Origin: an uncultured Bifidobacterium sp. | GTDB taxonomy: Bacteria; Bacteroidota; Bacteroidia; UKL13-3 | Reading direction: 5' to 3' | DNA length: 64,000 nt | Assembly (NCBI GenBank): GCA_964442045.1 | Contig: CAYTWI010000004.1 | Coordinates: 2,273-66,272 of the forward strand | Shown: positions 1-64,000 of the stretch, one piece after another | Numbering within the stretch: the stretch's first letter is position 1 | Layout: each line of letters starts with the position of its first letter | Translations under genes and position numbers: made by a program | The notes under the pieces: generated by a model | The model's database searches: none | Seen by the model: the letters and a program-made list of their open reading frames with translations, nothing else | What the model was told of the DNA's origin: nothing

Positions 1-316
1 AACTTCTCCATCCTTGCCAGCCTGTTGTGTCAAAAGCAGCCCAACCTGTAATATCACTTTTAGGGTATTTATAAACTCTTACGCCATTACTATGGTTTGC
101 CTGTATGGCATAAAATTGCTGATCAAAGCTTCCTACTGTTGAAAAAGCCAAATCCCATGTTTTAATTTCCACGGTATCAACCATTCCTTTTTGTAAATTG
201 TAATAAACTTCATTACGGTAACTTGGACCCATAAATACCGAATCTGAAATCATTTGAGCTTTTAAATTAAATTGAATCATTTGCACAAATGCGTACAGTA
301 ACATTATTCTTTTCAT
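1..316 (-). CDS. Hypothetical secreted protein. Only the N-terminal part lies in the window (start codon at 314-316); the gene runs off the window start.
   Basis: Reverse-complement reading from 316 gives MKRIMLLYAFVQMIQFNLKAQ... It has a signal-peptide-like N-terminus and stays open to position 1. It is absent from the ORF track because it is truncated. Confidence 0.35.
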   Translation of the reverse strand, partial: MKRIMLLYAFVQMIQFNLKAQMISDSVFMGPSYRNEVYYNLQKGMVDTVEIKTWDLAFSTVGSFDQQFYAIQANHSNGVRVYKYPKSDITGWAAFDTTGWQGWRS

Positions 317-557
317 ATCTGTTTTTTTTGATTTTTTGAGCCGCAATGGTAGGGTCAATTTTTCGTTATTTAGAATCGTTCTAAAAGGAGTTACAAAACT
401 TTTACATCCATGACGGTTTTATTACAATTTGAACTTTTTAATCTCTTTTTAAAATACAGAAATCTATAAATATCTAATTATCATTACAATAAAATATTAT
501 GCTTATTTAGACTAATTAAAAATAACAAATATATTTGCCGACATAATTTTAAATAAC

Positions 558-887
558 ATGGAAAAAAATTTTGTTGCTATTAATTACATTCAATGTGAAG
601 CTGATTATAAAGCTCGATTTGAAGAACTATTTGCAAGTCGTGCTCACGCTATAGATACTATGCCGGGTTTTGTGGACATGCAAGTGTTAAAACCTAATAC
701 TGAAAACGATCCTTATTTGATAGTAAGTTTTTGGGAAAGTGAAGAATCATTTAAAACATGGACTACTTCGCCTGCATTTATAGAAGGTCACAAACGTGGA
801 TTTGAAGATATAAGACAAGCAAAAGCCGAAGGAAAAAAAGCGCCAATGACTTCTGACTTTAAAGTTTATAAAGTTATTTCAAGATAA
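558..887 (+). CDS. Antibiotic-biosynthesis-monooxygenase (ABM) domain protein, IsdG-like heme-degrading type
   Basis: 109 aa with a ferredoxin-like ABM fold signature (…FVDMQVLKP…YLIVSFWESEESFKTW…). The size fits the family. Confidence 0.65.
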   Translation: MEKNFVAINYIQCEADYKARFEELFASRAHAIDTMPGFVDMQVLKPNTENDPYLIVSFWESEESFKTWTTSPAFIEGHKRGFEDIRQAKAEGKKAPMTSDFKVYKVISR

Positions 888-888
888 G

Positions 889-1041
889 ATGAATAGTGCA
901 CAAATGGCCGATAATAAAAAAGTATTTGCCCGACTGGTTATCTGGTTTAAACGTATTGGCGTTGCGGGCTTTATATTCTTCCTGGTAAAAGGATTGCTTT
1001 GGTTAATTATACCTTACTTAATTTCAAAAGGTATATTCTAA
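889..1041 (+). CDS. Small hydrophobic membrane protein (50 aa), hypothetical
   Basis: ATG at 889 sits 1 nt after the ABM stop. Translation is MNSAQMADNKKVFARLVIWFKRIGVAGFIFFLVKGLLWLIIPYLISKGIF. It is followed by a strong terminator hairpin and is below the ORF-track size cutoff. Confidence 0.3.
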   Translation: MNSAQMADNKKVFARLVIWFKRIGVAGFIFFLVKGLLWLIIPYLISKGIF

Positions 1042-1062
1042 TCTCATTATCTACTATACAAA

Positions 1063-1099
1063 AAAGGCTGTTTCAAAATTACATTTGAAACAGCCTTTT
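1063..1099. terminator. Bidirectional rho-independent terminator hairpin (AAAGGCTGTTTCAAA…TTGAAACAGCCTTTT)
   Basis: Perfect 15-bp inverted repeat flanked by A and T runs. It lies between the convergent small ORF (+) and the S9 peptidase (-). Confidence 0.55.
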
Positions 1100-1120
1100 A
1101 AACATTTATACCAATAAAAC

Positions 1121-3052
1121 TTATTGTTTAACACTTGTAGCAACAGCACTGTCCCCAATATGCTTCGCTAAAAACTTCTCCATAGCTCCATAAAAATCAA
1201 ACTGGTTTTCTTCATTACCAAATCCGTGGCCTTCGTTATCTTTAACCATGTATTCTACCTGTATATTTCTTTTCTTCAAAGCTTCAACCATTTGGTCGCT
1301 TTCCGCTTTATTTACCCTTGGGTCGTTTGCACCCTGCGCTATAAATAAAGGTACAGCAATCTTATCAGCATGGTAAACCGGTGAAGCTTCACGCAATAAA
1401 GCAGTATCTTTAGTCGGGTTGCCCACCATTTCATACATCATATCTAAATATGGTTTCCAATATGGCGGAATGGTTTTCATAAACGTAAATAAATTAGATA
1501 CCCCAACATAATCCACTCCACATGCATATAAATTAGGTGTATAGGTTAATCCGGCCAAAGTAGCGTAACCACCATAACTTGCACCATAAATTGCTACACG
1601 TTTAGGGTCTGCTATACCCTCCTTCACTAAATATTCTACTCCATCGGTTATATCCTGTTGCATGGTTTTACCCCATTGCTTAAAGCTGGCTTCCCAAAAC
1701 TTGCGTCCGTAACCAGTTGAGCCTCTGAAATTCATTTGTAAAACAGCATAACCTCTGTTGGCTAAAAACTGCACTTCAGGATTCCAGCCCCACTCATCGC
1801 GTGCCCAGGGACCACCATGTGGATTAACTACTACCGGCAAATTTTTAGCTTCAACTCCTTTTGGTAAAGTCAGGTAACCATTAATGGTTAAACCATCTTT
1901 TGATTTATAGCTAATCGGTTTCATTTCACTCATGTGATTTTCATTTATCCATGGTGCTCTGTCGGCTATTTTTACTAAGTCATTTTTAACTACATCGTAA
2001 AAATAGCTTGTACCTAAAGATCTGTCGCTAATAGTACGCACCAATAATTTGTCTTCATTTTTATTGCTGCTTGTAATCATTATTTCATACTTATCACCTA
2101 GTTTCTCTTTCAGCTTATTATAAATGGCTTCTGTTTCTTTATCCAAATATTTGGTTTCTTCTTTAGCAGTTGTATAGCTAATTTCGGTTAATACTTTTCG
2201 CTTTTGCGAGTAGCTTAAATCTTCCACATCCACTTCCGGGTGCTCAAAAATCAACTCCATTTCTTTACCATTGGCTGCATCAAATTTTACTATAGCAGAT
2301 TTATCTCTTCCTAAGTTTGATGAAGCATATACATGCTTATTATCGAAAGTAAAAAACAATGGGTTTACGCTTTCTTTAAAATTGGTTGTCAATACCTTTT
2401 TAAATGGTTGCTTTACATCTTCTCTGTATAGCATTACGGTATTCACTCCATCTGACTGCATAGCTATGCGTACTACCCCATTGTGGTCGGTAATCCAGTT
2501 ACTAACACCACCCGGGTTTTTAGCTTCTAAAGTCAATGCACCTGTGTTAATGTTTAGTCTATATACATCAAACAATTCAGGGTTTTCTTTATTCATGCCA
2601 ATCAATACTTCATTTTCATTGCCTTCTAAATCATCAACTATTTGTACGTTTACTTTGGAAAAAGGTGTCAAATCTTTTTGGTTTTTACCATCCGCATCTA
2701 CAGCGTATAAATGAAAGTTTTCATCGCCACCATTATCGCGCATGTAAATAATACGGTTGTTGGTTTTCCAGAAATAACCCTGCACATCGCGGTCTTCAAT
2801 AAATGTAATTTGTGTTGTGTCTTTACCACCCAGTGTGCTTGTAAAAACATTCATCCTGTTCTTATAAGGTTTGGTAAATGCTATTTTATCTCCCACAGGC
2901 GATAACATAAAATAAGCAATATCCGGATTCTTAAAGAAATCCTTCAAAGGAATAATTGGTGCTTTTTCTGTCATTCTCGATTTGTTTTGGCACGAAAGTA
3001 CCAGGGTTAACAATACTAAAGGCATGATACCCCATTTAATTTTTTGTTTCAT
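1121..3052 (-). CDS. S9 family serine peptidase (prolyl oligopeptidase / dipeptidyl aminopeptidase type), lipoprotein signal
   Basis: 643 aa. The C-terminal alpha/beta-hydrolase has GASYGGY (GxSxG nucleophile elbow), …AQGANDPRV… (Asp) and …EGHGF… (His). The N-terminal region is propeller-like. The N-terminus LLTLVLSC matches a lipobox. Confidence 0.85.
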   Translation of the reverse strand: MKQKIKWGIMPLVLLTLVLSCQNKSRMTEKAPIIPLKDFFKNPDIAYFMLSPVGDKIAFTKPYKNRMNVFTSTLGGKDTTQITFIEDRDVQGYFWKTNNRIIYMRDNGGDENFHLYAVDADGKNQKDLTPFSKVNVQIVDDLEGNENEVLIGMNKENPELFDVYRLNINTGALTLEAKNPGGVSNWITDHNGVVRIAMQSDGVNTVMLYREDVKQPFKKVLTTNFKESVNPLFFTFDNKHVYASSNLGRDKSAIVKFDAANGKEMELIFEHPEVDVEDLSYSQKRKVLTEISYTTAKEETKYLDKETEAIYNKLKEKLGDKYEIMITSSNKNEDKLLVRTISDRSLGTSYFYDVVKNDLVKIADRAPWINENHMSEMKPISYKSKDGLTINGYLTLPKGVEAKNLPVVVNPHGGPWARDEWGWNPEVQFLANRGYAVLQMNFRGSTGYGRKFWEASFKQWGKTMQQDITDGVEYLVKEGIADPKRVAIYGASYGGYATLAGLTYTPNLYACGVDYVGVSNLFTFMKTIPPYWKPYLDMMYEMVGNPTKDTALLREASPVYHADKIAVPLFIAQGANDPRVNKAESDQMVEALKKRNIQVEYMVKDNEGHGFGNEENQFDFYGAMEKFLAKHIGDSAVATSVKQ

Positions 3053-3228
3053 GTTAAGTAATAATTTATCAGCAACTTATACTTTTACAATTGGCTTCCC
3101 ACTGGTATTTGATAAATGTTTAAATGACATGATAATTGGTAAACTTATTTTAGAGTGTTTACAAAGCAAAAAGGTTTGATTGTATATAACAACCAAACCT
3201 CTCATTTATTTAATATCAGAAATTTCTT

Positions 3229-4650
3229 TTAGTGTCCTCCGCCTTTCTCCAACTGGTCTTCATCTATTCCCTGTGTTTTTAAAATAGATTTAGCCTTCAT
3301 GGCAAAAAATGCCAGGTAAGCAAAACAAACAACCGGTATAATATAACTGGTGTGTATGCCAATTGAATCGGCTAACTTTCCTTGTAGTGGCGGAATAATA
3401 GCACCTCCTAAAATCATCATAATTAAAAATGAAGCACCCTGGCTGGTGTATTTGCCTAAGCCGGCAATAGACAAGGCAAAAATACAAGGCCACATAATAC
3501 TGCAGGCCAAACCTCCGCTTATAAAAGCATACAATGCAATTTGTCCTGTTGTCATTAAACCTATAACCATGGCAACAATACCAAAAACAGAAAACAGCAT
3601 TAGTGTTTTAGCAGGTTTTTCGTTACCCATAAAAAAGGCTACTACCAACGCTACTACACATAAAGCATATTTATAAAGCATGCTTACATCTTTACCACCT
3701 AAACTGTTTACAAATAATATTAATGCAAAAGCAACAAAAGGAACAATGGCTGTTAAAATTTGTTTGGTTTGTTTGCTTAAATCAAAAACAGCAACGGCTC
3801 CTGCCCAACGTCCTATCATTAAACTACCCCAATACAATGAAATAAAAGGTGCAATTTCTGATTCATTAAAACCACCAAAGGCTGACTCTTTTAACAAAGC
3901 ACCCATATTACTTTGAATGGAAACTTCAACGCCCACGTAAGTAAATATGGCTAACATACCATATACCAACTGAGGGTATTTTAAAGCGCCTGCACCGGGT
4001 TCAAATGCTTCCTGACTGGTAACATGCGGTAATTTGGCAAAGCTGAAAAATATAGCTACGGCTGCAAATACGCCTGCTAAAATTAAGTATAGTGAGTTAA
4101 TGGAAGTAATGGATACTTCAACCTGGCTACCTACTGAACCAAACAAGAAATAACCAACTACTATAGGACCTAAGGTAGTACCTAAAGAGTTAACACCTCC
4201 TGCTAAATTAAGCCTGTGCGCACCTGTTTCTGGACTACCTAATGCCACCACAAATGGTTGTGCCGAGGTTTGCTGTAAACTAAAGCCTAATGCTACAATA
4301 AAAAAGGAAGCTAATATGAATGGGAAGGAACCTATGTTTACAGAAGGAATAATAGCCAAAGCACCAACTACTGATATGAGTAAGCCATAAATAATTCCTT
4401 TTTTATAGCCTATTTTATTTAACACATCAACCTTAACTGTTTGCGATAAAATAAACAATAAGATGGAGCCAATAAAATAACCTCCATAAAAAGTAAAATC
4501 AATTAATTGTGACTGAAACTGGCTTAATTGAAAATGGCTTTTACAAAATGGAATAAATATTCCGTTAGAAGCCGCAACAAATCCCCAGAAAAAAAACACT
4601 GTTATCAGTGTATAAAGTTTTGACTTTTGGTTAGTACTTGAATTATCCAT
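3229..4650 (-). CDS. MFS transporter, L-fucose / glucose-galactose:H+ symporter (FucP/GluP) family
   Basis: 473 aa with about 12 predicted TM segments. The N-terminus (…[23 protein letters not shown]…) is typical of the FucP family. Confidence 0.7.
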
Positions 4651-4818
4651 TAGCTATATTATTTTGGCAAGAATTAAATAAAATATTACAAAACAACAAA
4701 ATAAAGTTAACCACCTCAGGCTTCATAGGTTCTCTAAAACCATTACTGATGGTGTTGTTCATAGTAAATTAAAAGTTTGCTAGTTGTACCTAAAATATAT
4801 ATTTGCCTAAAAACTAAT

Positions 4819-5145
4819 ATGCAAATAAGCGAAGCTCAAAAACAGGTGGACGAATGGATAAAAACCATTGGCGTAAGGTACTTTAATGAACTGACTAATA
4901 CAGCTATTTTAATGGAAGAGGTGGGTGAACTGGCTCGCATTATGGCCCGTAAATACGGAGAGCAAAGTTTTAAAGAAAGCGACAAAAATAAGGATATGGC
5001 CGATGAGATGGCTGATGTATTATGGGTTTTAATTTGTTTAGCCAACCAAACGGGTGTTGACTTAACAGCAGCCTTTGAAAAAAACATGGCAAAAAAAACC
5101 AATCGCGATGCTACCCGCCATTTAGAAAATGAAAAACTAAAATAG
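4819..5145 (+). CDS. MazG-like nucleotide pyrophosphohydrolase
   Basis: Motifs EEVGELA…EMADVLWVL are characteristic of the MazG/NTP-PPase EExxE/DxxxD fold. The track ORF starts at a TTG at 4777; the first ATG is at 4819. Confidence 0.75.
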   Translation: MQISEAQKQVDEWIKTIGVRYFNELTNTAILMEEVGELARIMARKYGEQSFKESDKNKDMADEMADVLWVLICLANQTGVDLTAAFEKNMAKKTNRDATRHLENEKLK

Positions 5146-5198
5146 CTAAGGCTTGTTAATAAAAACAAGTAGCTGACTAAAAAGAACAATAAACCAGA

Positions 5199-5522
5199 AT
5201 GAAATACGAAAAACATATATTTATATGTGCTAACCAAAAAGGGGAAGGCAAAGCTTGCTGTGGGGAAGAACGCGGGATGGAAATAGTGCAAAAATTCAGA
5301 GAAGTACTAAAGGAACAAGGATTACAAGGACGTGTAAGGGCGCAACGTGCGGGCTGTTTGGATGAATGCAAAAACGGACCGGCATTGGTTATTTACCCGG
5401 AGGGTACTTATTATAAAAATGTATCGGTTGACCGTGTAGAAGAAATTGTAAAAATGCACGTGATGCAAAACAAAATTGTAAGTGACCTGGAATTAACATT
5501 TGAGGAAAAGAGTTCACTCTAA
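5199..5522 (+). CDS. Thioredoxin-like [2Fe-2S] ferredoxin
   Basis: 107 aa with the four-Cys pattern C-x4-C … C-x3-C (FICANQKGEGKACCGEE … CLDECKNGPALVIYPEGTYY), as in NuoE-like ferredoxins. Confidence 0.65.
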   Translation: MKYEKHIFICANQKGEGKACCGEERGMEIVQKFREVLKEQGLQGRVRAQRAGCLDECKNGPALVIYPEGTYYKNVSVDRVEEIVKMHVMQNKIVSDLELTFEEKSSL

Positions 5523-6299
5523 AGCACATTCTTTTAGGGCTACTATTATATCATAATCGTTGTAGTCCTTTTTAAGCAGCTTTGATTTGACACAATACTT
5601 TTTTATGTATTCTGCTTTCTTTTCGTTTACGCCTGTTACTTTAATAATATACTCTATACTTAACTTATCGTCCAACTGAACTGAATGGTTGTAAAGGTTT
5701 ATTATATTTAATAATTTTTCGTTGTTTTTGCCTTGCTTAGAGTACTTGTACCAGGTTCTGTAAATTAAACCCTCTACGCCAATTCCACTTTGCAAAATTA
5801 ATTTAGGCCTGGCCATTTCTCTATAATTTTCCTTGCGCCTGTTATTGTTTAACAAAGTATCGTGTTTCATTATTTCGGCCACAGCCGCAGCTAATGAATC
5901 GTTTTTATGCCTGCGTCTTACGTTCACATCTTTGAGCTGCACATCCTGGCGTTTTAAAGCAATTACAAAATTGATTGTTTCATAGAAAACCGCAGCCGAA
6001 ACAACTACCGTATCGGTTTTATAAGCCAAACGCGAAACAATTAAGCTATCGCCAATAGCTGCTTGAATAACAAATGCACCAAACTCATTGGCTGAATAGG
6101 TTTGTTTGGTATTGTTGTTATATATAATGGTAAACGAAAGTGTTTGCAGCTCGCCATTCTTCACAAAGCCTTTTAGTGTTTTAAGCTCTTTAACCTGAGC
6201 AATGGTATGGGCAAAGAAGAAGAAGAATAGTAAAGTAATAGTTAAACGCATAGGTACATATGTAAAAAACGGAATGGTTCTTATACGTTTCAATACCAT
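5514..6299 (-). CDS. Hypothetical secreted protein
   Basis: ORF with a signal-peptide-like N-terminus (…LTITLLFFFFFAHTIAQ). No recognisable catalytic motif. Confidence 0.4.
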   Translation of the reverse strand: MVLKRIRTIPFFTYVPMRLTITLLFFFFFAHTIAQVKELKTLKGFVKNGELQTLSFTIIYNNNTKQTYSANEFGAFVIQAAIGDSLIVSRLAYKTDTVVVSAAVFYETINFVIALKRQDVQLKDVNVRRRHKNDSLAAAVAEIMKHDTLLNNNRRKENYREMARPKLILQSGIGVEGLIYRTWYKYSKQGKNNEKLLNIINLYNHSVQLDDKLSIEYIIKVTGVNEKKAEYIKKYCVKSKLLKKDYNDYDIIVALKECALE

Positions 6300-6316
6300 A
6301 ATTGTTACCTCACTGC

Positions 6317-6886
6317 TTATAAATGAATCAATGTAAAGTCCAGTTTCTGGGCAAATGTTTTATAATAGGTTCTTATATATGCTTCAACCCTGCTTACATC
6401 TAAAAACTCCTGAAACAAATCGAGTAGCAATATATCAAATGCGGAACCTTCAATAAACTTTATCTCTTTTTTAAAACCGCATACACAAAGCGCATTTGTT
6501 TTACGAAGAAACTTTTTAACCAAACGCTTGTCCGTATTTAACACATGGCATGAGCCAAAATGTATAATTTTATTCTTGCAGCTATCACCCATCATTTCAG
6601 CTAATTCATCTAAACTAACCAATTCTTTACCTATTAAAATGCTACCGGGCTTGCCATGAAAAGCCAAATAACCTATGCTATATTTTGCATAGCGTTTCAG
6701 TTGCCACTGTTGCAGGTAATACTTTAAGTTTTCACGGGTACCGCAATGCCTGTGTATATAATCTATATTCCTGTTCTCTTTTAAAAAATCAAGCGCAGCT
6801 TTAACACTATTTTGCTTCAGTAAATTAGTGTTCCAATCTCCTTCCAAACAAAATATATCTTTGTCGTATGCCTGCGCTTTTTTCAT
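6317..6886 (-). CDS. Hypothetical protein (Cys/His-rich)
   Basis: 189-aa ORF with good coding appearance. No family recognised. Confidence 0.4.
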   Translation of the reverse strand: MKKAQAYDKDIFCLEGDWNTNLLKQNSVKAALDFLKENRNIDYIHRHCGTRENLKYYLQQWQLKRYAKYSIGYLAFHGKPGSILIGKELVSLDELAEMMGDSCKNKIIHFGSCHVLNTDKRLVKKFLRKTNALCVCGFKKEIKFIEGSAFDILLLDLFQEFLDVSRVEAYIRTYYKTFAQKLDFTLIHL

Positions 6887-6960
6887 TTACTGACAAAGAT
6901 ATAGCAAATTTGGGTAGGTGGGTAAACTATTAATGCGCCTTAATTGTAATATATTGCATC

Positions 6961-8283
6961 ATGATTTTAATTTTTGTAGCTGACCATCAATCGCCACGAT
7001 TAAATTATATTTTAGACGAGATATTGCATAAAAGGCTGGCTATTAAGTATGCACTTACTGACAATATTGATTATTTTAAGCACTCTCAGATGTCTAAAAT
7101 AAACTATTCGGATATGCTGATGGAGGATTGCTTAAATATACCGTCAGCTCTTTTATTATACGAAGAAAACATAAAGAAACAAACCATACAGGTAAAACAA
7201 AACGATCATTACCAATATACTTTTTTTGATATAACGCTTGATACATCGAGATTTATAGAAGCTCCCAAACAGATTATCCCCTTCGACATTTTTGCCGCCA
7301 GTTTTTATTTGCTGAGTCGTTATGAGGAATATGTATTAGAAACCTTTGATATACACAACCGATTTAAAGCGGAACATAGTCTGGCTTACCAAAACAACTT
7401 TTTGCAAATACCATTGGTTGACCACTGGGCTAACGAGTTAGGAAAAACCATTAACCATTACTTTAACCATATTCAATTCCAAAACAATACCTACAAGGCC
7501 ATTCATACTTTTGATGTTGATTTTGCCTATAAATACAAGGGTTTATCAGCTACACAGTTTTATAAAAAAGCTTTGGGCAATTTGTTGCGTTTTGATTTTG
7601 CTGAATTACAAACCCAGTTTTTGAAAGACAAACCTGATGCTTACGATACGTATCAATTGATATATGACAGTATTGCGCAATATAATTTCGAAACTATTTT
7701 TTTCTTTCTGCTAGCCGAGACAAATACCACTTACGATAAAAACTTATTGCCAAGCAGCACCATTTATGAAAAGCTGATACTGACCATTAATGGCAAATAC
7801 AATATTGGCCTGCACCCTTCTTATTACGCAGGATTGGGAGCCAACAGCATAGCTCATGAAAAACAAATTTTAGAAGATATTATTCATAAGCCGGTTGAGC
7901 AAACCCGTTTTCACTTTTTAAAATTCCGTTTACCTAAGTCGTACACTTATTTAATAAATGCGGGTTTTCATAGTGATTATTCCATGGCTTATTCTACCCA
8001 TATTGGTTTCAGGGCAAGTACTTGTAAACCCTTTCATTTCTTTAACCTAGCTGAAAATACTGCCACCAAATTGCAAGTGTTTTCACCTTGTGTAATGGAT
8101 GTAACATTGAAAAATTATTTACAGCTAAGCCCGGCACAAGCGCAAGATAAAATTAACAACTTGCAGGAACAGGTAAAAAGTGTGAATGGTATTTTTATGA
8201 GCATTTGGCATAATTCCAATCTCATAGATTCGGAAGGATGGACCGGATGGAAAGATGTTTGGCTAAAAATGGTGAGCGCTTAA
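6961..8283 (+). CDS. Hypothetical protein; weakly resembles a polysaccharide-deacetylase-like fold
   Basis: 440-aa ORF. …HTFDVDFAY… loosely resembles NodB motif 1. Low certainty. Confidence 0.35.
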   Translation: MILIFVADHQSPRLNYILDEILHKRLAIKYALTDNIDYFKHSQMSKINYSDMLMEDCLNIPSALLLYEENIKKQTIQVKQNDHYQYTFFDITLDTSRFIEAPKQIIPFDIFAASFYLLSRYEEYVLETFDIHNRFKAEHSLAYQNNFLQIPLVDHWANELGKTINHYFNHIQFQNNTYKAIHTFDVDFAYKYKGLSATQFYKKALGNLLRFDFAELQTQFLKDKPDAYDTYQLIYDSIAQYNFETIFFFLLAETNTTYDKNLLPSSTIYEKLILTINGKYNIGLHPSYYAGLGANSIAHEKQILEDIIHKPVEQTRFHFLKFRLPKSYTYLINAGFHSDYSMAYSTHIGFRASTCKPFHFFNLAENTATKLQVFSPCVMDVTLKNYLQLSPAQAQDKINNLQEQVKSVNGIFMSIWHNSNLIDSEGWTGWKDVWLKMVSA

Positions 8284-8297
8284 ACAAACCTATTAGC

Positions 8298-8864
8298 TCA
8301 TTTTTGTAATAAACGCTCAATCACTTTTGGAAAGTTAGCCATTTCCAGTTCATGAATTTTGTGGGCAATGCTATCAGGCGTATCGTTTTCATTTAATCCT
8401 GCTTTTGCCTGGAAAATCGGTGCTCCCTCATCATAGGCTTCGGTAACATAATGAATGGTTATGCCTGTTTCTATCTCACCCGCATTTTTAACTGCTTCAT
8501 GTACATGCATACCATACATACCTTTACCTCCGAATTTTGGCAATAATGCCGGATGTATATTTATAATGGCATTTGGGTATGCTTTTACCAAATAAGCTGG
8601 TATCAGCCATAAAAAACCGGCCAAAACTATTAAATCTGCCTGTTGCTCCTGTAATAAGGATAAAAAATATGGCTCGTTCTGGAAATCGGCTTTGGAAAAA
8701 ACGTAACAGGGTATGTTAAATTTTTTCATGCGTTCTATTACCCCTGCATGGGCATTATTGGTATAAACAGCTTTTACTTTTACACTGTTACTGCCGGCAA
8801 AATAAGCAGCTATATTTTCTGCGTTGCTTCCGCTACCTGATGCAAATAGAATGATGTTTTTCAA
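8298..8864 (-). CDS. purN: Phosphoribosylglycinamide formyltransferase
   Basis: 188 aa. The N-terminal FASGSGSN motif and the formyltransferase core …INIHPALLPKFGG…G…HV… identify PurN. Confidence 0.85.
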   Translation of the reverse strand: MKNIILFASGSGSNAENIAAYFAGSNSVKVKAVYTNNAHAGVIERMKKFNIPCYVFSKADFQNEPYFLSLLQEQQADLIVLAGFLWLIPAYLVKAYPNAIINIHPALLPKFGGKGMYGMHVHEAVKNAGEIETGITIHYVTEAYDEGAPIFQAKAGLNENDTPDSIAHKIHELEMANFPKVIERLLQK

Positions 8865-8875
8865 ACGCTATAATT

Positions 8876-10360
8876 TTAAAACTCCAGTTCTGTTTTTAAT
8901 GCTCTCTCTAAAAACAAATTAGCATTGCCATTGCCATTTAATAAATGGATAGGAAGACTTAAAAATAATAAAACGGGCTTATTGGTTTTCAATGAAATTC
9001 GTTTCGACATTACATTGGATTGTCCTGTCCACGGATTTACACCGCTTGAACCTTGTGTAATTAACTGTGCGCTGTACAAGGTATCATAAGTATTGGTTCC
9101 ACTTGCTGTTAAAGGTGAAATAAACGGACGTGCATTGGATATAATAGCACTTGCCTTTAATACCGGCCAGGTAAGGTCTTTGGCTGTCATTACCGCATCA
9201 ACATTCATCCTTAACACAGAACCATCAGTTGTATTAACCAACTGCTGAATAGGCGTAAAACCAAAATAAGGAGAAGTGCTTCCAAAATCGGAACCGAAAC
9301 TGCACATCATGAACATAGTTCCACCATTGTTAAAAAAAGCATCGGTTGATTGTTGCGCCAATGCTAACGTATTTGCGGCAGCACCTTCATCGCTTATCCA
9401 GATAATCCTGCTGAAAAAATTAAATACCCTACCCTGAGTTAATTCATCACACGATTGTTCGGTGAGTGATCTGTATGCAGTACTATAATCATTCAGCAAC
9501 AAAGTATCAATTACCGGAGCAAATGAAGTAATACGTGAGGCTATAAAATTAAAAGGTAAATTACGTGAAGCCAAATAAGCATTTACAAACAGTACTTTCG
9601 ATTTAGGCTTTTTTATAAAAATTGAATCTTTGGCAAATACTGATTTTGAACCTGCTTTATCAATGGCTCTTACATAAAAATAATTCCATACATCGTATTT
9701 TACACCTGTTATTTTTATATCCTGTGCCTTGGTTCTGGTTCCTGTATATACAAAACAGTCGTTTGAAAAGCTTGTATCAGCCACTATGGAAACATCGTTT
9801 ACATTAGATGCCAGTAAATAAGGTGCATTATTGGTATCGTTCAAATAAACTTCAAAGCCGTTTATATCCTGCGGACCATCAGCATCGGTAGCTGTCCAGA
9901 AAAACCTTACTGCCGGAAATGACTTGATAGGCTTTTTACCGGGGATACCTGAAACAACAGTTACCGGAGCTGTATTTTTAACAGGATATAATAAAGAAGC
10001 TGGTGTTAAATCCCTTTGGCCTAAATTATCAACGGCTCTTACGTAAATATCCAAATCGGCAGTATCACTACCAAATGGAATAACCAATAAAATATTGCTG
10101 TCTAAACTGGTTGTATAGGTCCATGTATGCATGCTGTCAATTGACACCTCGTAACCAACTACATACCCGTTTTGAGAGGTTCCCCACCAATAAGCATCTA
10201 CACGGGTGGTTAGCCTGTTTTCGCCACTGCGTTCAATTTTACTAACCGCCATGTATGTTTCAGGCGCAGGGTTGTTGTCAAAACTTCCTTCGTACCCTTT
10301 TTTACAAGCGTAAGCAGTTACTATTAACAATAAAAATAATATGTATTTAAAACAATTCAT
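8876..10360 (-). CDS. Hypothetical lipoprotein
   Basis: The likely start is MNCFKYILFLLLIVTAYAC (lipobox Cys). About 495 aa with no recognised domain. The track ORF extends to 10399. Confidence 0.45.
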   Translation of the reverse strand: MNCFKYILFLLLIVTAYACKKGYEGSFDNNPAPETYMAVSKIERSGENRLTTRVDAYWWGTSQNGYVVGYEVSIDSMHTWTYTTSLDSNILLVIPFGSDTADLDIYVRAVDNLGQRDLTPASLLYPVKNTAPVTVVSGIPGKKPIKSFPAVRFFWTATDADGPQDINGFEVYLNDTNNAPYLLASNVNDVSIVADTSFSNDCFVYTGTRTKAQDIKITGVKYDVWNYFYVRAIDKAGSKSVFAKDSIFIKKPKSKVLFVNAYLASRNLPFNFIASRITSFAPVIDTLLLNDYSTAYRSLTEQSCDELTQGRVFNFFSRIIWISDEGAAANTLALAQQSTDAFFNNGGTMFMMCSFGSDFGSTSPYFGFTPIQQLVNTTDGSVLRMNVDAVMTAKDLTWPVLKASAIISNARPFISPLTASGTNTYDTLYSAQLITQGSSGVNPWTGQSNVMSKRISLKTNKPVLLFLSLPIHLLNGNGNANLFLERALKTELEF

Positions 10361-10453
10361 TCGTATCTTAAAATTGGCATCAAACATACATAAATACAAG
10401 CAATTGAAACGGTATTTTGATAAATTTAACTATTAGGTAAACCAGCTTTGAGT

Positions 10454-11524
10454 TTAGCTCATTCCATCTTTTAGCTTTTCAGCATTTTCAGCAATTTGAA
10501 GCTGGTCAATAAAATCCTGTATATCTCCGTTTAACACATCCGGTAAATTGTATTTGGTATATCCTATCCTATGGTCGGTTACCCTTGTTTGCGGATAATT
10601 GTAGGTTCTGATTTTTGCTGATCTGTCTCCGGTAGAAACCATGGTTTTACGTTTGCTGGCAATACCATCCAAATGTTTTTTAAGTTCCATTTCATATAGT
10701 TTGGTTCTTAACATTTGCATAGCTCTTTCGCGGTTTCCTTTTTGTGTACGCTCAACCTGGCAAACTACTACTATACCACTCGGTTTATGTGTTAACATTA
10801 CTTTGGATTCAACCTTGTTTACATTTTGCCCACCTGCACCACCTGAGCGTGCAGTCTGCATATCAATATCAGCCGGATTTAAATCAACGTCTACTTCCTC
10901 TGCCTCGGGCAGTACTACTACCGAAGCCGCTGAGGTATGAACCCTGCCCTGCGTTTCCGTATCGGGTACACGTTGTACACGGTGTACTCCACTTTCGTAT
11001 TTTAAAATACCATATACGTCTTCCCCGGTTACTTCCATTACAATCTCTTTGTAACCACCCACTGTTCCTTCTGTAAAATCAAGCACCTCTGTTTTCCAGC
11101 CACGGTTTTCGCAGTAGCGTGAATACATCCTGAATAATTCTCCCGCAAATAAGGACGCTTCATCCCCTCCTGTTCCGCCTCTAATCTCTACAGTGGCATT
11201 TTTAGCATCTTCAGGCTCTTTGGGTATCAATAAAATCCTGATTTCTTCTTCTATGGGTTGCACTTTTGGTTCCAGCTCATCTAATTCAGCTTTGGCCATT
11301 TCGCGCATATCAGCATCTTTCTCCGTTTTTAAAATGTCTTTTGCATTATCAATGTTGGCCATTAAGTTTTTATACTCATGGTATTTATCAATAATTGCAG
11401 TAAGTCCTTTGTATTCCCTGTTTAAATGGGTGAATCGTTTCATATCAGCCAAAATATCAGGCTGACTAATCATTTCCTCTACATTTTTATATCGTTGAAA
11501 AATAGCTTCTAATTTATCTAACAT
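10454..11524 (-). CDS. prfA: Peptide chain release factor 1
   Basis: 356 aa with the GGQ motif (…[17 protein letters not shown]…) and the RF1-type …[19 protein letters not shown]… It has no RF2 frameshift signature. Confidence 0.9.
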
Positions 11525-11613
11525 GCTGTTAAGCTTTACAATTTGAGGCGCAAAGATAATTGCACCAAGCTTTAAAACCTAATAAGCGTTTTAAATTAAA
11601 ATGTGGTGGGTAT

Positions 11614-11668
11614 TTAAAACAAAAGTGGCCCGAAGGCCACTTTTCAAACAAACTAACAAATAAATTTA
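11614..11668. repeat. Copy 1 of a duplicated ~55 bp element: GC hairpin (AAAAGTGGCC-CGAA-GGCCACTTTT) followed by CAAACAAACTAACAAATAAAT
   Basis: Seen directly in the prfA-fabG divergent spacer. The hairpin has T or A runs on both sides. Confidence 0.5.
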
Positions 11669-11831
11669 TACTTACTAAACAAATTTACTGTTACATCTCT
11701 AGACTATTGTACTTAGGTTAAAGTTGCACATACATTAATTTTATTGTGTCAAATTTTAATGACTATTAATTCACTGGTTTGATTTACTGATAGAAACCTC
11801 ATAAAATAATTTAAAAATATTTCATTTTTTA

Positions 11832-11893
11832 CTAAAACAAAAGGTGACCCTAACGGACCACCTTTAAAACAAACTAACAAATAAATAAATTTC
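11832..11893. repeat. Copy 2 of the same element (AAAAGGTGACCCTAACGGACCACCTTT + AAAACAAACTAACAAATAAATAAAT)
   Basis: About 220 bp downstream of copy 1. The stem is imperfect but the 21-nt tail is near-identical. Confidence 0.5.
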
Positions 11894-12173
11894 ATTTTAA
11901 ACAACTACGCGCTAACCTATAAAATAGTTACATTACTCTATTATACTATTGTTATAACAAGGCGTTACCTGTAAAATATAAATATTCTTTTACTTATTAC
12001 TATTACGACAAAGTACTCAACACTTACCCCTATCCACTTTCTACAATTTTATTAATTTATTGACTACAAACCATTTATTTTAAACAATGCTGCTTTTTTA
12101 CCTTTTTAAATTAAATACCACTAAATAATGCCAAGCTTATATATTTGCCTAATTAAAATTTGAATTATAGAAA

Positions 12174-12923
12174 ATGATTACACTATCAAACAAAACAGCA
12201 TTAATTACAGGTGCAAGCCGCGGAATTGGAAAAGGTATAGCTACTCACTTAGCTAAGCTGGGTGCTAACATTGCTTTTACTTACGCCAGCTCAGTTGAAA
12301 AAGCAATGGCTTTTGAAGCAGAGTTAAATCAAATAGGAGGTATAAAAGCTAAAGGATACCAAAGTAATGCTGCTGATTTTGCTGCCAGTGAAACTTTGGT
12401 TGATGAGGTAATGAAAGAGTTTGGTGCTATTGATATATTAATAAACAATGCAGGTATTACACGCGATACTTTATTGATGCGCATGAGTGAAGCACAATGG
12501 GATGAAGTATTGGATACCAATTTGAAATCGGCATTTAATATGACTAAAGCTGCTACTAAATATATGATGAAAGCCAAACAAGGTTCTATTATCAATATAT
12601 CTTCTATAGTTGGTATTACCGGAAATGCTGGTCAAGCCAATTATGCTGCTTCCAAAGCAGGTATGTTTGGTTTTACAAAATCGGTAGCTAAAGAATTAGG
12701 TAGCCGTAATATACGTTGCAATGCTATTGCCCCGGGTTTTATTGAAACGGAAATGACCGATGCTTTAACTGCTGAAGTAAAAGCAGAGTGGATTAAAGGT
12801 ATACCTTTAAAACGTGGAGGTTCAACAGAAGATGTAGCCAATTGTGTTGCATTCCTGTCAAGCGACTTATCAGCTTATATTACCGGACAAACTATTAATG
12901 TTTGTGGTGGTATGGTAATGTAA
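12174..12923 (+). CDS. fabG: 3-oxoacyl-[acyl-carrier-protein] reductase
   Basis: 249 aa short-chain dehydrogenase/reductase (SDR) with TGASRGIGKGIA (NADP-binding), NNAG, a catalytic S…YxxxK (…NYAASKAG…) and a C-terminal …GQTINVCGGMVM typical of FabG. Confidence 0.85.
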   Translation: MITLSNKTALITGASRGIGKGIATHLAKLGANIAFTYASSVEKAMAFEAELNQIGGIKAKGYQSNAADFAASETLVDEVMKEFGAIDILINNAGITRDTLLMRMSEAQWDEVLDTNLKSAFNMTKAATKYMMKAKQGSIINISSIVGITGNAGQANYAASKAGMFGFTKSVAKELGSRNIRCNAIAPGFIETEMTDALTAEVKAEWIKGIPLKRGGSTEDVANCVAFLSSDLSAYITGQTINVCGGMVM

Positions 12924-12953
12924 TTAATTACTGATTCTTAAGCATCAAAAAAA

Positions 12954-15029
12954 TTGAATTTAACTACTGAATTATCGCTTTGGTATTTACCTGTGTGCGC
13001 AATTGTTGCTGCTGGTTTATCGTGGTTTTTATATTACAAAAATCCATTAAACGTTGGCAATAAATATGTACGATGGGCTTTATATGCTCTGCGTTTTTCA
13101 AGTGTTTTCCTCATTAGCTTTTTGCTTTTAGGTATTCTTATTAAGTCTAATAATAAAACAGTAAGAAAGCCTGTTATTATTATAGCTGCCGACAATAGTC
13201 AATCTGTTATTACCAACCAATTTGGTTCAACCTATAAAGCCAGTTTACAAAGTAAATTAAATGTGCTGGGCACTGAGTTAAATAACGATTATGAAATAAA
13301 ATATTATACGTTTGGTAATGAAACAAAACCTGATCTGGAATTAAACTTTGCTCAAAAACAAAGTAATATGGAGCAGGTAGTGAGTGAAATTGAAAACACC
13401 CACAGCAACAAAAACCTTGGTGCCGTAATATTGGCCAGCGATGGTATTTATAACAAAGGTAATAATCCACTGGAGGCTGCTACCAATTTAAAAGTTCCGT
13501 TTTATACCATTGCGCTTGGCGACAGTAACCAGCAGTGCGATGCATTGATTAAAACCGTTCGCTATAACCAGATTGTATTTGCTGGCAATGAGTTTGAAGT
13601 AGAAATTGATATTTCGGCTTTTGAACTCAATAAAAAGAACAGCCTTGTTGAAATCAGCAGCAACGGGCAGCGTTTGTTCAACCAGAATTTTGTTATTGAC
13701 AATAATGTTTTCTTTAAAACAATAAAAGCCAAGCTGCAGGCTAATAAGGAAGGCACACAACATTTTACAGTCAATATCACCCAGCAGAAAAATGAAATAA
13801 GCTATGCCAATAACCGGTATGATTTTTTTGTGGATGTTATAAAAGCCAAGCAAAAAATAATGATAGTAGGTTTGGCTCCTCATCCTGATTTAACAGCGCT
13901 GAAACAAGCCATTAACCAAAACCAGAATTACCAAGCTTCTATAGTATTGCACACCCAAATTACCAACGATATTTTTAACCAGTGTGATATTGTAATTGCT
14001 CACCAGTTACCGGGTTGGCGTAACGAAGCTATGCCATTTATAAAACAAGTTATCGAAAAAAAGTTTCCTTGCCTGTTTATACTGAGTAATAAAAGCAGTT
14101 TACAACTACTTAATCAATTACAAAACAGTATAAAGGTGGGAGGTAATCCTGGTAACTCGGCCAATGCTATAGCCAGCTATAATAGTAATAACACTGCTAT
14201 TTATTTTGATGAAACTACCAGTAAACAAATAAACGACTTACCGCCTTTGCAGGTTGTTTATGGTAACTATGTATTGGGTAACCAAACTCAGGCAGTATTT
14301 AAACAGCAAATTGGTTATGTTGCTACCGATGCTCCTTTGTTATGTATTGACAACAGCAATAACCTGGCTTTTTTAATGGGTGAAGGTTTCTGGAAATGGC
14401 GCTTGTTTGATTTTGAAAAAAACAACCAGCAACAAATAACCAATGACCTAATCTCAAAAGTTATTCAAAGCATTGGTGTAAAAGCAGACAAGAGTTTGTT
14501 TAAGGTGAAACCTATTAAACAAAAGTTTGATGAAGGCGATGCTATTATTTTTGATGCCGAAATGTACAACCAGAGCTATGAGCTGCAAAATAGTGACGAT
14601 ATTAATTTAACGGTAAAAAATGCCCAGGGCAAAGTATTCAACTACACTTTTAGCAAAACAGAAAAAGCATATACGGCTAATTTGGGGCAGTTACCAATTG
14701 GTTCTTATAGTTATGTAGCAAGGGCCAGCACGCAAAAAAATAATAAGACCGGAAATTTTATAGTGCAGGCTTTACAAACAGAACTGGCACAAACAAGAGC
14801 TAACTACCAACTATTGAATACCATTGCCAATGAAACACATGGCGAAGCATTTGATTTCAACTCAATACCCAATATTGCCAAACAAATAAAACTGAATGAA
14901 AATATTCAATCTGTTATTTACAAAACAACAAAATTAGATGAGCTGATTAACGATAAATGGTTGTTTTTTCTTATTCTTGTTATACTCTCTTTGGAGTGGT
15001 TAATAAGAAAATGGAATGGTGTAATTTAA
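12954..15029 (+). CDS. Hypothetical membrane protein, N- and C-terminal TM helices; BatA/vWA-like architecture not verifiable by eye
   Basis: 691 aa. Two N-terminal TM segments and a C-terminal TM (…WLFFLILVILSLEWLI…). Confidence 0.4.
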   Translation: MNLTTELSLWYLPVCAIVAAGLSWFLYYKNPLNVGNKYVRWALYALRFSSVFLISFLLLGILIKSNNKTVRKPVIIIAADNSQSVITNQFGSTYKASLQSKLNVLGTELNNDYEIKYYTFGNETKPDLELNFAQKQSNMEQVVSEIENTHSNKNLGAVILASDGIYNKGNNPLEAATNLKVPFYTIALGDSNQQCDALIKTVRYNQIVFAGNEFEVEIDISAFELNKKNSLVEISSNGQRLFNQNFVIDNNVFFKTIKAKLQANKEGTQHFTVNITQQKNEISYANNRYDFFVDVIKAKQKIMIVGLAPHPDLTALKQAINQNQNYQASIVLHTQITNDIFNQCDIVIAHQLPGWRNEAMPFIKQVIEKKFPCLFILSNKSSLQLLNQLQNSIKVGGNPGNSANAIASYNSNNTAIYFDETTSKQINDLPPLQVVYGNYVLGNQTQAVFKQQIGYVATDAPLLCIDNSNNLAFLMGEGFWKWRLFDFEKNNQQQITNDLISKVIQSIGVKADKSLFKVKPIKQKFDEGDAIIFDAEMYNQSYELQNSDDINLTVKNAQGKVFNYTFSKTEKAYTANLGQLPIGSYSYVARASTQKNNKTGNFIVQALQTELAQTRANYQLLNTIANETHGEAFDFNSIPNIAKQIKLNENIQSVIYKTTKLDELINDKWLFFLILVILSLEWLIRKWNGVI

Positions 15030-15042
15030 TTATAACAGTACA

Positions 15043-15675
15043 ATGAAAACAGGAGGCTATTCAAAAATAATTCATGTAATAGTTCTTGCTACTTTCTTTT
15101 TACCCTTTTTTCAAAATGGATGTGGACCTAGTGCAGAAGAAAAAGTAAAAGCAGAAAACAAAAGACTAGTTGACTCTATTGCCAACGCTACTGCAATTGC
15201 AGATTCTATTGCACAACAAACAAACGAGCCTGTTATATCAGAGGAAATAGACTCTATCTATATTGACAGTTCCATCGTTTCAAAATCTATTAATACAACA
15301 ACAGAAAAAGAAAAGAGAATTTCTGTACAAGTAGCAGAGGAGTTTCCTTTTCTAAAACCCTTATTAAATCATGATGGAGATATTTCAACAGGTGTGGGCT
15401 CTGTTATTGACAGTTCGCCTTACTTCGTGTTTATATATACTTCTCTATGCCTATTATTATTACTCATTAGTTTTGTCATTAAATTTATAGACAAAAAGGC
15501 ACTGAACACTATTATTTTTACAGAACTACTCTCTATTGTCGCCCTATATAATGCTGTACCAATAACTTTGTTTGGCGATAAATTATGGGGTTATTGGGTT
15601 TGCTTTTATGGCATCATTATTTTGCTCATTTACGATGTTTATGCACGCATAAAACACAAAAGAACTGAGGAATAG
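15043..15675 (+). CDS. Hypothetical membrane protein
   Basis: 210 aa with an N-terminal TM and a C-terminal cluster of TM helices. No motif recognised. Confidence 0.4.
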   Translation: MKTGGYSKIIHVIVLATFFLPFFQNGCGPSAEEKVKAENKRLVDSIANATAIADSIAQQTNEPVISEEIDSIYIDSSIVSKSINTTTEKEKRISVQVAEEFPFLKPLLNHDGDISTGVGSVIDSSPYFVFIYTSLCLLLLLISFVIKFIDKKALNTIIFTELLSIVALYNAVPITLFGDKLWGYWVCFYGIIILLIYDVYARIKHKRTEE

Positions 15676-15791
15676 AATTATTTCTTCTCCCATGCTTTTT
15701 AACTCCCTCTAATAAAATCTCATTTACTGATTTTAGTCGTTAGTTTTATTTTGTATAAATCTTATTTTCGCAACGCAAAATTATAAAATAC

Positions 15792-17006
15792 ATGAAAACA
15801 GTCGATTCAATTAATTTTAATGGTAAAAAAGCGCTTGTACGCGTAGATTTTAATGTGCCTTTAGACAAACAAACTTTAATCGTTACGGATGATGCGCGCA
15901 TACGAGCAACAGTGCCTACTATTAAAAAAATATTAGCCGATGGCGGTTCTTGTATTTTGATGAGTCATTTGGGCCGCCCTTTAAAAAAATTAAAAGAAGA
16001 TGGCACAGTTGATTTTGAAAAACACTCCTTAAAGCATGCCTTATCTACTGCTTCAAAATTATTGGGGGTTGATGTTCAGTTTGCCAACGATTGTATCGGG
16101 CAGGAAGCCATTGATAAAGCGGCCAATTTAAAAGCAGGTGAAGTTTTATTATTAGAAAACTTACGTTTTTACAAAGAAGAAGAAAAAGGTGATGTAGCCT
16201 TTGCGGAGAAATTAAGTAAGCTGGGCGATGTATATGTAAATGATGCATTTGGAACTGCTCACCGTGCACATGCGAGTACTGCTATTATTGCACAGTTTTT
16301 CCCTAACAATAAATGCTTTGGTTATGTAATGGCAAACGAAGTAGCTAATGCAGAGAAAGTAATGAAAAATGCAGAGCGTCCGTTTACGGCCATTACCGGT
16401 GGTGCTAAGGTTTCTGACAAACTATTAATCATTGAAAATTTAATCAATAGCGTTGACAATATTATTATTGGTGGCGGAATGGCTTATACCTTTTTAAAGG
16501 CACAAGGTTACGAAATTGGTTCATCGCTTTGCGAAGATGACAGATTGGAACTTTGCTTAGACTTATTGAAAAAAGCAGAAGCTAAAGGCGTAAAATTATT
16601 ATTACCTGCCGACTCTGTGGTAGCTGATAAATTTGGTAACGATGCCAACTTTAAAAATTGCAGTAACCATAAAATTGAAACCGGTTGGATGGGTTTAGAT
16701 ATAGGAACGGAAGCAAGCCAAACTTTTGCCGATGTAATTAAAAGTTCCAAAACAGTTTTATGGAACGGACCAATGGGTGTTTTTGAAATGAGCAATTTTG
16801 AGAACGGAACTAAAAGTGTAGCCATAGCCGTAGTAGAAGCTACTAAAAATGGTGCGTTCAGTTTGATTGGTGGTGGCGATAGCGCTGCTGCGGTAGCTAA
16901 ATTTGGTTTTGAAGACCAGGTAAGTTATGTGAGTACAGGTGGTGGTGCCTTGTTAGAGTACTTTGAAGGAAAAGAGTTACCGGGTATTGCGGCTATTAAT
17001 AATTAA
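15792..17006 (+). CDS. pgk: Phosphoglycerate kinase
   Basis: 404 aa. …[13 protein letters not shown]…, …GRP… and the C-terminal …STGGGA… motifs are diagnostic for PGK. Confidence 0.92.
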
Positions 17007-17124
17007 TATTTGCCTCTGGCAGCTGGCTACTGGCTGCTGGCAAAAATAATTTAAGAATAAAAAAGTTTAATAATATATAACAAAAGCCATCCCGATAGCT
17101 ATCGGGAGCTAGCAGCAAAAAATT

Positions 17125-18519
17125 ATGACATACAGAATAGAACACGATACCATGGGCGAGGTGCAAGTACCTGCCGAAAAATATTGGGGAGCACAAACAG
17201 AACGCAGCCGCAATAACTTTAAAATTGGCCCGGAGGCCAGCATGCCAAAAGAAATAATCCATGCATTTGCCTATTTAAAAAAAGCAGCTGCGCATGCCAA
17301 TACTGATTTAGGTGTATTACCCGCTGAAAAACGCGATTTAATCAGCAAAGTATGTGATGAAATTTTAACCGGAATGCACGATGGGGAGTTTCCGTTGGTA
17401 ATTTGGCAAACCGGCAGCGGTACCCAAAGCAATATGAACTCCAATGAGGTTATTGCTAACCGTGCACACGTTATTAATGGTGGTAATTTATTAGACGAAA
17501 ACAAAGTATTACATCCAAACGATGATGTAAATAAATCGCAGTCAAGTAATGATACTTTCCCAACGGCTATGCACATTGCTGCATACAAACAAACTGTTGA
17601 AATTACATTACCCGGCTTAACTTTATTGCGCAATACTTTAGATAAAAAAGCAAAAGATTTTAAAAATATAGTTAAAACTGGTAGAACCCATTTTATGGAT
17701 GCTACTCCATTAACTTTAGGACAAGAATTTAGTGGCTACGTACAACAAATTGATAACTCAATCAGGGCTATTAATAATGCACTAACCATGATTTTAGAAT
17801 TGGCTTTAGGTGGTACCGCAGTAGGAACCGGCTTAAATGCTCCTAAAGGTTATGATGTATTGGTAGCTAAAAAAATTGCTGAGTTTACAGGCTACCCGTT
17901 TGTTACTGCACCAAATAAATTTGAAGCATTGGCTGCTCACGATGCCATGGTTGAATTAAGTGGGGCATTGAAACGTACAGCAGTTTCGTTAATGAAAATT
18001 GCCAACGATATACGTATGTTATCTTCGGGCCCACGCAGCGGTATTGGTGAAATTATTATTCCTGATAACGAACCGGGCTCATCTATTATGCCGGGTAAAG
18101 TAAACCCAACGCAACCGGAGGCTATGACTATGGTTTGTGCACAGGTAATTGGTAACGATGTAGCGGTTACTGTGGGCGGTATGAACGGACATTTTGAATT
18201 GAATGTATTTAAACCGGTAATGGCAGCTAACGTATTGCAAAGCGCGCGTTTAATTGGTGATGCATGTGTATCATTCAACGATAAATGTGCAATAGGTATT
18301 GAGGCCAACAACGATATTATTCAACGCCACTTAGAAAATTCATTGATGTTGGTTACTGCTTTAAACCCTCATATTGGTTACGAAAAAGCAGCTAAAATTG
18401 CAAAGAAAGCTCATAAAGAAAATAAGACTTTACGCGAAGCGGCAGTAGAGTTAGGTTACTTAACCAGCGAAGAATTTACAGCCTGGGTTAAACCCGAAAA
18501 CATGGTTGGTAATTTATAG
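17125..18519 (+). CDS. fumC: Class II fumarate hydratase
   Basis: 464 aa with the signature [13 protein letters not shown] (fumarate lyase SS loop). Overall it matches the FumC/aspartase family. Confidence 0.92.
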
Positions 18520-18544
18520 TCAATCATTCTGTATAAAATATAAA

Positions 18545-18578
18545 ACGCCATCTTTCAAAAGAAAGATGGCGTTTTTGT
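18545..18578. terminator. Bidirectional rho-independent terminator (AAACGCCATCTTTC-AAAA-GAAAGATGGCGTTTTTG)
   Basis: Perfect 14-bp stem with a T-tract. It lies between convergent fumC (+) and mgtC-like (-). Confidence 0.55.
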
Positions 18579-18601
18579 TTACTTACTTTTAAACTAAATT
18601 A

Positions 18602-19288
18602 TTACTCCAATGTATCCCACCTCACCAGTTGCATATCATTTATATTATGCAGCATTTCATCTATTTCAGCAATATCTTCATCTGCTTTATCCAATACCTT
18701 TAATGTTATATCTATTACTACATTTTCATTGTTTATAAACTCTACATTGTAAGAGTTTACTTTTAAGTTGTTCGTCTTTTCAATAATCTTAAACAAATTA
18801 ATCCTTACTACATCTTTTACGGCTAAACTGCATTTAACAAGTAATCTATGACGACCACTATTTTGATTACCTTGATTTCGTTTCTCTATCCTGGCTTCAA
18901 CCGGGCGTAATACCAAATGCGATAGGATTACAAACAAAGTACCTATACCTGCCTCGTACCAAAACCCCAAACCGGCTAAACACCCTACTGCCCCGCTACA
19001 CCAAATAGTGGCCGCTGTGTTTAAACCTGATACACTAAAACCTTCTTTCATAATGGCACCGGCTCCTAAAAAACCAATACCTGTTATTATTTGAGCAGCA
19101 ATACGTGCTTCGCTTGAGCTATCCATTATTTTGGCTCCTAACAAAATAAATAATGCCGAACCTAAGGATACCAAAGCATTGGTTTTAACACCTGCCATTT
19201 TATGGCGCCACTGACGCTCCAAGCCAATAGCAGCTCCTAACAACAAAGCCAATAACAAGCGAAGTTCAAATTGAGTAATAGTTACCAT
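18602..19288 (-). CDS. MgtC/SapB family membrane protein
   Basis: 228 aa. The N-terminus …LLLALLLGAAIGLERQWRHKMAGVKTNALV… is the conserved MgtC motif. Confidence 0.8.
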   Translation of the reverse strand: MVTITQFELRLLLALLLGAAIGLERQWRHKMAGVKTNALVSLGSALFILLGAKIMDSSSEARIAAQIITGIGFLGAGAIMKEGFSVSGLNTAATIWCSGAVGCLAGLGFWYEAGIGTLFVILSHLVLRPVEARIEKRNQGNQNSGRHRLLVKCSLAVKDVVRINLFKIIEKTNNLKVNSYNVEFINNENVVIDITLKVLDKADEDIAEIDEMLHNINDMQLVRWDTLE

Positions 19289-19385
19289 GTGGTAATATTA
19301 CAAAATCTGTTTATTTTTTTTTGATTAAACATTTCTGTACAAATAATTTTAATGAAGCCGCGGCTTTTTAAGTTATTTTTGCTCC

Positions 19386-20036
19386 ATGAGTTTTGACTTA
19401 ATTCCTGACAACTTACAGCAATACTGCGATGCTGCCACCTCGGCTGAAAGCCCCGTTTTACAACAGCTTAACAGACATACACATGCCAATGTATTACAAC
19501 CACGTATGCTAAGCGGGCATTTTCAGGGGCGTTTACTTAGTATGGTCAGTCATTTGCTAAAGCCAAAATACATTCTAGAAATTGGCACATATACCGGTTA
19601 TTCGGCTATTTGCCTGGCTGAAGGTTTACAGGAAAACGGCAAGCTTATTACCATTGATGTGAACCCGGAGCATGAGGATTTGGTTAATGATTATATAGAA
19701 AAATCGGGTAACAAAGGTAAAATACAGCATATTATTGGCGATGCATACCAGATTATCCGCACCTTAAATTATGCTTTTGACCTTGTTTTTATTGATGCGG
19801 ATAAACCTAACTACCCTAAATACTATGAACTGGTATTAAATATAATTCCTTCGGGTGCCTTTATTTTAATTGATAATGTGCTTTGGAGTGGAAAGGTTTT
19901 GGATGCAAACCACATAGAAAAAGACCGTGACACAAGGATTTTACACGACTTAAACCAGCATATTACCAACGATACCCGGGTAGAAAATATATTATTGCCT
20001 ATGAGGGACGGACTTATGCTGGTTCGTAAAAAATAA
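19386..20036 (+). CDS. Class I SAM-dependent O-methyltransferase (caffeoyl-CoA OMT-like)
   Basis: 216 aa with …ILEIGTYTGYSAICLAEGL… (SAM motif I) and …FIDADKPNY…, typical of the cation-dependent OMT family. Confidence 0.75.
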   Translation: MSFDLIPDNLQQYCDAATSAESPVLQQLNRHTHANVLQPRMLSGHFQGRLLSMVSHLLKPKYILEIGTYTGYSAICLAEGLQENGKLITIDVNPEHEDLVNDYIEKSGNKGKIQHIIGDAYQIIRTLNYAFDLVFIDADKPNYPKYYELVLNIIPSGAFILIDNVLWSGKVLDANHIEKDRDTRILHDLNQHITNDTRVENILLPMRDGLMLVRKK

Positions 20037-20155
20037 TTAATCATAAAACCTGCAGGACCCCTAACTTCATTCATTTTCAAGCTTTTTACGTTTAAAACAA
20101 GCTATAAATAGCTATTTTACAATTGGCTGCTTATATTCGCAACCTTTATAAAGTT

Positions 20156-20518
20156 ATGGGTATTCGTCAGGAAAAATTTGCAGGCATTATACAACAGTAT
20201 CTGTCTGAAATATTTTTAAAAGAAGCAGGTTCTTTTAACAACGCTTTTATTACAATCAGCCGCGTGGAAATATCGCCTGATTTGGGCTATGCTAAAGTTT
20301 ACCTTAGCTTTTTAAACACTACCAATAAAACAGAATTGCTCGACTTAATTAACTTTAACAATAAAGAAATCCGTAAACGCCTTGCAGCCAAAATAAAAAA
20401 CCAGGCACGCATAGTACCAGAACTAAGCTTTTTTATTGATGATAGCCTGGACTATGTTTTCCATATGGAAAATGTATTGAAAAAGGTAAAAGACGAAGAC
20501 GACAAAAAAGGAAAATAA
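20156..20518 (+). CDS. rbfA: Ribosome-binding factor A
   Basis: …RQEKFAGIIQQYLSEIF… and …ITISRVEISPDLGYAKVYLS… are the RbfA signature. The track ORF starts at TTG 20123; the first ATG is at 20156. Confidence 0.8.
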   Translation: MGIRQEKFAGIIQQYLSEIFLKEAGSFNNAFITISRVEISPDLGYAKVYLSFLNTTNKTELLDLINFNNKEIRKRLAAKIKNQARIVPELSFFIDDSLDYVFHMENVLKKVKDEDDKKGK

Positions 20519-20550
20519 TTAAAAACAGAAATCTCAACAGTAAAAAAATA

Positions 20551-21360
20551 ATGAATTACGATCCAATAAAGAAAGATTTAGGCATAGTATTTAATAAGTA
20601 TACCATTTTACGTAAATTATTTTACAGCTTACTTGATTTGCTTTTATTACGCAGCTGGCATATACACCGCGAGTTAAAAAAATGGATTGATAAAAACCCG
20701 AAAGCATTAATTTGTGATGCGGGTTCAGGCTTTGGCCAATACAGTTATTTTTTAGCTAAACATAAAAACCAATACACCATTGATTCATTAGATGTAATGG
20801 AAAAACAAATTGCTGACTGCAACGAGTTTTTTGGTAAAGTAGGTTTAGCCAATGCTAAGTTCCAGTTTGCCGATTTAACCAAACCATTTGCTAGCAATAA
20901 ATATGATTTGATTCTATGCGTAGATGTAATGGAACATATTTTAGAAGATGTTGATGTGTTTACCAATTATTACCAGGCTATGAAACCTGGGTCTATGTTG
21001 TTAATTTCAACTCCAAGTGACCAAGGCGGAAGTGATGTACACGAAGAAACAGGCGAAAGCTTTATTGGCGAACATGTACGCGATGGATACCCGGTAGCTG
21101 AAATGGAAGAAAAATTAATGAAAGCAGGATTCAGTAAAGATAAAATCGAAATACTATACAGCTATGGAGCACCCGGTAAAATAGCATGGAAACTAAGCAT
21201 GAAATATCCAATGTCGATGTTAAATGCCAGCAAAGCATTCTTTATTATTTTGCCTTTTTATTATATCATTACTTTCCCAATCAGCTTTATTTTAAATTAC
21301 CTTGATACCAATACTACCCATAAAACAGGTACCGGTTTAATTGTAAAGGCCTGGAAATAA
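20551..21360 (+). CDS. Class I SAM-dependent methyltransferase
   Basis: 269 aa with …LICDAGSGFGQYSYFLA… (motif I) and …LILCVDVMEHI… (motif II/III). Confidence 0.7.
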   Translation: MNYDPIKKDLGIVFNKYTILRKLFYSLLDLLLLRSWHIHRELKKWIDKNPKALICDAGSGFGQYSYFLAKHKNQYTIDSLDVMEKQIADCNEFFGKVGLANAKFQFADLTKPFASNKYDLILCVDVMEHILEDVDVFTNYYQAMKPGSMLLISTPSDQGGSDVHEETGESFIGEHVRDGYPVAEMEEKLMKAGFSKDKIEILYSYGAPGKIAWKLSMKYPMSMLNASKAFFIILPFYYIITFPISFILNYLDTNTTHKTGTGLIVKAWK

Positions 21361-21380
21361 ATTTCAATTTTTAGTCACTA

Positions 21381-21414
21381 AAAAAAGCATACTCAAACAG
21401 TATGCTTTTTTTAT
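21381..21414 (+). terminator. Rho-independent terminator (AAAAAAAGCATACTCAAACAGTATGCTTTTTTTAT)
   Basis: 10-bp perfect stem plus a T7 tract, immediately after the methyltransferase stop. Confidence 0.55.
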
Positions 21415-21459
21415 GCGCTTTTATCAATACATTGAGCGAGACATTTTTATGTAAACAAT

Positions 21460-21882
21460 ATGCAAATAACTGAACTGCCTTTTAATAAACTGATTAATCT
21501 TGAACTATCTGACAAGGATGAATACTTACTGAAACTATCAGCCAGCCAGGCATACACCAACCACTTAAACACGGTGCATGCAGCAGCCTTGTTTGCTTTG
21601 GCCGAAGCCACCAGCGGGCAGTTCCTGCTAATTCATTTCCCTGCATATGGAAACAATTTAATACCTGTTGTCAGAAAAGTAACTGTTAAATATAAAAAAC
21701 CTGCTACAGGAGCTATTTACTCCAAAGCTAGCTTGGTTGACATGAATGTGGCAGATATAAGCACACAATTAGCTACTAAAAAACGGATTTCATTTACGCT
21801 GCATGTAGAGCTTTTTGACACCCATAACACCCTTGTTTTTGACGGCCATTTTGAATGGTTTGTAAGTGTATTGGAACAATAA
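21460..21882 (+). CDS. Hotdog-fold thioesterase-like protein (DUF4442/YiiD-C-like)
   Basis: 140 aa. …HAAALFALAEATSGQF… matches the PaaI/hotdog core pattern. Confidence 0.5.
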   Translation: MQITELPFNKLINLELSDKDEYLLKLSASQAYTNHLNTVHAAALFALAEATSGQFLLIHFPAYGNNLIPVVRKVTVKYKKPATGAIYSKASLVDMNVADISTQLATKKRISFTLHVELFDTHNTLVFDGHFEWFVSVLEQ

Positions 21883-21887
21883 CACCA

Positions 21888-22442
21888 TTATATTCGCATA
21901 CAGGTTTTTTGCGTTACAATGGTATCTATCCATTGCTGTTGTTTAACTGCATCAAAGTATTTGGCAGGTGTTTCCAGTTTACAAAAGCGTATATTTTTTT
22001 CTTTGCAATGATTGGCTATTTGCACTACCTGTGCTTTTGCATTGCTTATACCTGCAAATGTTTTACGCGTAAAATAAACGGCTTTTAAATGGCTTAGTTC
22101 ATTGATCAATGAAACTATATCTTTCCATTCATGTGCATGCTGGTCTATAAAAATATCATCCAGGTTATTTTCTTCTCCTTCGGGTACTTCCAGACTTTCA
22201 ATAATGTCGGCAAAATCAATTTTATACGTTTTCATAAACGATTGCTTATGGCTTAACGGTGCTTCTTTTAAACTGGGTAAACCCCAGCAAACAGGTAGTA
22301 AATGCCATAAATAATTACGTGGTTTTCCAAAAAAGAAATCTGCCCCATCTTTAACATCATGACTAAATGTACCTAAAATAAGTATTTCAGTACTGGAGTT
22401 AACTTGGTATGATTTAAATTTATTATAAACTATGGACATCAA
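21888..22442 (-). CDS. Hypothetical protein (possible UDG-superfamily-like fold)
   Basis: 184-aa ORF. …ILILGTFSHD…FFFGKPRNYLWHLL… vaguely resembles a uracil-DNA glycosylase-like family. Confidence 0.35.
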   Translation of the reverse strand: MMSIVYNKFKSYQVNSSTEILILGTFSHDVKDGADFFFGKPRNYLWHLLPVCWGLPSLKEAPLSHKQSFMKTYKIDFADIIESLEVPEGEENNLDDIFIDQHAHEWKDIVSLINELSHLKAVYFTRKTFAGISNAKAQVVQIANHCKEKNIRFCKLETPAKYFDAVKQQQWIDTIVTQKTCMRI

Positions 22443-22517
22443 TGTTATCTGTTAAAAGAAGCAGACTACTCCAAATGGGTTTAGGAGTAGCCTGCTTACG
22501 TGTATTATTATTTGGTT

Positions 22518-25500
22518 TTAATTTTTTACTAATTTATAAATATTGGTTTCTCCATTGGTAACTATAAGCACATTATACATACCGGTAGCAAGATTAGCTA
22601 AATTATCCAGATTAATGAATTGCATACCTGTAGGTGATGAAATAGTTCTTTCCGAAACAATACGTCCGTTTATATCCGTAATCTTCACCTGCACATGTGT
22701 TACAGTTTTATTACTTTTGAATGTAATTTTAAGTGTATTGTCAAAAGGATTAGGTGCAATGGTTTCCACTGTATGATTACCTTTGCTCATATTGACAACT
22801 ACAGTAGCTGAGTAAGTAAATGTGCCATCCATATCAACTTGTTTTAACCTGTAATACAAAGTTGGCTGGACTAAGGCCGCAGCTTCGGCATCAATAAAAT
22901 TATAGGTATTCAAACGAGTACTATTGCCTGCTCCTTTAACAGTACCAATGGCTGCAAAGTTTACATTATCAACTGAGCGTTCTATTGCAAAATAATCGTT
23001 GTTTATTTCGCTGGCTGTTGCCCATGTAAGCAGTACTTTATTGCTGCTTTCTTCTCCTTTAAAGCTCATTAACTCAACAGGGAAAACCGTATTTGCAATA
23101 CTGAATGGAGAGAATGCGGTAATACCTGAAAGGGTTTGCGTATAAGGATTTGAACCCGTTGCTGCTGAAGGAGGATTAACTACCCAAAAACTTCCGTTGT
23201 AACGGGATACAAAGCAAGCAAAACGAGTAAAACCCGGTAACTCCTCTATTGCATTCCACTGCAATGTTACCGTTGCATTGCTCCCTCCTGCTGTCCCTTC
23301 ATTGATAATCCAGGTGCGGCCTACAATATTGGCAGTTATCCTGGTACCCACCGCTGACGACCCTGAATAGTTAACCGTTGCGCTATCAAATAAGCGTATG
23401 GTAAAGTTATCGGTTGTTCCTGCATTAATCAGTTTAACCGGATTGAATGTAGTGTTGCCTACAGGTATTATTACATTACCTGTTTTACCGGTACTGCCTA
23501 CTCCGTTTACTATAACTGAACCTGTACCGTTGGTTTTTATAAAACTGCTTGCACTGCCTCCATTGGCATATGAACTTGCACCCAATGTTAAATTGTTAGA
23601 ACCTAGTGTAAGTAAACCATTTATTAACAATAATGAATCACTTAGCGTAACGGCTCCCCCGAATATAGCTCCTGCGTTATTGTTTATTTGCAACTTAGCA
23701 TAATTACCTGCTGGTATTATTTGTTGTGAGCTTCCATTGAAATTTATCTTAGTACCATTAGTACTGGTAAAAAGTCCATTATTGATAAACGAATCCAATA
23801 AAGTTAATTGCGCGTTTGTTCCAAGTAAAGCAATGTTTGCACCACTATTTATATTTAACTTATTTACAGTTACAGGTAAACTTATAATTGGGTAATTAAA
23901 TGACAGTGCCGGAATAGTTACATTGCTATTGTTGCAAGGAACAACTCCATTTGACCAATTGTCAGGGTCTGCCCAATCATCACTAATAGAGCCATTCCAT
24001 GTTGAATTTTGATTGATATCTACTTTAATGGCTGTAGAAGTATCGGCAGCACAAGCACCTGATGTTACTTTTCTTCTAAACCACATGGCTTGTGTTAATG
24101 CTGCCGGTGAATAGTTTTGTGTATTCACAGTTCCGGATGCTACGGCAAATCCTGCAGTAGCACTTGTTGTTGAACTTAACCATGAATAAGTATAAGTAGT
24201 ACTATTACCTCCTGTTGGCGTTGAACCTGTTATGGTTGTTGGTACTGAACCTGAACAAATAATTTGTGGCGAGGAAGTAATACTGTTGTTTGCAACAGGT
24301 GCGGTAACGTTAACAGTAATTAATGCTCTTGTACTGATACAACCTGTTATAGCATTGCTGTCGGCTACATAATAAAGTGTAGTGCCTGCTGATGTGGTAA
24401 CTGGTGTTGGTGCTATAGTGCTACCTGCTCCACCTGAAGAACTCGCAAACCATAACAAGGTATTAACTCCTGTTGCTGTGAGTGCTGTTGCTGTTGCATT
24501 CTGGCAATAAGTTACAGTTGGTGTAACAGTTGGAGCTAATGGTTTTACTTTTACGGTTACAGTTAGGGTATCGTTTGTATTTACTTCGGTTGACGCTCCT
24601 GCCCATAACTTAAATGTATAAGTACCGGGAGTGGTCATGTTATAATTGGTTGCAGGGTTAACAGTTATTGAATCGCCTGAAGCAAGAGTTCCGGTACTAA
24701 TTACAGTAGCAGGTAAAGTGGTAGTAACATTTAACGGATTTGTCACACTTACCCGCACACTTAAGTTATTGCTTGCAAAATTCTGCGCGAGTATACCTAC
24801 ATTCATTACCCTTAATGAAATTTGCTGGTTGCTGATTGTATCAAGACATCCTGTTAAGGGTGTTAAAAGCTTCGTTACACTAACATCGTTTGCAAGTTCC
24901 AAACGAGGTTCTATCATAAAACGGTAAGGGCTGTTTGTTATACTAAAATCAACCCAGTTATTGCTTCCTGTTGGTGATGTATAATAAAATGTTTTATCGC
25001 GGACAGGATTTTCATTTTGAAATCCAAAACTAGCATCAGTAGTGTTGAACTGAATAACACCTACGTAAAAACTACCTGAAATAGACAGTTTAGGATTAAC
25101 AGGAATGACATTTAAACCTGTTACAGAAGTAAAGCTTGCCGACTGCCATAATAAGGTGCCGGGTGTTCCTGTAGCTGATGTATCCCATATACCAATTTTT
25201 ACTGATTGACCACCTCCAAAAAAGTTTACGCCTATCTGGTTTATTTTGTTAGTGCCCGTATATTTAAATTTGGCTACAAAATCACCTGTGGCACCTGTAA
25301 AGCCTACCCCCCCTAATGAAGGTAAAGTAGGATCAGCATAGTTATACGAATTGAGGTTAACGGTTTGGTTAAATGTTTTTGAATTATTGCTGCTTACGCT
25401 ATCAGCGGGGACGCTTACTGTAAGTATATTATTACCTGTATTGGCAGGACTAAAACCAGCAAAGTCAACGTATCTAAAATTGCCACCGGGTAGCAATGTA

Positions 25501-26321
25501 TCTATATAACTGATAGTGGTAAATGTATTGGCACCGGTAATGGTTAGTGTAATAGGCCAATTAAATAAGGTATCTTTTCCTTTATTGGTTATCCTTGTTC
25601 TTACCACATGTGGGTTGGCATAAGGAATAGGCAATTTACCTAAGCTGTAAAGCTCATCAACCGAAGCATCAATTTTTTTCGGAACAACTCCCAATATGAC
25701 CTGTGCACGAAAATTACTGTTCAGATTCAGCGTGGCAGGCAAGGATGTTCCTTGTGCATTCCATTGTCCTCCGGTAATATCTATATTGCAATTATAAGTG
25801 GCAGCAGTAGAGGTCGTAGAAGGCGTCCATTCGTAAGCAACATATATACCTGCTCCTGTATAAACAAATGGCGTAGTTAGTGTCAATGAATAAACGGTGG
25901 CTGAAGCCGGAATAGTCATAGACCCATTATACACCAATGTCATGGCAGTAGGCGTAGTAAGTAAAGTAGCCCATGTAGTGCTTCTCATATTGGCAACGTC
26001 TGTAGTATTCACCAAATAAATTTTCATGGTACCAGTTACGCTTCCTCCTGCAGTATGAACACTCCAACCAACTCTGCCTATGGTATCACCAGAAGAAAGA
26101 TATGGCAGTAGCTCAGAAGCTTTGTAAATAGTGTTACTTCGATGGTACAATGATGTATTAGTAGGGCCACTCCCACTTCCTGAATTTCCATTGGCAATAG
26201 CCGGAATGGTAAATGTATTATACTGGGCAACCGAGCGTATGGTACAAGTAACCAATAAAGCAATAAGCAATAAGGTGTGTACATATTTTACACCCAATAA
26301 AAGCCTGTTGTTTTTTCTCAT
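22518..26321 (-). CDS. Giant secreted cell-surface protein, Thr/Ser-rich repeats, with a C-terminal T9SS (Por) type-A sorting domain
   Basis: About 1267 aa from MRKNNRLLLGVKYVHTLLLIALL (signal peptide). The C-terminus …KITDINGRIVSERTIS…GMYNVLIVTNGETNIYKLVKN is a canonical T9SS C-terminal domain. The track ORF starts further upstream at 26357. Confidence 0.75.
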   Translation of the reverse strand: MRKNNRLLLGVKYVHTLLLIALLVTCTIRSVAQYNTFTIPAIANGNSGSGSGPTNTSLYHRSNTIYKASELLPYLSSGDTIGRVGWSVHTAGGSVTGTMKIYLVNTTDVANMRSTTWATLLTTPTAMTLVYNGSMTIPASATVYSLTLTTPFVYTGAGIYVAYEWTPSTTSTAATYNCNIDITGGQWNAQGTSLPATLNLNSNFRAQVILGVVPKKIDASVDELYSLGKLPIPYANPHVVRTRITNKGKDTLFNWPITLTITGANTFTTISYIDTLLPGGNFRYVDFAGFSPANTGNNILTVSVPADSVSSNNSKTFNQTVNLNSYNYADPTLPSLGGVGFTGATGDFVAKFKYTGTNKINQIGVNFFGGGQSVKIGIWDTSATGTPGTLLWQSASFTSVTGLNVIPVNPKLSISGSFYVGVIQFNTTDASFGFQNENPVRDKTFYYTSPTGSNNWVDFSITNSPYRFMIEPRLELANDVSVTKLLTPLTGCLDTISNQQISLRVMNVGILAQNFASNNLSVRVSVTNPLNVTTTLPATVISTGTLASGDSITVNPATNYNMTTPGTYTFKLWAGASTEVNTNDTLTVTVKVKPLAPTVTPTVTYCQNATATALTATGVNTLLWFASSSGGAGSTIAPTPVTTSAGTTLYYVADSNAITGCISTRALITVNVTAPVANNSITSSPQIICSGSVPTTITGSTPTGGNSTTYTYSWLSSTTSATAGFAVASGTVNTQNYSPAALTQAMWFRRKVTSGACAADTSTAIKVDINQNSTWNGSISDDWADPDNWSNGVVPCNNSNVTIPALSFNYPIISLPVTVNKLNINSGANIALLGTNAQLTLLDSFINNGLFTSTNGTKINFNGSSQQIIPAGNYAKLQINNNAGAIFGGAVTLSDSLLLINGLLTLGSNNLTLGASSYANGGSASSFIKTNGTGSVIVNGVGSTGKTGNVIIPVGNTTFNPVKLINAGTTDNFTIRLFDSATVNYSGSSAVGTRITANIVGRTWIINEGTAGGSNATVTLQWNAIEELPGFTRFACFVSRYNGSFWVVNPPSAATGSNPYTQTLSGITAFSPFSIANTVFPVELMSFKGEESSNKVLLTWATASEINNDYFAIERSVDNVNFAAIGTVKGAGNSTRLNTYNFIDAEAAALVQPTLYYRLKQVDMDGTFTYSATVVVNMSKGNHTVETIAPNPFDNTLKITFKSNKTVTHVQVKITDINGRIVSERTISSPTGMQFINLDNLANLATGMYNVLIVTNGETNIYKLVKN

Positions 26322-26444
26322 AATTATATGCCATTGATTGATGCATATATAGCGCAAAATTTCTTAAAATAATTAACATATACCGCGCTGTTAATGACTT
26401 AACGACTATTGAAACCAACAAAATTTTCAGTGTTTCATCAAAAC

Positions 26445-27593
26445 TTATTTATTAGCTCCTTCTATAAAATCTTCCGTCTTCTTCCCATCATAACGATACA
26501 ACCCCTGATCTCTGGTACCAAACCAAATATTACCTGTTTTATCTTCTACCATGGTCCATACCCTGCTGCTCTTTAAAGCATAGGTTGAAAAGGAAATAAA
26601 TTTTTTTCCGTTGTAAATAGTTACACAACCTCCATTGATTTTCATACTGCCTACACTGCCTATCCAAATATTTCCTTTGCTGTCTTCCAGCAAAGCATTT
26701 GCGCCCCTATCGCAAAAGCCCTCTTTTTGGGTAAAATGTTCAACGTTACTTCGATTATAAAAATAAACTCCATCATCATGGGTAGCCATCCATATATTTC
26801 CCTGCCGACTTTCTATCATGTAAAATATATGCCCTGTGGCTCGACTTTTAAATGTTTTGCCATCATAACTAAACACATTATTACAGTCTTTTCCTAAAAC
26901 ACTGAACCAAATATTTCCATTGTTATCTTCCATAATATATTGAACCATATTATGAGGAACAGTGTTATTGCTTTTTAAGCTATCGCTTGGTATTTCATGC
27001 CATGTACTATCAATTCTTATAAAATGCGTAAATGTTTTTCCATCAAAACGACACAAACCTTTTTGCGCTGTACCAAACCACATATTGCCTGTTCGGTCCT
27101 GCATAATACAATACACCGTTTTGTTAACCCGAAAACCATTACGGAGTTCATCACCAAAATTTAGTGAGGTAGCAAAAAAGATATTGCTTTCCAGTGGAAA
27201 GGGAATAAAGCCATCGCCTGTGTTGCGAAAAACGCCTTTTTCTGTTCCTGCCCAAATGGTTCCGTGCTGATCTTCCAACAAGCTAAACACCGCTACATTG
27301 GGCAAGCCATCTTTTTCATCAAAATGGGTAAAGCTTTCTCCATCGTACCGATAAATGCCAAAACCGGTAGTACCAAACCAAATATTACCTGCCTTATCTT
27401 TCATAGAACAACGAAAGCTGGCATTTGGGTTTGAACCGGGAGGTATAATAATTTTAGGAGTTCCTACCTGAACTGTCTTTGGTTTACTTACTTTGCTATC
27501 GGGTAAATTTTGGCCATAACGAACAGTGGTAAAAACAATGCAAAACAACAGTAAATAAAATGTTTTCATAATAGATTTAAATGGATATAACAA
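26445..27593 (-). CDS. Secreted two-component-regulator-propeller (Reg_prop) repeat protein, stand-alone
   Basis: 382 aa. Repeated GNIWFGT…GL.RYDG units are the Reg_prop (PF07494-like) repeat. It has a signal peptide and no kinase domain. Confidence 0.6.
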   Translation of the reverse strand: MLYPFKSIMKTFYLLLFCIVFTTVRYGQNLPDSKVSKPKTVQVGTPKIIIPPGSNPNASFRCSMKDKAGNIWFGTTGFGIYRYDGESFTHFDEKDGLPNVAVFSLLEDQHGTIWAGTEKGVFRNTGDGFIPFPLESNIFFATSLNFGDELRNGFRVNKTVYCIMQDRTGNMWFGTAQKGLCRFDGKTFTHFIRIDSTWHEIPSDSLKSNNTVPHNMVQYIMEDNNGNIWFSVLGKDCNNVFSYDGKTFKSRATGHIFYMIESRQGNIWMATHDDGVYFYNRSNVEHFTQKEGFCDRGANALLEDSKGNIWIGSVGSMKINGGCVTIYNGKKFISFSTYALKSSRVWTMVEDKTGNIWFGTRDQGLYRYDGKKTEDFIEGANK

Positions 27594-27703
27594 ACCTAGT
27601 GCTTAAGGAAAACACATTTTGTTAGCGAGTAGTTATTAGGGTGTTATTGACTTGTTAACATCAGCCATACACTACAAAAAATAACTACTTTTGAAATACT
27701 TTC

Positions 27704-29065
27704 ATGAAACCAAACCGGACTTATTTATTCATAGTTATTTCTTCTGTTGCCCTGTTTATCGTTTTGATTATACAGGTGAACTGGATATTGCAGAGCGCAA
27801 AAATAAAAGAGGAACTGTTTAATGAAAAAGCCAACATGGTGCTTTCTAAAACAGCTGATGCATTGCTTGCCGACAAAGAAACTTACAGAAATTTAGCGGC
27901 TGCCAATATGGTACTTTCAAAAAAAGTAAATGCATTGCATGCTGATACAACAAGTTATAAAAACCTGCCCTCACAGGTAAGCGAAGAAGATACGTATAAA
28001 ATAGACTCCTTGTTTAATCATTACATGAAAGTATATAATATACGTATTGATTATTTTTTTGAAATAAAAACAGCGCCTGCTCAGCTTAACAACCAGGTAG
28101 CATGGGCAAACACAGGTACTAAACCCGGTACAGGTAACGCCAAAAAAGAGAACAGCTTCAACCAAACGGATTCCTACCAAACCTGTATTGGTGATGCGAA
28201 TGATAAGAACAACCTGGAGCTAAAGCTGGTATTTCCGGGCAAGGAACAATTTATTATTGCGGAGATGGGTATACCTTTTATTACTTCTGTGGTACTAATA
28301 TTGGTGGTATTGGTAATGTCATGGAGAACCATTCTTTCCCTGTTAAAAGAAAAAAGAATATCAGAACATACAACAGACTTTTTAAACAACATGACCCATG
28401 AGTTTAAAACGCCTTTAACCAATATAGCTTTAGCGGGTAAAATGATGGTAAAGGATTCCAATATTAAAGAGGAAAACAGGATAAAGCATTACTCGGGAAT
28501 TATACTGGAAGAGAATGAAAAATTACGTCACCAGGTGGAACAGGTATTAAGCATGACAGCATTGGAAAGAGGTGAAATTCCGATACAAAAAACAGAAGTG
28601 GATTTCCATCAGCTTATTCATGATGCCATTAAATCTATCAGCATACAAATTGAAAACAAACAAGGGCATTTAACACTGAACTTAGCAGCTACACAATTTG
28701 TAATAATGGGCGACAAAACACATTTAACCAATGCCATCTGTAACCTTATTGACAATGCCATTAAGTACGCTAAAGAAAAGCCTGAACTATCCATACACAC
28801 CTTTAATAAAGGGCCGTACTTGGTATTGACAGTAGCTGATAATGGTATAGGTATAGCTAAAGAATACCATCAAAAAGTATTCGATAAATTTTTCAGGATA
28901 CCAACTGGCAATGTACATGATGTAAAAGGATTTGGCCTTGGTTTGGCTTATATAAAAGCCATTGTTGAACTGCATGATGGCACTATTGAATTACAAAGTA
29001 ATACTGATGACAACCCGCAAGGAAAGAAAACTATTTTCACCATTACATTAAGCAACCATGGCTAA
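27704..29065 (+). CDS. Sensor histidine kinase
   Basis: 453 aa with an N-terminal TM, an H-box NMTHEFKTPLTNI, and N, G1, G2 boxes (…NLIDNAIKYA…DNGIGI…GFGLGLAYIK…). Confidence 0.85.
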   Translation: MKPNRTYLFIVISSVALFIVLIIQVNWILQSAKIKEELFNEKANMVLSKTADALLADKETYRNLAAANMVLSKKVNALHADTTSYKNLPSQVSEEDTYKIDSLFNHYMKVYNIRIDYFFEIKTAPAQLNNQVAWANTGTKPGTGNAKKENSFNQTDSYQTCIGDANDKNNLELKLVFPGKEQFIIAEMGIPFITSVVLILVVLVMSWRTILSLLKEKRISEHTTDFLNNMTHEFKTPLTNIALAGKMMVKDSNIKEENRIKHYSGIILEENEKLRHQVEQVLSMTALERGEIPIQKTEVDFHQLIHDAIKSISIQIENKQGHLTLNLAATQFVIMGDKTHLTNAICNLIDNAIKYAKEKPELSIHTFNKGPYLVLTVADNGIGIAKEYHQKVFDKFFRIPTGNVHDVKGFGLGLAYIKAIVELHDGTIELQSNTDDNPQGKKTIFTITLSNHG

Positions 29066-29774
29066 AGAAAAACTGAAAATACTGGTAGCAGAAGATGATG
29101 CTAATTTAGGACTGCTCCTGGTTGACTACTTACACAGCGAAGGTTTTGAAGTAACGCTTTGCAAAGATGGTGAGCTGGCTTTAAAATCTTTTCAGGATAA
29201 CACATTCGATATGTGTTTGCTGGATGTAATGATGCCGAAAATGGATGGATTTACACTGGCTAAAAAAATGAGAAGAAAGGATAAAACGGCACCTGTTATT
29301 TTTATTACTGCTAAATCATTAAAAGAGGATAAGCTGAAAGGCTATGATTTGGGTGCTGATGATTATATAACCAAACCATTTGATGAAGAAGAATTGTTAT
29401 GGAAAATAAAAGCCGTTATCAGACGGATACCAGAAAATAAAAACAAGCAGGAAAGCGGCCTTTATGCAATAGGCAAATACACCCTGGACTTTAACAACCA
29501 GGCATTAAGTATAGCCGGTCATACCAAACGTATTACGGAGAAAGAAAGTGAAATACTTAAATACTTGTCAAACCACCGTAACCGTGTTATAAAACGCGAA
29601 GAAATGTTACAGGAAATATGGGGAAAGAATGATTACTTTTTAGGCAGAAGCTTAGATGTATTCATTACCAAAATTCGCAAATACTTAAAGGATGATGAGT
29701 CACTGAGCATAGAAAATGTTTTTGGTGTCGGGTTTATTTTAAACGTAGCACCCACAAGCGAAGCAAGTAACTAG
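29058..29774 (+). CDS. OmpR-family response regulator (receiver + winged-helix)
   Basis: 238 aa. The receiver has …DVMMPKMDG… and the phosphoacceptor Asp context (LLD). The C-terminus has a winged-helix trans_reg_C. It overlaps the kinase by 8 nt, indicating an operon. Confidence 0.85.
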   Translation: MAKEKLKILVAEDDANLGLLLVDYLHSEGFEVTLCKDGELALKSFQDNTFDMCLLDVMMPKMDGFTLAKKMRRKDKTAPVIFITAKSLKEDKLKGYDLGADDYITKPFDEEELLWKIKAVIRRIPENKNKQESGLYAIGKYTLDFNNQALSIAGHTKRITEKESEILKYLSNHRNRVIKREEMLQEIWGKNDYFLGRSLDVFITKIRKYLKDDESLSIENVFGVGFILNVAPTSEASN

Positions 29775-29797
29775 ATACAACTAAAATTCATTGCATT

Positions 29798-31405
29798 TTA
29801 TTGATGGAATTTCTCCCTTATTTTATACTCTTCCACATCAACCAAAGCCTGGTATTTACGCACCAGCTCTTCATCAAACTCCGCCTTATGGTTAATAGCA
29901 TCCAGCACACTGCGTTGGTGTTCCAACAAGCCTAAATAAATATCCTTGTATTCATTCCGCAATTGCTTGTGTACGTTTTCCGACTCATCAATCTCGCGGC
30001 TAAAAAAGTCGAGCTCAATTTTAAGCCGCGCTTTCAGGTTGTTTAAATGTTCATTCTTCACCGTGCCATCACCTGAGTTTTCTTCTAAGTAAGCCAGTGA
30101 ATAATGCGATATTTTTTTCTGAATAATCTGCTCTTGTTCATGCTCGGGCATAGTGGTAACGGAAGGGGTAAGATTTAGTTTCCTGACAATCCACGGTAAG
30201 GTTAGGCCCTGGAAAACCAATGTAATCATGATAACTATAAACGTAATAAATATAATGAGGCTGCGGTATGGAAAAGCCTGATTATCCTGAGCAAGCAGAG
30301 GAATAGATAATGCAGCAGCCAATGAAACCACACCACGCATACCTGCCCAACCTAAAACAAATGGCGACCTCCAACCCGGGTTGGCATCGGCTACGGTAAT
30401 AAAGTTACTCATAAACATGGTAAATGCCGAAGCCCCTAATGTGCAAATAAGTCTGGTTACAATAAGTATAACCGATATAATAACCCCATACCAGGTAGCA
30501 GTGGCCACACTTACATCGCCCAGCTGGTTAACAATTGATTTCAGCTGAAGACCTATCAATAAAAATATCAAACCGTTCATGATAAAAACACTGCTTGTCC
30601 AAACATTTACACTTTGAATACGGCTTATATAACTGAGCATACTCTGGCGTTTATTGGATAAAAACAAGCCACCACTTACTACCGCCAATACACCCGAAAA
30701 ATGAAAATGCTCAGCTGCATAATACATGCAATAAGGTGTTACAAATGTGAGTACAATTTCAATGCTTGGCGTTACCGGTAACCAACGATGGATAGCGTAA
30801 AAAACAAATCCCACTGCTAAACCAATTAATATGCCCAATACCACTACCAGAAAAAAACTGCTTGCAGCCTGCTGAAAATAAAACTGTCCTGTAATAACGG
30901 CTGCCAGTGCAAAACGAAAAACAATCAGTGAAGAAGCATCGTTCAGTAAACTCTCTCCTTCTGCAATACTCACTAACGACTTTGGTACTTTTACCTGGCG
31001 CATAATGGTAGTAGCCGAAATAGCATCAGGAGGAGAAATAATACCACCCAACAGAAAGCCCAAAGCCCATGTAAAGCCCGGTATAAGCTTGGTAGATACA
31101 AAGGCAATAACACCCGAGGTAAGAATAACGATAGGAAAAGCAAAGCTCATAATAACGCGCCTCCATTTCCAAAATTCCTTCCACGATATTTGCCATGCAG
31201 CTTCATATAAAAGCGGTGGCAGGAAAATAAAAAATATCAACTCGGGATTAATGGTAATGGATGAGAAATCGGAGAAAATACTCAGGCCCAGGCCACCGAT
31301 AACCAATACAATAGGATAGGCTACCTTCAGTTTATTAGCCAGCATCACCAAGCCCAATATCATTAAAATAAGAAATACATATTCTATAAAAGTACTCTGC
31401 ATCAT
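29798..31405 (-). CDS. Na+/H+ antiporter, CPA1 family
   Basis: 535 aa, polytopic, with a C-terminal cytoplasmic tail. It matches the NhaP-type Na_H_Exchanger family. Confidence 0.75.
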   Translation of the reverse strand: MMQSTFIEYVFLILMILGLVMLANKLKVAYPIVLVIGGLGLSIFSDFSSITINPELIFFIFLPPLLYEAAWQISWKEFWKWRRVIMSFAFPIVILTSGVIAFVSTKLIPGFTWALGFLLGGIISPPDAISATTIMRQVKVPKSLVSIAEGESLLNDASSLIVFRFALAAVITGQFYFQQAASSFFLVVVLGILIGLAVGFVFYAIHRWLPVTPSIEIVLTFVTPYCMYYAAEHFHFSGVLAVVSGGLFLSNKRQSMLSYISRIQSVNVWTSSVFIMNGLIFLLIGLQLKSIVNQLGDVSVATATWYGVIISVILIVTRLICTLGASAFTMFMSNFITVADANPGWRSPFVLGWAGMRGVVSLAAALSIPLLAQDNQAFPYRSLIIFITFIVIMITLVFQGLTLPWIVRKLNLTPSVTTMPEHEQEQIIQKKISHYSLAYLEENSGDGTVKNEHLNNLKARLKIELDFFSREIDESENVHKQLRNEYKDIYLGLLEHQRSVLDAINHKAEFDEELVRKYQALVDVEEYKIREKFHQ

Positions 31406-31478
31406 AAACGCAAAATAGTAAATTATGAATTACATTTATTAAAACAGAAATGAAGATACATTTGTTAACATTGCATAT

Positions 31479-32504
31479 ATGGAAATAGGAATAGATAGTT
31501 TTGCTGCCATGTTCAGCGAAAACACACCTGCTGCCGGGCTGAGTGATACTGATGCAATAGCGCAATTATTAGAAAGAATTGAACATGCCGACCGTTCAGG
31601 ATTAGATGTATTTGGCATTGGCGAACACCACCGCAAAGGATTTTTAGATTCAGCCCCTGCTATGATTTTAGCTGCGGCAGCATCGCGTACCAAAAATATA
31701 AAATTAACCAGTGCCGTAACCGTATTAAGTGCTGCCGACCCGGTAAGGGTATTTCAAAGTTTTGCCACGCTTGATTTAATTTCAAACGGCAGGGCTGAAA
31801 TGGTGGTTGGGCGTGGTTCCTTCATTGATGCATTCCCTTTATTTGGTTTAAACCTCGATCATTACGATGAATTGTTTATAGAGAAACTTCAATTACTGCT
31901 TCAAATCCGCGATAATGAATTTGTTACCTGGTCGGGTAAATACAGGCCTGCTATGCATAACCAACCTGTATACCCAAGGCCTTTGCAAAAAAAGTTACCT
32001 GTATGGATTGGTGTAGGTGGCACCCCCGAATCGTTTGTGCGCGCAGGTACTTTAGGCCTGCCTTTAATGGTGGCTATTATTGGTGGTGAAACACATCGTT
32101 TCCGTCCTTTAGTTGATTTATACCGACAAGCCGGAGCCGAAGCCGGACATGCACCGGAGAAACTAACAGTAGGCTTGCACTCATTAGGCTATGTGGCCAA
32201 TACAAATGAAGAAGCCATTGCAGATTTTTATCCGGGCTATGCAGAATCGATGACCAAGATTGGTAAAGAACGTGGTTGGCCACCCATGACCCGCAGCCAC
32301 TTTGAAGCACAAATGGGCGATAAAGGAGCTTTGCTGGTGGGCGGTTACGAAGAAGTAGCAGAAAAAATAATTCGCCATGCCAAAGCATTGGGCGGTATTT
32401 CGCGCCTTACCTTTCAAATGGACAGCGCAGGCCTGCAACATGATAAACTGATGCAAGCCATTGAGTTGATTGGAAAGAAAGTGGCTCCGATTGTGAATAA
32501 GTAA
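31479..32504 (+). CDS. LLM-class flavin-dependent oxidoreductase (luciferase-like monooxygenase)
   Basis: 341-aa TIM-barrel with the LLM pattern (…FGIGEHH…, …MVVGRGS…). Confidence 0.75.
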   Translation: MEIGIDSFAAMFSENTPAAGLSDTDAIAQLLERIEHADRSGLDVFGIGEHHRKGFLDSAPAMILAAAASRTKNIKLTSAVTVLSAADPVRVFQSFATLDLISNGRAEMVVGRGSFIDAFPLFGLNLDHYDELFIEKLQLLLQIRDNEFVTWSGKYRPAMHNQPVYPRPLQKKLPVWIGVGGTPESFVRAGTLGLPLMVAIIGGETHRFRPLVDLYRQAGAEAGHAPEKLTVGLHSLGYVANTNEEAIADFYPGYAESMTKIGKERGWPPMTRSHFEAQMGDKGALLVGGYEEVAEKIIRHAKALGGISRLTFQMDSAGLQHDKLMQAIELIGKKVAPIVNK

Positions 32505-32561
32505 ATGCATGGAAGATTACTAAAAATATAAATTTTTGTCCGTATCAAAATACAATGACAG

Positions 32562-33572
32562 ATGAACAATATCCTTAATACACTTACACACCAACAATTT
32601 GAAGAACTTTGCTTCGAATTAATTCATGCTTCCGACTTTAATAATATTCAATGGAGACAAGGTGGTGCTGATAAAGGTAGAGATATTCAAGCGTTGAAAA
32701 ACTCATCAAACAAAATAGTTGGAGACTTCACCGAAACTTGGTTTTTTGAGTGTAAAAGATATACAAATGGTGTTCCTCCTGAGCAACTAACTTCTAAAAT
32801 AACATGGGCTGATGCTGAAAAACCAAACCATCTTGTTTTCTTTATTTCTTCATACCTAACAACTTCTTGCAAAGATTGGATTGAAAAAACAAAACCTACA
32901 AAACCTTATAAAATCCATATTATAGAAGGTTCCGACATCATAAAAATTCTTGAAAACAATTCTAAAATTTATAGAAAATTCTTTCAATCAGATTACATCA
33001 TACAATTATTAGAAGAAGCTCAACGAAATTGGGTAATGCATAACTTCCTTGCAGAGATTTCTGTTCTTGGAACTATTCTTGAATCAAAATATCCAGTAGA
33101 AAAGTTTTCGACCAACGATCTAATTTTTATACTTTGTTCCTATTATTTCAATTACGATTATTTAATTAAAGCCAAAGATTATTTATGGGATTTTGATGAT
33201 TCAATGATTACAGAAATTTTAGATGAACTTAAAACAAGAGAAGGTTATTCAAAATCAATTATTAATCCAAATGATACTCTCCATGTAATTGCTGCTGAAG
33301 GATTTGCCGATGATGAAGTTATTGCTGGGCAAGATTTCAATGCATATTTGTTTCAAATAGAAGAAAATCATACTTTCAATATTTATGTCATTAAGAGAAT
33401 AGGAAATGATGCATTAGAGTTCTCTATACAAAAAACAACCTCACTTAATGCAAAGCACAGGTTAATTAAAAATTATAATTTAGATTATTACAAAAAGATG
33501 CTAGATATTTTTGAGAGCAAACCGAGTATAATAGAAAATATAATTAGATTTAATAGTAATATGTTTAAATAG
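32562..33572 (+). CDS. Restriction-endonuclease-like (Mrr_cat-type PD-(D/E)xK) N-terminal domain fused to an uncharacterised C-terminal domain; candidate defence nuclease
   Basis: 336 aa. The N-terminus …QWRQGGADKGRDIQAL…TWFFECKRY… matches the G-x-D-x-G-x-D … (D/E)-C-K-R-Y catalytic core of Mrr/NERD-type PD-(D/E)xK nucleases. Residues ~140-336 match no family I recognise. The gene is strikingly AT-rich (about 30% GC by eye) against about 40-45% flanks. Confidence 0.55.
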   Translation: MNNILNTLTHQQFEELCFELIHASDFNNIQWRQGGADKGRDIQALKNSSNKIVGDFTETWFFECKRYTNGVPPEQLTSKITWADAEKPNHLVFFISSYLTTSCKDWIEKTKPTKPYKIHIIEGSDIIKILENNSKIYRKFFQSDYIIQLLEEAQRNWVMHNFLAEISVLGTILESKYPVEKFSTNDLIFILCSYYFNYDYLIKAKDYLWDFDDSMITEILDELKTREGYSKSIINPNDTLHVIAAEGFADDEVIAGQDFNAYLFQIEENHTFNIYVIKRIGNDALEFSIQKTTSLNAKHRLIKNYNLDYYKKMLDIFESKPSIIENIIRFNSNMFK

Positions 33573-33628
33573 TTTGTTTATACAAAGCCTTTTCATATCT
33601 ATACTAAACTAATACTAAACAATCTCCA

Positions 33629-34321
33629 ATGACCACCAACGATACCAAACGACTTTCGCGGCTGACTGCTATTTTAACGCAATTGCAAACCAAACGTTTA
33701 ATAACAGCACCGGAGTTAGCCAATAAGTTTTCGGTAAGTATCAGAACTATTTACAGAGATATAAGGGCATTGGAGCAAGCAGGTGTTCCGGTTATAGCAG
33801 AAGAAGGCAAAGGTTATTCGCTGATGGAAGGTTATAAAATTCCACCCATAATGTTTACCGAAAACCAGGCCAATGCTTTAATACTGGCCGAGCAACTGGT
33901 GCTCAAAAACAAAGACGCCTCTTTTGTGAAAGATTATTCAGAAGCGATAGATATTATAAAAGCGGTATTAAAGCATAACGTAAAAGAAAAGGTAAACCTG
34001 CTGGCCGAACGTACCCGCTTTAGTCACAACAGCAGCAACGAAAGAAACAGCAATAATTTATCGGACCTGCAATATGCTTTGACTAATTATTGCTTAACAA
34101 AAATTGAATATACCAATGAAGCCCAGCAAACCAGCAGCCGATTCATTGAACCCTTTGCCTTATTAAGCACGCAGGAAAACTGGCTGCTGGTGGCATGGTG
34201 CCGCTTACGCAACGATTTCAGGTTTTTCCGTTTAGATAGAATAAAAAAAACAATCATTCAAAATGAAAAATTCACGCCACATAAAATGACCTTACAGGAA
34301 TATTTCGATAAATATCATTAG
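33629..34321 (+). CDS. WYL-domain transcriptional regulator (N-terminal HTH + WYL)
   Basis: 230 aa with an N-terminal DeoR/HTH_11-like …ITAPELANKFSVSIRTIYRDIRALEQAG… and a C-terminal …NWLLVAWCRLRNDFRFFRLDRI… WYL signature. Confidence 0.7.
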   Translation: MTTNDTKRLSRLTAILTQLQTKRLITAPELANKFSVSIRTIYRDIRALEQAGVPVIAEEGKGYSLMEGYKIPPIMFTENQANALILAEQLVLKNKDASFVKDYSEAIDIIKAVLKHNVKEKVNLLAERTRFSHNSSNERNSNNLSDLQYALTNYCLTKIEYTNEAQQTSSRFIEPFALLSTQENWLLVAWCRLRNDFRFFRLDRIKKTIIQNEKFTPHKMTLQEYFDKYH

Positions 34322-34395
34322 CGCATTTTTACCCCTGACATACCGCTGTCAGCACCCCTATTTAAGTTTGCTGAAACTTTAAACAATTAAAATTT

Positions 34396-34812
34396 ATGAT
34401 TCATTATTTTTCAGCTATCAATTGGGTAAGTGTTGTTATTGCATTTGCCGTTTATTGCATTCTGGGTGCTCTTTGGTTTACCCAATTCTTTAAAAAACCA
34501 TACGCCATATCATTGGGTAAGGAAAACCAATTACCAGAAAAACCCGCTCCTATTTTTATTATCGGCCCTGCCATTTGCTCCCTGCTTATTACCATAGCAA
34601 CAGCCTTATTAATGGTTGCACTTCACATTGAAACTTATCAAACAGCTATGGTATTTGCAGGCATAGTGGGTGTAGGTTATTTGTTTGCCAATACCGTTAA
34701 CATAGCTATTAACCCTAACATACCAAAGCCTATTCTGTATGGCATCATCAGTGGTATGTACCATTTGGTTTGTATTACACTGGTTTGTGTAATTATTGTT
34801 GCCATGCATTAA
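34396..34812 (+). CDS. DUF1761-like small membrane protein
   Basis: 138 aa with four TM helices. N-terminus …VSVVIAFAVYCILGALWF…. Confidence 0.45.
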   Translation: MIHYFSAINWVSVVIAFAVYCILGALWFTQFFKKPYAISLGKENQLPEKPAPIFIIGPAICSLLITIATALLMVALHIETYQTAMVFAGIVGVGYLFANTVNIAINPNIPKPILYGIISGMYHLVCITLVCVIIVAMH

Positions 34813-34858
34813 TAACATCCTGATAATTTTTATTTTATTTGATGTAATTTTTAAGCAA

Positions 34859-35431
34859 ATGAGCCCACAGGAACACGAAATGTTTTACCCGGAAAACAAG
34901 CAGGCATGGAGAAAATGGTTGCAGGAAAACCATGTAAGCCAACAATGGGTTTGGCTCATTTGCTACAAAATGAAATCGGGCAAACCCACGCTTTCCTGGA
35001 GCGATGCGGTAGACGAAGCCCTGTGTTTCGGCTGGATAGACAGTACACGCAAAACCATAGACCATGAAAAGTTTATTCAGTTCTTCGGCAAACGGAAACC
35101 GGGCAGCACCTGGTCGAAGGTGAATAAGGAAAAAGTGCAGAAGCTGATTGAGGAAGGTAGCATGACCCCTGCCGGTTTAAAATGTATTGAAGTAGCCACA
35201 CAAAATGGGTCGTGGACCATTTTAGATGATGTGGAAGACCTGACTATACCTAAGGCATTAGAGGCAGCTTTTAAAAAACACAAAGGCACCAAGGACCTTT
35301 TCCTCAGCTTAAGCAAATCGGCAAGAAAAATGATGTTGCACCGGATTGCCATGGCCAAACAGGATGACACCAAACAAAAACGCATTAACGAAATAATAAG
35401 CACACTGACAGCCCAAAAACTGAAAACCTAA
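34859..35431 (+). CDS. YdeI/OmpD-associated family protein
   Basis: …WRKWLQENH…WLICYKMKSGKPTLSWSDAVDEALCFGWIDS… matches the YdeI family. The first ATG in frame after the upstream gene's stop is at 34859. Confidence 0.6.
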   Translation: MSPQEHEMFYPENKQAWRKWLQENHVSQQWVWLICYKMKSGKPTLSWSDAVDEALCFGWIDSTRKTIDHEKFIQFFGKRKPGSTWSKVNKEKVQKLIEEGSMTPAGLKCIEVATQNGSWTILDDVEDLTIPKALEAAFKKHKGTKDLFLSLSKSARKMMLHRIAMAKQDDTKQKRINEIISTLTAQKLKT

Positions 35432-35545
35432 ACAGTTTTAATCATTAAATAACAACATCGGGAACAGTCGTTTTTTACCAGTAAAAAATGCCCTACATTC
35501 GCAGCTGAAAAACAAAGTTGTGTTCACACAATTATTGAAATAACT

Positions 35546-36010
35546 ATGAGTCAGCCAGATAAATTTGATATTGCCATCCTTACTATTCTTCAACAAAACT
35601 CAACCATTTCTGTAAAAGAGATTGCGGAAAAAATTGGCCTTTCAGCAACACCCACTTACGAACGTATAAGAAGGATGGAGCAGGACAAAGTAATAACTAA
35701 ATATGTAGCCTTGGTTGACAGGGAAAAAGTAGGTTTTAACCTGTTGGTGTATTGCAATATTGTTTTAAAGGAACAATCAAAAAAGGCTTTATTGAGTTTT
35801 GAAAATGTTGTTTTAAAAATTCCGGAAGTGCTTGAAGTAATCAGCATTTCAGGCACCTACGACTATATGCTTAAAATTGCAGCAAAGGATATTTCATCGT
35901 ACAATGATTTTGTGGTGAACGTAATTTCAAACATTCCAAACATTGGCCAATACCATAGCAGTATTGTTTTAAAGGAAGTGAAAAGAGAAACGGCTTACCC
36001 AGTTTTATAA
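35546..36010 (+). CDS. Lrp/AsnC family transcriptional regulator
   Basis: 154 aa with an N-terminal HTH (…LDKFDIAILTILQQNSTISVKEIAEKIGLSATPTYERIRRME…) and a C-terminal RAM domain. Confidence 0.8.
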   Translation: MSQPDKFDIAILTILQQNSTISVKEIAEKIGLSATPTYERIRRMEQDKVITKYVALVDREKVGFNLLVYCNIVLKEQSKKALLSFENVVLKIPEVLEVISISGTYDYMLKIAAKDISSYNDFVVNVISNIPNIGQYHSSIVLKEVKRETAYPVL

Positions 36011-37330
36011 GTTCGGCTTTTTTAAAATTTTAGCTAAAACCGTTTTAAACTCCCTTACAATTTTATCATTGCATAAATTACCCATACTGCCTTCATGTGT
36101 ATGGTTTATTTGTTTTGATGGTTCATAATGCCCCGCTCCTATTTTTGAAGCTACGTTTTTATAAGCATCTCTAAAGGGCACTCCACTTGTTACTTCTTTA
36201 TTCACCTCTTCTACGCTGTAAAGCAAATTGTATTGATTGTCATCCAGAATACTTTGTTTCACTTCTATATGCTCCAGCATAAAAACGGTCATTTTTAAAC
36301 AGTTTATTAATTCATCAATAGCAGGAAACAAACACTCTTTTGTCAGCTGCCAATCGCGGTGATAGCCTGATGGCAAATTATTGATTAATAAAGTAAGTTC
36401 GTTTGGCAATGCCTGAATACGGTTGCATTTGGCCCTGATTAATTCAAATACATCCGGGTTTTTTTTGTGAGGCATAATACTACTACCGGTGGTTAATGAA
36501 TCGGGAAAAGAAATAAAAGCAAATTGCTGGTTCATGTATAAGCATACATCATACGCAAACTTTGAAAGGGTGGCGGCTATGTTTGCCATAGCCATGGCTA
36601 CTATCTTTTCTGTTTTACCCCTGCTCATCTGTGCATAAACAACATTGTAATTCATGGTTTCAAATTCCATTAACCGGGTAGTAAGTGTTCGGTTAATAGG
36701 AAACGAAGACCCATAACCGGCCCCTGAACCCAATGGGTTTTTATTGCAAACGTTAAAGGCCGCAGCCAGCACTTCCAGATCATCAGTTAACGATTCAGCA
36801 TAAGCCGAAAACCACAATCCAAAAGAGGAAGGCATAGCTAACTGAAAATGTGTATAGCCCGGTAAATATTTTTCTTTGTGGGTTTCACTTAAATCAATCA
36901 ATGATTTAAAAAGCTGCTCCGTATCTTGCGCTATAGCTATAAGCTGGTGTCTGAGAAATAATTTTATATCCAGTAATACCTGGTCGTTTCTTGACCTTGC
37001 ACTGTGAATTTTTTTTCCTCCTTCGCCAATCCTTTCTGTCAATAAAAATTCAATTTGCGAATGCACATCTTCTACTCCTGCTTCAATTGTAAACTTACCC
37101 AGTTTTATTTCCTGCAGTATATCCCTTAATGTTTGATCAATTAACGTCCATTCTTCTTTGGTGAGCAAGCCCACTGTTTCCAGCATTTCGGCATGAGCCA
37201 AAGAGCCTATTACATCAAATTTTGCCAGTTGCATATCAAATGCCTTGTCGTTGCCAACAGTAAATTTTTCTATTATTTCAGCATGATCCTGAAATAATAA
37301 GTCGTCTTTTTGCCAGATTTTTTTAGTCAT
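36005..37330 (-). CDS. argH: Argininosuccinate lyase
   Basis: 441 aa fumarate-lyase superfamily with …GSSIMPHKKNPDVFE… and an ASL-specific N-terminus. Confidence 0.9.
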   Translation of the reverse strand: MTKKIWQKDDLLFQDHAEIIEKFTVGNDKAFDMQLAKFDVIGSLAHAEMLETVGLLTKEEWTLIDQTLRDILQEIKLGKFTIEAGVEDVHSQIEFLLTERIGEGGKKIHSARSRNDQVLLDIKLFLRHQLIAIAQDTEQLFKSLIDLSETHKEKYLPGYTHFQLAMPSSFGLWFSAYAESLTDDLEVLAAAFNVCNKNPLGSGAGYGSSFPINRTLTTRLMEFETMNYNVVYAQMSRGKTEKIVAMAMANIAATLSKFAYDVCLYMNQQFAFISFPDSLTTGSSIMPHKKNPDVFELIRAKCNRIQALPNELTLLINNLPSGYHRDWQLTKECLFPAIDELINCLKMTVFMLEHIEVKQSILDDNQYNLLYSVEEVNKEVTSGVPFRDAYKNVASKIGAGHYEPSKQINHTHEGSMGNLCNDKIVREFKTVLAKILKKPNL

Positions 37331-37333
37331 TTT

Positions 37334-38425
37334 TTATAACAGTTTAGAAAGCATTTTTATATACAGGTCAATCCCTTCATTTATTTCATATATAAAAATA
37401 AACTCGTTACTGCTGTGTGAGCGCAATGAATTGCCGGGGCCTATTTTTACGGAAGGAAAATTCATGACTGCCATATCGGAAGTTGTAGGGGAACCATAAG
37501 TTAATTTACCTAAACCAATACCCGCTTGTACAAAGGGGTGTTGCAGTGGTATTGATGAGGGGTTTAAGCGCATGGAACGTGGCGACACAGTACTTGAAAT
37601 ATGTTGTTGTATTATATCCAGCACTTCGCGGTTGCTGTAAACATCAGTTGTTCTTATATCAACGGTAAAATCACATCTGTCCGGAACCATATTGTGTTGA
37701 ATGCCCGATTTAATCATGGTAACATTCATATTTACTTTACCCAACATTTCAGAAACTTTAGGAAAGCGGAAAGTACTTAACCAGGCTATGTCTTTTAAAG
37801 CATTTACAATAGCGTTATCCGGATTATTATGTGCAACATGTGCAGCAGTACCCTGCGCTATGCAATCAATCACCAACAAGCCTTTTTCGGCAATGGCTAT
37901 GTTCATTTCGGTTGGCTCTCCAACAATGGCAAAATCAATTTCACCCAGTTCATCCAAAACAGATGATACTCCGTTTATGCCTGAAATTTCTTCTTCGGCT
38001 GTTGCTGAAAAAATAAAATTATATTGTAAGTTTTCTTGCTTGTAAAAGTAAAGAAAGGCAGCCAGCAAACTGACCAATGCACCACCTGCATCATTGCTAC
38101 CCAGACCAAATAACTTACCATCTTGCTCTATAGGTTCAAAAGGATTTAAAGTATAACCTGAATTGGGTTTAACGGTATCGTGGTGCGAGTTTAAAAGAAT
38201 GGTAGGCAATTGCGCATTATAGTATTTGTTCTTTGCCCAAACATTATTGCCTTTCCGAAATACGGTTATTTCCTTTTGTTGTAAATACGCTGCTATCAAA
38301 TCAGCCGATACATTTTCCGCTTTGCTAAAGGAAGGAACAGCTATTAACTGTTTCAGCAAATCAATGGCTTCATGCTTTAATACATCGGCATAAACTTTAT
38401 TATACAATAAGACTTGTTCCGACAT
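37334..38425 (-). CDS. argE: M20-family metallopeptidase, acetylornithine deacetylase-like
   Basis: 363 aa with M20 zinc-binding motifs (…NSHHDTV…, …GSNDAGGA…, …EEEISG…). It sits inside the arginine operon. Confidence 0.7.
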   Translation of the reverse strand: MSEQVLLYNKVYADVLKHEAIDLLKQLIAVPSFSKAENVSADLIAAYLQQKEITVFRKGNNVWAKNKYYNAQLPTILLNSHHDTVKPNSGYTLNPFEPIEQDGKLFGLGSNDAGGALVSLLAAFLYFYKQENLQYNFIFSATAEEEISGINGVSSVLDELGEIDFAIVGEPTEMNIAIAEKGLLVIDCIAQGTAAHVAHNNPDNAIVNALKDIAWLSTFRFPKVSEMLGKVNMNVTMIKSGIQHNMVPDRCDFTVDIRTTDVYSNREVLDIIQQHISSTVSPRSMRLNPSSIPLQHPFVQAGIGLGKLTYGSPTTSDMAVMNFPSVKIGPGNSLRSHSSNEFIFIYEINEGIDLYIKMLSKLL

Positions 38426-39194
38426 TTTTATGATTAGCTATTACGTTTAAAATATCATCGGCATGTAAAACAGCCACTGAATGTACACCATTTTTCAGTG
38501 CAGCAAAAGCAGTATCTAATTTCGGTATCATACCTTTGGAAACCATTTTATCCTTTAGCATTTGTTCGTATTTAACAGTTGAAATACTTGGTATCACAGA
38601 ACTATCATCATCTATATTGCTCATTACGCCCTTTTTCTCAAAGCAATAATTCAAATGTACTTTATACTTAGCCGACATGGCAATGGCCAATGCGCTGGCC
38701 AAAGTATCAGCATTGGTATTTAACAGTTGTCCGTTTTTATCATGCGTTATGGAGCAAAATACCGGGAGCATATTTATTTCAAGCAGGGTTGAAATAAAGG
38801 AAGTATTGATGCCCCCTTCTTCAATATCGCCCACCCATCCAAAATCGTATTTGGCATGGGTTCTTTTTTTGGCTCTTATACAATTGTTATCTGCACCTGA
38901 AAGACCAATTGCATTGCTCGAGTTGGCTTGTAACAAGGCCACCATTTTTTTATTAATCAATCCTGCATAAACCATGGTGGCTAAGTCCAGCGTACTGGCA
39001 TCAGTAATTCGTCTGCCCTCTACCATATGTTGCTCAACACCTAATTTAAAAGCCAATTCATCAACCAGTTTACCGCCACCGTGCACAATAATTTTTCTGC
39101 CCTTAATGCCTGAAACCATCGAAAGCATATGCTTAAGTTTAAGTTCATGGTTAATAATATTTCCACCTATTTTAATGATGTAGAGTGTTTGCAT
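38400..39194 (-). CDS. argB: Acetylglutamate kinase
   Basis: 264 aa amino-acid kinase fold with an N-terminus …IIKIGGNII… and …IVHGGG…. Confidence 0.85.
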   Translation of the reverse strand: MQTLYIIKIGGNIINHELKLKHMLSMVSGIKGRKIIVHGGGKLVDELAFKLGVEQHMVEGRRITDASTLDLATMVYAGLINKKMVALLQANSSNAIGLSGADNNCIRAKKRTHAKYDFGWVGDIEEGGINTSFISTLLEINMLPVFCSITHDKNGQLLNTNADTLASALAIAMSAKYKVHLNYCFEKKGVMSNIDDDSSVIPSISTVKYEQMLKDKMVSKGMIPKLDTAFAALKNGVHSVAVLHADDILNVIANHKNVGTSLIV

Positions 39195-39209
39195 AGCTTT
39201 TGGATATGA

Positions 39210-40166
39210 TTAGTTAAAATTACTTTCGATTACTTTTTTTAACACTGCCTGTGCTGCAAACAATCGGTTATTAGCCTGTTCAAGCACCAATGAATTTTTT
39301 CCGTCTAACAGTTCATCCGTTAATTCTACATTTCTGCGAACCGGCAGGCAATGCATAATTTTTGCATTGTTGCTTACAGCCAGGCTTTGTTCATGGAGTA
39401 ACCAGTCATTTGCTGTTGGAAGCATTTGTCCATATTCATGATAAGAAGACCAGTTTTTCACATACACAAAATCAGCATTTTGTAAAGCTTCTGTTTGATT
39501 ATAACATATTTGTGCACCCTTTGTAAATGACCCATCCAGCTCGTATCCGTGGGGATGTGTAATCACAAAATCAACTCCGGCATTGCACATCCATTCACTA
39601 AAAGAATTAGCTACTGCCTGTGGCAATGGTTTAATATGCGGAGCCCAGGTTAATACCACTTTGGGCTTGTATTCCTTTTTCCAGTGTTCTGTTATTGTTA
39701 TTAAATCGGCAAAACTTTGTAAGGGATGACGGGTAGCTGATTCCAAAGAAATAACAGGCACTGAACAATACTTCATAAACTGCTTCAATACTTTTTCATT
39801 GTAATCATCATCCCTGTTTACCAGAGAAGGAAAACAACGAATGCCAACTATATCGCAATACTGACTCAGCACGGCTGCTGCATCTTTAATATGCTCCACT
39901 TTATCACCATTCATAATGGCTTCCTCTTCAAACTCCCAGGCCCAGCTTTCGGCATTTACATTTAATACTATAACCTGTAAACCCAGATTTGCAGCTGCCT
40001 TTTGCGTACTTAAACGTGTTCTTAAACTTGCATTTAAAAAAACAAGACCTAATGTTTTGTTTTTACCCAAGGCATTAAACTGCATTGGGTTTTCTTTCAA
40101 TAACAATGCTTCCTGCAATAATTCGCTTATATTTTCTACATCATAAAAAGAGGTAAAGTTTTTCAT
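39210..40166 (-). CDS. argF': N-acetylornithine carbamoyltransferase (Bacteroidota-type ArgF')
   Basis: 318 aa transcarbamylase fold (…SLRTR…, …HCLP…) in an acetylated arginine pathway operon. Confidence 0.75.
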   Translation of the reverse strand: MKNFTSFYDVENISELLQEALLLKENPMQFNALGKNKTLGLVFLNASLRTRLSTQKAAANLGLQVIVLNVNAESWAWEFEEEAIMNGDKVEHIKDAAAVLSQYCDIVGIRCFPSLVNRDDDYNEKVLKQFMKYCSVPVISLESATRHPLQSFADLITITEHWKKEYKPKVVLTWAPHIKPLPQAVANSFSEWMCNAGVDFVITHPHGYELDGSFTKGAQICYNQTEALQNADFVYVKNWSSYHEYGQMLPTANDWLLHEQSLAVSNNAKIMHCLPVRRNVELTDELLDGKNSLVLEQANNRLFAAQAVLKKVIESNFN

Positions 40167-40188
40167 GTATTCAATTCTTATTTTATAA

Positions 40189-41334
40189 TTAAGCGTGCTG
40201 CAATTGTTTACTCATTACACGCTTAAATGCCTCTAAAAAAATATCGGCCTCCTGTTTAGTAATATTCAGTGCAGGTAAAATGCGTAAGGTATTTTTGTTG
40301 GCTGATGAACCGGTAAATATTTTATGCTGCATTAGCAATTCATTTCTGATAGCCGCACAGGGTACTTCCAACTCTATTCCAATCATTAAACCCACGCCTC
40401 TTACTTCTTTAATACCTGCTGTTTCCTTTAATGCCTGTACTAAATACCGGCCCATATTCCGTGCATTCTCCACCAGGTTTTCCTGTTTCATTATATCGAG
40501 CACAGCAATAGCCGCCACACAGGCTAAGTAGTTGCCACCAAAGGTTGTTCCCAACATGCCGGGTTTGGCTTTAATAGCAGGATGAATTAATACACCGGCC
40601 ACAGGAAAACCATTACCCATACCTTTTGCAATGGTTATTATATCAGGTTTTACATAAGCATATTGATGCGCAAAAAATTGACCACTGCGCCCGTAGCCTG
40701 ATTGTATCTCATCGCAAATCATTAAGGCGCCCCACTTTTCGCACAATGACTTTATTTTTTGCAGAAACAACAGCGAGGGAATGTTAACTCCACCAACACC
40801 CTGAATTCCTTCAATAATGACAGCCGCAATTTCATGATTCAAAAAAACCTGATTCAATGCCTCCGTATTATTCCACTCACAAAAAACAATGTTGTCTGTT
40901 TCGTTTACGGGCGCTATAATAGACTTATCGTCTGTTGCAGCTACAGCAGCTGATGTACGGCCATGAAACGATTGGGAGAAAGCAACTATTTTTCTTTTTC
41001 CGGTATGAAACGAGGCCAGTTTAAAAGCATTCTCATTAGCCTCCGCACCCGAGTTACACATAAACAAATGGTAATCATTATAACCACTTTGCTCGCCTAA
41101 TTTTTGAGCCAGCTCTTGCTGCAAGGGAATTTTTACTGAATTAGAGTAAAAGCCTATTTGCTGTAATTGGGTGCTGATTTTTTCAATATAATAAGGGTGT
41201 GAATGACCAATAGAAATAACAGCATGGCCACCATATAAATCTAAATACTTCTCCCCTTTTTCATCCCATATATAAATGCCTTCCGCCCTTACCGGAACAA
41301 TATCAAACAGTGGATAAACATTAAATAATTCCAT
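40189..41334 (-). CDS. argD: Acetylornithine aminotransferase (class III PLP aminotransferase)
   Basis: 381 aa with …LMICDEIQSGYGRSG… and the Lys of …TIAKGMGNG…. Confidence 0.85.
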   Translation of the reverse strand: MELFNVYPLFDIVPVRAEGIYIWDEKGEKYLDLYGGHAVISIGHSHPYYIEKISTQLQQIGFYSNSVKIPLQQELAQKLGEQSGYNDYHLFMCNSGAEANENAFKLASFHTGKRKIVAFSQSFHGRTSAAVAATDDKSIIAPVNETDNIVFCEWNNTEALNQVFLNHEIAAVIIEGIQGVGGVNIPSLLFLQKIKSLCEKWGALMICDEIQSGYGRSGQFFAHQYAYVKPDIITIAKGMGNGFPVAGVLIHPAIKAKPGMLGTTFGGNYLACVAAIAVLDIMKQENLVENARNMGRYLVQALKETAGIKEVRGVGLMIGIELEVPCAAIRNELLMQHKIFTGSSANKNTLRILPALNITKQEADIFLEAFKRVMSKQLQHA

Positions 41335-41337
41335 ATA

Positions 41338-42321
41338 CTAAAATGCGGTGGCTTTTAATTTTAAACCTGTTGTTTCTGCCAACCCAAATAACAGATTCAT
41401 GTTTTGTACGGCTTGTCCTGAGGCACCTTTCAACAGGTTATCAATAACGCTTGCTATTAATAATTTGTTACCATGCTTTTCTATATGCAGTAAACACTTA
41501 TTGGTGTTCACCACTTGCTTTAAATCAATATTATCTTTACTGATAAAAACAAAAGGATGCTCCGCGTAAAAATTTTCATATAGGGCAATAGCCTCTTCAA
41601 TATCCATATCACAATCCAGGTAACAGCTTGCAAAAATTCCTCTGGCAAAACTGCCTCGCTGCGGAATAAAGTGTATGTTATTGTCAAACCCGTTTTGCAG
41701 TTGCTTAATGCTTTGTTTTATTTCGTGCAAATGCTGGTGTTCAAAGGGCTTATAAAAAGAAAGGTTATTGTTTCGCCAGCTGTAATGCGATGTAGTACTT
41801 AATGTTTGTCCTGCACCCGTTGTGCCTGTTGTGGCAGAAACATGTATGGCGCTTTTAAGTAATTTGCTTTTTGCCAAAGGGAGCAATGCCAGTTGAATAC
41901 AAGTGGCAAAGCAACCCGGATTGGCAACGAATTGAGCCGCTTTAATTACATCGCGATTCAATTCAGGTAAACCATATACAAACAAACTAACGGTTTTCAA
42001 TACAATATCTTTTAATCTAAAATCAGCACTCAAATCAATTATCTTAATGGTATCAGCTATTTTATTTTCATCCAGCCATTTTTTTGCTTCGCCATGAGCC
42101 ACACATAAAAAAAGCACCTCTATATTTTGCGATATAGTATCAGAAAATTTTAAATCGGTGTCACCAATTAAATCAGTATGTATTTCATATATAAACTTGT
42201 GGCTATTGCTTTTACTGTGTACAAAAGCAATTTCAGCCCCGCTATGGTTAAGCAGTAAACGAATTAACTCACCACCCGTATAACCGGCTCCGCCAATAAT
42301 TCCAACCTTTATTTTTTTCAT
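41338..42321 (-). CDS. argC: N-acetyl-gamma-glutamyl-phosphate reductase
   Basis: 327 aa with an N-terminus …VGIIGGAGYTGGELIRLL… and the catalytic Cys context …NPGCFAT…. Confidence 0.9.
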   Translation of the reverse strand: MKKIKVGIIGGAGYTGGELIRLLLNHSGAEIAFVHSKSNSHKFIYEIHTDLIGDTDLKFSDTISQNIEVLFLCVAHGEAKKWLDENKIADTIKIIDLSADFRLKDIVLKTVSLFVYGLPELNRDVIKAAQFVANPGCFATCIQLALLPLAKSKLLKSAIHVSATTGTTGAGQTLSTTSHYSWRNNNLSFYKPFEHQHLHEIKQSIKQLQNGFDNNIHFIPQRGSFARGIFASCYLDCDMDIEEAIALYENFYAEHPFVFISKDNIDLKQVVNTNKCLLHIEKHGNKLLIASVIDNLLKGASGQAVQNMNLLFGLAETTGLKLKATAF

Positions 42322-43517
42322 GCCTGTGTATTTACCTGATGAAAAATAGAAGCCGCATTACCAAATATTTTTGAAAATCCTTTTACATCATCGCCACTCC
42401 ATGTATTATTCATTTCGCCATAACTGCCAAACTGAGCCGCCATTAAATCGTTGGGCGACTCGATGCCATTAATAACAAAACGATAAGGAGCCAGTGTAAC
42501 AAAAACTTTTCCGCTTACCTTTTTTTGAGTACCCTCAAAAAACGATTCTATATTGCGCATTACAGGGTCTAAAAACTGTCCTTCATGCAGCCAGTTACCA
42601 TACCAGTCAGCCAATTGATCTTTTAAAAACAATTGCCATTTGGTAAGCACATGTTTCTCCAATGTATAATGTGCTTTTAAAATAATTAAAGGAGCAGCCG
42701 CTTCAAAACCTACCCTGCCTTTAATGCCAATAATGGTATCGCCTACATGAATATCTCTGCCTATAGCATAAGGAGCAGCCATTGCCTGCAAACACTGTAT
42801 AGCCTGAACCGGATTGTCAAACAGCTGTTCGTTTACGCCCACCAGTTCACCTTCATTAAAAGTAAGTACTGCCTGCGCAGGTGTTTCCTTTGTTAAGGGA
42901 GTTGGAAAAGCCTCCTCCGGTAAATAATTATTGGATGTTAGCGTTTCCATACCACCTACCGAAGTACCCCATAAACCTTTGTTAACAGAATACTTTGCTT
43001 TCTCAAAATTCATGTCAACACCATGCGTTTTCAAAAATTGTATTTCTTCCTCGCGCGATAGCTTCATATCACGTATAGGAGTTATAATCTCCATATCCGG
43101 AATCAGTATATTGAATATCATATCAAACCTGACCTGATCATTACCTGCGCCTGTGCTTCCATGCGCTACACAGGCAGCACCTGTTTCTTTTGCATAGTTG
43201 GCAATGGCCGTTGCCTGGTTAATACGTTCGGCACTTACCGACAAAGGATACGTTTTGTTTTTGAGTACATTTCCAAATATCAGATACCTGATACAGTTGG
43301 TATAAAAACGATTGGTTTCATCAATACAGGTAAAAGAGGCTGCACCAAGTGCCAAGGCCCTGCTTTCTATTTCCTTTACCTCATCAGCAGTAAACCCGCC
43401 TGTATTAACCGTTACGGCATGTACCTCTAAATTTTTTATTTTCGATAAATAAACAGCGCAGTACGATGTATCTAATCCGCCACTGAATGCCAGTACTACT
43501 TTTTCCTTTTTCATCAT
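42318..43517 (-). CDS. argG: Argininosuccinate synthase
   Basis: 399 aa with a PP-loop …VVLAFSGGLDTS… and the ASS core. Confidence 0.9.
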   Translation of the reverse strand: MMKKEKVVLAFSGGLDTSYCAVYLSKIKNLEVHAVTVNTGGFTADEVKEIESRALALGAASFTCIDETNRFYTNCIRYLIFGNVLKNKTYPLSVSAERINQATAIANYAKETGAACVAHGSTGAGNDQVRFDMIFNILIPDMEIITPIRDMKLSREEEIQFLKTHGVDMNFEKAKYSVNKGLWGTSVGGMETLTSNNYLPEEAFPTPLTKETPAQAVLTFNEGELVGVNEQLFDNPVQAIQCLQAMAAPYAIGRDIHVGDTIIGIKGRVGFEAAAPLIILKAHYTLEKHVLTKWQLFLKDQLADWYGNWLHEGQFLDPVMRNIESFFEGTQKKVSGKVFVTLAPYRFVINGIESPNDLMAAQFGSYGEMNNTWSGDDVKGFSKIFGNAASIFHQVNTQA

Positions 43518-44101
43518 GCTGTTTCAACCATGGGGTAAGCGTGAACAAATTCCTTTGTTTTCAATAAAGGATCAAAAAGCATGGCTGTACAAAGGCAGTT
43601 CTTTTTGCCTTTGCTTTGCAGTATTTCATAATTCACACAGCTTTTACAACCTTCCCAAAAATTTTCATCGGTGGTTATTTCGGCATATACCACAGGCTCA
43701 TAACCCATTTCCGAATTTATTTTCATAACGGCCGAACTGGTAGTTAAACCAAATACTTTGGCGTTTGGAAACTTTACTTTCGCTAACTTAAAAATCTCCC
43801 GTTTAATGGTTCGTGCCAATCCTTTTTCGCGAAACGGGGCAGCTACTATTAATCCGGAGTTAGAAACATACTGGTCGTTTTGCCACGATTCTATATAACA
43901 AAACCCTGCCCACTCACCCGTATGGGTTAAAGCAATGATAGCCTTGCCATCCAGCATTTTTTGAATAATCTGGGCCGGACTGCGTTTTGAAATGCCCGTA
44001 CCACGTTGTTTCGCTGACGATTCCATTTCACGGCTTATTTGTGGTGCAAATTGAATATGATAGTCGTTTGCCTTTATCACTTCAAATGACAAGTTACTCA
44101 T
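43514..44101 (-). CDS. GNAT family N-acetyltransferase, likely the operon's N-acetylglutamate-forming enzyme
   Basis: 195 aa. The acetyl-CoA binding motif …APFREKGLARTI… (R/Q-x-x-G-x-G/A) and its position at the head of argGCDF'BEH fit a GNAT. Confidence 0.65.
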   Translation of the reverse strand: MSNLSFEVIKANDYHIQFAPQISREMESSAKQRGTGISKRSPAQIIQKMLDGKAIIALTHTGEWAGFCYIESWQNDQYVSNSGLIVAAPFREKGLARTIKREIFKLAKVKFPNAKVFGLTTSSAVMKINSEMGYEPVVYAEITTDENFWEGCKSCVNYEILQSKGKKNCLCTAMLFDPLLKTKEFVHAYPMVETA

Positions 44102-44406
44102 TCTAATTTTATTCTATTTTATAGTTTAAATATCTATTTAAGCAACAAATGTAAGATGTTTTATCTTTTAAATGCAACTAATTAAGAATTATTTTAACTT
44201 TAACAATATATTAAGAGAATAAATATCCGATATAAAGAGCACCTCCCTGCCTAAAACAAAAGGCACTTAAATAAGCTGCATAAGCAATTTATAACAAGCT
44301 AAAAAAGAGGACACTTATTCCCCTTTCTATTTTATTTTTCCATTTCAGCTGAGCCAAAAATTTATGTATCATTGCGTATAATTACCCATTAGGTGGTAAC
44401 CGGAGT

Positions 44407-44886
44407 ATGAAATTTGGAACGCAGCTAATTACCAAACACAAAGAATTTTTAACCTATGGCATTTCCATGGCTATGGTGTTGTTTTTACTCCAGTTCCTCG
44501 AAGCTCATTTTATTGTTTTTAACTACCGCCTCGATTTTTTTATTGGCAGTATTGCCATCCTGTTTACCGTTTTGGGTATATGGTTAGCCTTAAAACTGGT
44601 TAAGCCAAAAGTAGAAACCCGCATTATAGAAAAAGAGGTTTATATAGATAAGCCGAGTGCAGCAGAAATTAACCAGGCCGAAATAACCAGACTAGGTATC
44701 AGCAAACGCGAGTTGGATGTATTGCAATTAATGGCTACCGGGTTAAGCAATGAAGAGATAGCAGAGCAATTATTTATAAGTTTGAATACCGTGAAAACAC
44801 ATTCGTCCAATATATTTTTAAAGCTCGATGTAAAAAGACGAACGCAGGCAGCTGAAAAAGCCAAACGGTTGAATATCATTAATTAG
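44407..44886 (+). CDS. LuxR-family (GerE HTH) regulator with N-terminal transmembrane segments
   Basis: 159 aa with two N-terminal TM helices and a C-terminal …RELDVLQLMATGLSNEEIAEQLFISLNTVKTHSSNIFLKLDV… LuxR-type HTH. Confidence 0.7.
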   Translation: MKFGTQLITKHKEFLTYGISMAMVLFLLQFLEAHFIVFNYRLDFFIGSIAILFTVLGIWLALKLVKPKVETRIIEKEVYIDKPSAAEINQAEITRLGISKRELDVLQLMATGLSNEEIAEQLFISLNTVKTHSSNIFLKLDVKRRTQAAEKAKRLNIIN

Positions 44887-45008
44887 GCACACTGCTACTT
44901 TAGTATGAAAGTATAAAGTAGTAGCAAAATCACCCGAAAGTATGAAGCCCAAGCAGCAAACCGAAGGTAGTTTTGTGGCCTATTAATCATTTAAAAAAAC
45001 AAAACATT

Positions 45009-45554
45009 ATGCAAAAAAACAGTTTAGTATTCGGAGCCATTGCAGGCGTAATTGTAAGCACTTTTATGGCTACTTCCATGGCAATGATGTCGTGCGGCAG
45101 TGGCGACATGGATGGTGGAAGCACCAGTATGATTATTGGCTTTAGTGCCATGGCAGTTGCCTTCTCTTTTATTTTTGTAGGCATTAAAAATTTCCGCGAC
45201 AAGCAAAATGGCGGTACCATTACTTTTGGCAAAGGTTTTTTATTGGGCCTTTTTATCAGCTTAATTGCCTCTACTATGTATGTAATAACCTGGGGCGTGG
45301 AATTTCATTTCTTTATGCCCGATTTTATAGATAAATACTCAGCCATGCAGGTGAAGCAATTGCATGAAAGCGGTGTAACAGGTGCTAAGCTTGATGAAGC
45401 AGTTAAAGAAATAGAAACGGCTAATCACAATTACAAGCACAATATCTTTTTCTTTGCTTTGTACACCTATGCTGAAATATTGCCTGTAGGCATTTTAATA
45501 ACCCTCATCAGTGCACTCATTTTAAAAAGAAAAACACCGGTAGTAGCCGCTTAA
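45009..45554 (+). CDS. DUF4199-like membrane protein
   Basis: Starts MQKNSLVFGAIAGV… and is polytopic. The track ORF begins upstream at 44973. Confidence 0.5.
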   Translation: MQKNSLVFGAIAGVIVSTFMATSMAMMSCGSGDMDGGSTSMIIGFSAMAVAFSFIFVGIKNFRDKQNGGTITFGKGFLLGLFISLIASTMYVITWGVEFHFFMPDFIDKYSAMQVKQLHESGVTGAKLDEAVKEIETANHNYKHNIFFFALYTYAEILPVGILITLISALILKRKTPVVAA

Positions 45555-45574
45555 TTATTATATAAATTATTACA

Positions 45575-46000
45575 ATGGAAGAACAAAAAAACACAAACTC
45601 CCATACCGAACCCAAAGTAACAGGAGTTGGGGGTATTTTCTTTTTTAGCGAAAACCCAAAGGAAACCAGTGCCTGGTATAAGGCTCATTTAGGATTGGAT
45701 ACCAACGACTATGGTGCCACTTTTGAATTCAGAAACCTGAACAAGCCGGAGGAAATTAAACAGTTGCAATGGAGTCCTTTTAAACAAGGCAGCCAATACT
45801 TTGCACCTTCTAAAAAAGAGTTTATGATTAACTACCATGTGCAGCATATAGAAGAGCTGGTAAAAAACCTGAAAGAAAAAGGCGTAACCGTATTGGACGA
45901 AATAACCACTTACGACTACGGAAAGTTTGTACACATTATGGACCCCGAAGGCAATAAAATAGAGTTGTGGGAGCCAACTATTGAGGATAATAAAAACTAA
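45575..46000 (+). CDS. VOC (glyoxalase/bleomycin-resistance fold) family protein
   Basis: 141 aa with …VTGVGGIFFFSENPKETSAWYKAHLG… and …KIELWEP…, typical of VOC. Confidence 0.65.
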   Translation: MEEQKNTNSHTEPKVTGVGGIFFFSENPKETSAWYKAHLGLDTNDYGATFEFRNLNKPEEIKQLQWSPFKQGSQYFAPSKKEFMINYHVQHIEELVKNLKEKGVTVLDEITTYDYGKFVHIMDPEGNKIELWEPTIEDNKN

Positions 46001-46007
46001 TTATTGG

Positions 46008-46826
46008 ATGATTCTAATGAGAAAAAGTATCCTATTCATAATACTTGCATTTGCATTTATACAGACAAACTTATTTTCCCAACCATCAGGTATAATTAAT
46101 CGAAAAGACACAGCAATCTTTCACCAATTTGGACAAACAGTTTTCCCTTTTAGCTACAATGGCAAAATGGGCTTAATTGATAACAATAACAAAATAGTTT
46201 TACCCGCAATTTATTCAAGAATAGGTTATATTTATGACAACTACAGATCCTATAGCATAGATGGAAAGGAAGGGTTTCTTAAAGTTAATGGAGACATATT
46301 AATTGAAGCTATATACGACAAAGTTGGATATTTCTCTGATGGAATTGCATATGTTAAGGCTAATAGAAAAGTAACATTTATTGATACAAGCGGAAAAATG
46401 ATTTGTCAATGGTTTGATGAAACTTATTCATTCCAAAACAACTTTGCGTCTGTAAGACTAGGCAATAAATGGGGAGCAATTAGCAAATCAGGCAAAGTCA
46501 TTGTTGAAATAAAATACCAACATGTAGCAGCATTTTCTAAATATGGTTTGACAAGAATAAAACTCAATAATAAGTACGGCTATGTTAACTCAAATGGAGC
46601 AGTAACAATTCCAATTAATTTTTCAGATGCATCACATTTCTTTGATGATTTATGCGCAGTTAAAAGGGGTGGAAAATGGGGGTTTATAGATACTAATGGT
46701 AATATGATTATTCCTTTTCAATATAGAAAAGCTAATTCCTTTAGCAAAGGAGCATTATATACTTCTGTGAAAGTTGGACTCTTTAAATGGGAGCGAATAA
46801 ATAGAAAAGGAGAAATCGTAAAATAG
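46008..46826 (+). CDS. WG-repeat (KWG) containing secreted protein
   Basis: Repeated …G(K)WG(A/F)I(D/S)..G…I… units (KWGAISKSGKVIVE, KYGYVNSNGAVTIP, KWGFIDTNGNMIIP) and a signal peptide. Confidence 0.6.
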   Translation: MILMRKSILFIILAFAFIQTNLFSQPSGIINRKDTAIFHQFGQTVFPFSYNGKMGLIDNNNKIVLPAIYSRIGYIYDNYRSYSIDGKEGFLKVNGDILIEAIYDKVGYFSDGIAYVKANRKVTFIDTSGKMICQWFDETYSFQNNFASVRLGNKWGAISKSGKVIVEIKYQHVAAFSKYGLTRIKLNNKYGYVNSNGAVTIPINFSDASHFFDDLCAVKRGGKWGFIDTNGNMIIPFQYRKANSFSKGALYTSVKVGLFKWERINRKGEIVK

Positions 46827-46838
46827 CTACTTTATAGA

Positions 46839-47180
46839 ATGAAAGAAATAGACATCCATAAAATCATCAAGCAATTCATAAAACATGCAAACGCTTTTGA
46901 TGTAGAGGCAGCACTCACTTTATTTGCTCCTGATGCCGTAATTGATGATGTATCCGTTGGCGAAAAGTTTAAAAACGCCAACGGTGTACGCAAATATTTG
47001 GAAACCTATTTTGTGGGTTACAAAACAGTAACTAAATTAGAATCTGTTGAAGTAACTGACAACAAAAACGCCAAAGCACAAGTTGATTTTACAGGTAACT
47101 TCGGGCATGAAACAGGGGGCTTAGACTTCACTATAAATAATGATGGATTGATAACTTTAATAAGTGCTTATCTGGATTAA
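46839..47180 (+). CDS. NTF2-like/SnoaL-like small protein
   Basis: 113 aa with …LFAPDAVIDDVSVGEKF… consistent with the SnoaL_2 fold. Confidence 0.55.
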   Translation: MKEIDIHKIIKQFIKHANAFDVEAALTLFAPDAVIDDVSVGEKFKNANGVRKYLETYFVGYKTVTKLESVEVTDNKNAKAQVDFTGNFGHETGGLDFTINNDGLITLISAYLD

Positions 47181-47209
47181 AGTCAGATAAACAACTTGGA
47201 GTGACCTTA

Positions 47210-47947
47210 TTAAATATCAGTGGGATAAATTCTTTTTTCAACCATCCATGTAATAGCTTTTACTATTTCATCTTCTGAAAATTTTTGTTTATGAGAAGAC
47301 CATGCATACACTTTTTTAACAATTAGATTATTACTAAAAATCTCTTTCTTATTAAGAACTTCAGTCCAACATGCATAGATAGTCGCTATTAACTCAATCT
47401 CCTGTGTTTTAGTTTTTCTAAATGTCTCAATAAGCAACTCTATTCCTAAAAGATATTCTGAATAATATTTTTCATACCATTCTTTATGGCCACCTATATT
47501 TTCTAATGGTTTATACTTTGGAAAAGTATCCGTTGAATTAAATTCAAACCATTTGTGTTCCTTAAACTGTTTATCCAAAGACCTCATCAAAACAGGATCA
47601 TATGGCCCCATTGCTTGTTTTAGAAAATTTACATGAATAGGCATTTTCTCAACTTGTTGACATAAATATATTAGTTTTTGAAGTTTTAAATGTCCAATCG
47701 TCCATTCATCTTTCAGCCTATAAACTATTTCAGCAGCAAGAACTGTTCTTTTATGGTAATCAATACGTGTAATAGAAGTATTTGATTTCCTTATTGACTT
47801 AAGTATTTTTTCTGGATTGATTGCATTAGCATTTGCTTCATATGAATAATCCTTATAAATTTCATTAAAAAGCCTCAATTCTTCTGAATTTTCGGGCAAC
47901 CCATAACCTAATGAGTTAAAAAAACTATCTAAATCAATCTCTTTCAT
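47210..47947 (-). CDS. Panacea (DUF4065, SocA-like antitoxin) domain protein
   Basis: 245 aa. The central …GHLKLQKLIYLCQQ…AMGPYDPVLMRSL… matches the Panacea consensus (h-LKLQKLlYyaq … GPv.P.ly). It has an N-terminal ~80 aa and a C-terminal ~100 aa of unknown function. Its ATG overlaps the upstream sigma gene's stop (ATGA). Confidence 0.6.
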   Translation of the reverse strand: MKEIDLDSFFNSLGYGLPENSEELRLFNEIYKDYSYEANANAINPEKILKSIRKSNTSITRIDYHKRTVLAAEIVYRLKDEWTIGHLKLQKLIYLCQQVEKMPIHVNFLKQAMGPYDPVLMRSLDKQFKEHKWFEFNSTDTFPKYKPLENIGGHKEWYEKYYSEYLLGIELLIETFRKTKTQEIELIATIYACWTEVLNKKEIFSNNLIVKKVYAWSSHKQKFSEDEIVKAITWMVEKRIYPTDI

Positions 47948-48600
47948 TTAGTCACACTCATTTTTAAAATTTCTAACCCTTGATTTATTTTGTCAATTGC
48001 TTCCTTTTTATAAGCTCTAATAGTAGTTTGCTTTATATCACCTAAATAATGTCTCAGCTCCGCTTGAAGTTTTTTAGGTAAGTTACACCCAAGTTTTTCA
48101 TACGCTTTATAAGTTAGATAAACAACTCTATGACTGTCGGGCAAAGACTGTATAATACTATATTTAAGTTTGTTTTCAGCATCCAGCCTATCTATAGGAA
48201 TATCTGGCATATTTACAATAATTGTTTCGTTACCATCATAATAATGTCCAAGTCTTTTTTTCTCTTGCTGTCTATAATAATTAATTAACTCATTTTTACT
48301 TATCCTATATAAATATATCTGAAAAGATTCATCAATTGTTTTTCCTTTAGCTTTTAAAGGGTTGAAATCAAAAGTACCAGTTTGAGCATATGCTTTAAAT
48401 GTATTTTCTGCTATAATTTCTGCTACGTCAGGCCCATGTCCATATCGTTTACAGCTAATTTCACATTTTTTCAATAAATCTTCTCTGAATCTATGAACCA
48501 GAATGATAAAGGCACTATCTCTATCAGGCTCCAATTTATTTTGAAACAACCTAATAAGTTCTTCTGAACTTTTGCTATTTAATATTTCAAGGCTATTCAT
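47944..48600 (-). CDS. Sigma-70 family (ECF-like) RNA polymerase sigma factor
   Basis: 218 aa with a region-2-like N-terminus (…FIILVHRFREDLLKK…) and a region-4 HTH at the C-terminus (…RVVYLTYKAYEKLGCNLPKKLQAELRHYLGDIKQTTIRAYKKEAIDKI…). AT-rich. Confidence 0.6.
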   Translation of the reverse strand: MNSLEILNSKSSEELIRLFQNKLEPDRDSAFIILVHRFREDLLKKCEISCKRYGHGPDVAEIIAENTFKAYAQTGTFDFNPLKAKGKTIDESFQIYLYRISKNELINYYRQQEKKRLGHYYDGNETIIVNMPDIPIDRLDAENKLKYSIIQSLPDSHRVVYLTYKAYEKLGCNLPKKLQAELRHYLGDIKQTTIRAYKKEAIDKINQGLEILKMSVTK

Positions 48601-48802
48601 ACTTATACATAAAAGCGTTGGTCACGCTTTTCGTAGTCAATTAGAGAACTCAAACATAAGCATTAAATACAAAATAATAAAAGTGATAAAAAAGAACAGT
48701 AATTCACAAATAATTCAAGGCTATAGTGCTAAGAATCAACAGCAGGTGATGCCTATACACCTTAATGTTATAAGCTATTTTTCCACTATAACTATTTTAT
48801 TT

Positions 48803-48958
48803 ATGAATATACAAAAAACATCGAATAATCAAGTTCAAATATGCAAAAACGACCTCTGTATTAACGCTGAAGGTAAATATGCAGAAGCCATTTCCAAAGC
48901 CATCATAGTTATGATGCTTTTATATGGTGCGGCAGCTTTGATTAAAGCTATCCGTTAG
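48803..48958 (+). CDS. Small peptide (51 aa; MNIQKTSNNQVQICKNDLCINAEGKYAEAISKAIIVMMLLYGAAALIKAIR), hypothetical
   Basis: Divergent from the sigma gene. It ends directly before a hairpin (GGTGAGTA-TTCT-TACTCACC + TTTCTC) at 48966-48985 that would terminate a + strand transcript. The C-terminal half is hydrophobic. Confidence 0.25.
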   Translation: MNIQKTSNNQVQICKNDLCINAEGKYAEAISKAIIVMMLLYGAAALIKAIR

Positions 48959-49018
48959 TAAATTAAGGTGAGTATTCTACTCACCTTTCTCAAAATTTCA
49001 ACTTAATTTTAAAAATCA

Positions 49019-49354
49019 ATGAATAATCCAAAATTTACAATTTACAAAAGCACAGTTAATTCTCAATACTATTATCGCTTACGCGCTAAAAACGGAGAAA
49101 TCATCTTAAATGGTGAAGGTTATACAACCAAACAAGGTTGTCTTAACGGAATCGCATCTGTCAAACAAAATGCTCCATATGACATCAGATATGACCGTAA
49201 AGATAGTTACAGCAACTATACGTTCAATCTAAAATCTTCAAATGGAGAAATCATTGGAAGAAGCGAAAACTACACAAGTTCCGCTTCTAGAGAGAATGGA
49301 ATTGCTGCAGTAAAAGCTGATGCTCCTAACGCTCCAACCGAAGACTTAACTTAA
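49019..49354 (+). CDS. YegP/DUF1508 (UPF0339) tandem-domain protein
   Basis: 111 aa with two repeats of the F.(I/L)(Y/K)..(S/N)…G.YY..L(K/R)(A/S).NGE(I)I (YegP) pattern. Confidence 0.7.
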   Translation: MNNPKFTIYKSTVNSQYYYRLRAKNGEIILNGEGYTTKQGCLNGIASVKQNAPYDIRYDRKDSYSNYTFNLKSSNGEIIGRSENYTSSASRENGIAAVKADAPNAPTEDLT

Positions 49355-49382
49355 AAATATTAAATTTAAGTCTACTCTAAAT

Positions 49383-49416
49383 GCAAAAAAGGCTTACATT
49401 TTCATGTAAGCCTTTT
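49383..49416 (+). terminator. Rho-independent terminator (AAAAAAGGCTTACAT-TTTC-ATGTAAGCCTTTTTTAT)
   Basis: Perfect 9-bp stem with a T6 tract, right after the yegP-like stop. Confidence 0.55.
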
Positions 49417-49435
49417 TTATGAATCAATATTCCCC

Positions 49436-49480
49436 CATACAACCTCCCACTATCAATAATCTCTACTTGCTTACCCATGT
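49436..49480. repeat. Diverged duplicate of the 3' terminus of the DEAD-box helicase gene (direct repeat partner of 50172-50215)
   Basis: CCCCCATACAACCTCCCACTATCAATAATCTCTACTTGCTTACCCAT versus CCCTCTTACATCCGCTCACTATCAATAATCTCTACCTGTTTACCCAT at 50172-50215. Its reverse complement encodes …NMGKQVEIIDSGRL… versus the authentic …KMGKQVEIIDSERM*. Confidence 0.55.
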
Positions 49481-49631
49481 TTATAGGGTACTTTGTTCCT
49501 CAGGCAGCAATTAAATACGCATGGGTGTATTTATACCAGTGGGTAAAACAAGCCACACAAAGCAATGAATACAGGGGTATTGAAGCCTCAGCAATCAATC
49601 GGGATGTGTAGCATCTTTATTGCATAGGTGT

Positions 49632-50150
49632 ATGACAATGATTAGACAAATAATTTATTTATGCCTGCTTGTAAGTGCCATTTCATGCATGCCGGATGAG
49701 GAAAGAATAGTCAATGACGATACATTGAATGAAACAGATAAACATTTTTTAAGGGAAGCAGGATTGGCAAACATGGCGGAGCTTGATGTAGCACAGTTAG
49801 CCATGACAGATGCCAACCACGACTCCGTTCAAATGTTTGCCGTGATGATGAACCGCGACCACCTGCAAGCCTATGATGAACTGCAAACACTGGCATTGAA
49901 TTTCGGCATCACTGTTTCGCAGGAGCCCGATGAAAACCATAAACAAATAAAACAACAACTGATGGGACAATCAGGGCCGGCCTTTGACAGCAACTATATG
50001 GAGAAACAGATAACTGACCATGAAAATACCATCAGTTTATTTGAAACAGAAGTAAACGGTGGGCAAAACCAGCAGGTAATGTTTTATGCCAATAAATACC
50101 TGCCTGGTCTCAGGTTGCGTTTAGCAAAAGCACAAAACATGGAAATGTAA
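49632..50150 (+). CDS. DUF4142-like (ferritin-like) predicted periplasmic/outer-membrane protein
   Basis: MTMIRQIIYLCLLVSAISC (lipoprotein-like signal) followed by two helical repeats (…DKHFLREAGLANMAELDVAQLA… / …DSNYMEKQITDHENTISLFE…). The track ORF starts at TTG 49620. Confidence 0.55.
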   Translation: MTMIRQIIYLCLLVSAISCMPDEERIVNDDTLNETDKHFLREAGLANMAELDVAQLAMTDANHDSVQMFAVMMNRDHLQAYDELQTLALNFGITVSQEPDENHKQIKQQLMGQSGPAFDSNYMEKQITDHENTISLFETEVNGGQNQQVMFYANKYLPGLRLRLAKAQNMEM

Positions 50151-50169
50151 TGGCATATCATAAGCCCTC

Positions 50170-51306
50170 TTACATCCGCTCACTATCAATAATCTCTACC
50201 TGTTTACCCATCTTTTTTTGGATAATACCAAAATGATGTAGCTCGCTCGGACTCACTAAGGAAATAGCATCGCCTGTATTACCTGCGCGGCCTGTTCTGC
50301 CAATGCGGTGTATATAATCTTTAGGCGAGCGGGGCAATTCATAATTAATTACAAAAGGCAGCGAAAGTATATCAATACCCCTTGCCATTAAATCGGTAGC
50401 TACCAATACCCGCAGCTTGCCTGTTTTAAACAAATGTAAAGCTTCTGTTCTGCCACCCTGGCTTTTTTTGCTGTGAATGGCTCTTGCATCTATATTGTTT
50501 TTAAGCAGTTTATTTACAATGGCATCGGCCTGGTAAACAGAAGAGGCAAACACCAATACTTGTTTCATGTCGTGGTGATTAATGAGGTAACGTAAAAACG
50601 GCCCTTTCTTATCTTCGGATACAATATAAGCCAGCTGGTTTATCAGCTCCAGCGAGTCTTCCTCTTCGGCTATTTTAATCACAACCGGGTTGTGCAACAT
50701 CAACTGGTGTATCAGTTGCACATCATCGTTTAAAGTAGCCGACAATAATATATTCTGGCGTTTGGCAGGCAACAGGGCCAGTATTTTATTTACTTCTTCT
50801 TTAAAGCCTAGGTTAAGCATCTTATCGGCTTCGTCCAATACCAGTGTTTCAATACCCGATACATGTACCGCATTGGAATCAATCAACTCCAATAACCTGC
50901 CGGGTGTAGCCACCAGTATATTTACGCCCTGCAAGGCCATCATTTGCGGGTTAATGGAAACACCACCGTATACGGCCAGTGTTTTAACGGGCTCCGTCAA
51001 TGCTTTACTAAATGTATGGAATACCTCTTTTACCTGTTCGGCCAGCTCGCGCGTAGGTACCAACACCAATATATGGGCATGGCGGTTTTTAAGTTTGGCT
51101 GCCGGCTTGACCTGCATTAAAAGCGGCAATACATAGCTGGCTGTTTTACCCGCTCCGGTTTTGGCAATACCCAATACATCGTTTTTATTCAATATAGCCG
51201 GTATGGCTGTTTCCTGTATAGGTGTGGGTATAGAAAACTCCTGTTTTTCCAGCGCCTTTAACAAGGCAGGCGAAAGGCCTAAGGATGTAAATGACGTATG
51301 ACTCAT
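50170..51306 (-). CDS. DEAD-box ATP-dependent RNA helicase
   Basis: 378 aa with a Q-motif …PTPIQ…, Walker A AKTGAGKT, DEAD (VLDEADKML), SAT, and motif VI HRIGRTGRAG. Confidence 0.88.
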   Translation of the reverse strand: MSHTSFTSLGLSPALLKALEKQEFSIPTPIQETAIPAILNKNDVLGIAKTGAGKTASYVLPLLMQVKPAAKLKNRHAHILVLVPTRELAEQVKEVFHTFSKALTEPVKTLAVYGGVSINPQMMALQGVNILVATPGRLLELIDSNAVHVSGIETLVLDEADKMLNLGFKEEVNKILALLPAKRQNILLSATLNDDVQLIHQLMLHNPVVIKIAEEEDSLELINQLAYIVSEDKKGPFLRYLINHHDMKQVLVFASSVYQADAIVNKLLKNNIDARAIHSKKSQGGRTEALHLFKTGKLRVLVATDLMARGIDILSLPFVINYELPRSPKDYIHRIGRTGRAGNTGDAISLVSPSELHHFGIIQKKMGKQVEIIDSERM

Positions 51307-51409
51307 GTAGGGTGTAAAAGTAGCTTTAAAATAGCTAAAACAAGTATTTAACTGCTATACTCACATGAATAAACAGGTATACACGCACTACAGGCAACTT
51401 GGTTTAAGT

Positions 51410-52540
51410 TTAATGTGTATCCAACTCGCTTATTTTACCCCAAACCTTTTTATAAGGCTTTAACTCCTCTTTTCCTTTACCTGTTATTTTCAGGTGGGCA
51501 ATATGGGCAGCAATGGCTTTCAATACGGTAGGATACTCAATATATTTGATATTGTATTGGGCACACAATGTTTTTACCAGCTTATTAATAGCCGGGTAGT
51601 GTATATGGCTGATGCGGGGAAAAAGATGATGCTCCACCTGGAAATTTAATCCGCCCACAAACCAGGAAACCATTTTGCTTTCAGTAGCAAAGTTAGCAGT
51701 AGTAGAAAGCTGGTGCACATACCAGTTTTCGTCAATTTTATGCGTAAGCGCATCAGGCATGGGAAAAGCTGCTTCATCCACCACATGAGCCAGCTGAAAT
51801 ACTATACTCAGTGTTAAGCCACAAACAGCACAGGCAATGGCATAGCCAGTAAGAGCAGGCACCCAACCCAATACCCATGCAGGCACTATAATAAATATAA
51901 CAAAATAAGCCACTTTACTCAACCAGAAACCAATATGCTCATGCTTTTGCATAGCAGGTATTTTCTTATCAGCAATCTTGCCCGAAAAATATTTATTAAA
52001 ATCTCTTACGGCCACCCAAAGAATATAGGTTAAGGTGTACAACAAAAAGCAGTAAATATACTGATAGCGATGATACCAGTAAAGGGGCTGGTTCTCGTTG
52101 GTACGGATAAAAGGTTTAATGTCTATATCATCGTCATGCCCTTCAATATTGGTATAGGCATGGTGCATTACATTGTGTTTTACTTTCCACAGAAAAGAAC
52201 TGCCACCCATTACATTCAATGAATAACTCATCAAGTCATTCACCCATTTTTTACTGGAGTAGCTGCCATGTGCCCCATCGTGCATTACATTAAAGCCAAT
52301 GGCGGCAAAGGTTAAACCCATTACAATACACAGAAGTATATTAACCCATACGGGTGTTATGTTGCTTAATAAAAGTATGTAAATAAACAAGGCTATAGCT
52401 ACCAGCACCAATGTTTTGTAATAAAGCCACCAGCTGCCTGTTAACTTTATCTGTTTATCGGTAAAATAAGCATCTACCTCCTTTTTTAATGCTGCGGAGA
52501 AAAGGGTACTGTTCTTATTAAAAGAAATATGTTTACTCAT
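51410..52540 (-). CDS. Membrane fatty-acid desaturase family protein
   Basis: 376 aa with three His boxes (HDGAHG, HNVMHH, QVEHHLFP) and 4+ TM helices. Confidence 0.8.
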   Translation of the reverse strand: MSKHISFNKNSTLFSAALKKEVDAYFTDKQIKLTGSWWLYYKTLVLVAIALFIYILLLSNITPVWVNILLCIVMGLTFAAIGFNVMHDGAHGSYSSKKWVNDLMSYSLNVMGGSSFLWKVKHNVMHHAYTNIEGHDDDIDIKPFIRTNENQPLYWYHRYQYIYCFLLYTLTYILWVAVRDFNKYFSGKIADKKIPAMQKHEHIGFWLSKVAYFVIFIIVPAWVLGWVPALTGYAIACAVCGLTLSIVFQLAHVVDEAAFPMPDALTHKIDENWYVHQLSTTANFATESKMVSWFVGGLNFQVEHHLFPRISHIHYPAINKLVKTLCAQYNIKYIEYPTVLKAIAAHIAHLKITGKGKEELKPYKKVWGKISELDTH

Positions 52541-52622
52541 GGTATTTTACTTTTTGTAATAAAGGTTCAAAACAAAAACAAACTATGTTGAGGTATTTTT
52601 CTGAATAAGCTTAAGCTGGTAT

Positions 52623-53246
52623 TTACCGCAAACTTTTGCGCCTGCCTTTAACGGCTATTTTACCGTCTCCATCCTGGTAATCAATTAAATTTTCAAGTGC
52701 AATACGTTTGCGTTTTTTAAGCGTTTTAAAAAAGTTTGGCGACAATCCTGTTACCTTTTTAAACTGATTTGAAAAATGAGGCAAACTGCTGTAATGAAGC
52801 TTAAAACAAATTTCCTTTAAGCTTAACTCGCCATAAATAATAAGCTCTTTGGCACGTTCTATTTTATTGATGATAATAAACTGTTGTAAGGTAGTACCCG
52901 TTACTTCCGAAAACAAATTGGCTAAATAAGTATAATCACACGCAAGCCTTTTGCTCAGGTATTCAGAATAATTTTCTTCAGGAGGTTCGTCAGAGTAATG
53001 TATCATTTCAATAATAGCATTTTTTACTTTCTCAATATGTATGGCCTTTTTATCCTCCATTAGTTCGTGGCCATTTTTAAGCAATGAGGCTCTTATTTTG
53101 TCAAATTGCTCCATTGATATTTTTTGCTGCACTTCAAGCTCCCCCAACTCTATCCGCGATATTTTAATCCCTAACTTATTAAACTCTTCTTTAACCATTA
53201 ATTTGCAACAATGGCTCACCATATATTTTATATATAATTTCATCAA
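52623..53246 (-). CDS. AraC-family transcriptional regulator
   Basis: 207 aa with a C-terminal AraC-type double HTH (…LSLKEICFKLHYSSLPHFSNQFKKVTGLSPNFF…). Confidence 0.65.
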   Translation of the reverse strand: MMKLYIKYMVSHCCKLMVKEEFNKLGIKISRIELGELEVQQKISMEQFDKIRASLLKNGHELMEDKKAIHIEKVKNAIIEMIHYSDEPPEENYSEYLSKRLACDYTYLANLFSEVTGTTLQQFIIINKIERAKELIIYGELSLKEICFKLHYSSLPHFSNQFKKVTGLSPNFFKTLKKRKRIALENLIDYQDGDGKIAVKGRRKSLR

Positions 53247-53534
53247 ATGCCTCCTTTTTTGCGGGACGCAATTAATACCATAAGCATTGGCAAACAGTTA
53301 CACTTAAATTTTAATTAGTTACATAATTCCTGAAGTGCAAAAACGCCTGGCTTTTCAATCAGGTAACTCTGTAAAACAAGCAGATAGCATGAAAGAAAAA
53401 TAGTTAAGGCGTGCACAAGCATTTAAAACGACTATGCATGCAGGATAAACGAGCAGGGCAAAAAAGCTGTGGAGGAGCAAAAGCAAAGGAATGAGTATTT
53501 CTACAATCCGCTATTGACAAACTTGGTTTAAAAC

Positions 53535-53568
53535 AAAAAAGACCTGCATGGCTGCAAGTCTTTTTTTG
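53535..53568 (-). terminator. Terminator hairpin downstream of tRNA-Glu (GACCTGCA-TGGC-TGCAAGTC, flanked by A/T runs)
   Basis: 8-bp stem with one mismatch, and T-tracts on both strands. Confidence 0.45.
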
Positions 53569-53578
53569 TTACCTTCTT

Positions 53579-53653
53579 TGGTAGCCCGTAGGGGAGTCGA
53601 ACCCCTCTTTAATGGATGAAAACCATTTGTCCTAACCGATAGACGAACGGGCC
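53579..53653 (-). tRNA. tRNA-Glu (anticodon UUC), CCA encoded
   Basis: The reverse complement reads GGCCCGTTCGTCTATCGGTTAGGACAAATGGTTTTCATCCATTAAAGAGGGGTTCGACTCCCCTACGGGCTACCA. It has a 7-bp acceptor stem, a TTC anticodon in the loop TTTTCAT, and a GGTTCGA(CT)CC T-arm. Confidence 0.85.
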
Positions 53654-53771
53654 ATTTTTGGGTTGGCAAATGTAAGATTTATAGTTTAAAGACCAAATAT
53701 TTTTTTTAATATTTTTTTATCCACTACAAATCAGGAATTTATATTACGCCTTTTTACCCAATAGGAGTATT

Positions 53772-54536
53772 TTAAGCCATTGCTTTTACAATATCGGCAA
53801 AACTTCTGCTTTGTAAAGCGGCTCCGCCTACCAATGCACCGTCAATATCTGGGGCAGAAAATAGTTCGGCTGCATTGTCGGCTTTTACGCTTCCACCGTA
53901 CTGAATGGTAATATTATTGCTAATAGCCTCACCAAATTTATCTTTTAACAGGTTTCTTATAAAAGCATGTACTTCCTGTGCTTGTGCTGTACTGGCAGTT
54001 TTGCCCGTACCAATAGCCCAAACAGGTTCGTAAGCCACCACACACTCAGCCATTTGGGCCGGGCTTAAGTGAAACAAAGCTTCGCTTATTTGTTGTTTTA
54101 ACACGTCAAAGTGCTTGTTGCCTTCGCGTTCTTCTAAAGTTTCGCCCACGCAGTAAATAGGGTTTAAGCCTTCGGCCAAAACAGCATCAATCTTTTTAGC
54201 CAGCCAGTCGTTGTGCTCGCCAAAGTATTGCCTGCGTTCGCTATGGCCTATAATTATATATTTACCGCCACAGCTTTTTACCATAGCTGCACTTATTTCG
54301 CCTGTGTAAGCACCACTTACATGGTTGCTGCAGTTTTGTGCACCACAGCTTATATTATTGTAACCGGCCAGCATACGGCTTACCGAGTTAATGTATAATG
54401 CCGGAGGAATAATAACCACTTCAGCACTGCCATGGTACTCATCCTTTACCATATTGCTTAATTCTGAAACCAATGCCATTCCTTCGTCAAAGGTTTTGTT
54501 CATTTTCCAATTGCCGGCTATAATCTTCTTTCTCAT
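53772..54536 (-). CDS. tpiA: Triose-phosphate isomerase
   Basis: 254 aa with …IIAGNWKMN…, the catalytic …AYEPVWAIGTG… and …GGS… motifs. Confidence 0.92.
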   Translation of the reverse strand: MRKKIIAGNWKMNKTFDEGMALVSELSNMVKDEYHGSAEVVIIPPALYINSVSRMLAGYNNISCGAQNCSNHVSGAYTGEISAAMVKSCGGKYIIIGHSERRQYFGEHNDWLAKKIDAVLAEGLNPIYCVGETLEEREGNKHFDVLKQQISEALFHLSPAQMAECVVAYEPVWAIGTGKTASTAQAQEVHAFIRNLLKDKFGEAISNNITIQYGGSVKADNAAELFSAPDIDGALVGGAALQSRSFADIVKAMA

Positions 54537-54673
54537 ATAGTTTGTACTTTATTAAGGTATTTTAAAAAATGCAAATAAAAGAAATAATATGGTTGTTTCA
54601 ATGTATCGGTTATGTAGGTTTATAAGTTATTGGTTGAATGGTTAAATTGCTTGAATTGTTCACCAAATTATTG

Positions 54674-54796
54674 CCATTGTTGGTATTCTTCACCAACAAG
54701 CTTATGCCAGCGGTTTCCTTCCATTTACTGCCCGTGGTTGGTGTCCTCACCAACCATAAGTTGAACGATTGGTGAGGACACCAACCATGGACAAAG
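54674..54796. repeat. Copy A of the nested-palindrome repeat family (hairpin CATTGTTGGTATTCTTCACCAACAAG + 36-nt spacer + GGTTGGTGTCCTCACCAACC-N15-GGTGAGGACACCAACC)
   Basis: Near-identical to copy B (58234-58356) over about 75 nt, and contains two independent long inverted repeats. Track ORF 54610-54858 (-) is an in-repeat translation. Confidence 0.6.
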
Positions 54797-54852
54797 TTTA
54801 CTGCAAGCCCCTGCCCTATACAATAAATACCATAAATGAATACATTTGTTTT

Positions 54853-57849
54853 ATGCAATTACTAGTAAAGGCAGCCTGTTTTTTTTGTTTACTTATTGGT
54901 ACCTGTTTACCGGTAAAGGCGCAGCAGCCTTATATGTGGCATTTAACCGATGAAGATGGTTTGCCCAGTATGGAGGTATATAGCGTGTTTGAAGACAACA
55001 AGGGTTATATGTGGTTTGGTACTGATAATGGGGTATGCCGTTTTGATGGTTTTGAAATGAAAAACTATTACAGTAACCAACAAAGGGGTAAATCGTTTTC
55101 GCATTTTATACAGGATAACAAAGGGCGTATATGGTGTATTAATTTTGCCGGGCAAATATTCTATATTGAAAATGACTCTTTAAAACTGTTTGAACCTTTT
55201 GAAAAGGTTTATAAATCGAGTTTTCCGCGCTACTGTTTCGATAACAAAAACCAGTTATGGATTATTTCCATTAACAACCCTATTTACTATTATAATTTTG
55301 AAACACAAACGCTTAATAGTTTTAAGCAGTTATTCTTCCCGTTTACCGTAAACATTGTAGCCGACAAAAAGGGTAATGTATTAGTTGCAGCCGACAGTGT
55401 TTACTATATCAGTAATGGTAAACTTAGACATGCAAAACATAAATACTCTGCTATTGAATACTCCAAATACGATGACATCATTTATTTTATAAAGAAAATT
55501 AAAAATCAGATTTTTAGTATTGATGCCTTTGATGGTCAGAAACAATATACATTGAATACCGATGCTATTAAAAGTAATAAAGCCCTGTTTACTGACTTTG
55601 TTTCGTTTGATGAAAACGACAGGTGGTTTTTAACCTACGATGGAGCTTATGTATTTAGTGCAGATAAAAACAAATCGAAACTGTACGCACATGTTTTAAA
55701 AGGTAATGCGGTGTCGTGGGTTATTAAAGATAAGGAAGGTAATTACTGGGTGAGTACCTTAAAAAATGGCGTGTTTGTTATTCCCTCCAAAAATATATGG
55801 TTAATGAACAGCAGCAATTCTCTGCTGGGGTCGGACAGGGTTAGCAGCATAGTTGAAGACAAGAATGGACTTTTATACCTGGCCTCCGGAATTGGTAATA
55901 TTGTAACTTTTGATACCGAAAAAAAACAGTTATTACACTCCATTAGGCTGGAAAAAGAAAGCAAAGATATAGATGCATTGTCCATTGATAAAACAAACAA
56001 CCGTCTGTATGCCTACTCTTCTAAAAGTTATATTTATGACTTGAAAACAAAACGTTATGTAAATACTTATTCAAATTTTTCGGCCGTAAAAGATTATTCA
56101 TTCGACAAGTATGGAAACTATTTTCTGGCTACTTCTTATGCAGCTTTTTTTGTACTGAGTAATGATAAGGACCGCTCATCGCCCTTTTGCAAATACCTTA
56201 ACTTTACAAAAACAATTGCTGACCCTTCCGGCAACTATAAAATACTTACAGCGGCTATGTTAAGAGGCCAGCGAACCACATCATGCATGGTTAACAATGA
56301 AGACACAAGCCTTTGGGTTGCGTATGTAGATGGCTTATACCGTTACCATAATGGAAAGGTTGATTTAATGCTGGATAAAAACAAGCGGCCTGTTAATGCT
56401 ACTGATATTGTATTAGCGCCTGATGGTAAGGTATGGATAAGTACTATACAGCAGGGTATTATCAGTTATTACGGAAACAAAATTGTTGACCAGTTTACTA
56501 CAGGTAATGGATTACTTTCTAATTTTAACAGGTGTATTGCAGCCAGCCAGTATGCCATTTGGTTTGCAGGCGAAAAAGGCGTGCAGGCTTATTTACTGCA
56601 ACAAAAAAAACTAATTCATTTTACACGGGAAGAAGGGTTAGTCAGTAACGATGTATTGGATATACATTTAAAAGATAACTTTATTTACCTGGCTACTTCC
56701 AAAGGCTTTCAATGGTTTGAACAAAACAAAATAATTACACCTAAACACCAGCCGGGTATCCATATTATATCATTATCGGTTAACAATGCTTTGGTAAATA
56801 CCAACGCGGATATAAAAGCAGCTTATAACGAAAACAATATTGATTTTTACTATATAGGTATAGCACAACGCAGCCGCAGTAAATTACATTATGCTTACCG
56901 CTTAATTGGTATTGATACCAACTGGACCCATGTATCGTATAAGGAGCGGGTAGCCAAGTATAATTTATTGCCCCCGGGCACTTACCGTTTTCAGGTAAAG
57001 GTAATTAATAAGGATGGTATTGAAAGCGATATAGCACAATCAAACCTCATAACCATTGCAGCGCCCTACTGGCAAACATGGTGGTTTGTAAGCTTGGCAG
57101 CCATGGCTTTAATATTGGTGGTGAGTTTGCTTTTTTTATACCGCATAAAAATAATAAGCAACCGCAACAAGCTGGAAAGGGAAAGAGCCAAACTGGCTAT
57201 TGACTTAAGGGCCTCACAACTATCGGCACTTAAAATACAAATGAACCCGCACTTTATATTTAATGCCCTTAACTCCATACAGGAATATATTTTAACCAAC
57301 GAAAAAAAACTGGCCAACAGTTACCTCGGTAAGTTTAGTGATTTGATGCGTTTGTATTTGGACATGAGCAACAAAAAAAGCATATCGCTGGATGAAGAAA
57401 TAAAAGCCATGCAACTATACCTGGAGTTGGAAGCCATGCGCTTTGAAGAGAAGTTTAACTACAGCTTACAGGTAGCTCCCGACTTACAGGCAGAACATAT
57501 TATGATTCCTCCCATGATTATACAACCCTATGTGGAGAATGCTTTTAAACATGGTTTGTTGCACAAAAGGAGCGACAGGCAAATAACAGTAAGCTTTAAA
57601 CAAGGTACATTGCCCAACACACTGGTATGCGAAGTATACGATAATGGTATAGGTCGCCAGCAATCAATGGAGCTGAATAAAATACGCCACCGTAAACATG
57701 CTTCATTTTCTACCGGTGCCGTACAAAAAAGATTAGAGCTGTTGAACGCGGAACGTAACCAACAGATAGGTGTGGTATATGAAGACTTATACCATACTGA
57801 TGGCAATCCTGCGGGCACCAGAGTAACTATAACGGTTCCGTTTGATTGA
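54853..57849 (+). CDS. Hybrid sensor: periplasmic Reg_prop beta-propeller repeats + Y_Y_Y domain + TM + LytS/YehU-type histidine kinase (His_kinase + HATPase_c)
   Basis: A signal peptide MQLLVKAACFFCLLIGTCLPVKAQQ follows the ATG at 54853. Propeller repeats (…GYMWFGTDNGVCRFDG…), a Y_Y_Y-like …YAYRLIGIDTNWTHVS…, a TM WWFVSLAAMALILVVSLLFLY, then …QMNPHFIFNALNSIQEYIL… (PF06580-type H-box) and a C-terminal ATPase. The track ORF begins inside the repeat at TTG 54769. Confidence 0.8.
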   Translation: MQLLVKAACFFCLLIGTCLPVKAQQPYMWHLTDEDGLPSMEVYSVFEDNKGYMWFGTDNGVCRFDGFEMKNYYSNQQRGKSFSHFIQDNKGRIWCINFAGQIFYIENDSLKLFEPFEKVYKSSFPRYCFDNKNQLWIISINNPIYYYNFETQTLNSFKQLFFPFTVNIVADKKGNVLVAADSVYYISNGKLRHAKHKYSAIEYSKYDDIIYFIKKIKNQIFSIDAFDGQKQYTLNTDAIKSNKALFTDFVSFDENDRWFLTYDGAYVFSADKNKSKLYAHVLKGNAVSWVIKDKEGNYWVSTLKNGVFVIPSKNIWLMNSSNSLLGSDRVSSIVEDKNGLLYLASGIGNIVTFDTEKKQLLHSIRLEKESKDIDALSIDKTNNRLYAYSSKSYIYDLKTKRYVNTYSNFSAVKDYSFDKYGNYFLATSYAAFFVLSNDKDRSSPFCKYLNFTKTIADPSGNYKILTAAMLRGQRTTSCMVNNEDTSLWVAYVDGLYRYHNGKVDLMLDKNKRPVNATDIVLAPDGKVWISTIQQGIISYYGNKIVDQFTTGNGLLSNFNRCIAASQYAIWFAGEKGVQAYLLQQKKLIHFTREEGLVSNDVLDIHLKDNFIYLATSKGFQWFEQNKIITPKHQPGIHIISLSVNNALVNTNADIKAAYNENNIDFYYIGIAQRSRSKLHYAYRLIGIDTNWTHVSYKERVAKYNLLPPGTYRFQVKVINKDGIESDIAQSNLITIAAPYWQTWWFVSLAAMALILVVSLLFLYRIKIISNRNKLERERAKLAIDLRASQLSALKIQMNPHFIFNALNSIQEYILTNEKKLANSYLGKFSDLMRLYLDMSNKKSISLDEEIKAMQLYLELEAMRFEEKFNYSLQVAPDLQAEHIMIPPMIIQPYVENAFKHGLLHKRSDRQITVSFKQGTLPNTLVCEVYDNGIGRQQSMELNKIRHRKHASFSTGAVQKRLELLNAERNQQIGVVYEDLYHTDGNPAGTRVTITVPFD

Positions 57850-57864
57850 TGATTTTTGATGTAT

Positions 57865-57894
57865 GATTTATGAAATAATAAGTATGTTTGAATT
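57865..57894 (+). promoter_or_regulatory. Conserved promoter-like module GATTTATGAAATAATAAGTATGTTTGAATT (Bacteroidota -7 box TAnnTTTG = TATGTTTG)
   Basis: The same module recurs at 61266-61304 and 62141-62179, and partially at 60678-60692. TATGTTTG matches the published Bacteroidetes sigma-A -7 consensus. The start codon lies 6-15 nt downstream. Confidence 0.4.
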
Positions 57895-57899
57895 TACCT

Positions 57900-58196
57900 A
57901 TGGCAACTATACTTATATTAATCTTTGCAATAGCTGCATTTGTAATTAAAACGTTGGATTTTGAAGTGGGTCGTCAGAATAGACGTGATTATTACAGAAA
58001 CGACTATCTTAAATCCGATGCATGGCAACGAAAGCGTTACGTAGTAATGAAAAGAGATAACTGGCGCTGCGTATATTGTGGTGCTCGCGCTACACAGGTT
58101 CATCATAAGAGATATGCTAAAAGAAATATTGGTAAGGAACCTATTGATTGGCTTGTTTCTGTATGCAAACCTTGTCATGATGCTCAACATAATTAA
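57900..58196 (+). CDS. Small HNH endonuclease (YajD-like) with N-terminal TM helix
   Basis: 98 aa. MATILILIFAIAAFVIK (TM) is followed by …RDNWRCVYCGARATQVHHKRY…SVCKPCHDAQHN, an HNH motif with its Cys/His zinc-finger pairs. Confidence 0.65.
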   Translation: MATILILIFAIAAFVIKTLDFEVGRQNRRDYYRNDYLKSDAWQRKRYVVMKRDNWRCVYCGARATQVHHKRYAKRNIGKEPIDWLVSVCKPCHDAQHN

Positions 58197-58233
58197 TATC
58201 CCTATAAATGATTAGCACATTAATTATTTCCCA

Positions 58234-58356
58234 CCCTTGTTGGTGTTCTTCACCAACAAGCTTATGCCAGCGGTTTCCTTCCATTTACTGCCCGTGGTTG
58301 GTGTTCTCTCCAATTGCTAAACCTATGGTTGTTGAGGACACTAACCGCAGACAAAG
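58234..58356. repeat. Copy B of the nested-palindrome repeat family
   Basis: CCCTTGTTGGTGTTCTTCACCAACAAGCTTATGCCAGCGGTTTCCTTCCATTTACTGCCCGTGGTTGGTG… is identical to copy A over the first ~75 nt. Track ORF 58208-58396 is an in-repeat translation. Confidence 0.6.
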
Positions 58357-58624
58357 CCTATATACAGGTTTAAATATCTGTATTAAAACCCAATAACGGG
58401 TATAAATAACTGTTTTTACAAACAGGCATTTATCCTCTTATACAGCCCTTTATATTACTGCAAATTTGTACCCATAAAGCTTTATAAAAAGTGGAGCAGA
58501 ACCCACTTTCATCCTGAGCACTGAGCTTGCCAAAGTATTGAAGGATTAAAAAACGGACTGGCTGTAACAGTTTAAAAACAGGGCGGTATCTGAAAAGCCT
58601 TATGAGTAGGGAAATTTTTATACT

Positions 58625-59710
58625 ATGGATAACATCATTGCAATTTATACCCGTTCGGGGTATCCTTCTTCAAATGTTACAAAATACATTTCAGACTACG
58701 CAGGTACTCCTGTTAATACGTTAATTATAAGTGGACCGAATGGTTACAATGGAGGTATTGTATACAACGATCCCCCATATCCCATGTTTAACTCAAGCGG
58801 TGATTATACCGGTGATGCAAATTGGGCATCCAGTTTAACCCAACTGAAAAATAACACGAACATTACCAATATATTCTTCTCTATCGGGAACAGTGCAATC
58901 AGTGCGCTGGCCGCAATGGATTCGAGTAATTTGAACAATGTATTGGTAAGCCTGAAGAATAGTGGAATTACCGGTGTTGATATTGATGCCGAAAATTGGG
59001 GTCAAGCTGGTGGCTTGGACCCAATGGATCCTGCAGTTCAAAAGGTTACACTTGCAGTTATTCAAGTTGGTTTAGCGCTAACAGCTGCCCCGTATAATAA
59101 TGTTTCCGGTTGGCAGTCATGGCAAACCTTTGTGAATAACAATGGTGGAAACATTTCATGGTTTAATGTACAATGTTATGCAGGTGGTCAATATAATGAC
59201 CCCGTTCAGGATTGGTACACTCAGTTTACACCATCAGTTCCTATTGTGGCAGGATTTGAGGCCACTAATTCAGGATCAGATGGAGGACAATTGACTCCAA
59301 CGCAAGCACTGCAACAGTTACAATCATGGCAAAGTGAATTGCCTCAAAACAGCCTTGCCGGAGCATTCGTTTGGGAATTTAGCCTTATTCTTGACGGAGG
59401 AAACACAGTATCAGCTTATGCAACTGCCATGAACGAAGGCTTGAATACGTACTATGCAACTTACACCTTAACTCCCGGAGGAGCATTAGTTCCTGATGCG
59501 ATTCGTGTTGCCTCAAATTTAAACGTAAACATCTATATCAATAATAGCCAGACAGATTCTGTTATTGGGCAGTTTGCAGGAACTCCAGAAGTAACCTGTC
59601 CTGCCGGAAATACTACGTTATTATACTCCATGAATGGCGGCAACTTGGGATTGATTGACTATATCAATGTCACTTCTCTTGGTTTGTCATCGTCTCTGAT
59701 TTGGGAGTAA
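58625..59710 (+). CDS. GH18-like (chitinase-fold) protein with degenerate catalytic motif
   Basis: 361 aa. …NSGITGVDIDAENW… resembles the GH18 DxxDxDxE box (here TGVDIDAE, with the first Asp replaced). Gly/Asn/Ser-rich. Confidence 0.45.
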   Translation: MDNIIAIYTRSGYPSSNVTKYISDYAGTPVNTLIISGPNGYNGGIVYNDPPYPMFNSSGDYTGDANWASSLTQLKNNTNITNIFFSIGNSAISALAAMDSSNLNNVLVSLKNSGITGVDIDAENWGQAGGLDPMDPAVQKVTLAVIQVGLALTAAPYNNVSGWQSWQTFVNNNGGNISWFNVQCYAGGQYNDPVQDWYTQFTPSVPIVAGFEATNSGSDGGQLTPTQALQQLQSWQSELPQNSLAGAFVWEFSLILDGGNTVSAYATAMNEGLNTYYATYTLTPGGALVPDAIRVASNLNVNIYINNSQTDSVIGQFAGTPEVTCPAGNTTLLYSMNGGNLGLIDYINVTSLGLSSSLIWE

Positions 59711-59828
59711 TCATGCTACATCTCTAAAACCTCTTAATTGAAGCGGATAAACTTTCGAAAAAGGGCGTTTACAGCAGTAAATGAGAATTTTCTAGATAAG
59801 TCCAACGATAAAATGGAGGTTTTTTACG

Positions 59829-59929
59829 CTCTTGTTGGTGTTCTTCACCAACAAGTTTATGCCCGCTGTTATTGTCCTCACCAATCGCTAAACCTATGGT
59901 TGGTGAGGACAATAACTATGGACAATCAG
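59829..59929. repeat. Copy C of the repeat family (hairpin CTCTTGTTGGTGTTCTTCACCAACAAG + TGTCCTCACCAATCG…GGTTGGTGAGGACA palindrome)
   Basis: Shares the first hairpin and the terminal 17-bp-stem palindrome with A and B, but lacks the internal 36-nt segment. Track ORF 59738-59932 is an in-repeat translation (CPHQSLNLWLVRT mirrors CPHQSFNLWLVRT from copy A on the other strand). Confidence 0.6.
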
Positions 59930-60026
59930 TAAGCAATTGTAAAATTTATTGATTAGCACACTGTTCGTTTTTTATTCAGAAAAAAGTTCAGAACTATGCA
60001 ATCATAAATTAACGGAAACATTTTAC

Positions 60027-60662
60027 ATGTACAATCTGCCACACCACAAAGAAAATAATCCGCAAATTATTAAGGAGTTTATAGCTAAATATCCGTTTGC
60101 ATTTGTAAGCGGATGCGATGCTGAAAACAAACCCATTGCCACACAAATACCGCTGTTTATTGAAGAAGAAAACGGCAAGCGTTTTTTAAGAGGCCATATC
60201 ATGAAAGATACGGACCATCATAAAGCATTTGTACACAACAATAATATACTGGCTGTTTTCACAGGCCACCATACTTATGTAAGTGGTACCTGGTACAGCA
60301 ACCCGCACATTCCTTCTACCTGGAACTATATGAGCGTGCATGTAAAGGGAACCATTCAGTTTTTAGATGATGATGCCTTAGCCCGTGTATTGAGAAAGGT
60401 AAGCCTGCACTTTGAAAACTACAATGAAGCATCCACCACCATTTATGATAACTTACCCGCTGATTTTATAAAAAGAGCCACACCATACATAGTAGCTTTT
60501 GAAATAGAAATAACAGAAATAGACACTGTGTTTAAACTGAGTCAGGACAGAGATTACGAAAGCTATAAAAACATTATAGCAAAACTGCAACAACAGGATG
60601 AAGCAGGGCGGGTTATTGCTGCCGAAATGGAAAGCAGGATTACTCAGGTGTTTCCTGGTTGA
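60027..60662 (+). CDS. PaiB-family FMN-binding negative transcriptional regulator
   Basis: MYNLPHHKENNPQIIKEFIAKYPFAFVSG…LRGHIMKDTDHHKAF… is the PaiB signature. The track ORF extends upstream to 59949. Confidence 0.7.
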   Translation: MYNLPHHKENNPQIIKEFIAKYPFAFVSGCDAENKPIATQIPLFIEEENGKRFLRGHIMKDTDHHKAFVHNNNILAVFTGHHTYVSGTWYSNPHIPSTWNYMSVHVKGTIQFLDDDALARVLRKVSLHFENYNEASTTIYDNLPADFIKRATPYIVAFEIEITEIDTVFKLSQDRDYESYKNIIAKLQQQDEAGRVIAAEMESRITQVFPG

Positions 60663-60698
60663 TGATTTTTGATTCGTGATTTATGAAATAATATTCCG

Positions 60699-60726
60699 CC
60701 CTTATTGGTGTTATTCACCAACAAGT
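60699..60726. repeat. Copy D (solo hairpin GCCCTTATTGGTGTTATTCACCAACAAG)
   Basis: The first hairpin of the family only, preceded by a partial promoter module (GATTTATGAAATAAT). Confidence 0.5.
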
Positions 60727-60742
60727 TTCTTAATTGTAAATT

Positions 60743-61195
60743 ATGACTATACTAAAAGTAAATACAGACGACCATGAGATTTTGACTAACATCACCAAAA
60801 AGTCGAAAGCCTATTGGGGATACACGCAAGAGCAAATAGACGCGTGGTCGGAGTTATTGACTATTGCTAAAAACTATATTGAAACCCACCAGGTATTTAA
60901 ATTAGTCATTAACAATACTACTATTGCTTATTATGCTTACTGCTATTTGGATAATGATACCGTTAAGCTTGACAACCTGTTTGTACTGCCTGAATATATT
61001 GGCAGTGGCTTTGGCAAACTACTGATGCATGATTTTATTGATACGATAAAAAAGACTGAAACAAAAAAAATAGTATTGGATTCGGAACCCAATGCCCAAG
61101 CCTTTTATGAAAAGTTTGGTTTCATCAAAGTAGGGCAATTGAAAACAAGCATTAAAGACCGGTACTTACCCATTATGGAGCTAACAGTAATATAA
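60743..61195 (+). CDS. GNAT family N-acetyltransferase
   Basis: 150 aa with …LFVLPEYIGSGFGKLLMHDFID… (motif A, Q/R-x-x-G-x-G/A) and …AFYEKFGF…. Confidence 0.7.
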   Translation: MTILKVNTDDHEILTNITKKSKAYWGYTQEQIDAWSELLTIAKNYIETHQVFKLVINNTTIAYYAYCYLDNDTVKLDNLFVLPEYIGSGFGKLLMHDFIDTIKKTETKKIVLDSEPNAQAFYEKFGFIKVGQLKTSIKDRYLPIMELTVI

Positions 61196-61210
61196 AATTA
61201 AACATAAAAT

Positions 61211-61304
61211 AATTCCGCCCTTGTTGGTGTTCTTCACCAACAAGTTCTAGCCGCTGAGCTACATAATGATTTTACATTTATGAAATAATGGGTATGTTTG
61301 AATT
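61211..61304. repeat. Copy E: hairpin (CCGCCCTTGTTGGTGTTCTTCACCAACAAG) + AGCCGCTGAGCTACATAATGATTTTACATTTATGAAATAATGGGTATGTTTGAATT promoter-like module
   Basis: About 85% identical over about 90 nt to copy F (62088-62179). Confidence 0.55.
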
Positions 61305-62068
61305 ACAACAATATTGCAAACAATAAACAATTGAACCGTAAAATAAAAATAACATTACTGAGTTTATTGCTCCTGTTGACAGCAGGGCTAATAGCTTTTA
61401 CTGCAACTAAAAATATTGTTGATGAACAGATTCTTACATACACAGTTGATACAAGGACACAAGATTTAAAACTGTATTGGAAAGACGATAAAGGAGAACC
61501 TCTTAAAAGCCTTCAACATTTAAAGACTTATGTAGAGAGCAAAAAACTTACACTTACTTTTGCCATGAATGGTGGCATGTTCAATACTGACTTTTCACCA
61601 CAAGGGTTATTTATTCAGAATAAAAACATACTTGCGCCTTTAGACACATCAGACGGGAACGGGAATTTTTATTTAAAGCCCAATGGTGTTTTTTACATTA
61701 CTGTAAACAATGTTCCTTCTATTTGTAAAACGACTGACTTTATAGCTAATAATAACATTAAATACGCAACCCAATCAGGGCCTATGTTGGTTATTAACGG
61801 ACAAATTCATGAAGCATTTAAAGAAGGCTCTAACAATTTAAATATAAGAAATGGTGTCGGCATTCTGCCTGACAACAAAGTGGTATTTGCCATGTCAAAG
61901 ACAGCCATTAACTTTTACGATTTTGCCAAATATTTCCAAAGCTTAGGGTGTAAAAACGCATTGTATCTGGATGGGTTTGTATCAAGAACATACTTACCGG
62001 AAAAACAATGGGTACAAACTGACGGAAATTTTGGTGTTATAATTGGCGTTACAACTAAGAAAAATTAA
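61298..62068 (+). CDS. Phosphodiester glycosidase (DUF2233/NAGPA-like) family protein, N-terminal membrane anchor
   Basis: …KLTLTFAMNGGMFNTDFSPQGLFIQNKN… and …KNALYLDGFVS… fit DUF2233. It has no in-frame ATG near the 5' end. The ORF would begin at TTG 61298 (inside the TATGTTTG box) or TTG 61331. Confidence 0.55.
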   Translation: MNYNNIANNKQLNRKIKITLLSLLLLLTAGLIAFTATKNIVDEQILTYTVDTRTQDLKLYWKDDKGEPLKSLQHLKTYVESKKLTLTFAMNGGMFNTDFSPQGLFIQNKNILAPLDTSDGNGNFYLKPNGVFYITVNNVPSICKTTDFIANNNIKYATQSGPMLVINGQIHEAFKEGSNNLNIRNGVGILPDNKVVFAMSKTAINFYDFAKYFQSLGCKNALYLDGFVSRTYLPEKQWVQTDGNFGVIIGVTTKKN

Positions 62069-62087
62069 CTACAAACAAAAACATATT

Positions 62088-62179
62088 TCATGCCCTTATC
62101 AGTGCGCTTCACCAATAAGTTATAGCCATTGAGCTACATAATGATTTTACATTTATAAAATAATAAGTATGTTTGGATG
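62088..62179. repeat. Copy F: degenerate hairpin (CCCTTATCAGTGCGCTTCACCAATAAG) + AGCCATTGAGCTACATAATGATTTTACATTTATAAAATAATAAGTATGTTTGGATG
   Basis: Paralogous to copy E. Its hairpin is eroded. Confidence 0.5.
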
Positions 62180-62193
62180 CATTCATTGCAACA

Positions 62194-62949
62194 ATGTATA
62201 ACGACTTTGAATATAAACTGGTTAAACCTGATCAATCGCTGGCCGACTTTGTAGAAAGTTTCTGGTTGTTACATAACCATTCAAACCAGGCCAAAGACAT
62301 TGTTGTGTTACCGGATGGAAGGGTTGATTTGTTTTTCTCTCAATCAGCCACAGAACCTTTTCATGTTACCTTATCAGGTTTGGAAACGCAGGCCGACCAG
62401 GCAACACTGGCAGGCAATACCATTATGTTTGCCATTAGCTTTAAGCTGCTTGCCATTGAATATATTCTACACAATACCGTTTCCGACTTACTGAATAATG
62501 CCATCCATTTACCCGGTGGTTTCTGGAACTTTGAGGCAAACGATTTGCATAACTTTGAGCTGTTTTGTAAAAAGGCTACACACAAAATTCAATCGCTGTT
62601 ACCTGATGAATTAGATAACCGCAAACGGAAACTGTTTGACCTGTTGTATGGATCAAACGGAACCATGACAGTGAATGAACTATCGGAAAAAGTAGCTTGG
62701 AGCAGCAGGCAGATAAACCGCTACTTTAACCGGCAGTTTGGTGTTTCGTTAAAAGTATATTGTAATATACTTCGTTTCCGTGCTTCGTTTCAGCACATTA
62801 AAGAGGGCAAGCTGTTTCCGCAGCAAAACTTTGCCGACCAATCGCACTTTATAAAAGAAGTTAAAAAGCTATCAGGCGTATCGCCCAAAGAATTGAAGCA
62901 AAATAAAAACGACCGATTTATACAATTTTCAACCTTGAAGCCCCAATAA
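62194..62949 (+). CDS. AraC-family transcriptional regulator
   Basis: The C-terminus …MTVNELSEKVAWSSRQINRYFNRQFGVSLKVYCNILRFRASFQHI…QSHFIKEVKKLSGVSPKE… is an AraC double HTH. The track ORF starts at TTG 62173. Confidence 0.75.
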   Translation: MYNDFEYKLVKPDQSLADFVESFWLLHNHSNQAKDIVVLPDGRVDLFFSQSATEPFHVTLSGLETQADQATLAGNTIMFAISFKLLAIEYILHNTVSDLLNNAIHLPGGFWNFEANDLHNFELFCKKATHKIQSLLPDELDNRKRKLFDLLYGSNGTMTVNELSEKVAWSSRQINRYFNRQFGVSLKVYCNILRFRASFQHIKEGKLFPQQNFADQSHFIKEVKKLSGVSPKELKQNKNDRFIQFSTLKPQ

Positions 62950-62976
62950 TTTTGTGCCGTTAAATAACAATACGGA

Positions 62977-64000
62977 ATGAAATTACAACATAAACAAATA
63001 GCCATAGTGGGCGGTGGCCCGGGCGGATTAACATTAGCCAGACTTTTACAATTAAAGGGAGCCAGCGTAAAAGTATACGAAAGAGATTTAAATAAAAATG
63101 CCCGGGTGCAAGGCTCTCCGCTCGATTTGCATGATGAGTCGGGACTGGCAGCCATTACCGAGGCAAACCTGTTGGATGCATTTAAAAACAACTACATGCC
63201 CGGAGCCGACAGGGAGAAAATAATGAATGAACAGGCTGAAGTTTTTTTCAGCAGCCATGATACCAAGTCGGCCGACAACTTTGGGCATGCTCATTTTCGC
63301 CCTGAAATAGACCGCGGTGTTTTAAGAAAAATATTACTGGAATCATTACAACCTGAAACCGTGGTGTGGGATAGTCATTTTATAGCTATGGATAAACAAA
63401 ACGATGGTTGGTTATTACACTTTAAAAACAAAAACGATGTATATGCTGATATAGTAATTGCTGCTGATGGTGCCAACTCCAAAATACGTCCGTACCTTAC
63501 AGACATCAAGCCATTTTATTCGGGCATACTAATGCTGGAAGGCAATATATATGATGCCAAAAACGCAGCACCCCATATTACTTCATTGCTTAATGGCGGA
63601 AAAATTATGGCCTTCGGCAATGAAAAAGATATACTCATGGGCCAGAAAGGCAATGGTGAAATAGGCTTTTACATAAGCTTTAAGGCGGAAGAAAACTGGG
63701 CTGGTAAAAGCGGCTTAGACTTTAATGATAAAACACAGGTGCTTAACTGGTTTAAACAAACCTATAGCGAGTGGAGCCCCATTTGGCATGAGCTGTTTGA
63801 AAATACAGCCACCCCATTTATACCAAGGCCTATTTATTGTATGCCCTTAGACCAAACCTGGCAAGCCCAACCTAACCTCACCATGATTGGCGATGCGGCC
63901 CATGTAATGCCTCCCTTTGCTGGTGAAGGGGTAAACATGGCTATGCTTGATGCATTGGAATTAAGCAGGTGTTTAACGGCTGATGATAATAGTACTTTAC
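62977..64000 (+). CDS. FAD-dependent monooxygenase of the TetX / tetracycline-destructase family (3'-truncated by window end)
   Basis: [37 protein letters not shown]… (Rossmann GxGxxG) and …[31 protein letters not shown]… closely parallel the TetX motifs, as recalled from memory: …[29 protein letters not shown]… and …[27 protein letters not shown]… It is not in the ORF track because it is open-ended. Confidence 0.65.
   Translation, partial: [341 protein letters not shown]

Follow-up and report, generated by a model that had tools for sequence, protein, structure and literature searches.

A coupled gene pair in a low-GC islet

What does a sigma-70-like gene do when its stop codon overlaps the start of a gene for a putative antitoxin-type partner, and which genes, if any, does the pair control? 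This question is raised by a locus in the stretch of 64,000 nucleotides that we analyzed (hereafter the window), in which two genes, B and A, are transcribed away from a small open reading frame (ORF), C51 (Table 1). The original prediction had described both ORFs and their ATGA overlap, and we found them as claimed, with sizes of 218 and 245 aa and coordinates that agree with the ORF list: A's ATG occupies positions 47947-47945 and B's TGA positions 47946-47944. The B-A junctions of related loci overlap or abut as well. The low-GC islet described around the pair is also real, with a GC content of 0.29-0.31 between 47 and 49 kb, compared to 0.37-0.45 in the flanks, and the labels given to its neighbors (WG-repeat, NTF2-like, and YegP) stand, with matches to WG_beta_rep, SnoaL_2, and DUF1508/YegP. 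In line with the claimed absence of a FecR-type anti-sigma factor, a Pfam scan of the adjacent ORFs showed neither a FecR-type nor a zf-HC2 anti-sigma. There is no recognized immune operon within the window, and the flanks carry housekeeping genes (an arg operon, a DEAD-box helicase, and tpiA). We think it probable, if well short of certain, that B and A constitute a cytoplasmic sigma/anti-sigma-type switch that controls the divergent neighbor genes, to which we refer as cargo.

Table 1. Features of the B-A locus, with positions in the window.
Feature	Position	Strand	Basis or detail
Gene A	47210..47947	-	ORF, 245 aa
A core, residues ~60-245; predicted DarG-C-terminal-domain-like, remotely Panacea-like, helical	47213..47770	-	HMM, fold, hhalign
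A N-terminal module, residues 1-58; proposed sigma-partner (anti-sigma) peptide	47774..47947	-	Family conservation, hhalign
ATGA overlap of B stop and A start; translational coupling	47944..47947	-	Read from sequence
Gene B	47944..48600	-	ORF, 218 aa
Cis element	48606..48635	-	Ends 5 nt upstream of B's ATG; conserved across loci
Right arm of cis element, 16-mer CCAACGCTTTTATGTA	48606-48621	-	2 mismatches to near-invariant CCAACGCTTTTGCGTA
Left arm of cis element, degenerate, inverted, TACGAAAAGCGTG	48623-48635	-	Part of cis element
C51, 51-aa protein with CxxxxC and a C-terminal transmembrane helix, divergent from B-A	48803..48958	+	ORF
10-bp stem-loop directly after C51 stop	48965..48987	+	dG -12.7 kcal/mol, z -4.8
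YegP-like protein, two DUF1508 repeats	49019..49354	+	Pfam DUF1508 E 1.5e-37, two stretches

Protein B has the predicted fold of an ECF sigma factor

We found that B misses all curated HMM cut-offs, including the gathering score of PF04542. Its match to this Pfam model (Sigma70_r2) reached 17.7 bits where 24 are required (E 3e-3) and covered residues 90-113 only, the match to TIGR02985 (E 1.7e-5) lay far under the cut-off, and that to TIGR02937 (E 1.3e-4) scored 21.6 bits against a cut-off of 42.9. A profile of the B family retrieved SigW, SigH, and RpoE from the PDB at E 6e-4 to 0.04, and it spans both domains of SigW and of the RNA polymerase sigma factor 8z6g_B. When the AF2 model of B (pLDDT 91.5) was compared to the PDB using Foldseek, 25 of the top 26 matches were ECF sigma chains (1or7, 8z6g, 5wuq, and 6kop, among others) and the remaining one came from an RNA-guided transcription complex, of which it is the sigma subunit. 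The probability was 0.96-1.0 for most of these matches, with TM values of 0.75-0.79 for sigma-2-only entries and 0.60 for the sigma-4 entry 3hug. As modeled, B adopts the two-domain sigma-2 plus sigma-4 fold without region 3; it retains the signature motifs of regions 2.2-2.4 and 4 and keeps 19 out of 19 family-invariant residues. With weak HMM matches and a clear fold match, B is thus predicted to belong to the sigma-70 family as a divergent ECF-type member that has both a sigma-2 and a sigma-4 domain, so that the sigma-70-like label of the original prediction, weakly backed by the HMMs, is supported by the fold (AF2 and Foldseek).

Protein A is related to DarG and only remotely to Panacea

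Protein A had originally been labeled a Panacea (DUF4065) protein, a claim not upheld by the corresponding HMM, which the prediction itself had named as a check: PF13274 gave no match to the A protein of the window even at E<=10 and was matched by just 3 out of 26 A-family members (best E 0.018). What is left of this label is remote homology. Using hhalign, we aligned A1 to the validated phi52237 PanA family with a probability of 71.9% (E 3.4e-5, 100 columns) and a broader profile of the A core with a probability of 75.4% over 130 columns, the E values of the two comparisons being 2-3e-5. Stronger matches were obtained elsewhere. The NCBIfam DarG model (NF048014) matched residues 56-232 of A at E 2.4e-9, covering positions 160-335 of the 338 in the model and scoring 36.9 bits where the cut-off is 250, the PADLOC DarG model matched through its C-terminal part at E 5e-14, and the C-terminal ends of PADLOC models of Type I MTases and S-subunits matched at E 9e-30. 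The best fold match of A in the PDB was 7yk3_D, which is DarG in the DarTG complex of M. tuberculosis. Judged by sequence comparison, the A core is nearest to two domains, the C-terminal domain of DarG and an unnamed extension at the C-terminal end of Type I HsdS subunits, and its relationship to Panacea seems to be only a remote one rather than membership.

The core carries KLQKL and GPYDP motifs, and every family-invariant residue is kept in the A protein of the window. As for DarG itself, A showed no macrodomain match and has no DarT-like neighbor. Searches of Pfam and NCBIfam returned no anti-sigma domain, zf-HC2, or FecR match in A, and A has no transmembrane segment. The A-core family comprises 1676 representatives at E<=1e-3, mainly HsdS fusions, and the genes that follow these HsdS-fused cores vary (RhuM, AAA_21, SIR2_2, and KwaB-like).

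B-A pairs adjoin anti-phage immune operons

To place the pair in a wider context, we compared loci that encode A homologs. A B-family gene lies directly upstream of a stand-alone A homolog in 57 loci, including pairs with ~23% B identity, and B was found with none of ~40 HsdS-fused A cores. No B-A gene fusion (Rosetta stone) occurred among 149 A-family representatives. In these comparisons, B-A is a strict, conserved two-gene module of Bacteroidota. Among the 44 other loci with usable upstream DNA, an immune-type operon is divergent from B-A in 40 (27 CBASS, 4 Pycsar-like, 3 MBL+E2, 5 Ubl/E1/JAB, and 1 PDC-M36A), counts that overstate the number of independent observations given that the census includes several near-identical loci. 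[quoted passage not shown] In most genomes, B-A adjoins anti-phage immune operons, which it probably controls. The original prediction had overlooked this association at other loci, as well as the conserved cis element described below and the repeated occurrence of YegP as a cargo of such regulators (PMC13373217).

The N-terminal module of A follows the sigma factor

The part of A that precedes the core carries the motif S-x-G-[FY]-G-[FL]-P-x(4)-E-L-x(2)-F ... I-[DN]-P-x-K-I, in which G14, P18, F27, and I48 are invariant in the A family; modeled by itself, this module has a low pLDDT. In three loci with distant B homologs, L147, L148, and L149 (Chryseobacterium plasmid locus), B is not followed by A. 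It is instead followed by a protein of 116-117 aa and a Peptidase_M78 (ImmA/CapP-type), and the cargo that these loci face consists of CBASS, Multi_ubiq+ThiF, and Pycsar. The N-terminal half of the 117-aa protein is homologous to residues 3-58 of A (hhalign probability 96.3%, E 1.6e-9), and the 116-117-aa proteins have no HTH match in Pfam. In the HsdS fusions, which never occur with B, the match to the A profile begins at positions 21-63, with one exception (L099, position 9). Because the small partners of distant B homologs share the N-terminal module of A (~55 residues), this module is the sigma-tracking element. The constant companion of the sigma factor is then the N-terminal module, and the part downstream of it is interchangeable, being either a protease-coupled tail or a Panacea/DarG-like core.

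These observations bear on the possibility that B-A is a toxin-antitoxin system, in which B would be a growth-arresting toxin (e.g. by hijacking RNA polymerase) and A a Panacea-type antitoxin, the two forming an addiction or abortive-infection module that merely neighbors immune operons in defense islands. Such a system would be in keeping with the relationship of the A core to the C-terminal domain of DarG and, remotely, to Panacea, with the ability of Panacea antitoxins to neutralize many unrelated toxins (PMC8832971), and with the overlapping genes, the operator-like repeat upstream, and the defense contexts. We nevertheless hold it to be improbable. The gene order is the reverse of that in the validated phi52237 pair, which has panA upstream of panT; it is the non-Panacea N-terminal module of A, also present without a Panacea-like core, that covaries with B; and the fixed orientation, divergent from variable cargo, together with a cis element in the shared intergenic region fits a regulator. 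PADLOC, moreover, contains no model for B. The original prediction had left it open whether B is the toxin partner or A an atypical anti-sigma factor. Of these alternatives, the comparative evidence favors the second, owing to the coupled order with the sigma gene first, the strict co-conservation, the regulator-like position, and an N-terminal module that tracks the sigma factor. In the rpoE-rseA and sigW-rsiW operons, too, the sigma gene comes first and is followed by its partner.

A conserved cis element accompanies B

Just upstream of B, we observed a 16-mer, CCAACGCTTTTGCGTA, that is near-invariant in 29 distinct sequences and forms the right arm of an inverted repeat. The left arm varies without compensation, with changes on both sides in only 1 pair and 3 cells. 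Between the arms, which contain two AACGC-type cores, 84.6% of cells are complementary. The spacer varies between subfamilies from 3 to ~22 nt; in the subgroup of the window, the ATG lies 5 nt past the element. Analogous inverted repeats are found upstream of distant B homologs, including those without the A core, and with its presence upstream of the L147 and L148 B homologs the element appears to track B and not the A core. Neither before the cargo nor elsewhere in the window did we find a second copy of the 16-mer, the one match with 3 mismatches (position 6521) being a chance match.

We considered and rejected two other roles for the element. An RNA hairpin or attenuator in the leader of B was ruled out, as the left arm is uncompensated against an invariant right arm and a search of Rfam found nothing above threshold in 46.8-49.6 kb. 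For a phage-borne site or decoy, the 40 exact matches of the 16-mer in viral contigs were judged to be about the number expected by chance, and none of them adjoins an A or B homolog; phage records contained no B homolog. When we sought to derive an ECF -35/-10 geometry from the element, no single register suited all subgroups.

Several of these features count against a sigma factor: the shape of the inverted repeat is more typical of the operator of a dimeric repressor than of a -35/-10 promoter, the spacer varies, there is no consistent promoter geometry, and B lies under every curated HMM cut-off. The pair could instead be a repressor complex, to which we assign a minor but real chance. Here, B, alone or together with A, would use its sigma-4 helix-turn-helix to bind the inverted repeat as a dimer and repress both divergent promoters in the manner of CapH, CapW, or a toxin-antitoxin autorepressor, without ever acting as a sigma factor, and a signal on A (or the M78 protease in the other variant) would relieve repression. 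The complementary arms with their two cores are consistent with this, as are the symmetric base swaps in both arms (a G/C swap in L147, identical in L017), the sub-threshold ECF scores of B, and the fact that the known Cap regulators are repressors (PMC13373217). A plain repressor would, however, have no use for a complete sigma-2 domain with the motifs of regions 2.2-2.4. In addition, the right arm is invariant and the left arm degenerate, a spacer of 3 to ~22 nt is awkward for one fixed dimer geometry, and in the protease-coupled CalpL/T/S system cleavage of the partner activates a sigma factor. The sigma/anti-sigma reading, for its part, is supported by the fold and motifs of B, the modular partner, and a cis element that follows B.

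Small putative cargo in the window

The 51-aa ORF divergent from B-A had been proposed to be expressed and to encode a toxin or bacteriocin-like peptide. We found the ORF to be real and conserved: a homolog of 53 aa (45% identity over 42 aa, E 1.6e-6 in our local database) is encoded in L077 (3162-3001) in the same relative position. The second half of the proposal did not fare as well: nothing marks C51 as a toxin or bacteriocin. C51 matches no family in the databases searched, including Pfam, NCBIfam, and PADLOC. A peptide in L046 that resembled C51 is a look-alike without a significant BLAST match, so that the L077 homolog alone counts. The hairpin described behind C51 was confirmed (Table 1), with none of 200 shuffled sequences folding as well; no intrinsic terminator was called there, as no T-run follows the stem-loop. 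C51 is probably a cargo gene of B-A, and the YegP-like gene, which lies on the same strand, is possibly a second one. YegP homologs follow capK-capS regulators in 57 out of 443 cases (PMC13373217). Regulation of YegP in the window may still be coincidental, because the window contains no immune operon, its 16-mer has two mismatches, and YegP adjoins B-A at none of the other sampled loci.

These same three observations, along with the housekeeping flanks, could also mean that the pair is an orphan remnant that lost its immune cargo and regulates nothing, with C51 and YegP as unrelated neighbors. We regard this as very unlikely: both ORFs are intact with all invariant residues present, the C51 homolog in the same relative position in L077 implies that small-protein cargo recurs with B-A, and YegP recurs as cargo in another regulator family (PMC13373217).

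A proposed sigma/anti-sigma switch

We propose that the sigma/anti-sigma-type switch works as follows. B, as an ECF-like sigma factor, would recognize the conserved element in the short intergenic region between B and the cargo and drive transcription of the cargo; its own operon is probably a second target. Translational coupling would ensure that A is made in a fixed ratio, and the ~55-residue N-terminal module of A would keep B inactive, with the Panacea/DarG-CTD-like core as the signal-receiving or clamping part. Upon infection or stress, A would release B or be destroyed. In most Bacteroidota, the cargo would be an immune operon of the abortive-infection type (CBASS, Pycsar-like, MBL+E2, or ubiquitin-like). 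In the window, it would be reduced to C51, a membrane protein of 51 aa, with the YegP-like gene as a possible addition. Like every function assigned here, the physical binding of B and A, the action of B with RNA polymerase, the direction of regulation, and the signal are what we infer from the comparative evidence. More tentatively, and with the odds somewhat against it, A could be the founding member of a new class of soluble anti-sigma factors, in which a short sigma-binding N-terminal module is joined to a Panacea/DarG-CTD clamp. This clamp would either be a direct sensor of infection or DNA damage or hand B over to a protease (compare SocA-SocB).

Comparison with known regulators and antitoxins

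The sigma/anti-sigma reading has precedents in DdvS-DdvA, CalpS-CalpT-CalpL, and the CBASS regulators CapH and CapP that occur with a sigma-70-family factor. In Myxococcus xanthus, DdvS is an ECF-type sigma factor that is held by the anti-sigma DdvA and tied to an immune system (PMC11506125). DdvA is large, spans the membrane, and has TPR-CHAT domains, whereas A is soluble, has 245 aa, and carries another N-terminal module and a DarG-CTD/Panacea-like core. CalpS-CalpT-CalpL places sigma/anti-sigma control in a type III CRISPR immune locus, where CalpT is cleaved by a SAVED-Lon protease. CapH and CapP were found alongside a sigma-70-family factor in 24 systems (Lau et al., 2022, bioRxiv 10.1101/2022.04.27.489752). 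Like B-A, the CapH and CapP regulators are encoded by sets of two or three genes that precede CBASS and related operons in divergent orientation, and the M78/ImmA-type peptidase carried by distant B homologs recalls CapP. The window, however, has no M78 peptidase and no helix-turn-helix repressor, and the CapH-CapP study makes no mention of an A-type partner with a DarG-CTD/Panacea-like core (Lau et al., 2022).

The 'controllers of adjacent pathways' CapK+CapS and CapW/BrxR (PMC13373217) resemble B-A in genomic position and in their cargo of CBASS, Bub/Bil-type ubiquitin-like, and MBL operons. The proteins are unrelated: these controllers are DNA damage-responsive repressors, consisting of a kinase and a STAS-wHTH protein or of WYL repressors, whereas the DNA-binding part of B-A is sigma-like. 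B-A shares with RpoE-RseA, SigW-RsiW, and SigE-ChrR the order of a sigma factor followed by a co-translated antagonist, and the model of B matches such sigma factors. It differs from these classical ECF pairs in that A has no anti-sigma domain or zf-HC2 match and no transmembrane segment, and in that B is sub-threshold.

Among antitoxins, the C-terminal part of DarG in DarTG (PDB 7yk3) is the closest relative of the A core in both sequence and fold. According to the literature, this domain binds and inhibits the DarT toxin directly; A, in contrast to DarG, lacks the macrodomain and has no DarT gene nearby. The likeness to PanA-PanT and SocAB (PMC8832971) consists of remote profile similarity of the core, including the KLQKL and GP[VY] motifs, and of the fact that Panacea and the A core are both partner-binding domains with many different partners. 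Unlike PanA, A does not match PF13274, it is paired with a sigma factor instead of a toxin domain, the two genes come in the opposite order, and the partner-specific part is apparently the N-terminal module and not the core.

Significance

What keeps cell-killing immune operons silent, and what later turns them on, is a question of active research. If the proposed switch is real, Bacteroidota would have their own type of regulator for such operons, a dedicated sigma factor with interchangeable antagonists, and the Panacea/DarG antitoxin fold would be connected to transcription control. The 16-mer provides a compact and testable cis element, and the window offers a minimal natural case with an output of one or two small genes. 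If A further represents a new class of anti-sigma factors, an antitoxin fold would gate CBASS, Pycsar, and ubiquitin-like immune operons across Bacteroidota, and the HsdS-borne version of the fold would tether other effectors to Type I restriction enzymes. The large, unnamed family of HsdS domains (1676 cluster representatives) may couple restriction enzymes to other defense effectors.

Overlapping genes for a sigma-like protein and its partner

In a low-GC islet of the window (GC 0.29–0.31 at 47–49 kb, 0.37–0.45 in both flanks), the genes for B, a sigma-like protein, and A, its partner, overlap at ATGA (the TGA of B with the ATG of A, as read from the sequence), and a small ORF, C51, diverges from them. 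ORF, GC, fold, and domain data found the two ORFs, their overlap, C51 and its hairpin, the low-GC stretch, and the WG-repeat, NTF2-like, and YegP neighbors all present as claimed in the original prediction; the three neighbors are of the WG-repeat, SnoaL-like, and DUF1508/YegP-like types. The hairpin was not called by a strict terminator scan because no T-run follows the stem. Beyond these are an arginine-biosynthesis operon, tpiA, and genes for a DEAD-box helicase and a desaturase; the setting is an ordinary chromosomal one and not a defence island.

Judged from translations only, the arginine-biosynthesis run directly upstream of the islet is apparently complete (by eye: argH, argE, argB, argF-like, argD, argC, argG, and an acetyltransferase). 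We also observed a 56-nt direct repeat (82% identity), both copies of which encode ...MGKQVEIIDS..., the left one being a 3'-end relic of the helicase gene. The repeat starts are 733 bp apart and enclose a lipoprotein-like ORF of higher GC; the arrangement resembles a scar left at the islet's edge by an insertion or duplication. Sub-threshold Rfam matches overlapping the relic (Thr_leader, E = 0.035; STnc430, E = 0.22) are probably due to chance.

Coordinates of features in the window and in other loci with A or B homologs
Feature	Location	Strand	Description
A	47210..47947	-	ORF, 245 aa
B	47944..48600	-	ORF, 218 aa
16-mer, window copy	48606-48621		two mismatches
C51	48803..48958	+	ORF, 51 aa; start 202 nt upstream of B
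Stem-loop	48965-48987		10 bp, 6 nt past C51 end; dG -12.7 kcal/mol, z -4.8
Arginine-biosynthesis run	36005-44101	-	
Direct repeat	49427-49482 and 50160-50215		two copies
Lipoprotein-like ORF	49620..50150		176 aa
DEAD-box helicase	50170..51306	-	
Rfam matches	49379-49497	-	sub-threshold
Split B gene	L001 5341-6011		Sporocytophaga MAG
LRAT/NlpC-like protein	L006 4646-5062	-	138 aa
57-aa basic protein	L007 5066-5239	-	first divergent gene
HsdS-A-core fusion	L028 4657-6762		
Small-protein cargo	L046 4258-5179		Putridiphycobacter roseus
Small-protein cargo	L077 2064-3411		
Three-gene variant	L147 3265-5084		B-like sigma, 116-117-aa protein, M78 peptidase
Three-gene variant	L148 2517-4291		as L147
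Three-gene variant	L149 4887-6703		as L147

B resembles ECF sigma factors and A carries a DarG-related core

B had been described as an ECF-like sigma-70 protein. Its matches to curated HMMs are sub-threshold (Pfam Sigma70_r2, E = 3e-3; TIGR02985, E = 1.7e-5; TIGR02937, E = 1.3e-4), but a family profile of 23 homologs matches SigW, SigH, and RpoE in the PDB over both domains (E = 6e-4 to 0.04), and with its AF2 model (pLDDT 91.5) ECF sigma chains made up 25 of the 26 top Foldseek matches (TM 0.75–0.79 to sigma-2-only entries and 0.60 to a sigma-4 entry). From these profile and model comparisons we conclude that B is a putative ECF-type sigma factor, divergent yet complete. In L001, B is apparently split into fragments in different frames beside an intact A, owing to a frameshift or to misassembly.

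The Panacea (DUF4065) label given to A was too strong, as PF13274 did not match the protein even at E ≤ 10. Instead, residues ~55–245 match DarG over its C-terminal part (NCBIfam, E = 2.4e-9; PADLOC, E = 5e-14), the C-terminal end of a Type I methyltransferase model (PADLOC, E = 9e-30), and two S-subunit models, likewise at their C-terminal ends (PADLOC). The AF2 model of A (pLDDT 83, residues 1–60 poorly defined) has a single meaningful PDB neighbor, DarG from the M. tuberculosis DarTG complex (chain 7yk3_D; probability 1.0, E = 0.026). An exhaustive A-profile search returned 1676 cluster representatives at E ≤ 1e-3, the top matches being mostly proteins of 600–800 aa; among 43 sampled matches, Methylase_S was present in 26, and Pfam covered the shared C-terminal domain in none. 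What remains of the Panacea claim is a remote profile relation. Compared with phi52237 PanA, which has been validated experimentally (Burkholderia prophage; L057; PMC8832971), and its family, all PF13274 members, A gave a profile–profile probability of 71.9% (E = 3.4e-5, 100 columns), and a second comparison with a broader profile of the core (residues ~60–245) gave 75.4% over 130 columns, with the KLQKL and GP[VY] motifs aligned. These scores and motifs suggest a remote kinship between the core and Panacea. Much closer to the core are the DarG C-terminal domain (CTD) and the HsdS extension. Type I restriction S subunits often carry the core as a C-terminal extension (L025–L044, L049–L052, and L083–L099), and the gene directly downstream of these fusions varies (RhuM, AAA_21 ATPase, SMC_N-like ATPase, SIR2_2 protein, KwaB-like protein, or DUF4145/MtlR-like protein). 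PrrC–EcoprrI is an example of an effector tethered to a restriction enzyme, and by analogy the core on HsdS may tether other effectors in this manner.

A conserved element precedes paired B and A genes

Scanning species-representative genomes and metagenomes yielded 102 loci, two of them ambiguous (L043, cut by a contig end, and L084). In 57 of these, a B-family gene lies immediately upstream of a stand-alone, full-length A homolog, overlapping or abutting it, even where B identity is only about 23%, while no B was found beside HsdS-fused cores in the ~40 loci checked. All pairs with a named organism are from Bacteroidota. The 16-mer CCAACGCTTTTGCGTA is located 6–18 nt upstream of the B start, exact or with at most two mismatches, in 29 distinct sequences whose B proteins are 42–63% identical to that of the window. 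To the left of the window copy lies TACGCAAAAGCGTT, a degenerate repeat in inverted orientation. The arms are complementary in 84.6% of cells over 14 possible pairs; compensated changes are almost absent and variation is confined to the left arm, which argues for a DNA recognition site rather than an RNA hairpin. More distant pairs have analogous inverted repeats with spacers of 11 to about 22 nt and mostly the core GTAACGCTT (variants: GTCACGCTT in L024 and GTAACACTT in L045), and no single -35/-10 geometry fits all subgroups. That B or B–A acts on this inverted repeat as a dimeric repressor seems unlikely, set beside the ECF-like profile and fold of B.

Elsewhere, known or candidate anti-phage operons mostly face the pair

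In other loci, the genes divergent from B (cargo) nearly always form an operon with a known or candidate role against phage. Across the 44 loci with usable upstream DNA, some of which are near-duplicates, the cargo was CBASS in 27, ubiquitin-like in 5, Pycsar-like in 4, MBL+E2 in 3, PDC-M36A in 1, and small or short in 4; both closest relatives of the window pair (A identity 70% and 65%) face CBASS. Cargo types include a CD-NTase with an E2 domain, 2TM-NUDIX effector, and LRAT-like protein; a CD-NTase with an HNH-SAVED effector or with patatin; PycC, PycTM, and an E2-like protein; an MBL-fold protein with an E2-like protein; and multiubiquitin, ThiF/E1, and JAB sets. Whatever the cargo type, the first divergent gene in 16 sampled loci encodes a 57-aa basic protein matching the PADLOC candidate PDC-S38 (E = 2e-31).

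An LRAT/NlpC-like protein also recurs beside B–A. The PDC-S38-like and LRAT-like genes span CBASS-NUDIX, CBASS-Cap5, and Pycsar-like cargo, and their products may belong to a regulatory or E2-linked layer and not to one effector system. Small-protein-only cargo, as in the window, occurs in L046 (basic 53-aa ORF, CxxxxC+TM peptide, DUF1883 protein, and zinc-ribbon-like 70-aa ORF) and L077 (PDC-S38, a C51 homolog, a 74-aa protein with a weak YjzC match, well short of the cut-off at E = 0.05, and a membrane protein of 204 aa).

The window itself contains no immune operon. Judged by its homolog, C51 is a real conserved gene: the L077 protein (53 aa, 45% identity over 42 residues, E = 1.6e-6 in a local database) occupies the equivalent place, following the PDC-S38-like gene, while a look-alike in L046 was unsupported by BLAST. 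The gene after C51 is YegP-like, and because YegP homologs follow capK–capS in 57 of 443 cases (PMC13373217), such cargo has precedent; none of the other B–A loci sampled carries YegP. Every family-invariant residue is kept in A and B of the window, so the module is probably functional, and we consider an inert, orphaned pair very improbable for this genome.

Partners of distant B homologs share the N-terminal module of A

The most distant B homologs of the first search (P0153 and P0154, 33–37% identity) hold the same position as B, facing Multi_ubiq+ThiF and CD-NTase+Cap15, respectively, but downstream of them come a 117-aa protein and a Peptidase_M78. The layout of Chryseobacterium plasmid pA2BH1 (L149) matches, beside a Pycsar system, and is annotated in RefSeq as sigma-70 family sigma factor, hypothetical protein, and ImmA/IrrE family metallo-endopeptidase. 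This three-gene variant is divergent from CBASS-Cap15, Multi_ubiq+ThiF, or Pycsar cargo. A Pfam scan of the 116–117-aa proteins detected no HTH and no other match, and their N-terminal halves are homologous to A residues 3–58 (hhalign probability 96.3%, E = 1.6e-9). The B homologs of L147 and L148 keep the inverted-repeat element, with a symmetric G/C swap in both arms in L147. This partner swap with a retained element suggests that the element travels with the sigma factor, that the N-terminal module of A (residues 1–58) is the protein segment always accompanying it, and that what follows the module is interchangeable, namely a DarG-CTD/Panacea-like core or a tail on which a CapP-like protease would act. 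If the N-module were an anti-sigma peptide and the rest a signal-input device, such a swap would be expected. Lau et al. (bioRxiv 10.1101/2022.04.27.489752) noted, with no further analysis, 24 systems in which capH/capP come with a gene for a sigma-70-family factor; we found no description of an A-type partner in the literature. Of the two roles originally predicted for A, antitoxin of a toxin B or atypical anti-sigma factor, the second is better supported, the N-module being shared with partners of distant B homologs, and a true toxin–antitoxin system with B as the toxin appears quite improbable.

We think it rather probable that B is a sigma factor for the intergenic region shared with its cargo, from which it would direct transcription, and that the N-module of A would sequester B while the core receives a signal. 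The core could be a second clamp on B, similar to DarG, which binds and inhibits DarT directly; a sensor of a phage or damage cue; or a proteolytic adaptor, as is SocA (PMC8832971). The original observation was largely right. Compared with known systems, B–A would be, on present sequence comparisons, a new sigma/anti-sigma-type controller of immune operons, whose putative antagonist has a fold known from antitoxins.

Follow-up and report, generated by a model that had tools for sequence, protein, structure and literature searches.

Hairpins of a probable RAYT-linked REP family in the spacers of a variable accessory gene array

What has placed one hairpin again and again between unrelated genes in a 64-kb stretch of Bacteroidota DNA (the window, 64,000 nucleotides), and is it connected with which genes are found there? 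The initial annotation had favored a genome-specific MITE or REP-like element and had noted a resemblance to integron cassette arrays. Our analyses indicate that the hairpin is probably a REP of the Bacteroidota RAYT / TnpA-Y1 subclass 2.6 family which, together with a promoter-like module (module P), occupies the spacers of a variable accessory array. Elements of this kind are known, but the setting is unusual.

Genes of the array

The divergent neighbor of the array is tpiA. The genes and one leader are listed below, with their occurrence in two syntenic relatives, L206 and L208.

54853 to 57849, + strand: sensor histidine kinase (HK; Reg_prop/propeller, Y_Y_Y, His_kinase), from profile matches
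57900 to 58196, + strand: small HNH nuclease gene; in L206, not in L208
58553 to 58616, + strand: leader of the 361-aa gene, near the Rfam DUF805 RNA motif, just under threshold
58625 to 59710, + strand: 361-aa gene, core of a low-divergence REP-bounded block; not in L208
60027 to 60662, + strand: PaiB-like FMN-binding protein gene (FMN_bind_2); common to all three relatives
60743 to 61195, + strand: GNAT acetyltransferase gene; in L206, not in L208
61298 to 62068, + strand: NAGPA (phosphodiester glycosidase) gene, start uncertain; in L206, not in L208
62194 to 62949, + strand: AraC-family regulator gene (DUF6597 + HTH_18); directly after PaiB in L208

The HK start, read from the sequence, is the ATG at 54853, and the gene is a conserved array member in all three relatives compared. 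The calls made initially for HK and the HNH, PaiB, GNAT, NAGPA and AraC genes were upheld, as was that for a further gene, a TetX-like monooxygenase. The exception was the 361-aa ORF, whose "GH18-like" label is unverified because the ORF had no match in Pfam, NCBIfam or the PDB. The leader of this gene scored 47.4 bits against the DUF805 RNA motif (gathering cut-off 51.1, E = 2e-6) and is 98–99% identical in L206.

The hairpin, its composites and module P

The repeated element is a 28-nt sequence, (ttcc)GCC-CTTGTTGGTG-TTCTT-CACCAACAAG, present in six co-oriented copies between 54.67 and 62.12 kb. All six are at the places first described, but the loop is 5 nt (TTCTT) and not 6, so that the pattern as originally written had no match. 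The corrected pattern, CTTGTTGGTGTTCTTCACCAACAAG, with up to two mismatches, was found at 54676, 58236, 59831, 60701 and 61220, all on the + strand, against an expectation of 0 in 100 shuffles, and the rest of the window, including its initial 54 kb, had no copies. The sixth copy (62092–62119) is decayed, with 6 of 28 positions mismatched and no stable fold; the segment containing it, 62092–62178, is 85% identical to 61217–61303. The elements of the array are as follows.

54673 to 54700, + strand: REP copy 1 (GCCATTGTTGGTATTCTTCACCAACAAG), in the divergent tpiA/HK spacer; orthologue in L206, missing in L208
54729 to 54793, no strand: H2 doublet 1; 25-nt arms, 92% complementary; not at the L206 orthologous site
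57847 to 57896, + strand: module P copy 1; its S half, TGATGATTTTTGATGTATGATTTATGAAATAAT, starts at the HK stop codon
58233 to 58260, + strand: REP copy 2, 36 nt past the HNH stop codon; L206 orthologue at 13441
58289 to 58353, no strand: H2 doublet 2 (decayed), from repeat comparison and folding
59828 to 59855, + strand: REP copy 3, 117 nt past the stop codon of the 361-aa gene
59860 to 59924, no strand: H2 doublet 3; 17-nt arms, 100% complementary; not at the L206 orthologous site
60660 to 60693, + strand: S half of module P alone, joined directly to REP copy 4 (an "empty" S/REP junction)
60698 to 60725, + strand: REP copy 4 (GCCCTTATTGGTGTTATTCACCAACAAG)
61217 to 61303, + strand: REP copy 5 (exact consensus), linker B and module P copy 2
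62092 to 62178, + strand: REP copy 6 (decayed, hairpin unstable), linker B and module P copy 3

As had been noted, three of the copies (at 54.67, 58.23 and 59.82 kb) are extended by a second, longer palindrome, with folding z values of −7.6 (54729–54793), −3.8 (58289–58353) and −8.5 (59860–59924). In H2 doublet 1 a REP-variant hairpin, GGTTGGTG-TCCT-CACCAACC, is paired with its inverse in an inverted, tags-outermost, REPIN-like arrangement. The resulting long form is 100–125 bp, and copy 3 has a 24-nt internal deletion. With its single REP, its linker and its compact doublet, which is REPIN-like and made from a variant REP, the long form resembles a BIME composite.

The promoter-like module that had been proposed is real, as three full copies were found against 0 expected. 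Module P combines an S half rich in stops with a −7 box, TAnnTTTG, which in copy 1 lies in the P3' half, aaGTATGTTTGAAT. Within the ~1.7 Mb of DNA fetched, module P was confined to these arrays. At the site of the S/REP junction at 60660–60693, L206 has two additional genes.

The REP family in other genomes and its associated protein

The exact 28-mer gave more than 118 matches in at least 64 Bacteroidota assemblies from several orders, and the family can no longer be called genome-specific. The G-C-C tag at −4 to −2, which lay outside the search pattern that retrieved the family loci, was conserved at 93, 97 and 91%, with random flanks beyond it, and the unit conserved between genomes is only ~32 nt. 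The pair at the base of the stem shows covariation (C:G, T:A, G:C and A:T). Nearly all copies (150 of 158) are intergenic, convergent spacers are favored over divergent ones (39 versus 17), and the commonest arrangement in other genomes is a REPIN-like inverted pair ~115 nt apart.

At 18 of 118 loci the hairpin adjoins the gene of a ~170-aa protein with NH[FI]H, WQ, YIHNNP and YSS motifs, and at 8 or more loci this gene is bracketed by inverted REPs, tags outermost, 20–70 nt from the ORF ends. With 91.5 and 86 bits the protein passed the cut-off of 80 for NCBIfam NF047646, "REP-associated tyrosine transposase", and it reached at most 27.5 bits against Pfam Y1_Tnp; its top PDB match was 4ER8, TnpA-REP, and several of its at least 2082 relatives are named RayT by their sources. 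The hairpin-associated proteins have diverged to 45–69% identity while the same 28-mer spans several orders. Quentin et al. 2018 gave GCCGTTGTTGGTGTTATCACCAACAACC, which is near-identical to our hairpin, as the REP belonging to a subclass-2.6 gene from Runella slithyformis (AEI49282.1). They described subclass 2.6, which is RAYT group 5 of Bertels et al. 2017, as Bacteroidetes proteins of ~179 aa with NH[LIV]H, WQ, YIH[QN]NP and SS motifs and lacking the GT[AG]G tag, and the ~170-aa HUH/Y1 protein fits this signature. These data bear out the REP-like element that was the preferred reading initially. No RAYT gene was found within the 64-kb window or in the L206 or L208 sequence, and other genomes are therefore the basis for the RAYT association in the window's organism.

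By homology with E. coli TnpA-REP, the RAYT (HUH/Y1) enzyme would recognize the REP as a single-stranded DNA hairpin with a 5' tag, and its cutting and rejoining would spread near-consensus REPs through intergenic DNA. Once inserted, REPs decay at roughly the rate of their flanks. With the lineage-specific module P they occupy the spacers of the co-oriented accessory array downstream of tpiA and HK, where module P may drive each unit separately and the REP hairpin may mark the unit's 3' side.

The window REPs all share the direction of the genes, and five of the six lie 21–117 nt past the stop codon of a co-oriented gene, each having P or the next gene after it. This would also be expected of a 3' element acting at the RNA level, with hairpins selected site by site as 3'-end structures (transcript stabilizers, read-through attenuators or protein-binding 3' UTR hairpins), P restarting transcription and the RAYT link being secondary. 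The stem is stable by folding, and effects on mRNA stabilization and termination have been reported for E. coli REPs, as cited in PMC6006769. We nonetheless think such an origin unlikely. The T-tract of a canonical terminator is missing from five of the six hairpins, only copy 4 having a T-rich tail, and terminator-like sites were not enriched (6 seen, 6.5 expected), which leaves the "terminator module" proposed initially unproven. An Rfam search of the hairpins gave no match. Moreover, copy orientation in tandem gene contexts was unbiased across the 118 loci (28 versus 31), 3 of 11 REPs in L206 are reversed, and orthologous REPs, which differ by 8.6% with each change leading away from the consensus, decay at about the same rate as their flanks.

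Variation among relatives and the remaining alternatives

Both L206 and L208 keep tpiA and HK, and whole-gene differences lie beyond. L208 is without the HNH, 361-aa, GNAT and NAGPA genes and L206 has at least seven genes more than the window, in agreement with the initial description of an accessory-gene mosaic. The comparison of sister genomes that had been suggested also placed the repeats at the junctions: among the window, L206 and L208, all array gene-content differences fall at intergenic junctions with a REP or module P. As these modules almost fill the spacers, a breakpoint anywhere in the intergenic DNA would be close to one of them. Upstream of tpiA the window and L206 differ in gene content three times, and two of these differences are without any REP or P.

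The block from just past REP2/H2 to just before REP3 is 95–99% identical between the window and L206, compared with 84–91% in its flanks. Divergence at 4-fold sites is 10.8% in this 361-aa block versus 42% in HK (p = 1e-12) and 39% in PaiB (p = 4e-6), and ranges over 24–53% in its array neighbors. The two best-resolved "empty" junctions have no direct repeats, and therefore simple homologous recombination between modules is no explanation. We infer that the repeated REP/P modules may act as joints for the gain, loss or exchange of gene units, possibly by recombination with DNA from relatives or breakage beside REPs.

A more direct part for the RAYT, in which a Y1 enzyme in trans excises and integrates segments bounded by same-strand REPs as single-stranded circles, would make the array an integron-like gene-capture site using HUH chemistry. 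The same-strand hairpins bracket single genes in the manner of the LE and RE hairpins of IS200/IS605, the two independent "empty" junctions, repeat-free as they are, fuse the S-half end (…GAAATAAT) at most 7 nt 5' of the REP tag, and the REP-bounded block has its own divergence level. In addition, according to a proposal by Ton-Hoang et al. (PMC3333891), whole genes could be sequestered when TnpA-REP cleaves at a distance. We consider this capture route improbable, however, as the 118 REP loci hold no homologues of the array genes except distant histidine-kinase paralogues (22–30% aa identity), a REP was present at 0 of 80 PaiB-homologue loci, and the window and both relatives lack a RAYT. Furthermore, an IS200/IS605 end would not be left in the "empty" site as the REP is, genes are gained or lost without REPs in the neighboring region, and the comparison is of three genomes only.

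A MITE, here meaning a DDE insertion sequence reduced by deletion to a non-autonomous form, was suggested by the length of the long form and its inverted ends, but is very unlikely. These ends, read initially as terminal inverted repeats, arise because three copies of one REP core compose the long form. Its parts are independent: the REP is found by itself, orthologous sites may have or lack the doublet, and copy 3 has its internal deletion. No target-site duplication was evident in the aligned spacers, the cross-genome unit is only ~32 nt, and the associated gene encodes a Y1 enzyme.

Least credible of all is an integron-like cassette array or attC cluster without integrase, for although co-oriented, unrelated and variably present single-gene units are each followed by a palindrome, no integrase or other tyrosine recombinase was found in 44–64 kb, tpiA is the divergent neighbor, most units have their own promoter-like module, and the hairpin (25 nt, perfect 10-bp stem) is unlike attC sites of 57–141 nt with extrahelical bases, has its GTT arm 5' and AAC arm 3', the reverse of attC R''/R', and is scattered singly in many genomes, bracketing a Y1 transposase and not IntI.

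Among the closest known systems is REP/REPIN/BIME with RAYT (TnpA-REP) of subclass 2.6, with which our elements share a short tagged palindrome in intergenic DNA, doublets and mosaic composites, the protein motifs and, in other genomes, the REPtron-like bracketing of a single HUH/Y1 gene. The tag here is GCC(C) and not the canonical GT[AG]G, an "atypical" status already noted for the subclass. REPs are usually described as species-specific (PMC6006769), whereas this 28-mer is kept over several orders, and the window copies are co-oriented singlets among single genes and a promoter-like module rather than the usual inverted pairs.

REPs are also preferred sites of DNA insertion (Tobes & Pareja 2006, PMC1525189). 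IS200/IS605 ends and REP-targeting insertion sequences similarly involve a hairpin with an adjacent short tag recognized on one strand, but the array is without transposase or insertion sequence and its inserted material is ordinary accessory genes. The minimal mobile elements of Neisseria have small repeats at their borders, and the mosaic divergence of segments is a further likeness. As described in PMC3082526 (citing Snyder et al. 2007), they are strain-varying whole-gene cassettes between conserved flanking genes, in which homologous recombination occurs after transformation. By comparison, two of the junctions here are without a repeat able to support homologous recombination, and the differences lie inside one array, at the REP/P spacers.

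The tagged hairpin in the window and across Bacteroidota

The pattern CTTGTTGGTG-TTCTT-CACCAACAAG occurred at five positions in the window with two or fewer mismatches, always on the plus strand, and at a sixth site 6 of 28 positions were mismatched and the fold was lost. The initial annotation had described this hairpin with a 6-nt loop. The hairpin itself is real, with no match to its pattern in 100 shuffles, and the loop is of 5 nt, the literal 6-nt-loop pattern having no match. Computational folding supported a 10-bp stem with the 5-nt loop and an unpaired 5′ tag, G-C-C, at the foot of the stem. Three copies are followed by a second palindrome with arms of 17–25 nt, and these second palindromes folded much better than shuffled sequence. 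The copies (REP1 to REP6) and the second palindromes are positioned as follows:

54676 (+), hairpin, REP1
54729–54793, second palindrome after REP1
58236 (+), hairpin, REP2
58289–58353, second palindrome after REP2
59831 (+), hairpin, REP3
59860–59924, second palindrome after REP3
60701 (+), hairpin, REP4
61220 (+), hairpin, REP5
62092–62119 (+), diverged sixth copy, REP6

All six copies lie inside 7.5 kb of the 64 kb of the source genome that is covered, a confinement with p of ~1e-4 by a rough scan estimate, and none was found in the remaining 56 kb of the window. They punctuate plus-strand genes for a sensor histidine kinase (HK), an HNH protein, a 361-aa protein, PaiB, a GNAT, NAGPA, AraC and a TetX-like monooxygenase, with tpiA divergent from HK. 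The gene identities proposed earlier held in Pfam and NCBIfam searches except for the 361-aa ORF, for which family-model and PDB searches returned no family and no solved relative.

Species-representative genomes were scanned with a lightly degenerate 24-mer, for which ~0.03 matches were expected by chance (an estimate), and at least 118 eight-kb tiles from at least 64 assemblies, counted by accession prefix, were returned. The Cytophagales among the matches listed were Chryseolinea, Chryseosolibacter, Ohtaekwangia, Roseivirga, Cyclobacteriaceae and Flammeovirgaceae, and the other hosts listed were Chitinophagaceae relatives, Pedobacter albus and one MAG labelled Flavobacterium; Chryseolinea serpens had at least 10 REP tiles. 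Alignment of 139 non-redundant copies gave the tag, whose positions lie outside the search pattern, as G-C-C at 93%, 97% and 91%. In these copies a pyrimidine-rich run lay upstream of the tag, a C followed downstream in 64%, positions farther out were random, and conservation of the hairpin ended abruptly at the tag and the downstream C. The basal pair of the stem shows covariation, with all four Watson-Crick types represented. Two subtypes were distinguished, ttcc-GCC-C…G and yca-GCC-G…C, the second being the source of minus-strand copies in two syntenic relatives of the window, L206 and L208.

Because 150 of the 158 copies among the matches listed are intergenic, with orientation between tandem genes unbiased (28 versus 31) and convergent spacers favoured over divergent ones (39 versus 17), their placement and orientation are those of a DNA element rather than of an oriented RNA signal. 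Rfam gave no match to the hairpin in the window at the gathering threshold, in the array at E ≤ 10 or in ten multi-copy loci, where only tRNA and a sub-threshold DUF805 motif were reported. IMG/VR viral contigs had no match to the REP alone or to the REP with its linker and the promoter-like module P, and a search of literature full text for the hairpin sequence found no paper.

A separate observation was made at ~4080–6360 of locus L049 (MAG MFD04935.bin.2.85, contig_798), where seven tandem non-coding units of ~290–300 nt each hold one exact REP. No ORFs and no Rfam match were found in these units, which may represent an amplified BIME-like unit or a structured RNA of a new type.

The associated RAYT protein and known REP systems

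All reading frames of the at least 118 tiles were searched with an E. coli YafM sequence, used as a lead only, and the matches were verified afterwards by Pfam, NCBIfam and PDB searches. A tight family of ~170-aa proteins was recovered that adjoins the hairpin in 18 of the 118 tiles listed. In at least 8 tiles, all from other genomes (L009, L023, L036, L070, L083, L087, L106 and L116), the gene is bracketed by inverted hairpins, one per strand, with the tags outermost and 20–70 nt from the gene ends. Such bracketing by inverted copies is the signature by which RAYTs were first recognised (PMC2817692, PMC3116915). No RAYT gene was found within the 64-kb window.

Residues H63, H65, W68, Q69, Y139 and S159/S160 are invariant in the family, which has the motifs H-x-H, WQ, YIHNNP and YSS. 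Scores for NCBIfam NF047646 ("REP-associated tyrosine transposase") were 91.5 and 86 bits against a curated cut-off of 80, and two proteins scored 27.1 and 27.5 bits against 23 for Pfam PF01797 (Y1_Tnp), others being weaker. The best PDB match was 4ER8, E. coli TnpA-REP (E = 2e-4), and at least 2082 relatives were present in the protein collection, several of them called RayT by their sources. Based on these motifs and matches, we assign the ~170-aa protein to the RAYT clade of HUH/Y1 enzymes. Binding of tagged-hairpin single-stranded DNA and its cleavage have been demonstrated for the E. coli enzyme only (PMC3333891, PMC3479197). A second HUH/Y1 protein, with ~25% identity to the main family and 62.7 bits for NF047646 (under the cut-off of 80), adjoins the same REP in Ohtaekwangia and a near-identical MAG (L002, 3992–4684; L046, 2458–3090).

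TnpA-Y1 subclass 2.6, which is RAYT group 5 of Bertels et al. 2017, is mostly from Bacteroidetes, with proteins of ~179 aa bearing NH[LIV]H, WQ, YIH[QN]NP and SS and with REPs that lack GT[AG]G (Quentin et al. 2018, PMC6006769). The tag of our hairpin is GCC(C) rather than the canonical GT[AG]G, which excludes the canonical RAYT subclasses and does not exclude subclass 2.6. In addition, the supplementary table of the same study (PMC6006769) gives GCCGTTGTTGGTGTTATCACCAACAACC as the REP of Runella slithyformis AEI49282.1, with the same tag and stem as the window hairpin and a loop one base shorter, so the family was already on record. The hairpin is best classed as a REP of this known, little-studied Bacteroidota RAYT family (subclass 2.6 / group 5), whose REPs had previously been noted by manual inspection only. 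We found no earlier description of the breadth of the identical 28-mer, which is shared by genomes whose RAYTs are 45–69% identical among themselves. REPs have been called species-specific (PMC6006769), and a 28-nt REP that is unchanged at every position across dozens of genera, while its enzyme has diverged to ~50% identity, is at odds with that description; it also offers a clean substrate for biochemistry.

Other roles for the hairpin were considered. An intrinsic terminator, with a G+C-rich stem and a T-tract behind it, is not supported, since only copy 4 passed a loose scan and 6 sites were found versus 6.5 expected. Attenuator-type pairing between hairpins and an operator site for a regulator were abandoned in view of the loop, which is invariant, the asymmetry of the tag and the bracketing of RAYT genes.

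Long forms and the promoter-like module

The second palindrome consists of two inverted variant-REP hairpins, GGTTGGTG-TCCT-CACCAACC and its inverse, whose GCC-like tags are outermost, and has the make-up of a compact REPIN-like doublet; the long form, in which REP, linker and doublet follow one another, has that of a BIME-like composite. It is this composition of the long form that accounts for the ends previously taken for terminal inverted repeats. The accompanying suggestion of a MITE fails as well, as there is no uniform unit with terminal inverted repeats, the parts vary independently among copies and orthologous sites, and the borders show no target-site duplication. In other genomes REPs most often occur as inverted pairs ~115 nt apart.

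The spacers of the array also contain a ~50-nt module, P, which the initial annotation had spotted in part and which is now counted as three full copies and one half copy. It was found nowhere else in the window and, among ~1.7 Mb of fetched DNA, only in these arrays. Its 5′ half (S) reads TGATGATTTTTGAT.TATGATTTATGAAATAAT, has stops in all three frames and, in all three genomes (window, L206 and L208), begins at the stop codon of the preceding gene both after HK and after PaiB. The 3′ half, rrGTATGTTTGAATG(TATAAATC), lies 10–60 nt ahead of start codons and includes TAnnTTTG, which we take to be the Bacteroidota −7 promoter consensus. We infer that P is a promoter, in which case transcription starts would be expected ~7 nt past TATGTTTG.

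Gene turnover at the array in three genomes

The two syntenic relatives were found through homologues of HK, and the comparison covers three genomes including the window. More distant kinase homologues (59% and 54%) had no array and no REP. Anchoring on tpiA gave homologues 86–89% identical (three examined) in unrelated contexts with no REP, and anchoring on PaiB gave 80 metagenome loci (696 kb, ≤83% identity) with no REP, no P and no common neighbours. The gene orders in the relatives, between which the window is intermediate in content, are:

L206 (GCA_040384145.1; kinase 86% identical): tpiA / HK / HNH / 361-aa / PaiB / methyltransferase / 122-aa / GNAT / response regulator / HisKA kinase / 213-aa / NAGPA / 212-aa / 138-aa …
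L208 (kinase 84% identical): tpiA / HK / PaiB / AraC / TetX-like monooxygenase / …

L206 carries 11 REPs (8 plus, 3 minus) in 14 kb and 6–7 copies of P; in L208, alongside one full and one half copy of P, REPs occur farther downstream. All presence/absence differences in the array among the three genomes fall at spacers containing a REP or P, which supports the earlier view of a mosaic of accessory genes, variable in presence and punctuated by repeats. The repeats vary too. REP1, which the window and L206 have in common, is missing from L208, the doublets that follow REP1 and REP3 are confined to the window, and a minus-strand REP between P and HNH is present in L206 and not in the window. Outside the array, a fatty-acid desaturase and AraC-type regulator pair at 51.4–53.2 kb (51410–53246, minus strand), also found in the relative L050 (88% amino acid identity), is missing from L206, where a consensus REP takes its place between a DEAD-box helicase and tRNA-Glu.

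At the "empty" junction of the window, the S half downstream of PaiB terminates in …GAAATAATA and runs directly into ttccGCCC of REP4; in L206 these two points are separated by the remainder of P, two genes and a further REP-P. At that of L208, the S half after HK ends in …GAAATAATAAGTA and is followed by a short stretch with GCCCTT, interpreted here as a degenerate REP, beyond which lies the PaiB leader; in the window and L206 this place is taken by HNH and the 361-aa gene. The two junctions are alike in form. Direct repeats are missing from both, which are therefore not explained by simple recombination between copies of the modules. The PaiB/AraC junction of L208 holds a single P, as would be expected after P–P recombination or if there had never been an insert. 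A site-specific process would predict breaks that recur directly after …GAAATAAT and immediately 5′ of the GCC tag.

Orthologous REPs of the window and L206 differ at 12 of 140 positions (8.6%), every change being away from consensus. Because the flanking non-coding DNA is similarly different (~10–11%), individual REP copies appear to accumulate changes in a roughly neutral manner, with the caveat that the numbers are small.

Four-fold-site divergence between the window and L206
Gene: divergence
tpiA: 22%
HK: 42%
HNH: 24%
361-aa gene: 10.8%
PaiB: 39%
GNAT: 35%
NAGPA: 53%
DEAD helicase: 29%

The value for the 361-aa gene differs from those for HK (p = 1e-12) and PaiB (p = 4e-6). In a sliding comparison, identity was 95–99% from ~58340, just past REP2 and its doublet, to ~59740, just ahead of REP3, and 84–91% in the flanks. 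This block fits a separate, more recent history of the REP-bounded 361-aa unit, and constraint on the leader could contribute to its low divergence. The leader has a full-length, sub-threshold match to the Rfam DUF805 RNA motif (RF03081; 58553–58616, plus strand; 47.4 versus 51.1 bits, E = 2e-6). It lies immediately ahead of the 361-aa ORF, itself without a known domain, in a stretch 98–99% identical in L206.

The window and its two relatives form a small natural experiment, with a REP and a private promoter-like module at each joint of an array that gains and loses single genes. If the modules are causal, the array bears on whether REP/RAYT systems reshape gene content; otherwise the array is a variable region of the usual kind where REPs have built up. 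The possible routes by which the repeats would cause turnover are recombination, REP-adjacent breakage and the Y1 enzyme. Since REP and P take up almost all of the spacer sequence, any intergenic breakpoint would fall beside one of them. Furthermore, three more differences in gene content separate the window from L206 upstream of tpiA, and two of these lack both REP and P, which indicates that gene flux is general in the lineage. One region there without REP or P at its borders (window 45981–50150, L206 4613–7502) has a WG-repeat protein, two unknown minus-strand ORFs, DUF1508 and DUF4142 in the window only, and DUF7079 and two unknown plus-strand ORFs in L206 only.

Among known systems, minimal mobile elements have conserved flanks around differing whole-gene cassettes, and in the window, L206 and L208 tpiA–HK is likewise kept while the downstream units differ. 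Exchange by homologous recombination in the flanks would fit the mosaic divergence block; the two junctions are without repeats. A more ambitious reading, which we regard as improbable, is that the array is a dedicated gene-capture site, at which the Y1 enzyme or another partner would insert single-gene units, with the S half on one side and the 5′ flank of a REP on the other, each unit gaining a standard promoter and a 3′ REP. Were it true, the array would be a functional analogue of the integron built on HUH/REP chemistry in Bacteroidota. An integron array proper, to which the initial annotation had likened the layout, is rejected. attC sites have the architecture R''-L''…L'-R', 57–141 nt long, with extrahelical bases and GTTRRRY at the 3′ end, whereas the hairpin is perfect, of 25 nt, with GTT in its 5′ arm and AAC in its 3′ arm. 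An integron also needs IntI beside the first cassette, where the array has tpiA as its divergent neighbour, and neither IntI nor another tyrosine recombinase was found in 44.4–64 kb (Pfam, all ORFs ≥100 aa). A role for the Y1 enzyme in gene sequestration was a speculation of Ton-Hoang et al. (PMC3333891).

Several minor features of the region were also recorded. The 98-aa HNH protein (57900–58196, plus strand), absent in L208, has a hydrophobic N-terminus, and its only match is to the HNH part of IscB (33.9 bits versus a cut-off of 175); no HNH homologues were found near REPs in other REP loci. The FAD monooxygenase at 62983–64000 (plus strand), which runs off the end of the window and is kept after AraC in L208, has Tet(X) as its best NCBIfam match (243 bits versus a cut-off of 750) and is classed here as a relative of the tetracycline destructases, not as Tet(X) itself. 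Lastly, a second small repeat, AAAACAAAAAAGACCTGCAT(G/T)GCTGCAAGTCTTT(G/T)T, adjoins tRNA-Glu at 53530–53570 of the window and occurs at ~8790–8825 of L206 and twice on the 2.4-kb contig of the relative L050 (187–228 and 2340–2378); it forms a hairpin between an A-run and a T-run and resembles a bidirectional terminator.

Follow-up and report, generated by a model that had tools for sequence, protein, structure and literature searches.

Does the open reading frame that runs off the end of this window (the whole 64,000-nucleotide stretch of DNA analysed here) encode a tetracycline destructase? A sequence-only reading had proposed a Tet(X)-like flavin monooxygenase next to an AraC regulator, at the end of a repeat-punctuated array and in a context reminiscent of resistance loci. 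It had offered an unrelated class A flavin monooxygenase as the alternative. Our analysis supports neither description as it stands. The enzyme is a real relative of Tet(X), yet it comes from a neighbouring, uncharacterised orthologue group found in many Bacteroidota lineages, and it most probably does not serve tetracycline resistance.

From the ATG at 62977 the frame stays open, with no stop codon, for 341 codons up to position 64000, where the window edge cuts it. An exact database match, P0362 (386 aa), agrees with the window translation at every one of its 341 residues and continues for another 45, and so provides the full-length sequence beyond 64000; the stop codon is therefore expected at about 64135–64137, outside the window. 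P0362 is encoded on a 73,499-bp NCBI contig together with the exact AraC and triose-phosphate isomerase proteins of the window. The gene and its recognizable parts are as follows.

62977–64000, forward strand: gene of the Tet(X)-like class A FAD monooxygenase; the window covers codons 1–341 of 386
63010–63027, forward strand: GxGxxG dinucleotide-binding motif GGGPGG of the FAD domain, residues G12–G17, from the translation
63466–63471, forward strand: DG motif of class A monooxygenases, D164–G165, in invariant alignment columns
63532–63678, forward strand: substrate-domain stretch with the pocket residues, from a gap-free HMMER alignment to Tet(X6) and MAFFT mapping
63889–63927, forward strand: GD motif and FAD/substrate loop, G305–E317, from alignment to Tet(X)

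The polypeptide matched Pfam FAD_binding_3 (PF01494) at 62.5 bits (cutoff 22, E = 5e-17), and the GxGxxG (G12–G17), DG (D164–G165) and GD (G305–D306) motifs all occur in this one chain, as expected for class A flavoprotein monooxygenases. GGGPGG is invariant among 28 clade members and corresponds to the destructase-invariant G13/G18 in Tet(X7) numbering, while G165 corresponds to the conserved G159 of Tet(X7). Residues 301–324 aligned without gaps to their Tet(X) counterpart. The TetX-family Rossmann N-terminus and GVN segment noted from the sequence alone are thus real, and the best match in the PDB was Tet(X6) (2e-69), followed by Tet(X7) (8e-66) and TetX2 (4e-65). Matches to Tet(X6), Tet(X7), Tet(X2) and Tet(X4) entries spanned 1e-64 to 2e-69; SmTetX (4e-52) and AbsH3 (2e-51) came next.

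Structure prediction gave the same picture. The AlphaFold2 model was made for P0001, which is 93% identical to the window protein (pLDDT 86.2, pTM 0.86), and Foldseek superposed it on Tet(X6), Tet(X4) and TetX2 with TM scores of 0.86–0.91 and an rmsd of 2.6 Å, which identifies a Tet(X)-like fold. The closest characterised relatives, by sequence and by predicted fold, are therefore the Tet(X) enzymes (Tet(X)–Tet(X15); PDB 2xdo, 7epv, 6wg9, 8er0). They share with the window protein the FAD-binding motifs, the GDAAHxMPPFAGxGVN loop, a similar length (378–388 aa against 386 aa) and an origin in Bacteroidota. The label 'unrelated' does not fit, although the protein is distinct.

The third-closest solved family, AbsH3 of the abyssomicin pathway (PDB 6n04), belongs to the same class A flavoenzyme subfamily (TM 0.79–0.84) and was described by its depositors as an 'FAD dependent reductase'. 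The window protein could by analogy be a non-oxygenating flavoprotein, a reductase or some other redox enzyme, but it is nearer to Tet(X) (36–39% identity) than to AbsH3 (31–32%), and it keeps every class A monooxygenase motif along with those residues on which Tet(X7) activity depends. We regard a reductase as highly improbable. The enzyme would instead be a single-component, FAD-bound, NAD(P)H-dependent class A monooxygenase.

Kinship with Tet(X) did not extend to membership of the family. The 341-residue fragment scored 243.6 bits on the NCBIfam Tet(X) model NF033111, and P0001, used as a full-length proxy, scored 253.6 bits, about one third of the cutoff of 750. This model stood in for the HMMs of Blake et al., whose thresholds are 792 bits for type 1 and 455 bits for the combined profile. 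Identity was 37–39% to the plasmid-borne Tet(X3), Tet(X4), Tet(X5) and Tet(X6), and 36–39% to the functional TetHMM01 and TetHMM23. These values lie above the 30% line below which the sequence-only reading would have given up its candidate, but far below the identities found among destructases, which are at least 67% between described Tet(X) variants (PMC8069840), with a median of 91% for pairs of functional type 1 enzymes (PMC10944477). The type 2 (soil) destructases were more distant (Tet(55), 2e-5; Tet(51), 6e-5), and Tet(56) superposed on the P0001 model with TM scores of 0.63–0.68 at 16–17% identity, so that the protein does not group with Tet(47)–Tet(56) either. A neighbour-joining tree without bootstrap support placed the window clade apart from Tet(X), with two proteins, YPX003 and YPX004, branching in between.

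Could the enzyme nevertheless be a true but divergent tetracycline destructase, that is, a chromosomal proto-resistance gene induced by tetracycline through AraC? Besides the closeness of Tet(X), its conserved positions speak for this. In all 114 functional destructases 31 positions are invariant, 27 of them named in the text of that study (PMC10944477). Here 23 of the 27 are kept, including D51 and E104 of the FAD pocket, which were reported as destructase-specific (PMC10944477). The altered positions are D109, E149, Q312 and Y343, the last being Phe in P0001 but Tyr in 90% of the clade. However, 24 of the 27 are also present in YPX003 and YPX004, with D109, E149 and Q312 altered there too, and the E. 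coli screen of Blake 2024 (Supplementary Data 1 of PMC10944477) lists both as non-functional for tetracycline resistance. The count of invariant positions thus has no discriminating power.

The substrate pocket was more informative. Relative to Tet(X) it carries N190M, Q192E, R213K, F224L, H234G, G236Y and Q322E (M186, E188, K209, L220, G230, Y232 and E317 in the window protein), and these substitutions are nearly invariant across 120 clade members; F382L is a further change. In the set of tetracycline-contacting residues, N/Q190, Q192, R213, F224, H234, G236 and S238 (for their roles see PMC10327574 and PMC13228020), six are replaced and only S238 is kept, as S234. The Tet(X) residues retained in the pocket as a whole are M215, S238, P318, F319, G321 and M375. 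M211 and S234 match M215 and S238, and M211, P313, F314 and M370 form a hydrophobic wall as in Tet(X). Position 234 alone is not decisive, since the functional TetHMM23 has Tyr there. Nevertheless, because the residues that hydrogen-bond the A-ring are replaced and a tyrosine stands where Tet(X) needs glycine, tetracyclines are an unlikely substrate.

Tested relatives bear on this prediction. The nearest is YPX003 (RZJ50364.1), which is 59–61% identical to the window protein, also 386 aa long and sister to the window clade. It shares E192, K213, Y236 and E322 with the window protein, but its pocket differs at four sites: 190 (Ile), 224 (Ser), 234 (Asp) and 238 (Gly). YPX004 (WP_172335899.1) is 48–49% identical. 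Blake et al. themselves caution that negatives in E. coli may be false negatives (PMC10944477). Another is SmTetX from Stenotrophomonas maltophilia (PDB 8aq8), an active flavin monooxygenase of Tet(X) fold and diverged pocket that neither binds nor degrades tetracyclines and confers no resistance; its loss of tetracycline recognition was blamed on G236Y and Q192E, both also found in the window protein, and its physiological substrate was not identified (PMC13228020). SmTetX is farther from the window protein (31–32% identity), has a proteobacterial host and, unlike the window enzyme, has no AraC partner mentioned in the paper on its structure. As Tet(X) enzymes are the closest characterised relatives and the destructase-specific residues on the FAD side are kept, the window enzyme may still have weak or promiscuous tetracycline activity.

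Local GC is indeed raised, as suggested earlier: it is 0.425 for the monooxygenase ORF against a window mean of 0.367 (s.d. 0.029), a value reached by 1.4% of 1-kb windows, and GC3, at 0.41 in this ORF and 0.43 in the regulator gene, compares with mostly 0.27–0.40 in other genes. The repeat-punctuated array also exists. Six copies of its hairpin repeat lie between 54.67 and 62.13 kb, where chance predicts none, and the last visible copy lies just upstream of the AraC gene.

62086–62134, forward strand: degenerate copy of the hairpin repeat, the last visible one of the array

This copy folds no better than shuffled sequences (z = −1.06), against z = −5 to −8.6 for intact copies. We considered the repeat as a feature of the locus and rejected it: none of the 41 related loci has it, and it thus belongs to the window genome. 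An Rfam search returned only a single tRNA.

The resistance-like context fared less well. The ORF at 60743–61195 was confirmed as a GNAT protein, but it matched no resistance acetyltransferase above cutoff. A resistance island was rejected, as none of the GNAT, FMN_bind_2, NAGPA, HNH and 361-aa neighbours matched any resistance family above cutoff, and none is syntenic with the monooxygenase elsewhere. The AraC link is characteristic of this clade in most of the Bacteroidota loci sampled, and is no sign of a mosaic resistance island. The regulator lies immediately upstream, as first read, on the same strand and separated from the monooxygenase by 27 bp.

62194–62949, forward strand: AraC-family regulator gene, 251 aa from its ATG, assigned with Pfam (the mechanically called ORF begins at TTG 62173)

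Most homologues of the regulator are also 251 aa long. Its N-terminus matched DUF6597 (48 bits, cutoff 27), a domain of which we found no mention in the literature searched, and its C-terminus matched HTH_18 at E = 2e-7 and 31.6 bits, slightly below the cutoff of 33.6; homologues carry PF12833 in precomputed annotation. The AlphaFold2 model (pLDDT 88) has a beta-rich N-terminal domain and a C-terminal double helix-turn-helix, and its C-terminal half superposes on AraC DNA-binding domains (TMt 0.67–0.75), which places it in the AraC/XylS family. The best full-length structural matches were the ligand-binding AraC regulators ToxT and Rns (probability 1.0). These have the same two-domain plan, a beta-rich effector domain followed by a double helix-turn-helix, but differ in their low identity to the window regulator (10–16%), in a whole-chain TM score of about 0.4 and in the DUF6597 domain found here at the N-terminus.

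Of the 41 related loci, 37 have an AraC homologue as the immediate upstream neighbour in the same orientation, and the taxonomic spread of the AraC family equals that of the monooxygenase. No other neighbour is common to more than 8 of the 41, and no biosynthetic or pathway gene is conserved. DUF6597-AraC and the monooxygenase are thus a conserved two-gene module across the sampled Bacteroidota. This module is newly described here; a literature search turned up no account of a Bacteroidota Tet(X) homologue linked to an AraC gene. From adjacency and the conserved DNA described below, the regulator is a putative controller of the monooxygenase.

How does the pair travel? Its genomic context differs in every lineage, and the tree of the clade is at odds with taxonomy. 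Cultured carriers include Flavobacterium saccharophilum, Chryseobacterium aahli and Pedobacter agri. The clearest case is that of the last two, in which a stretch of 84% DNA identity coincides with the 2,040 bp of the pair and gives way to unrelated sequence on both sides, whereas same-genus pairs are only 64–67% identical. The GC of the window copy, the highest in the window, also fits mobility. The 2-kb pair has therefore moved between bacterial classes, a finding new to this work; no description of a transfer of exactly this unit between classes was found in the searchable literature. Spread by plasmids was considered and rejected. Among 72,556 plasmids (PLSDB) there was no copy above 60% identity; clade copies are chromosomal, in contrast to Tet(X3)–Tet(X6), which are on plasmids there. 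The best plasmid match, at 58%, came from Spirosoma oryzicola, where the AraC gene differs: it is divergently oriented and lacks DUF6597.

The evidence on a divergent destructase can now be weighed together. A horizontally mobile module that looks inducible in design would suit a resistance gene, as would the Tet(X)-like fold and the pocket residues retained. Against these stand the profile scores and identities, the six replaced contact residues, the tested relatives that keep the same invariant positions and are still non-functional, and the lack of a plasmid copy above 60% identity. We consider a tetracycline destructase quite improbable, and the original proposal does not hold in that form, although the homology behind it does.

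Another role to consider is that of a hydroxylase in housekeeping or biosynthesis (pigment, quinone or cofactor metabolism, for example) whose dedicated regulator would be incidental. The monooxygenase is 76–82% conserved across orders and, among the matches listed, its identity declines about as fast as that of triose-phosphate isomerase, which could fit a conserved physiological role; the nearly invariant pocket likewise implies one conserved substrate, and a tailoring role in biosynthesis is known for the relative AbsH3. AbsH3, however, sits in an actinomycete biosynthetic cluster, while the window gene has no biosynthetic neighbours and only the regulator is conserved alongside it. Models of Ubi-type hydroxylases matched far under their cutoffs. 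The conflict of tree with taxonomy, the ever-changing context and the transfer between classes of the pair alone also argue against this role, which we judge improbable.

The end of the regulator gene contains DNA that looks like a promoter, and a second such element precedes the regulator.

62142–62175, forward strand: promoter-like repeat module that precedes the AraC gene and contains TATGTTTG
62909–62929, forward strand: near-invariant block ACGACCGATTTATACAATTTT, within the 3′-terminal part of the AraC coding sequence, a candidate promoter/operator element of the monooxygenase
62947–62954, forward strand: TAATTTTG, which fits the sigma-A −7 box of Bacteroidota (TAnnTTTG) and overlaps the AraC stop codon TAA

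The conserved block, ACGACCGATTT.TACAATTTT, is unique in the window and occurs once per related locus at a constant position. Downstream of it, 36 of 42 sequences have TAnnTTTG across the stop codon of the AraC gene. The consensus occupies positions −12 to −5 (PMC9723704), and as TAATTTTG ends 22 nt before the monooxygenase ATG, transcription of the monooxygenase would start near 62959. The block also encodes the C-terminal tail of the regulator, KNKNDRFIQF, so its conservation may partly reflect constraint on the protein. In one locus (L005) an acetyltransferase gene is inserted between the regulator and monooxygenase genes, the block and the TAnnTTTG box are duplicated, and a non-coding copy is retained before the monooxygenase. 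This is the single locus with a non-coding copy. No description of a promoter and probable operator within the coding tail of a regulator was found in the searchable literature.

Upstream of the regulator, TATGTTTG (62168–62175) matches the −7 box and lies 18 nt before the ATG at 62194. It is part of a promoter-like repeat module that has three copies in the window (57857, 61267 and 62142), each preceding a gene. Autoregulation would be suggested by a further copy of the conserved block ahead of the AraC gene, but none was found in the window or in the related loci.

The reading we favour, and consider probable, is that of an AraC-paired monooxygenase of Tet(X) fold, a ligand-inducible modifier of small molecules that lies outside the Tet(X) destructases. 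The DUF6597-AraC protein would act as sensor and activator. The monooxygenase would be transcribed from its own sigma-A promoter, with the −7 box at the regulator stop codon and the upstream element in the regulator's last codons. Induction would lead to formation of a C4a-hydroperoxyflavin, and this would hydroxylate an activated carbon on a small aromatic or enolic molecule. The pair behaves like an accessory unit of 2 kb that is exchanged horizontally, in keeping with an inducible detoxifier or modifier of a foreign compound. A bolder version makes it a mobile, self-contained 'sense and inactivate' cassette directed against a non-tetracycline natural antibiotic or toxin, and an outgroup to the branch that yielded Tet(X). 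As the promoter and operator would lie within the last codons of the regulator, the 2-kb unit would carry all of its regulation. We put this version forward tentatively, as possible but doubtful.

As a resistance lead the gene is ordinary; as a module it is modestly interesting. For resistance surveillance, it is a Tet(X)-like gene that similarity pipelines could flag, yet one that falls short of Tet(X) in score, in identity and in its contact residues. Beech et al. (2026) voiced a similar concern for SmTetX. For the family, this clade brings a dedicated, presumed sensor and a compact, conserved putative promoter to the search for native substrates of the many Tet(X)-like flavoenzymes.

The monooxygenase ORF runs from an ATG at 62977 without a stop up to 64000 (341 codons). 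It was assigned to FAD_binding_3 (Pfam, 5e-17), and all class A monooxygenase motifs were found in the protein. The sequence-only reading had described a Rossmann N-terminus, a TetX-type GVN segment and raised local GC. We found a GGGPGG Rossmann motif at residues 12-17, near the N-terminus, and the GVN segment at residues 301-324, while the GC of the ORF (0.425) is the window's highest stretch (mean 0.367, sd 0.029; reached by 1.4% of 1-kb windows). The full-length sequence beyond 64000, which the same reading had called for, was obtained at the protein level as P0362 (386 aa), found via a cluster listing. It is identical over all 341 window residues and has 45 more, which places the gene end near 64137. 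P0362 comes from a 73,499-bp NCBI contig that also encodes the exact AraC and triose-phosphate isomerase proteins of the window.

The kinship with Tet(X) is real yet distant. Among solved structures, the best sequence matches were Tet(X6) (2e-69), Tet(X7) (8e-66), and Tet(X4) and TetX2 (~4e-65), followed by SmTetX, a Stenotrophomonas maltophilia relative (PDB 8aq8, 4e-52), and the abyssomicin-pathway flavoenzyme AbsH3 (PDB 6n04, 2e-51). For Tet(55) and Tet(51), destructases of the soil type, the values were only ~1e-5. An AlphaFold model of P0001, a 93%-identical full-length homologue, was built with 28 homologues (pLDDT 86). It superposed on Tet(X6), Tet(X4) and TetX2 with TM 0.86-0.91 (2.6 Å), and next-best on AbsH3 and SmTetX (TM ~0.8), which indicates a Tet(X)-like predicted fold. 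The window protein was 37-39% identical to plasmid-borne Tet(X3-X6), and 36-39% identical to two functional Tet(X) variants from Blake et al. Against the NCBIfam Tet(X) model (curated cutoff 750 bits) the window fragment scored 243.6 bits and full-length P0001 253.6 bits, so the low score is not due to truncation.

The substrate pocket differs from that of Tet(X). In an alignment that was gap-free through the compared region, the pocket changes were N190M, Q192E, R213K, F224L, H234G, G236Y, Q322E and F382L (Tet(X) numbering), with M215, S238, P318, F319, G321 and M375 retained. These substitutions were almost invariant across 120 members of the protein's clade, so the pocket is conserved in a form particular to the clade and is not decaying. 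Q192E and G236Y are common to the clade and SmTetX, a competent flavin monooxygenase that shows no tetracycline binding, degradation or resistance (Beech et al. 2026, PMC13228020), and whose inactivity has been attributed to changes of exactly such kind around the A-ring site (PMC13228020; PMC10327574).

In the E. coli screen of Blake et al. 2024, which covered 50 candidates chosen by HMM, the sole exception of the second round adjoined the type 2 clade (PMC10944477). Two of the candidates, YPX003 (RZJ50364.1, 386 aa) and YPX004, are both marked 'N' in Supplementary Data 1 (PMC10944477). YPX003 is 61% identical to the window fragment and 59% to P0362; YPX004 is 48-49% identical. In a neighbour-joining tree without bootstrap the window clade was monophyletic, with YPX003 as its sister, YPX004 as the next branch and the Tet(X) clade separate. 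Blake et al. name 27 destructase-invariant positions, of which the window protein retains 23, D51 and E104 among them. YPX003 and YPX004, both inactive, retain 24 and differ at D109, E149 and Q312, as the window clade does, showing that these positions are necessary, not sufficient. By analogy, the published tests count against tetracycline activity of the window protein, and tetracyclines are unlikely as its substrate. Of the suggested TetX-like destructase, the kinship with TetX holds, Tet(X) proteins being the closest solved matches; the score (244-254 bits vs 750), the replaced pocket and the non-functional relatives YPX003 and YPX004 speak against the destructase reading, and a true destructase is quite improbable. 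The gene is unremarkable as a resistance lead. In Bacteroidota, Tet(X)-like 'FAD-dependent oxidoreductases' number in the thousands, and one sister protein has already tested negative.

The AraC regulator reported beside the ORF (DUF6597 and HTH_18, Pfam) shares its strand and ends 27 bp upstream of it, and the GNAT gene reported nearby lies at 60743-61195. The sequence-only observation was therefore borne out overall (ORF, motifs, AraC, GNAT and GC), and its interpretation in part. A scan of one genome per species gave 40 loci, or 41 with the metagenomic L001, from Flavobacterium, Chryseobacterium, Pedobacter, Ferruginibacter, Niabella, Chitinophaga, Cyclobacteriaceae, Robertkochia and others. 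A homologue of the window AraC (50-88% identical) was directly upstream on the same strand in 37 of the 41. When all ORFs of these loci were clustered, there was no other conserved neighbour (the next commonest occurred in 8 loci), and the window's own neighbour genes did not recur. As only the AraC gene is conserved beside the monooxygenase, the functional unit is two genes.

The taxonomic range of the regulator family matches that of the monooxygenase. Most members have 251 aa, which points to ATG 62194 as the true AraC start. Gene callers give 258 aa for the window AraC and its closest relatives, where the start is probably mis-called; the mechanical ORF starts at TTG 62173, a codon within a putative -7 box (62168-62175). 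The regulator model (pLDDT 88) combines an N-terminal domain rich in beta structure with a double helix-turn-helix, and its best full-length structural matches were ToxT and Rns, two AraC regulators whose ligands are small and hydrophobic. This match of a predicted structure is a resemblance, not a ligand assignment. At L038, L039 and L041 the match to the monooxygenase gene is split over two frames, and at L041 that of the AraC gene is too; these may be frameshifted pseudogenes or assembly errors.

In aligned AraC-monooxygenase junctions the stop codon of the AraC gene falls within TAATTTTG or a closely similar sequence. This motif fits the Bacteroidota sigma-A -7 box, TAnnTTTG, found at -12 to -5 from the transcription start (PMC9723704). 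In 31 of 42 sequences it preceded the monooxygenase ATG by 7-28 nt (mostly 16-25 nt), and in five Flavobacterium loci by ~60 nt. The window junction contains:

62909-62929: conserved DNA block ACGACCGATTT(A/T)TACAATTTT, just upstream of the -7 box
62947-62954: -7 box of the monooxygenase promoter (sequence match)

The box predicts a transcription start near 62959 and an 18-nt leader. The block is almost invariant, third codon positions included, with one copy per locus and no second copy in the window. It encodes the regulator tail NDRFIQF, and some of this conservation could therefore reflect constraint on the protein. A test case provided by nature is L005 (Flavobacteriaceae bacterium PS02293; insertion region 5336-5981), where an inserted gene for a hexapeptide-repeat transferase of 173 aa (Pfam Hexapep) separates the AraC gene from the monooxygenase gene. 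Here block and box are found twice, in the AraC tail before the inserted gene and as a non-coding copy directly before the monooxygenase, and this duplication appears to place the inserted gene under the same promoter type. In our reading the retained non-coding copy is evidence for a cis-acting role of the block, in the simplest case as a site of promoter recognition or activation, and we infer that the AraC protein binds there.

DNA identity between Chryseobacterium aahli (Flavobacteriia) and Pedobacter agri (Sphingobacteriia) was 84.1% over 2,040 bp; the shared stretch begins 72 nt upstream of the AraC start and ends 16 nt past the monooxygenase stop, with unrelated flanks. The pair compared lies at:

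L013, 5142-7177
L030, 5148-7181

Protein-level identity was merely 64-67% between P. agri and other Pedobacter, and between C. aahli and C. gilvum. Similarity was confined to the same 1.97-2.04 kb in many further locus pairs, and the neighbour-joining clade tree was discordant with taxonomy. Together these comparisons indicate that the pair has been exchanged as a unit; the raised GC and GC3 of the window copy are weak evidence for this. High conservation would suit a housekeeping or biosynthetic hydroxylase, but the between-class transfers and the lack of pathway neighbours make that role unlikely. No plasmid copy above 60% identity was found in PLSDB. The best match (58%) was on the 137-kb Spirosoma oryzicola plasmid NZ_CP089545.1 (L043, 2932-5164), where the partner is a different, divergently transcribed AraC of 323 aa without DUF6597, so AraC-type regulators may have been recruited to Tet(X)-like enzymes on several separate occasions.

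Both genes end a same-strand run (histidine kinase, HNH, 361-aa ORF, FMN_bind_2, GNAT, NAGPA, AraC, monooxygenase) divided by a modular intergenic repeat, always on the + strand (54667-62195):

54674, 58234, 59829, 60699, 61218 (+), degenerate copy 62092: module A, perfect 10-bp-stem hairpin CCCTTGTTGGTG-TTCTT-CACCAACAAG
54729, 58289, 59860 (+): module B, longer hairpin
before HNH, NAGPA and AraC: module C, promoter-like AATAATAAGTATGTTTG

The hairpins fold with z -5 to -8.6, and the module A core had no match across the 41 related loci. The repeat may represent a terminator-plus-promoter element of the MITE or REP kind, or cassette-array punctuation. The second unit is a stand-alone 102-aa HNH endonuclease ORF (57888-58196, +) that weakly resembles the HNH part of IscB (34 bits vs a cutoff of 175). 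The 361-aa ORF (58625-59710, +) had no Pfam or NCBIfam match, and its GC (0.418) is the array's second-highest. A tRNA gene (53582-53653, -), the window's only Rfam match, lies ~1 kb before the array start, with the triose-phosphate isomerase gene between.

The pair is most likely an accessory module with a single, inducible enzyme. On sensing a ligand, the AraC regulator would turn on a Tet(X)-fold hydroxylase, which would modify one conserved small-molecule class with FAD, NAD(P)H and O2. By analogy, its chemistry would follow that of class A flavoprotein monooxygenases and of Tet(X), which hydroxylates C11a via a C4a-hydroperoxyflavin (PMC13228020); a non-oxygenating redox role is highly improbable. 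The interest is modest, and lies in the conserved sensor-enzyme pairing, the promoter inside the regulator's coding tail and the between-class movement of a 2-kb pair. Pairing, embedded promoter and mobility together make a search for the native inducer and substrate practicable.
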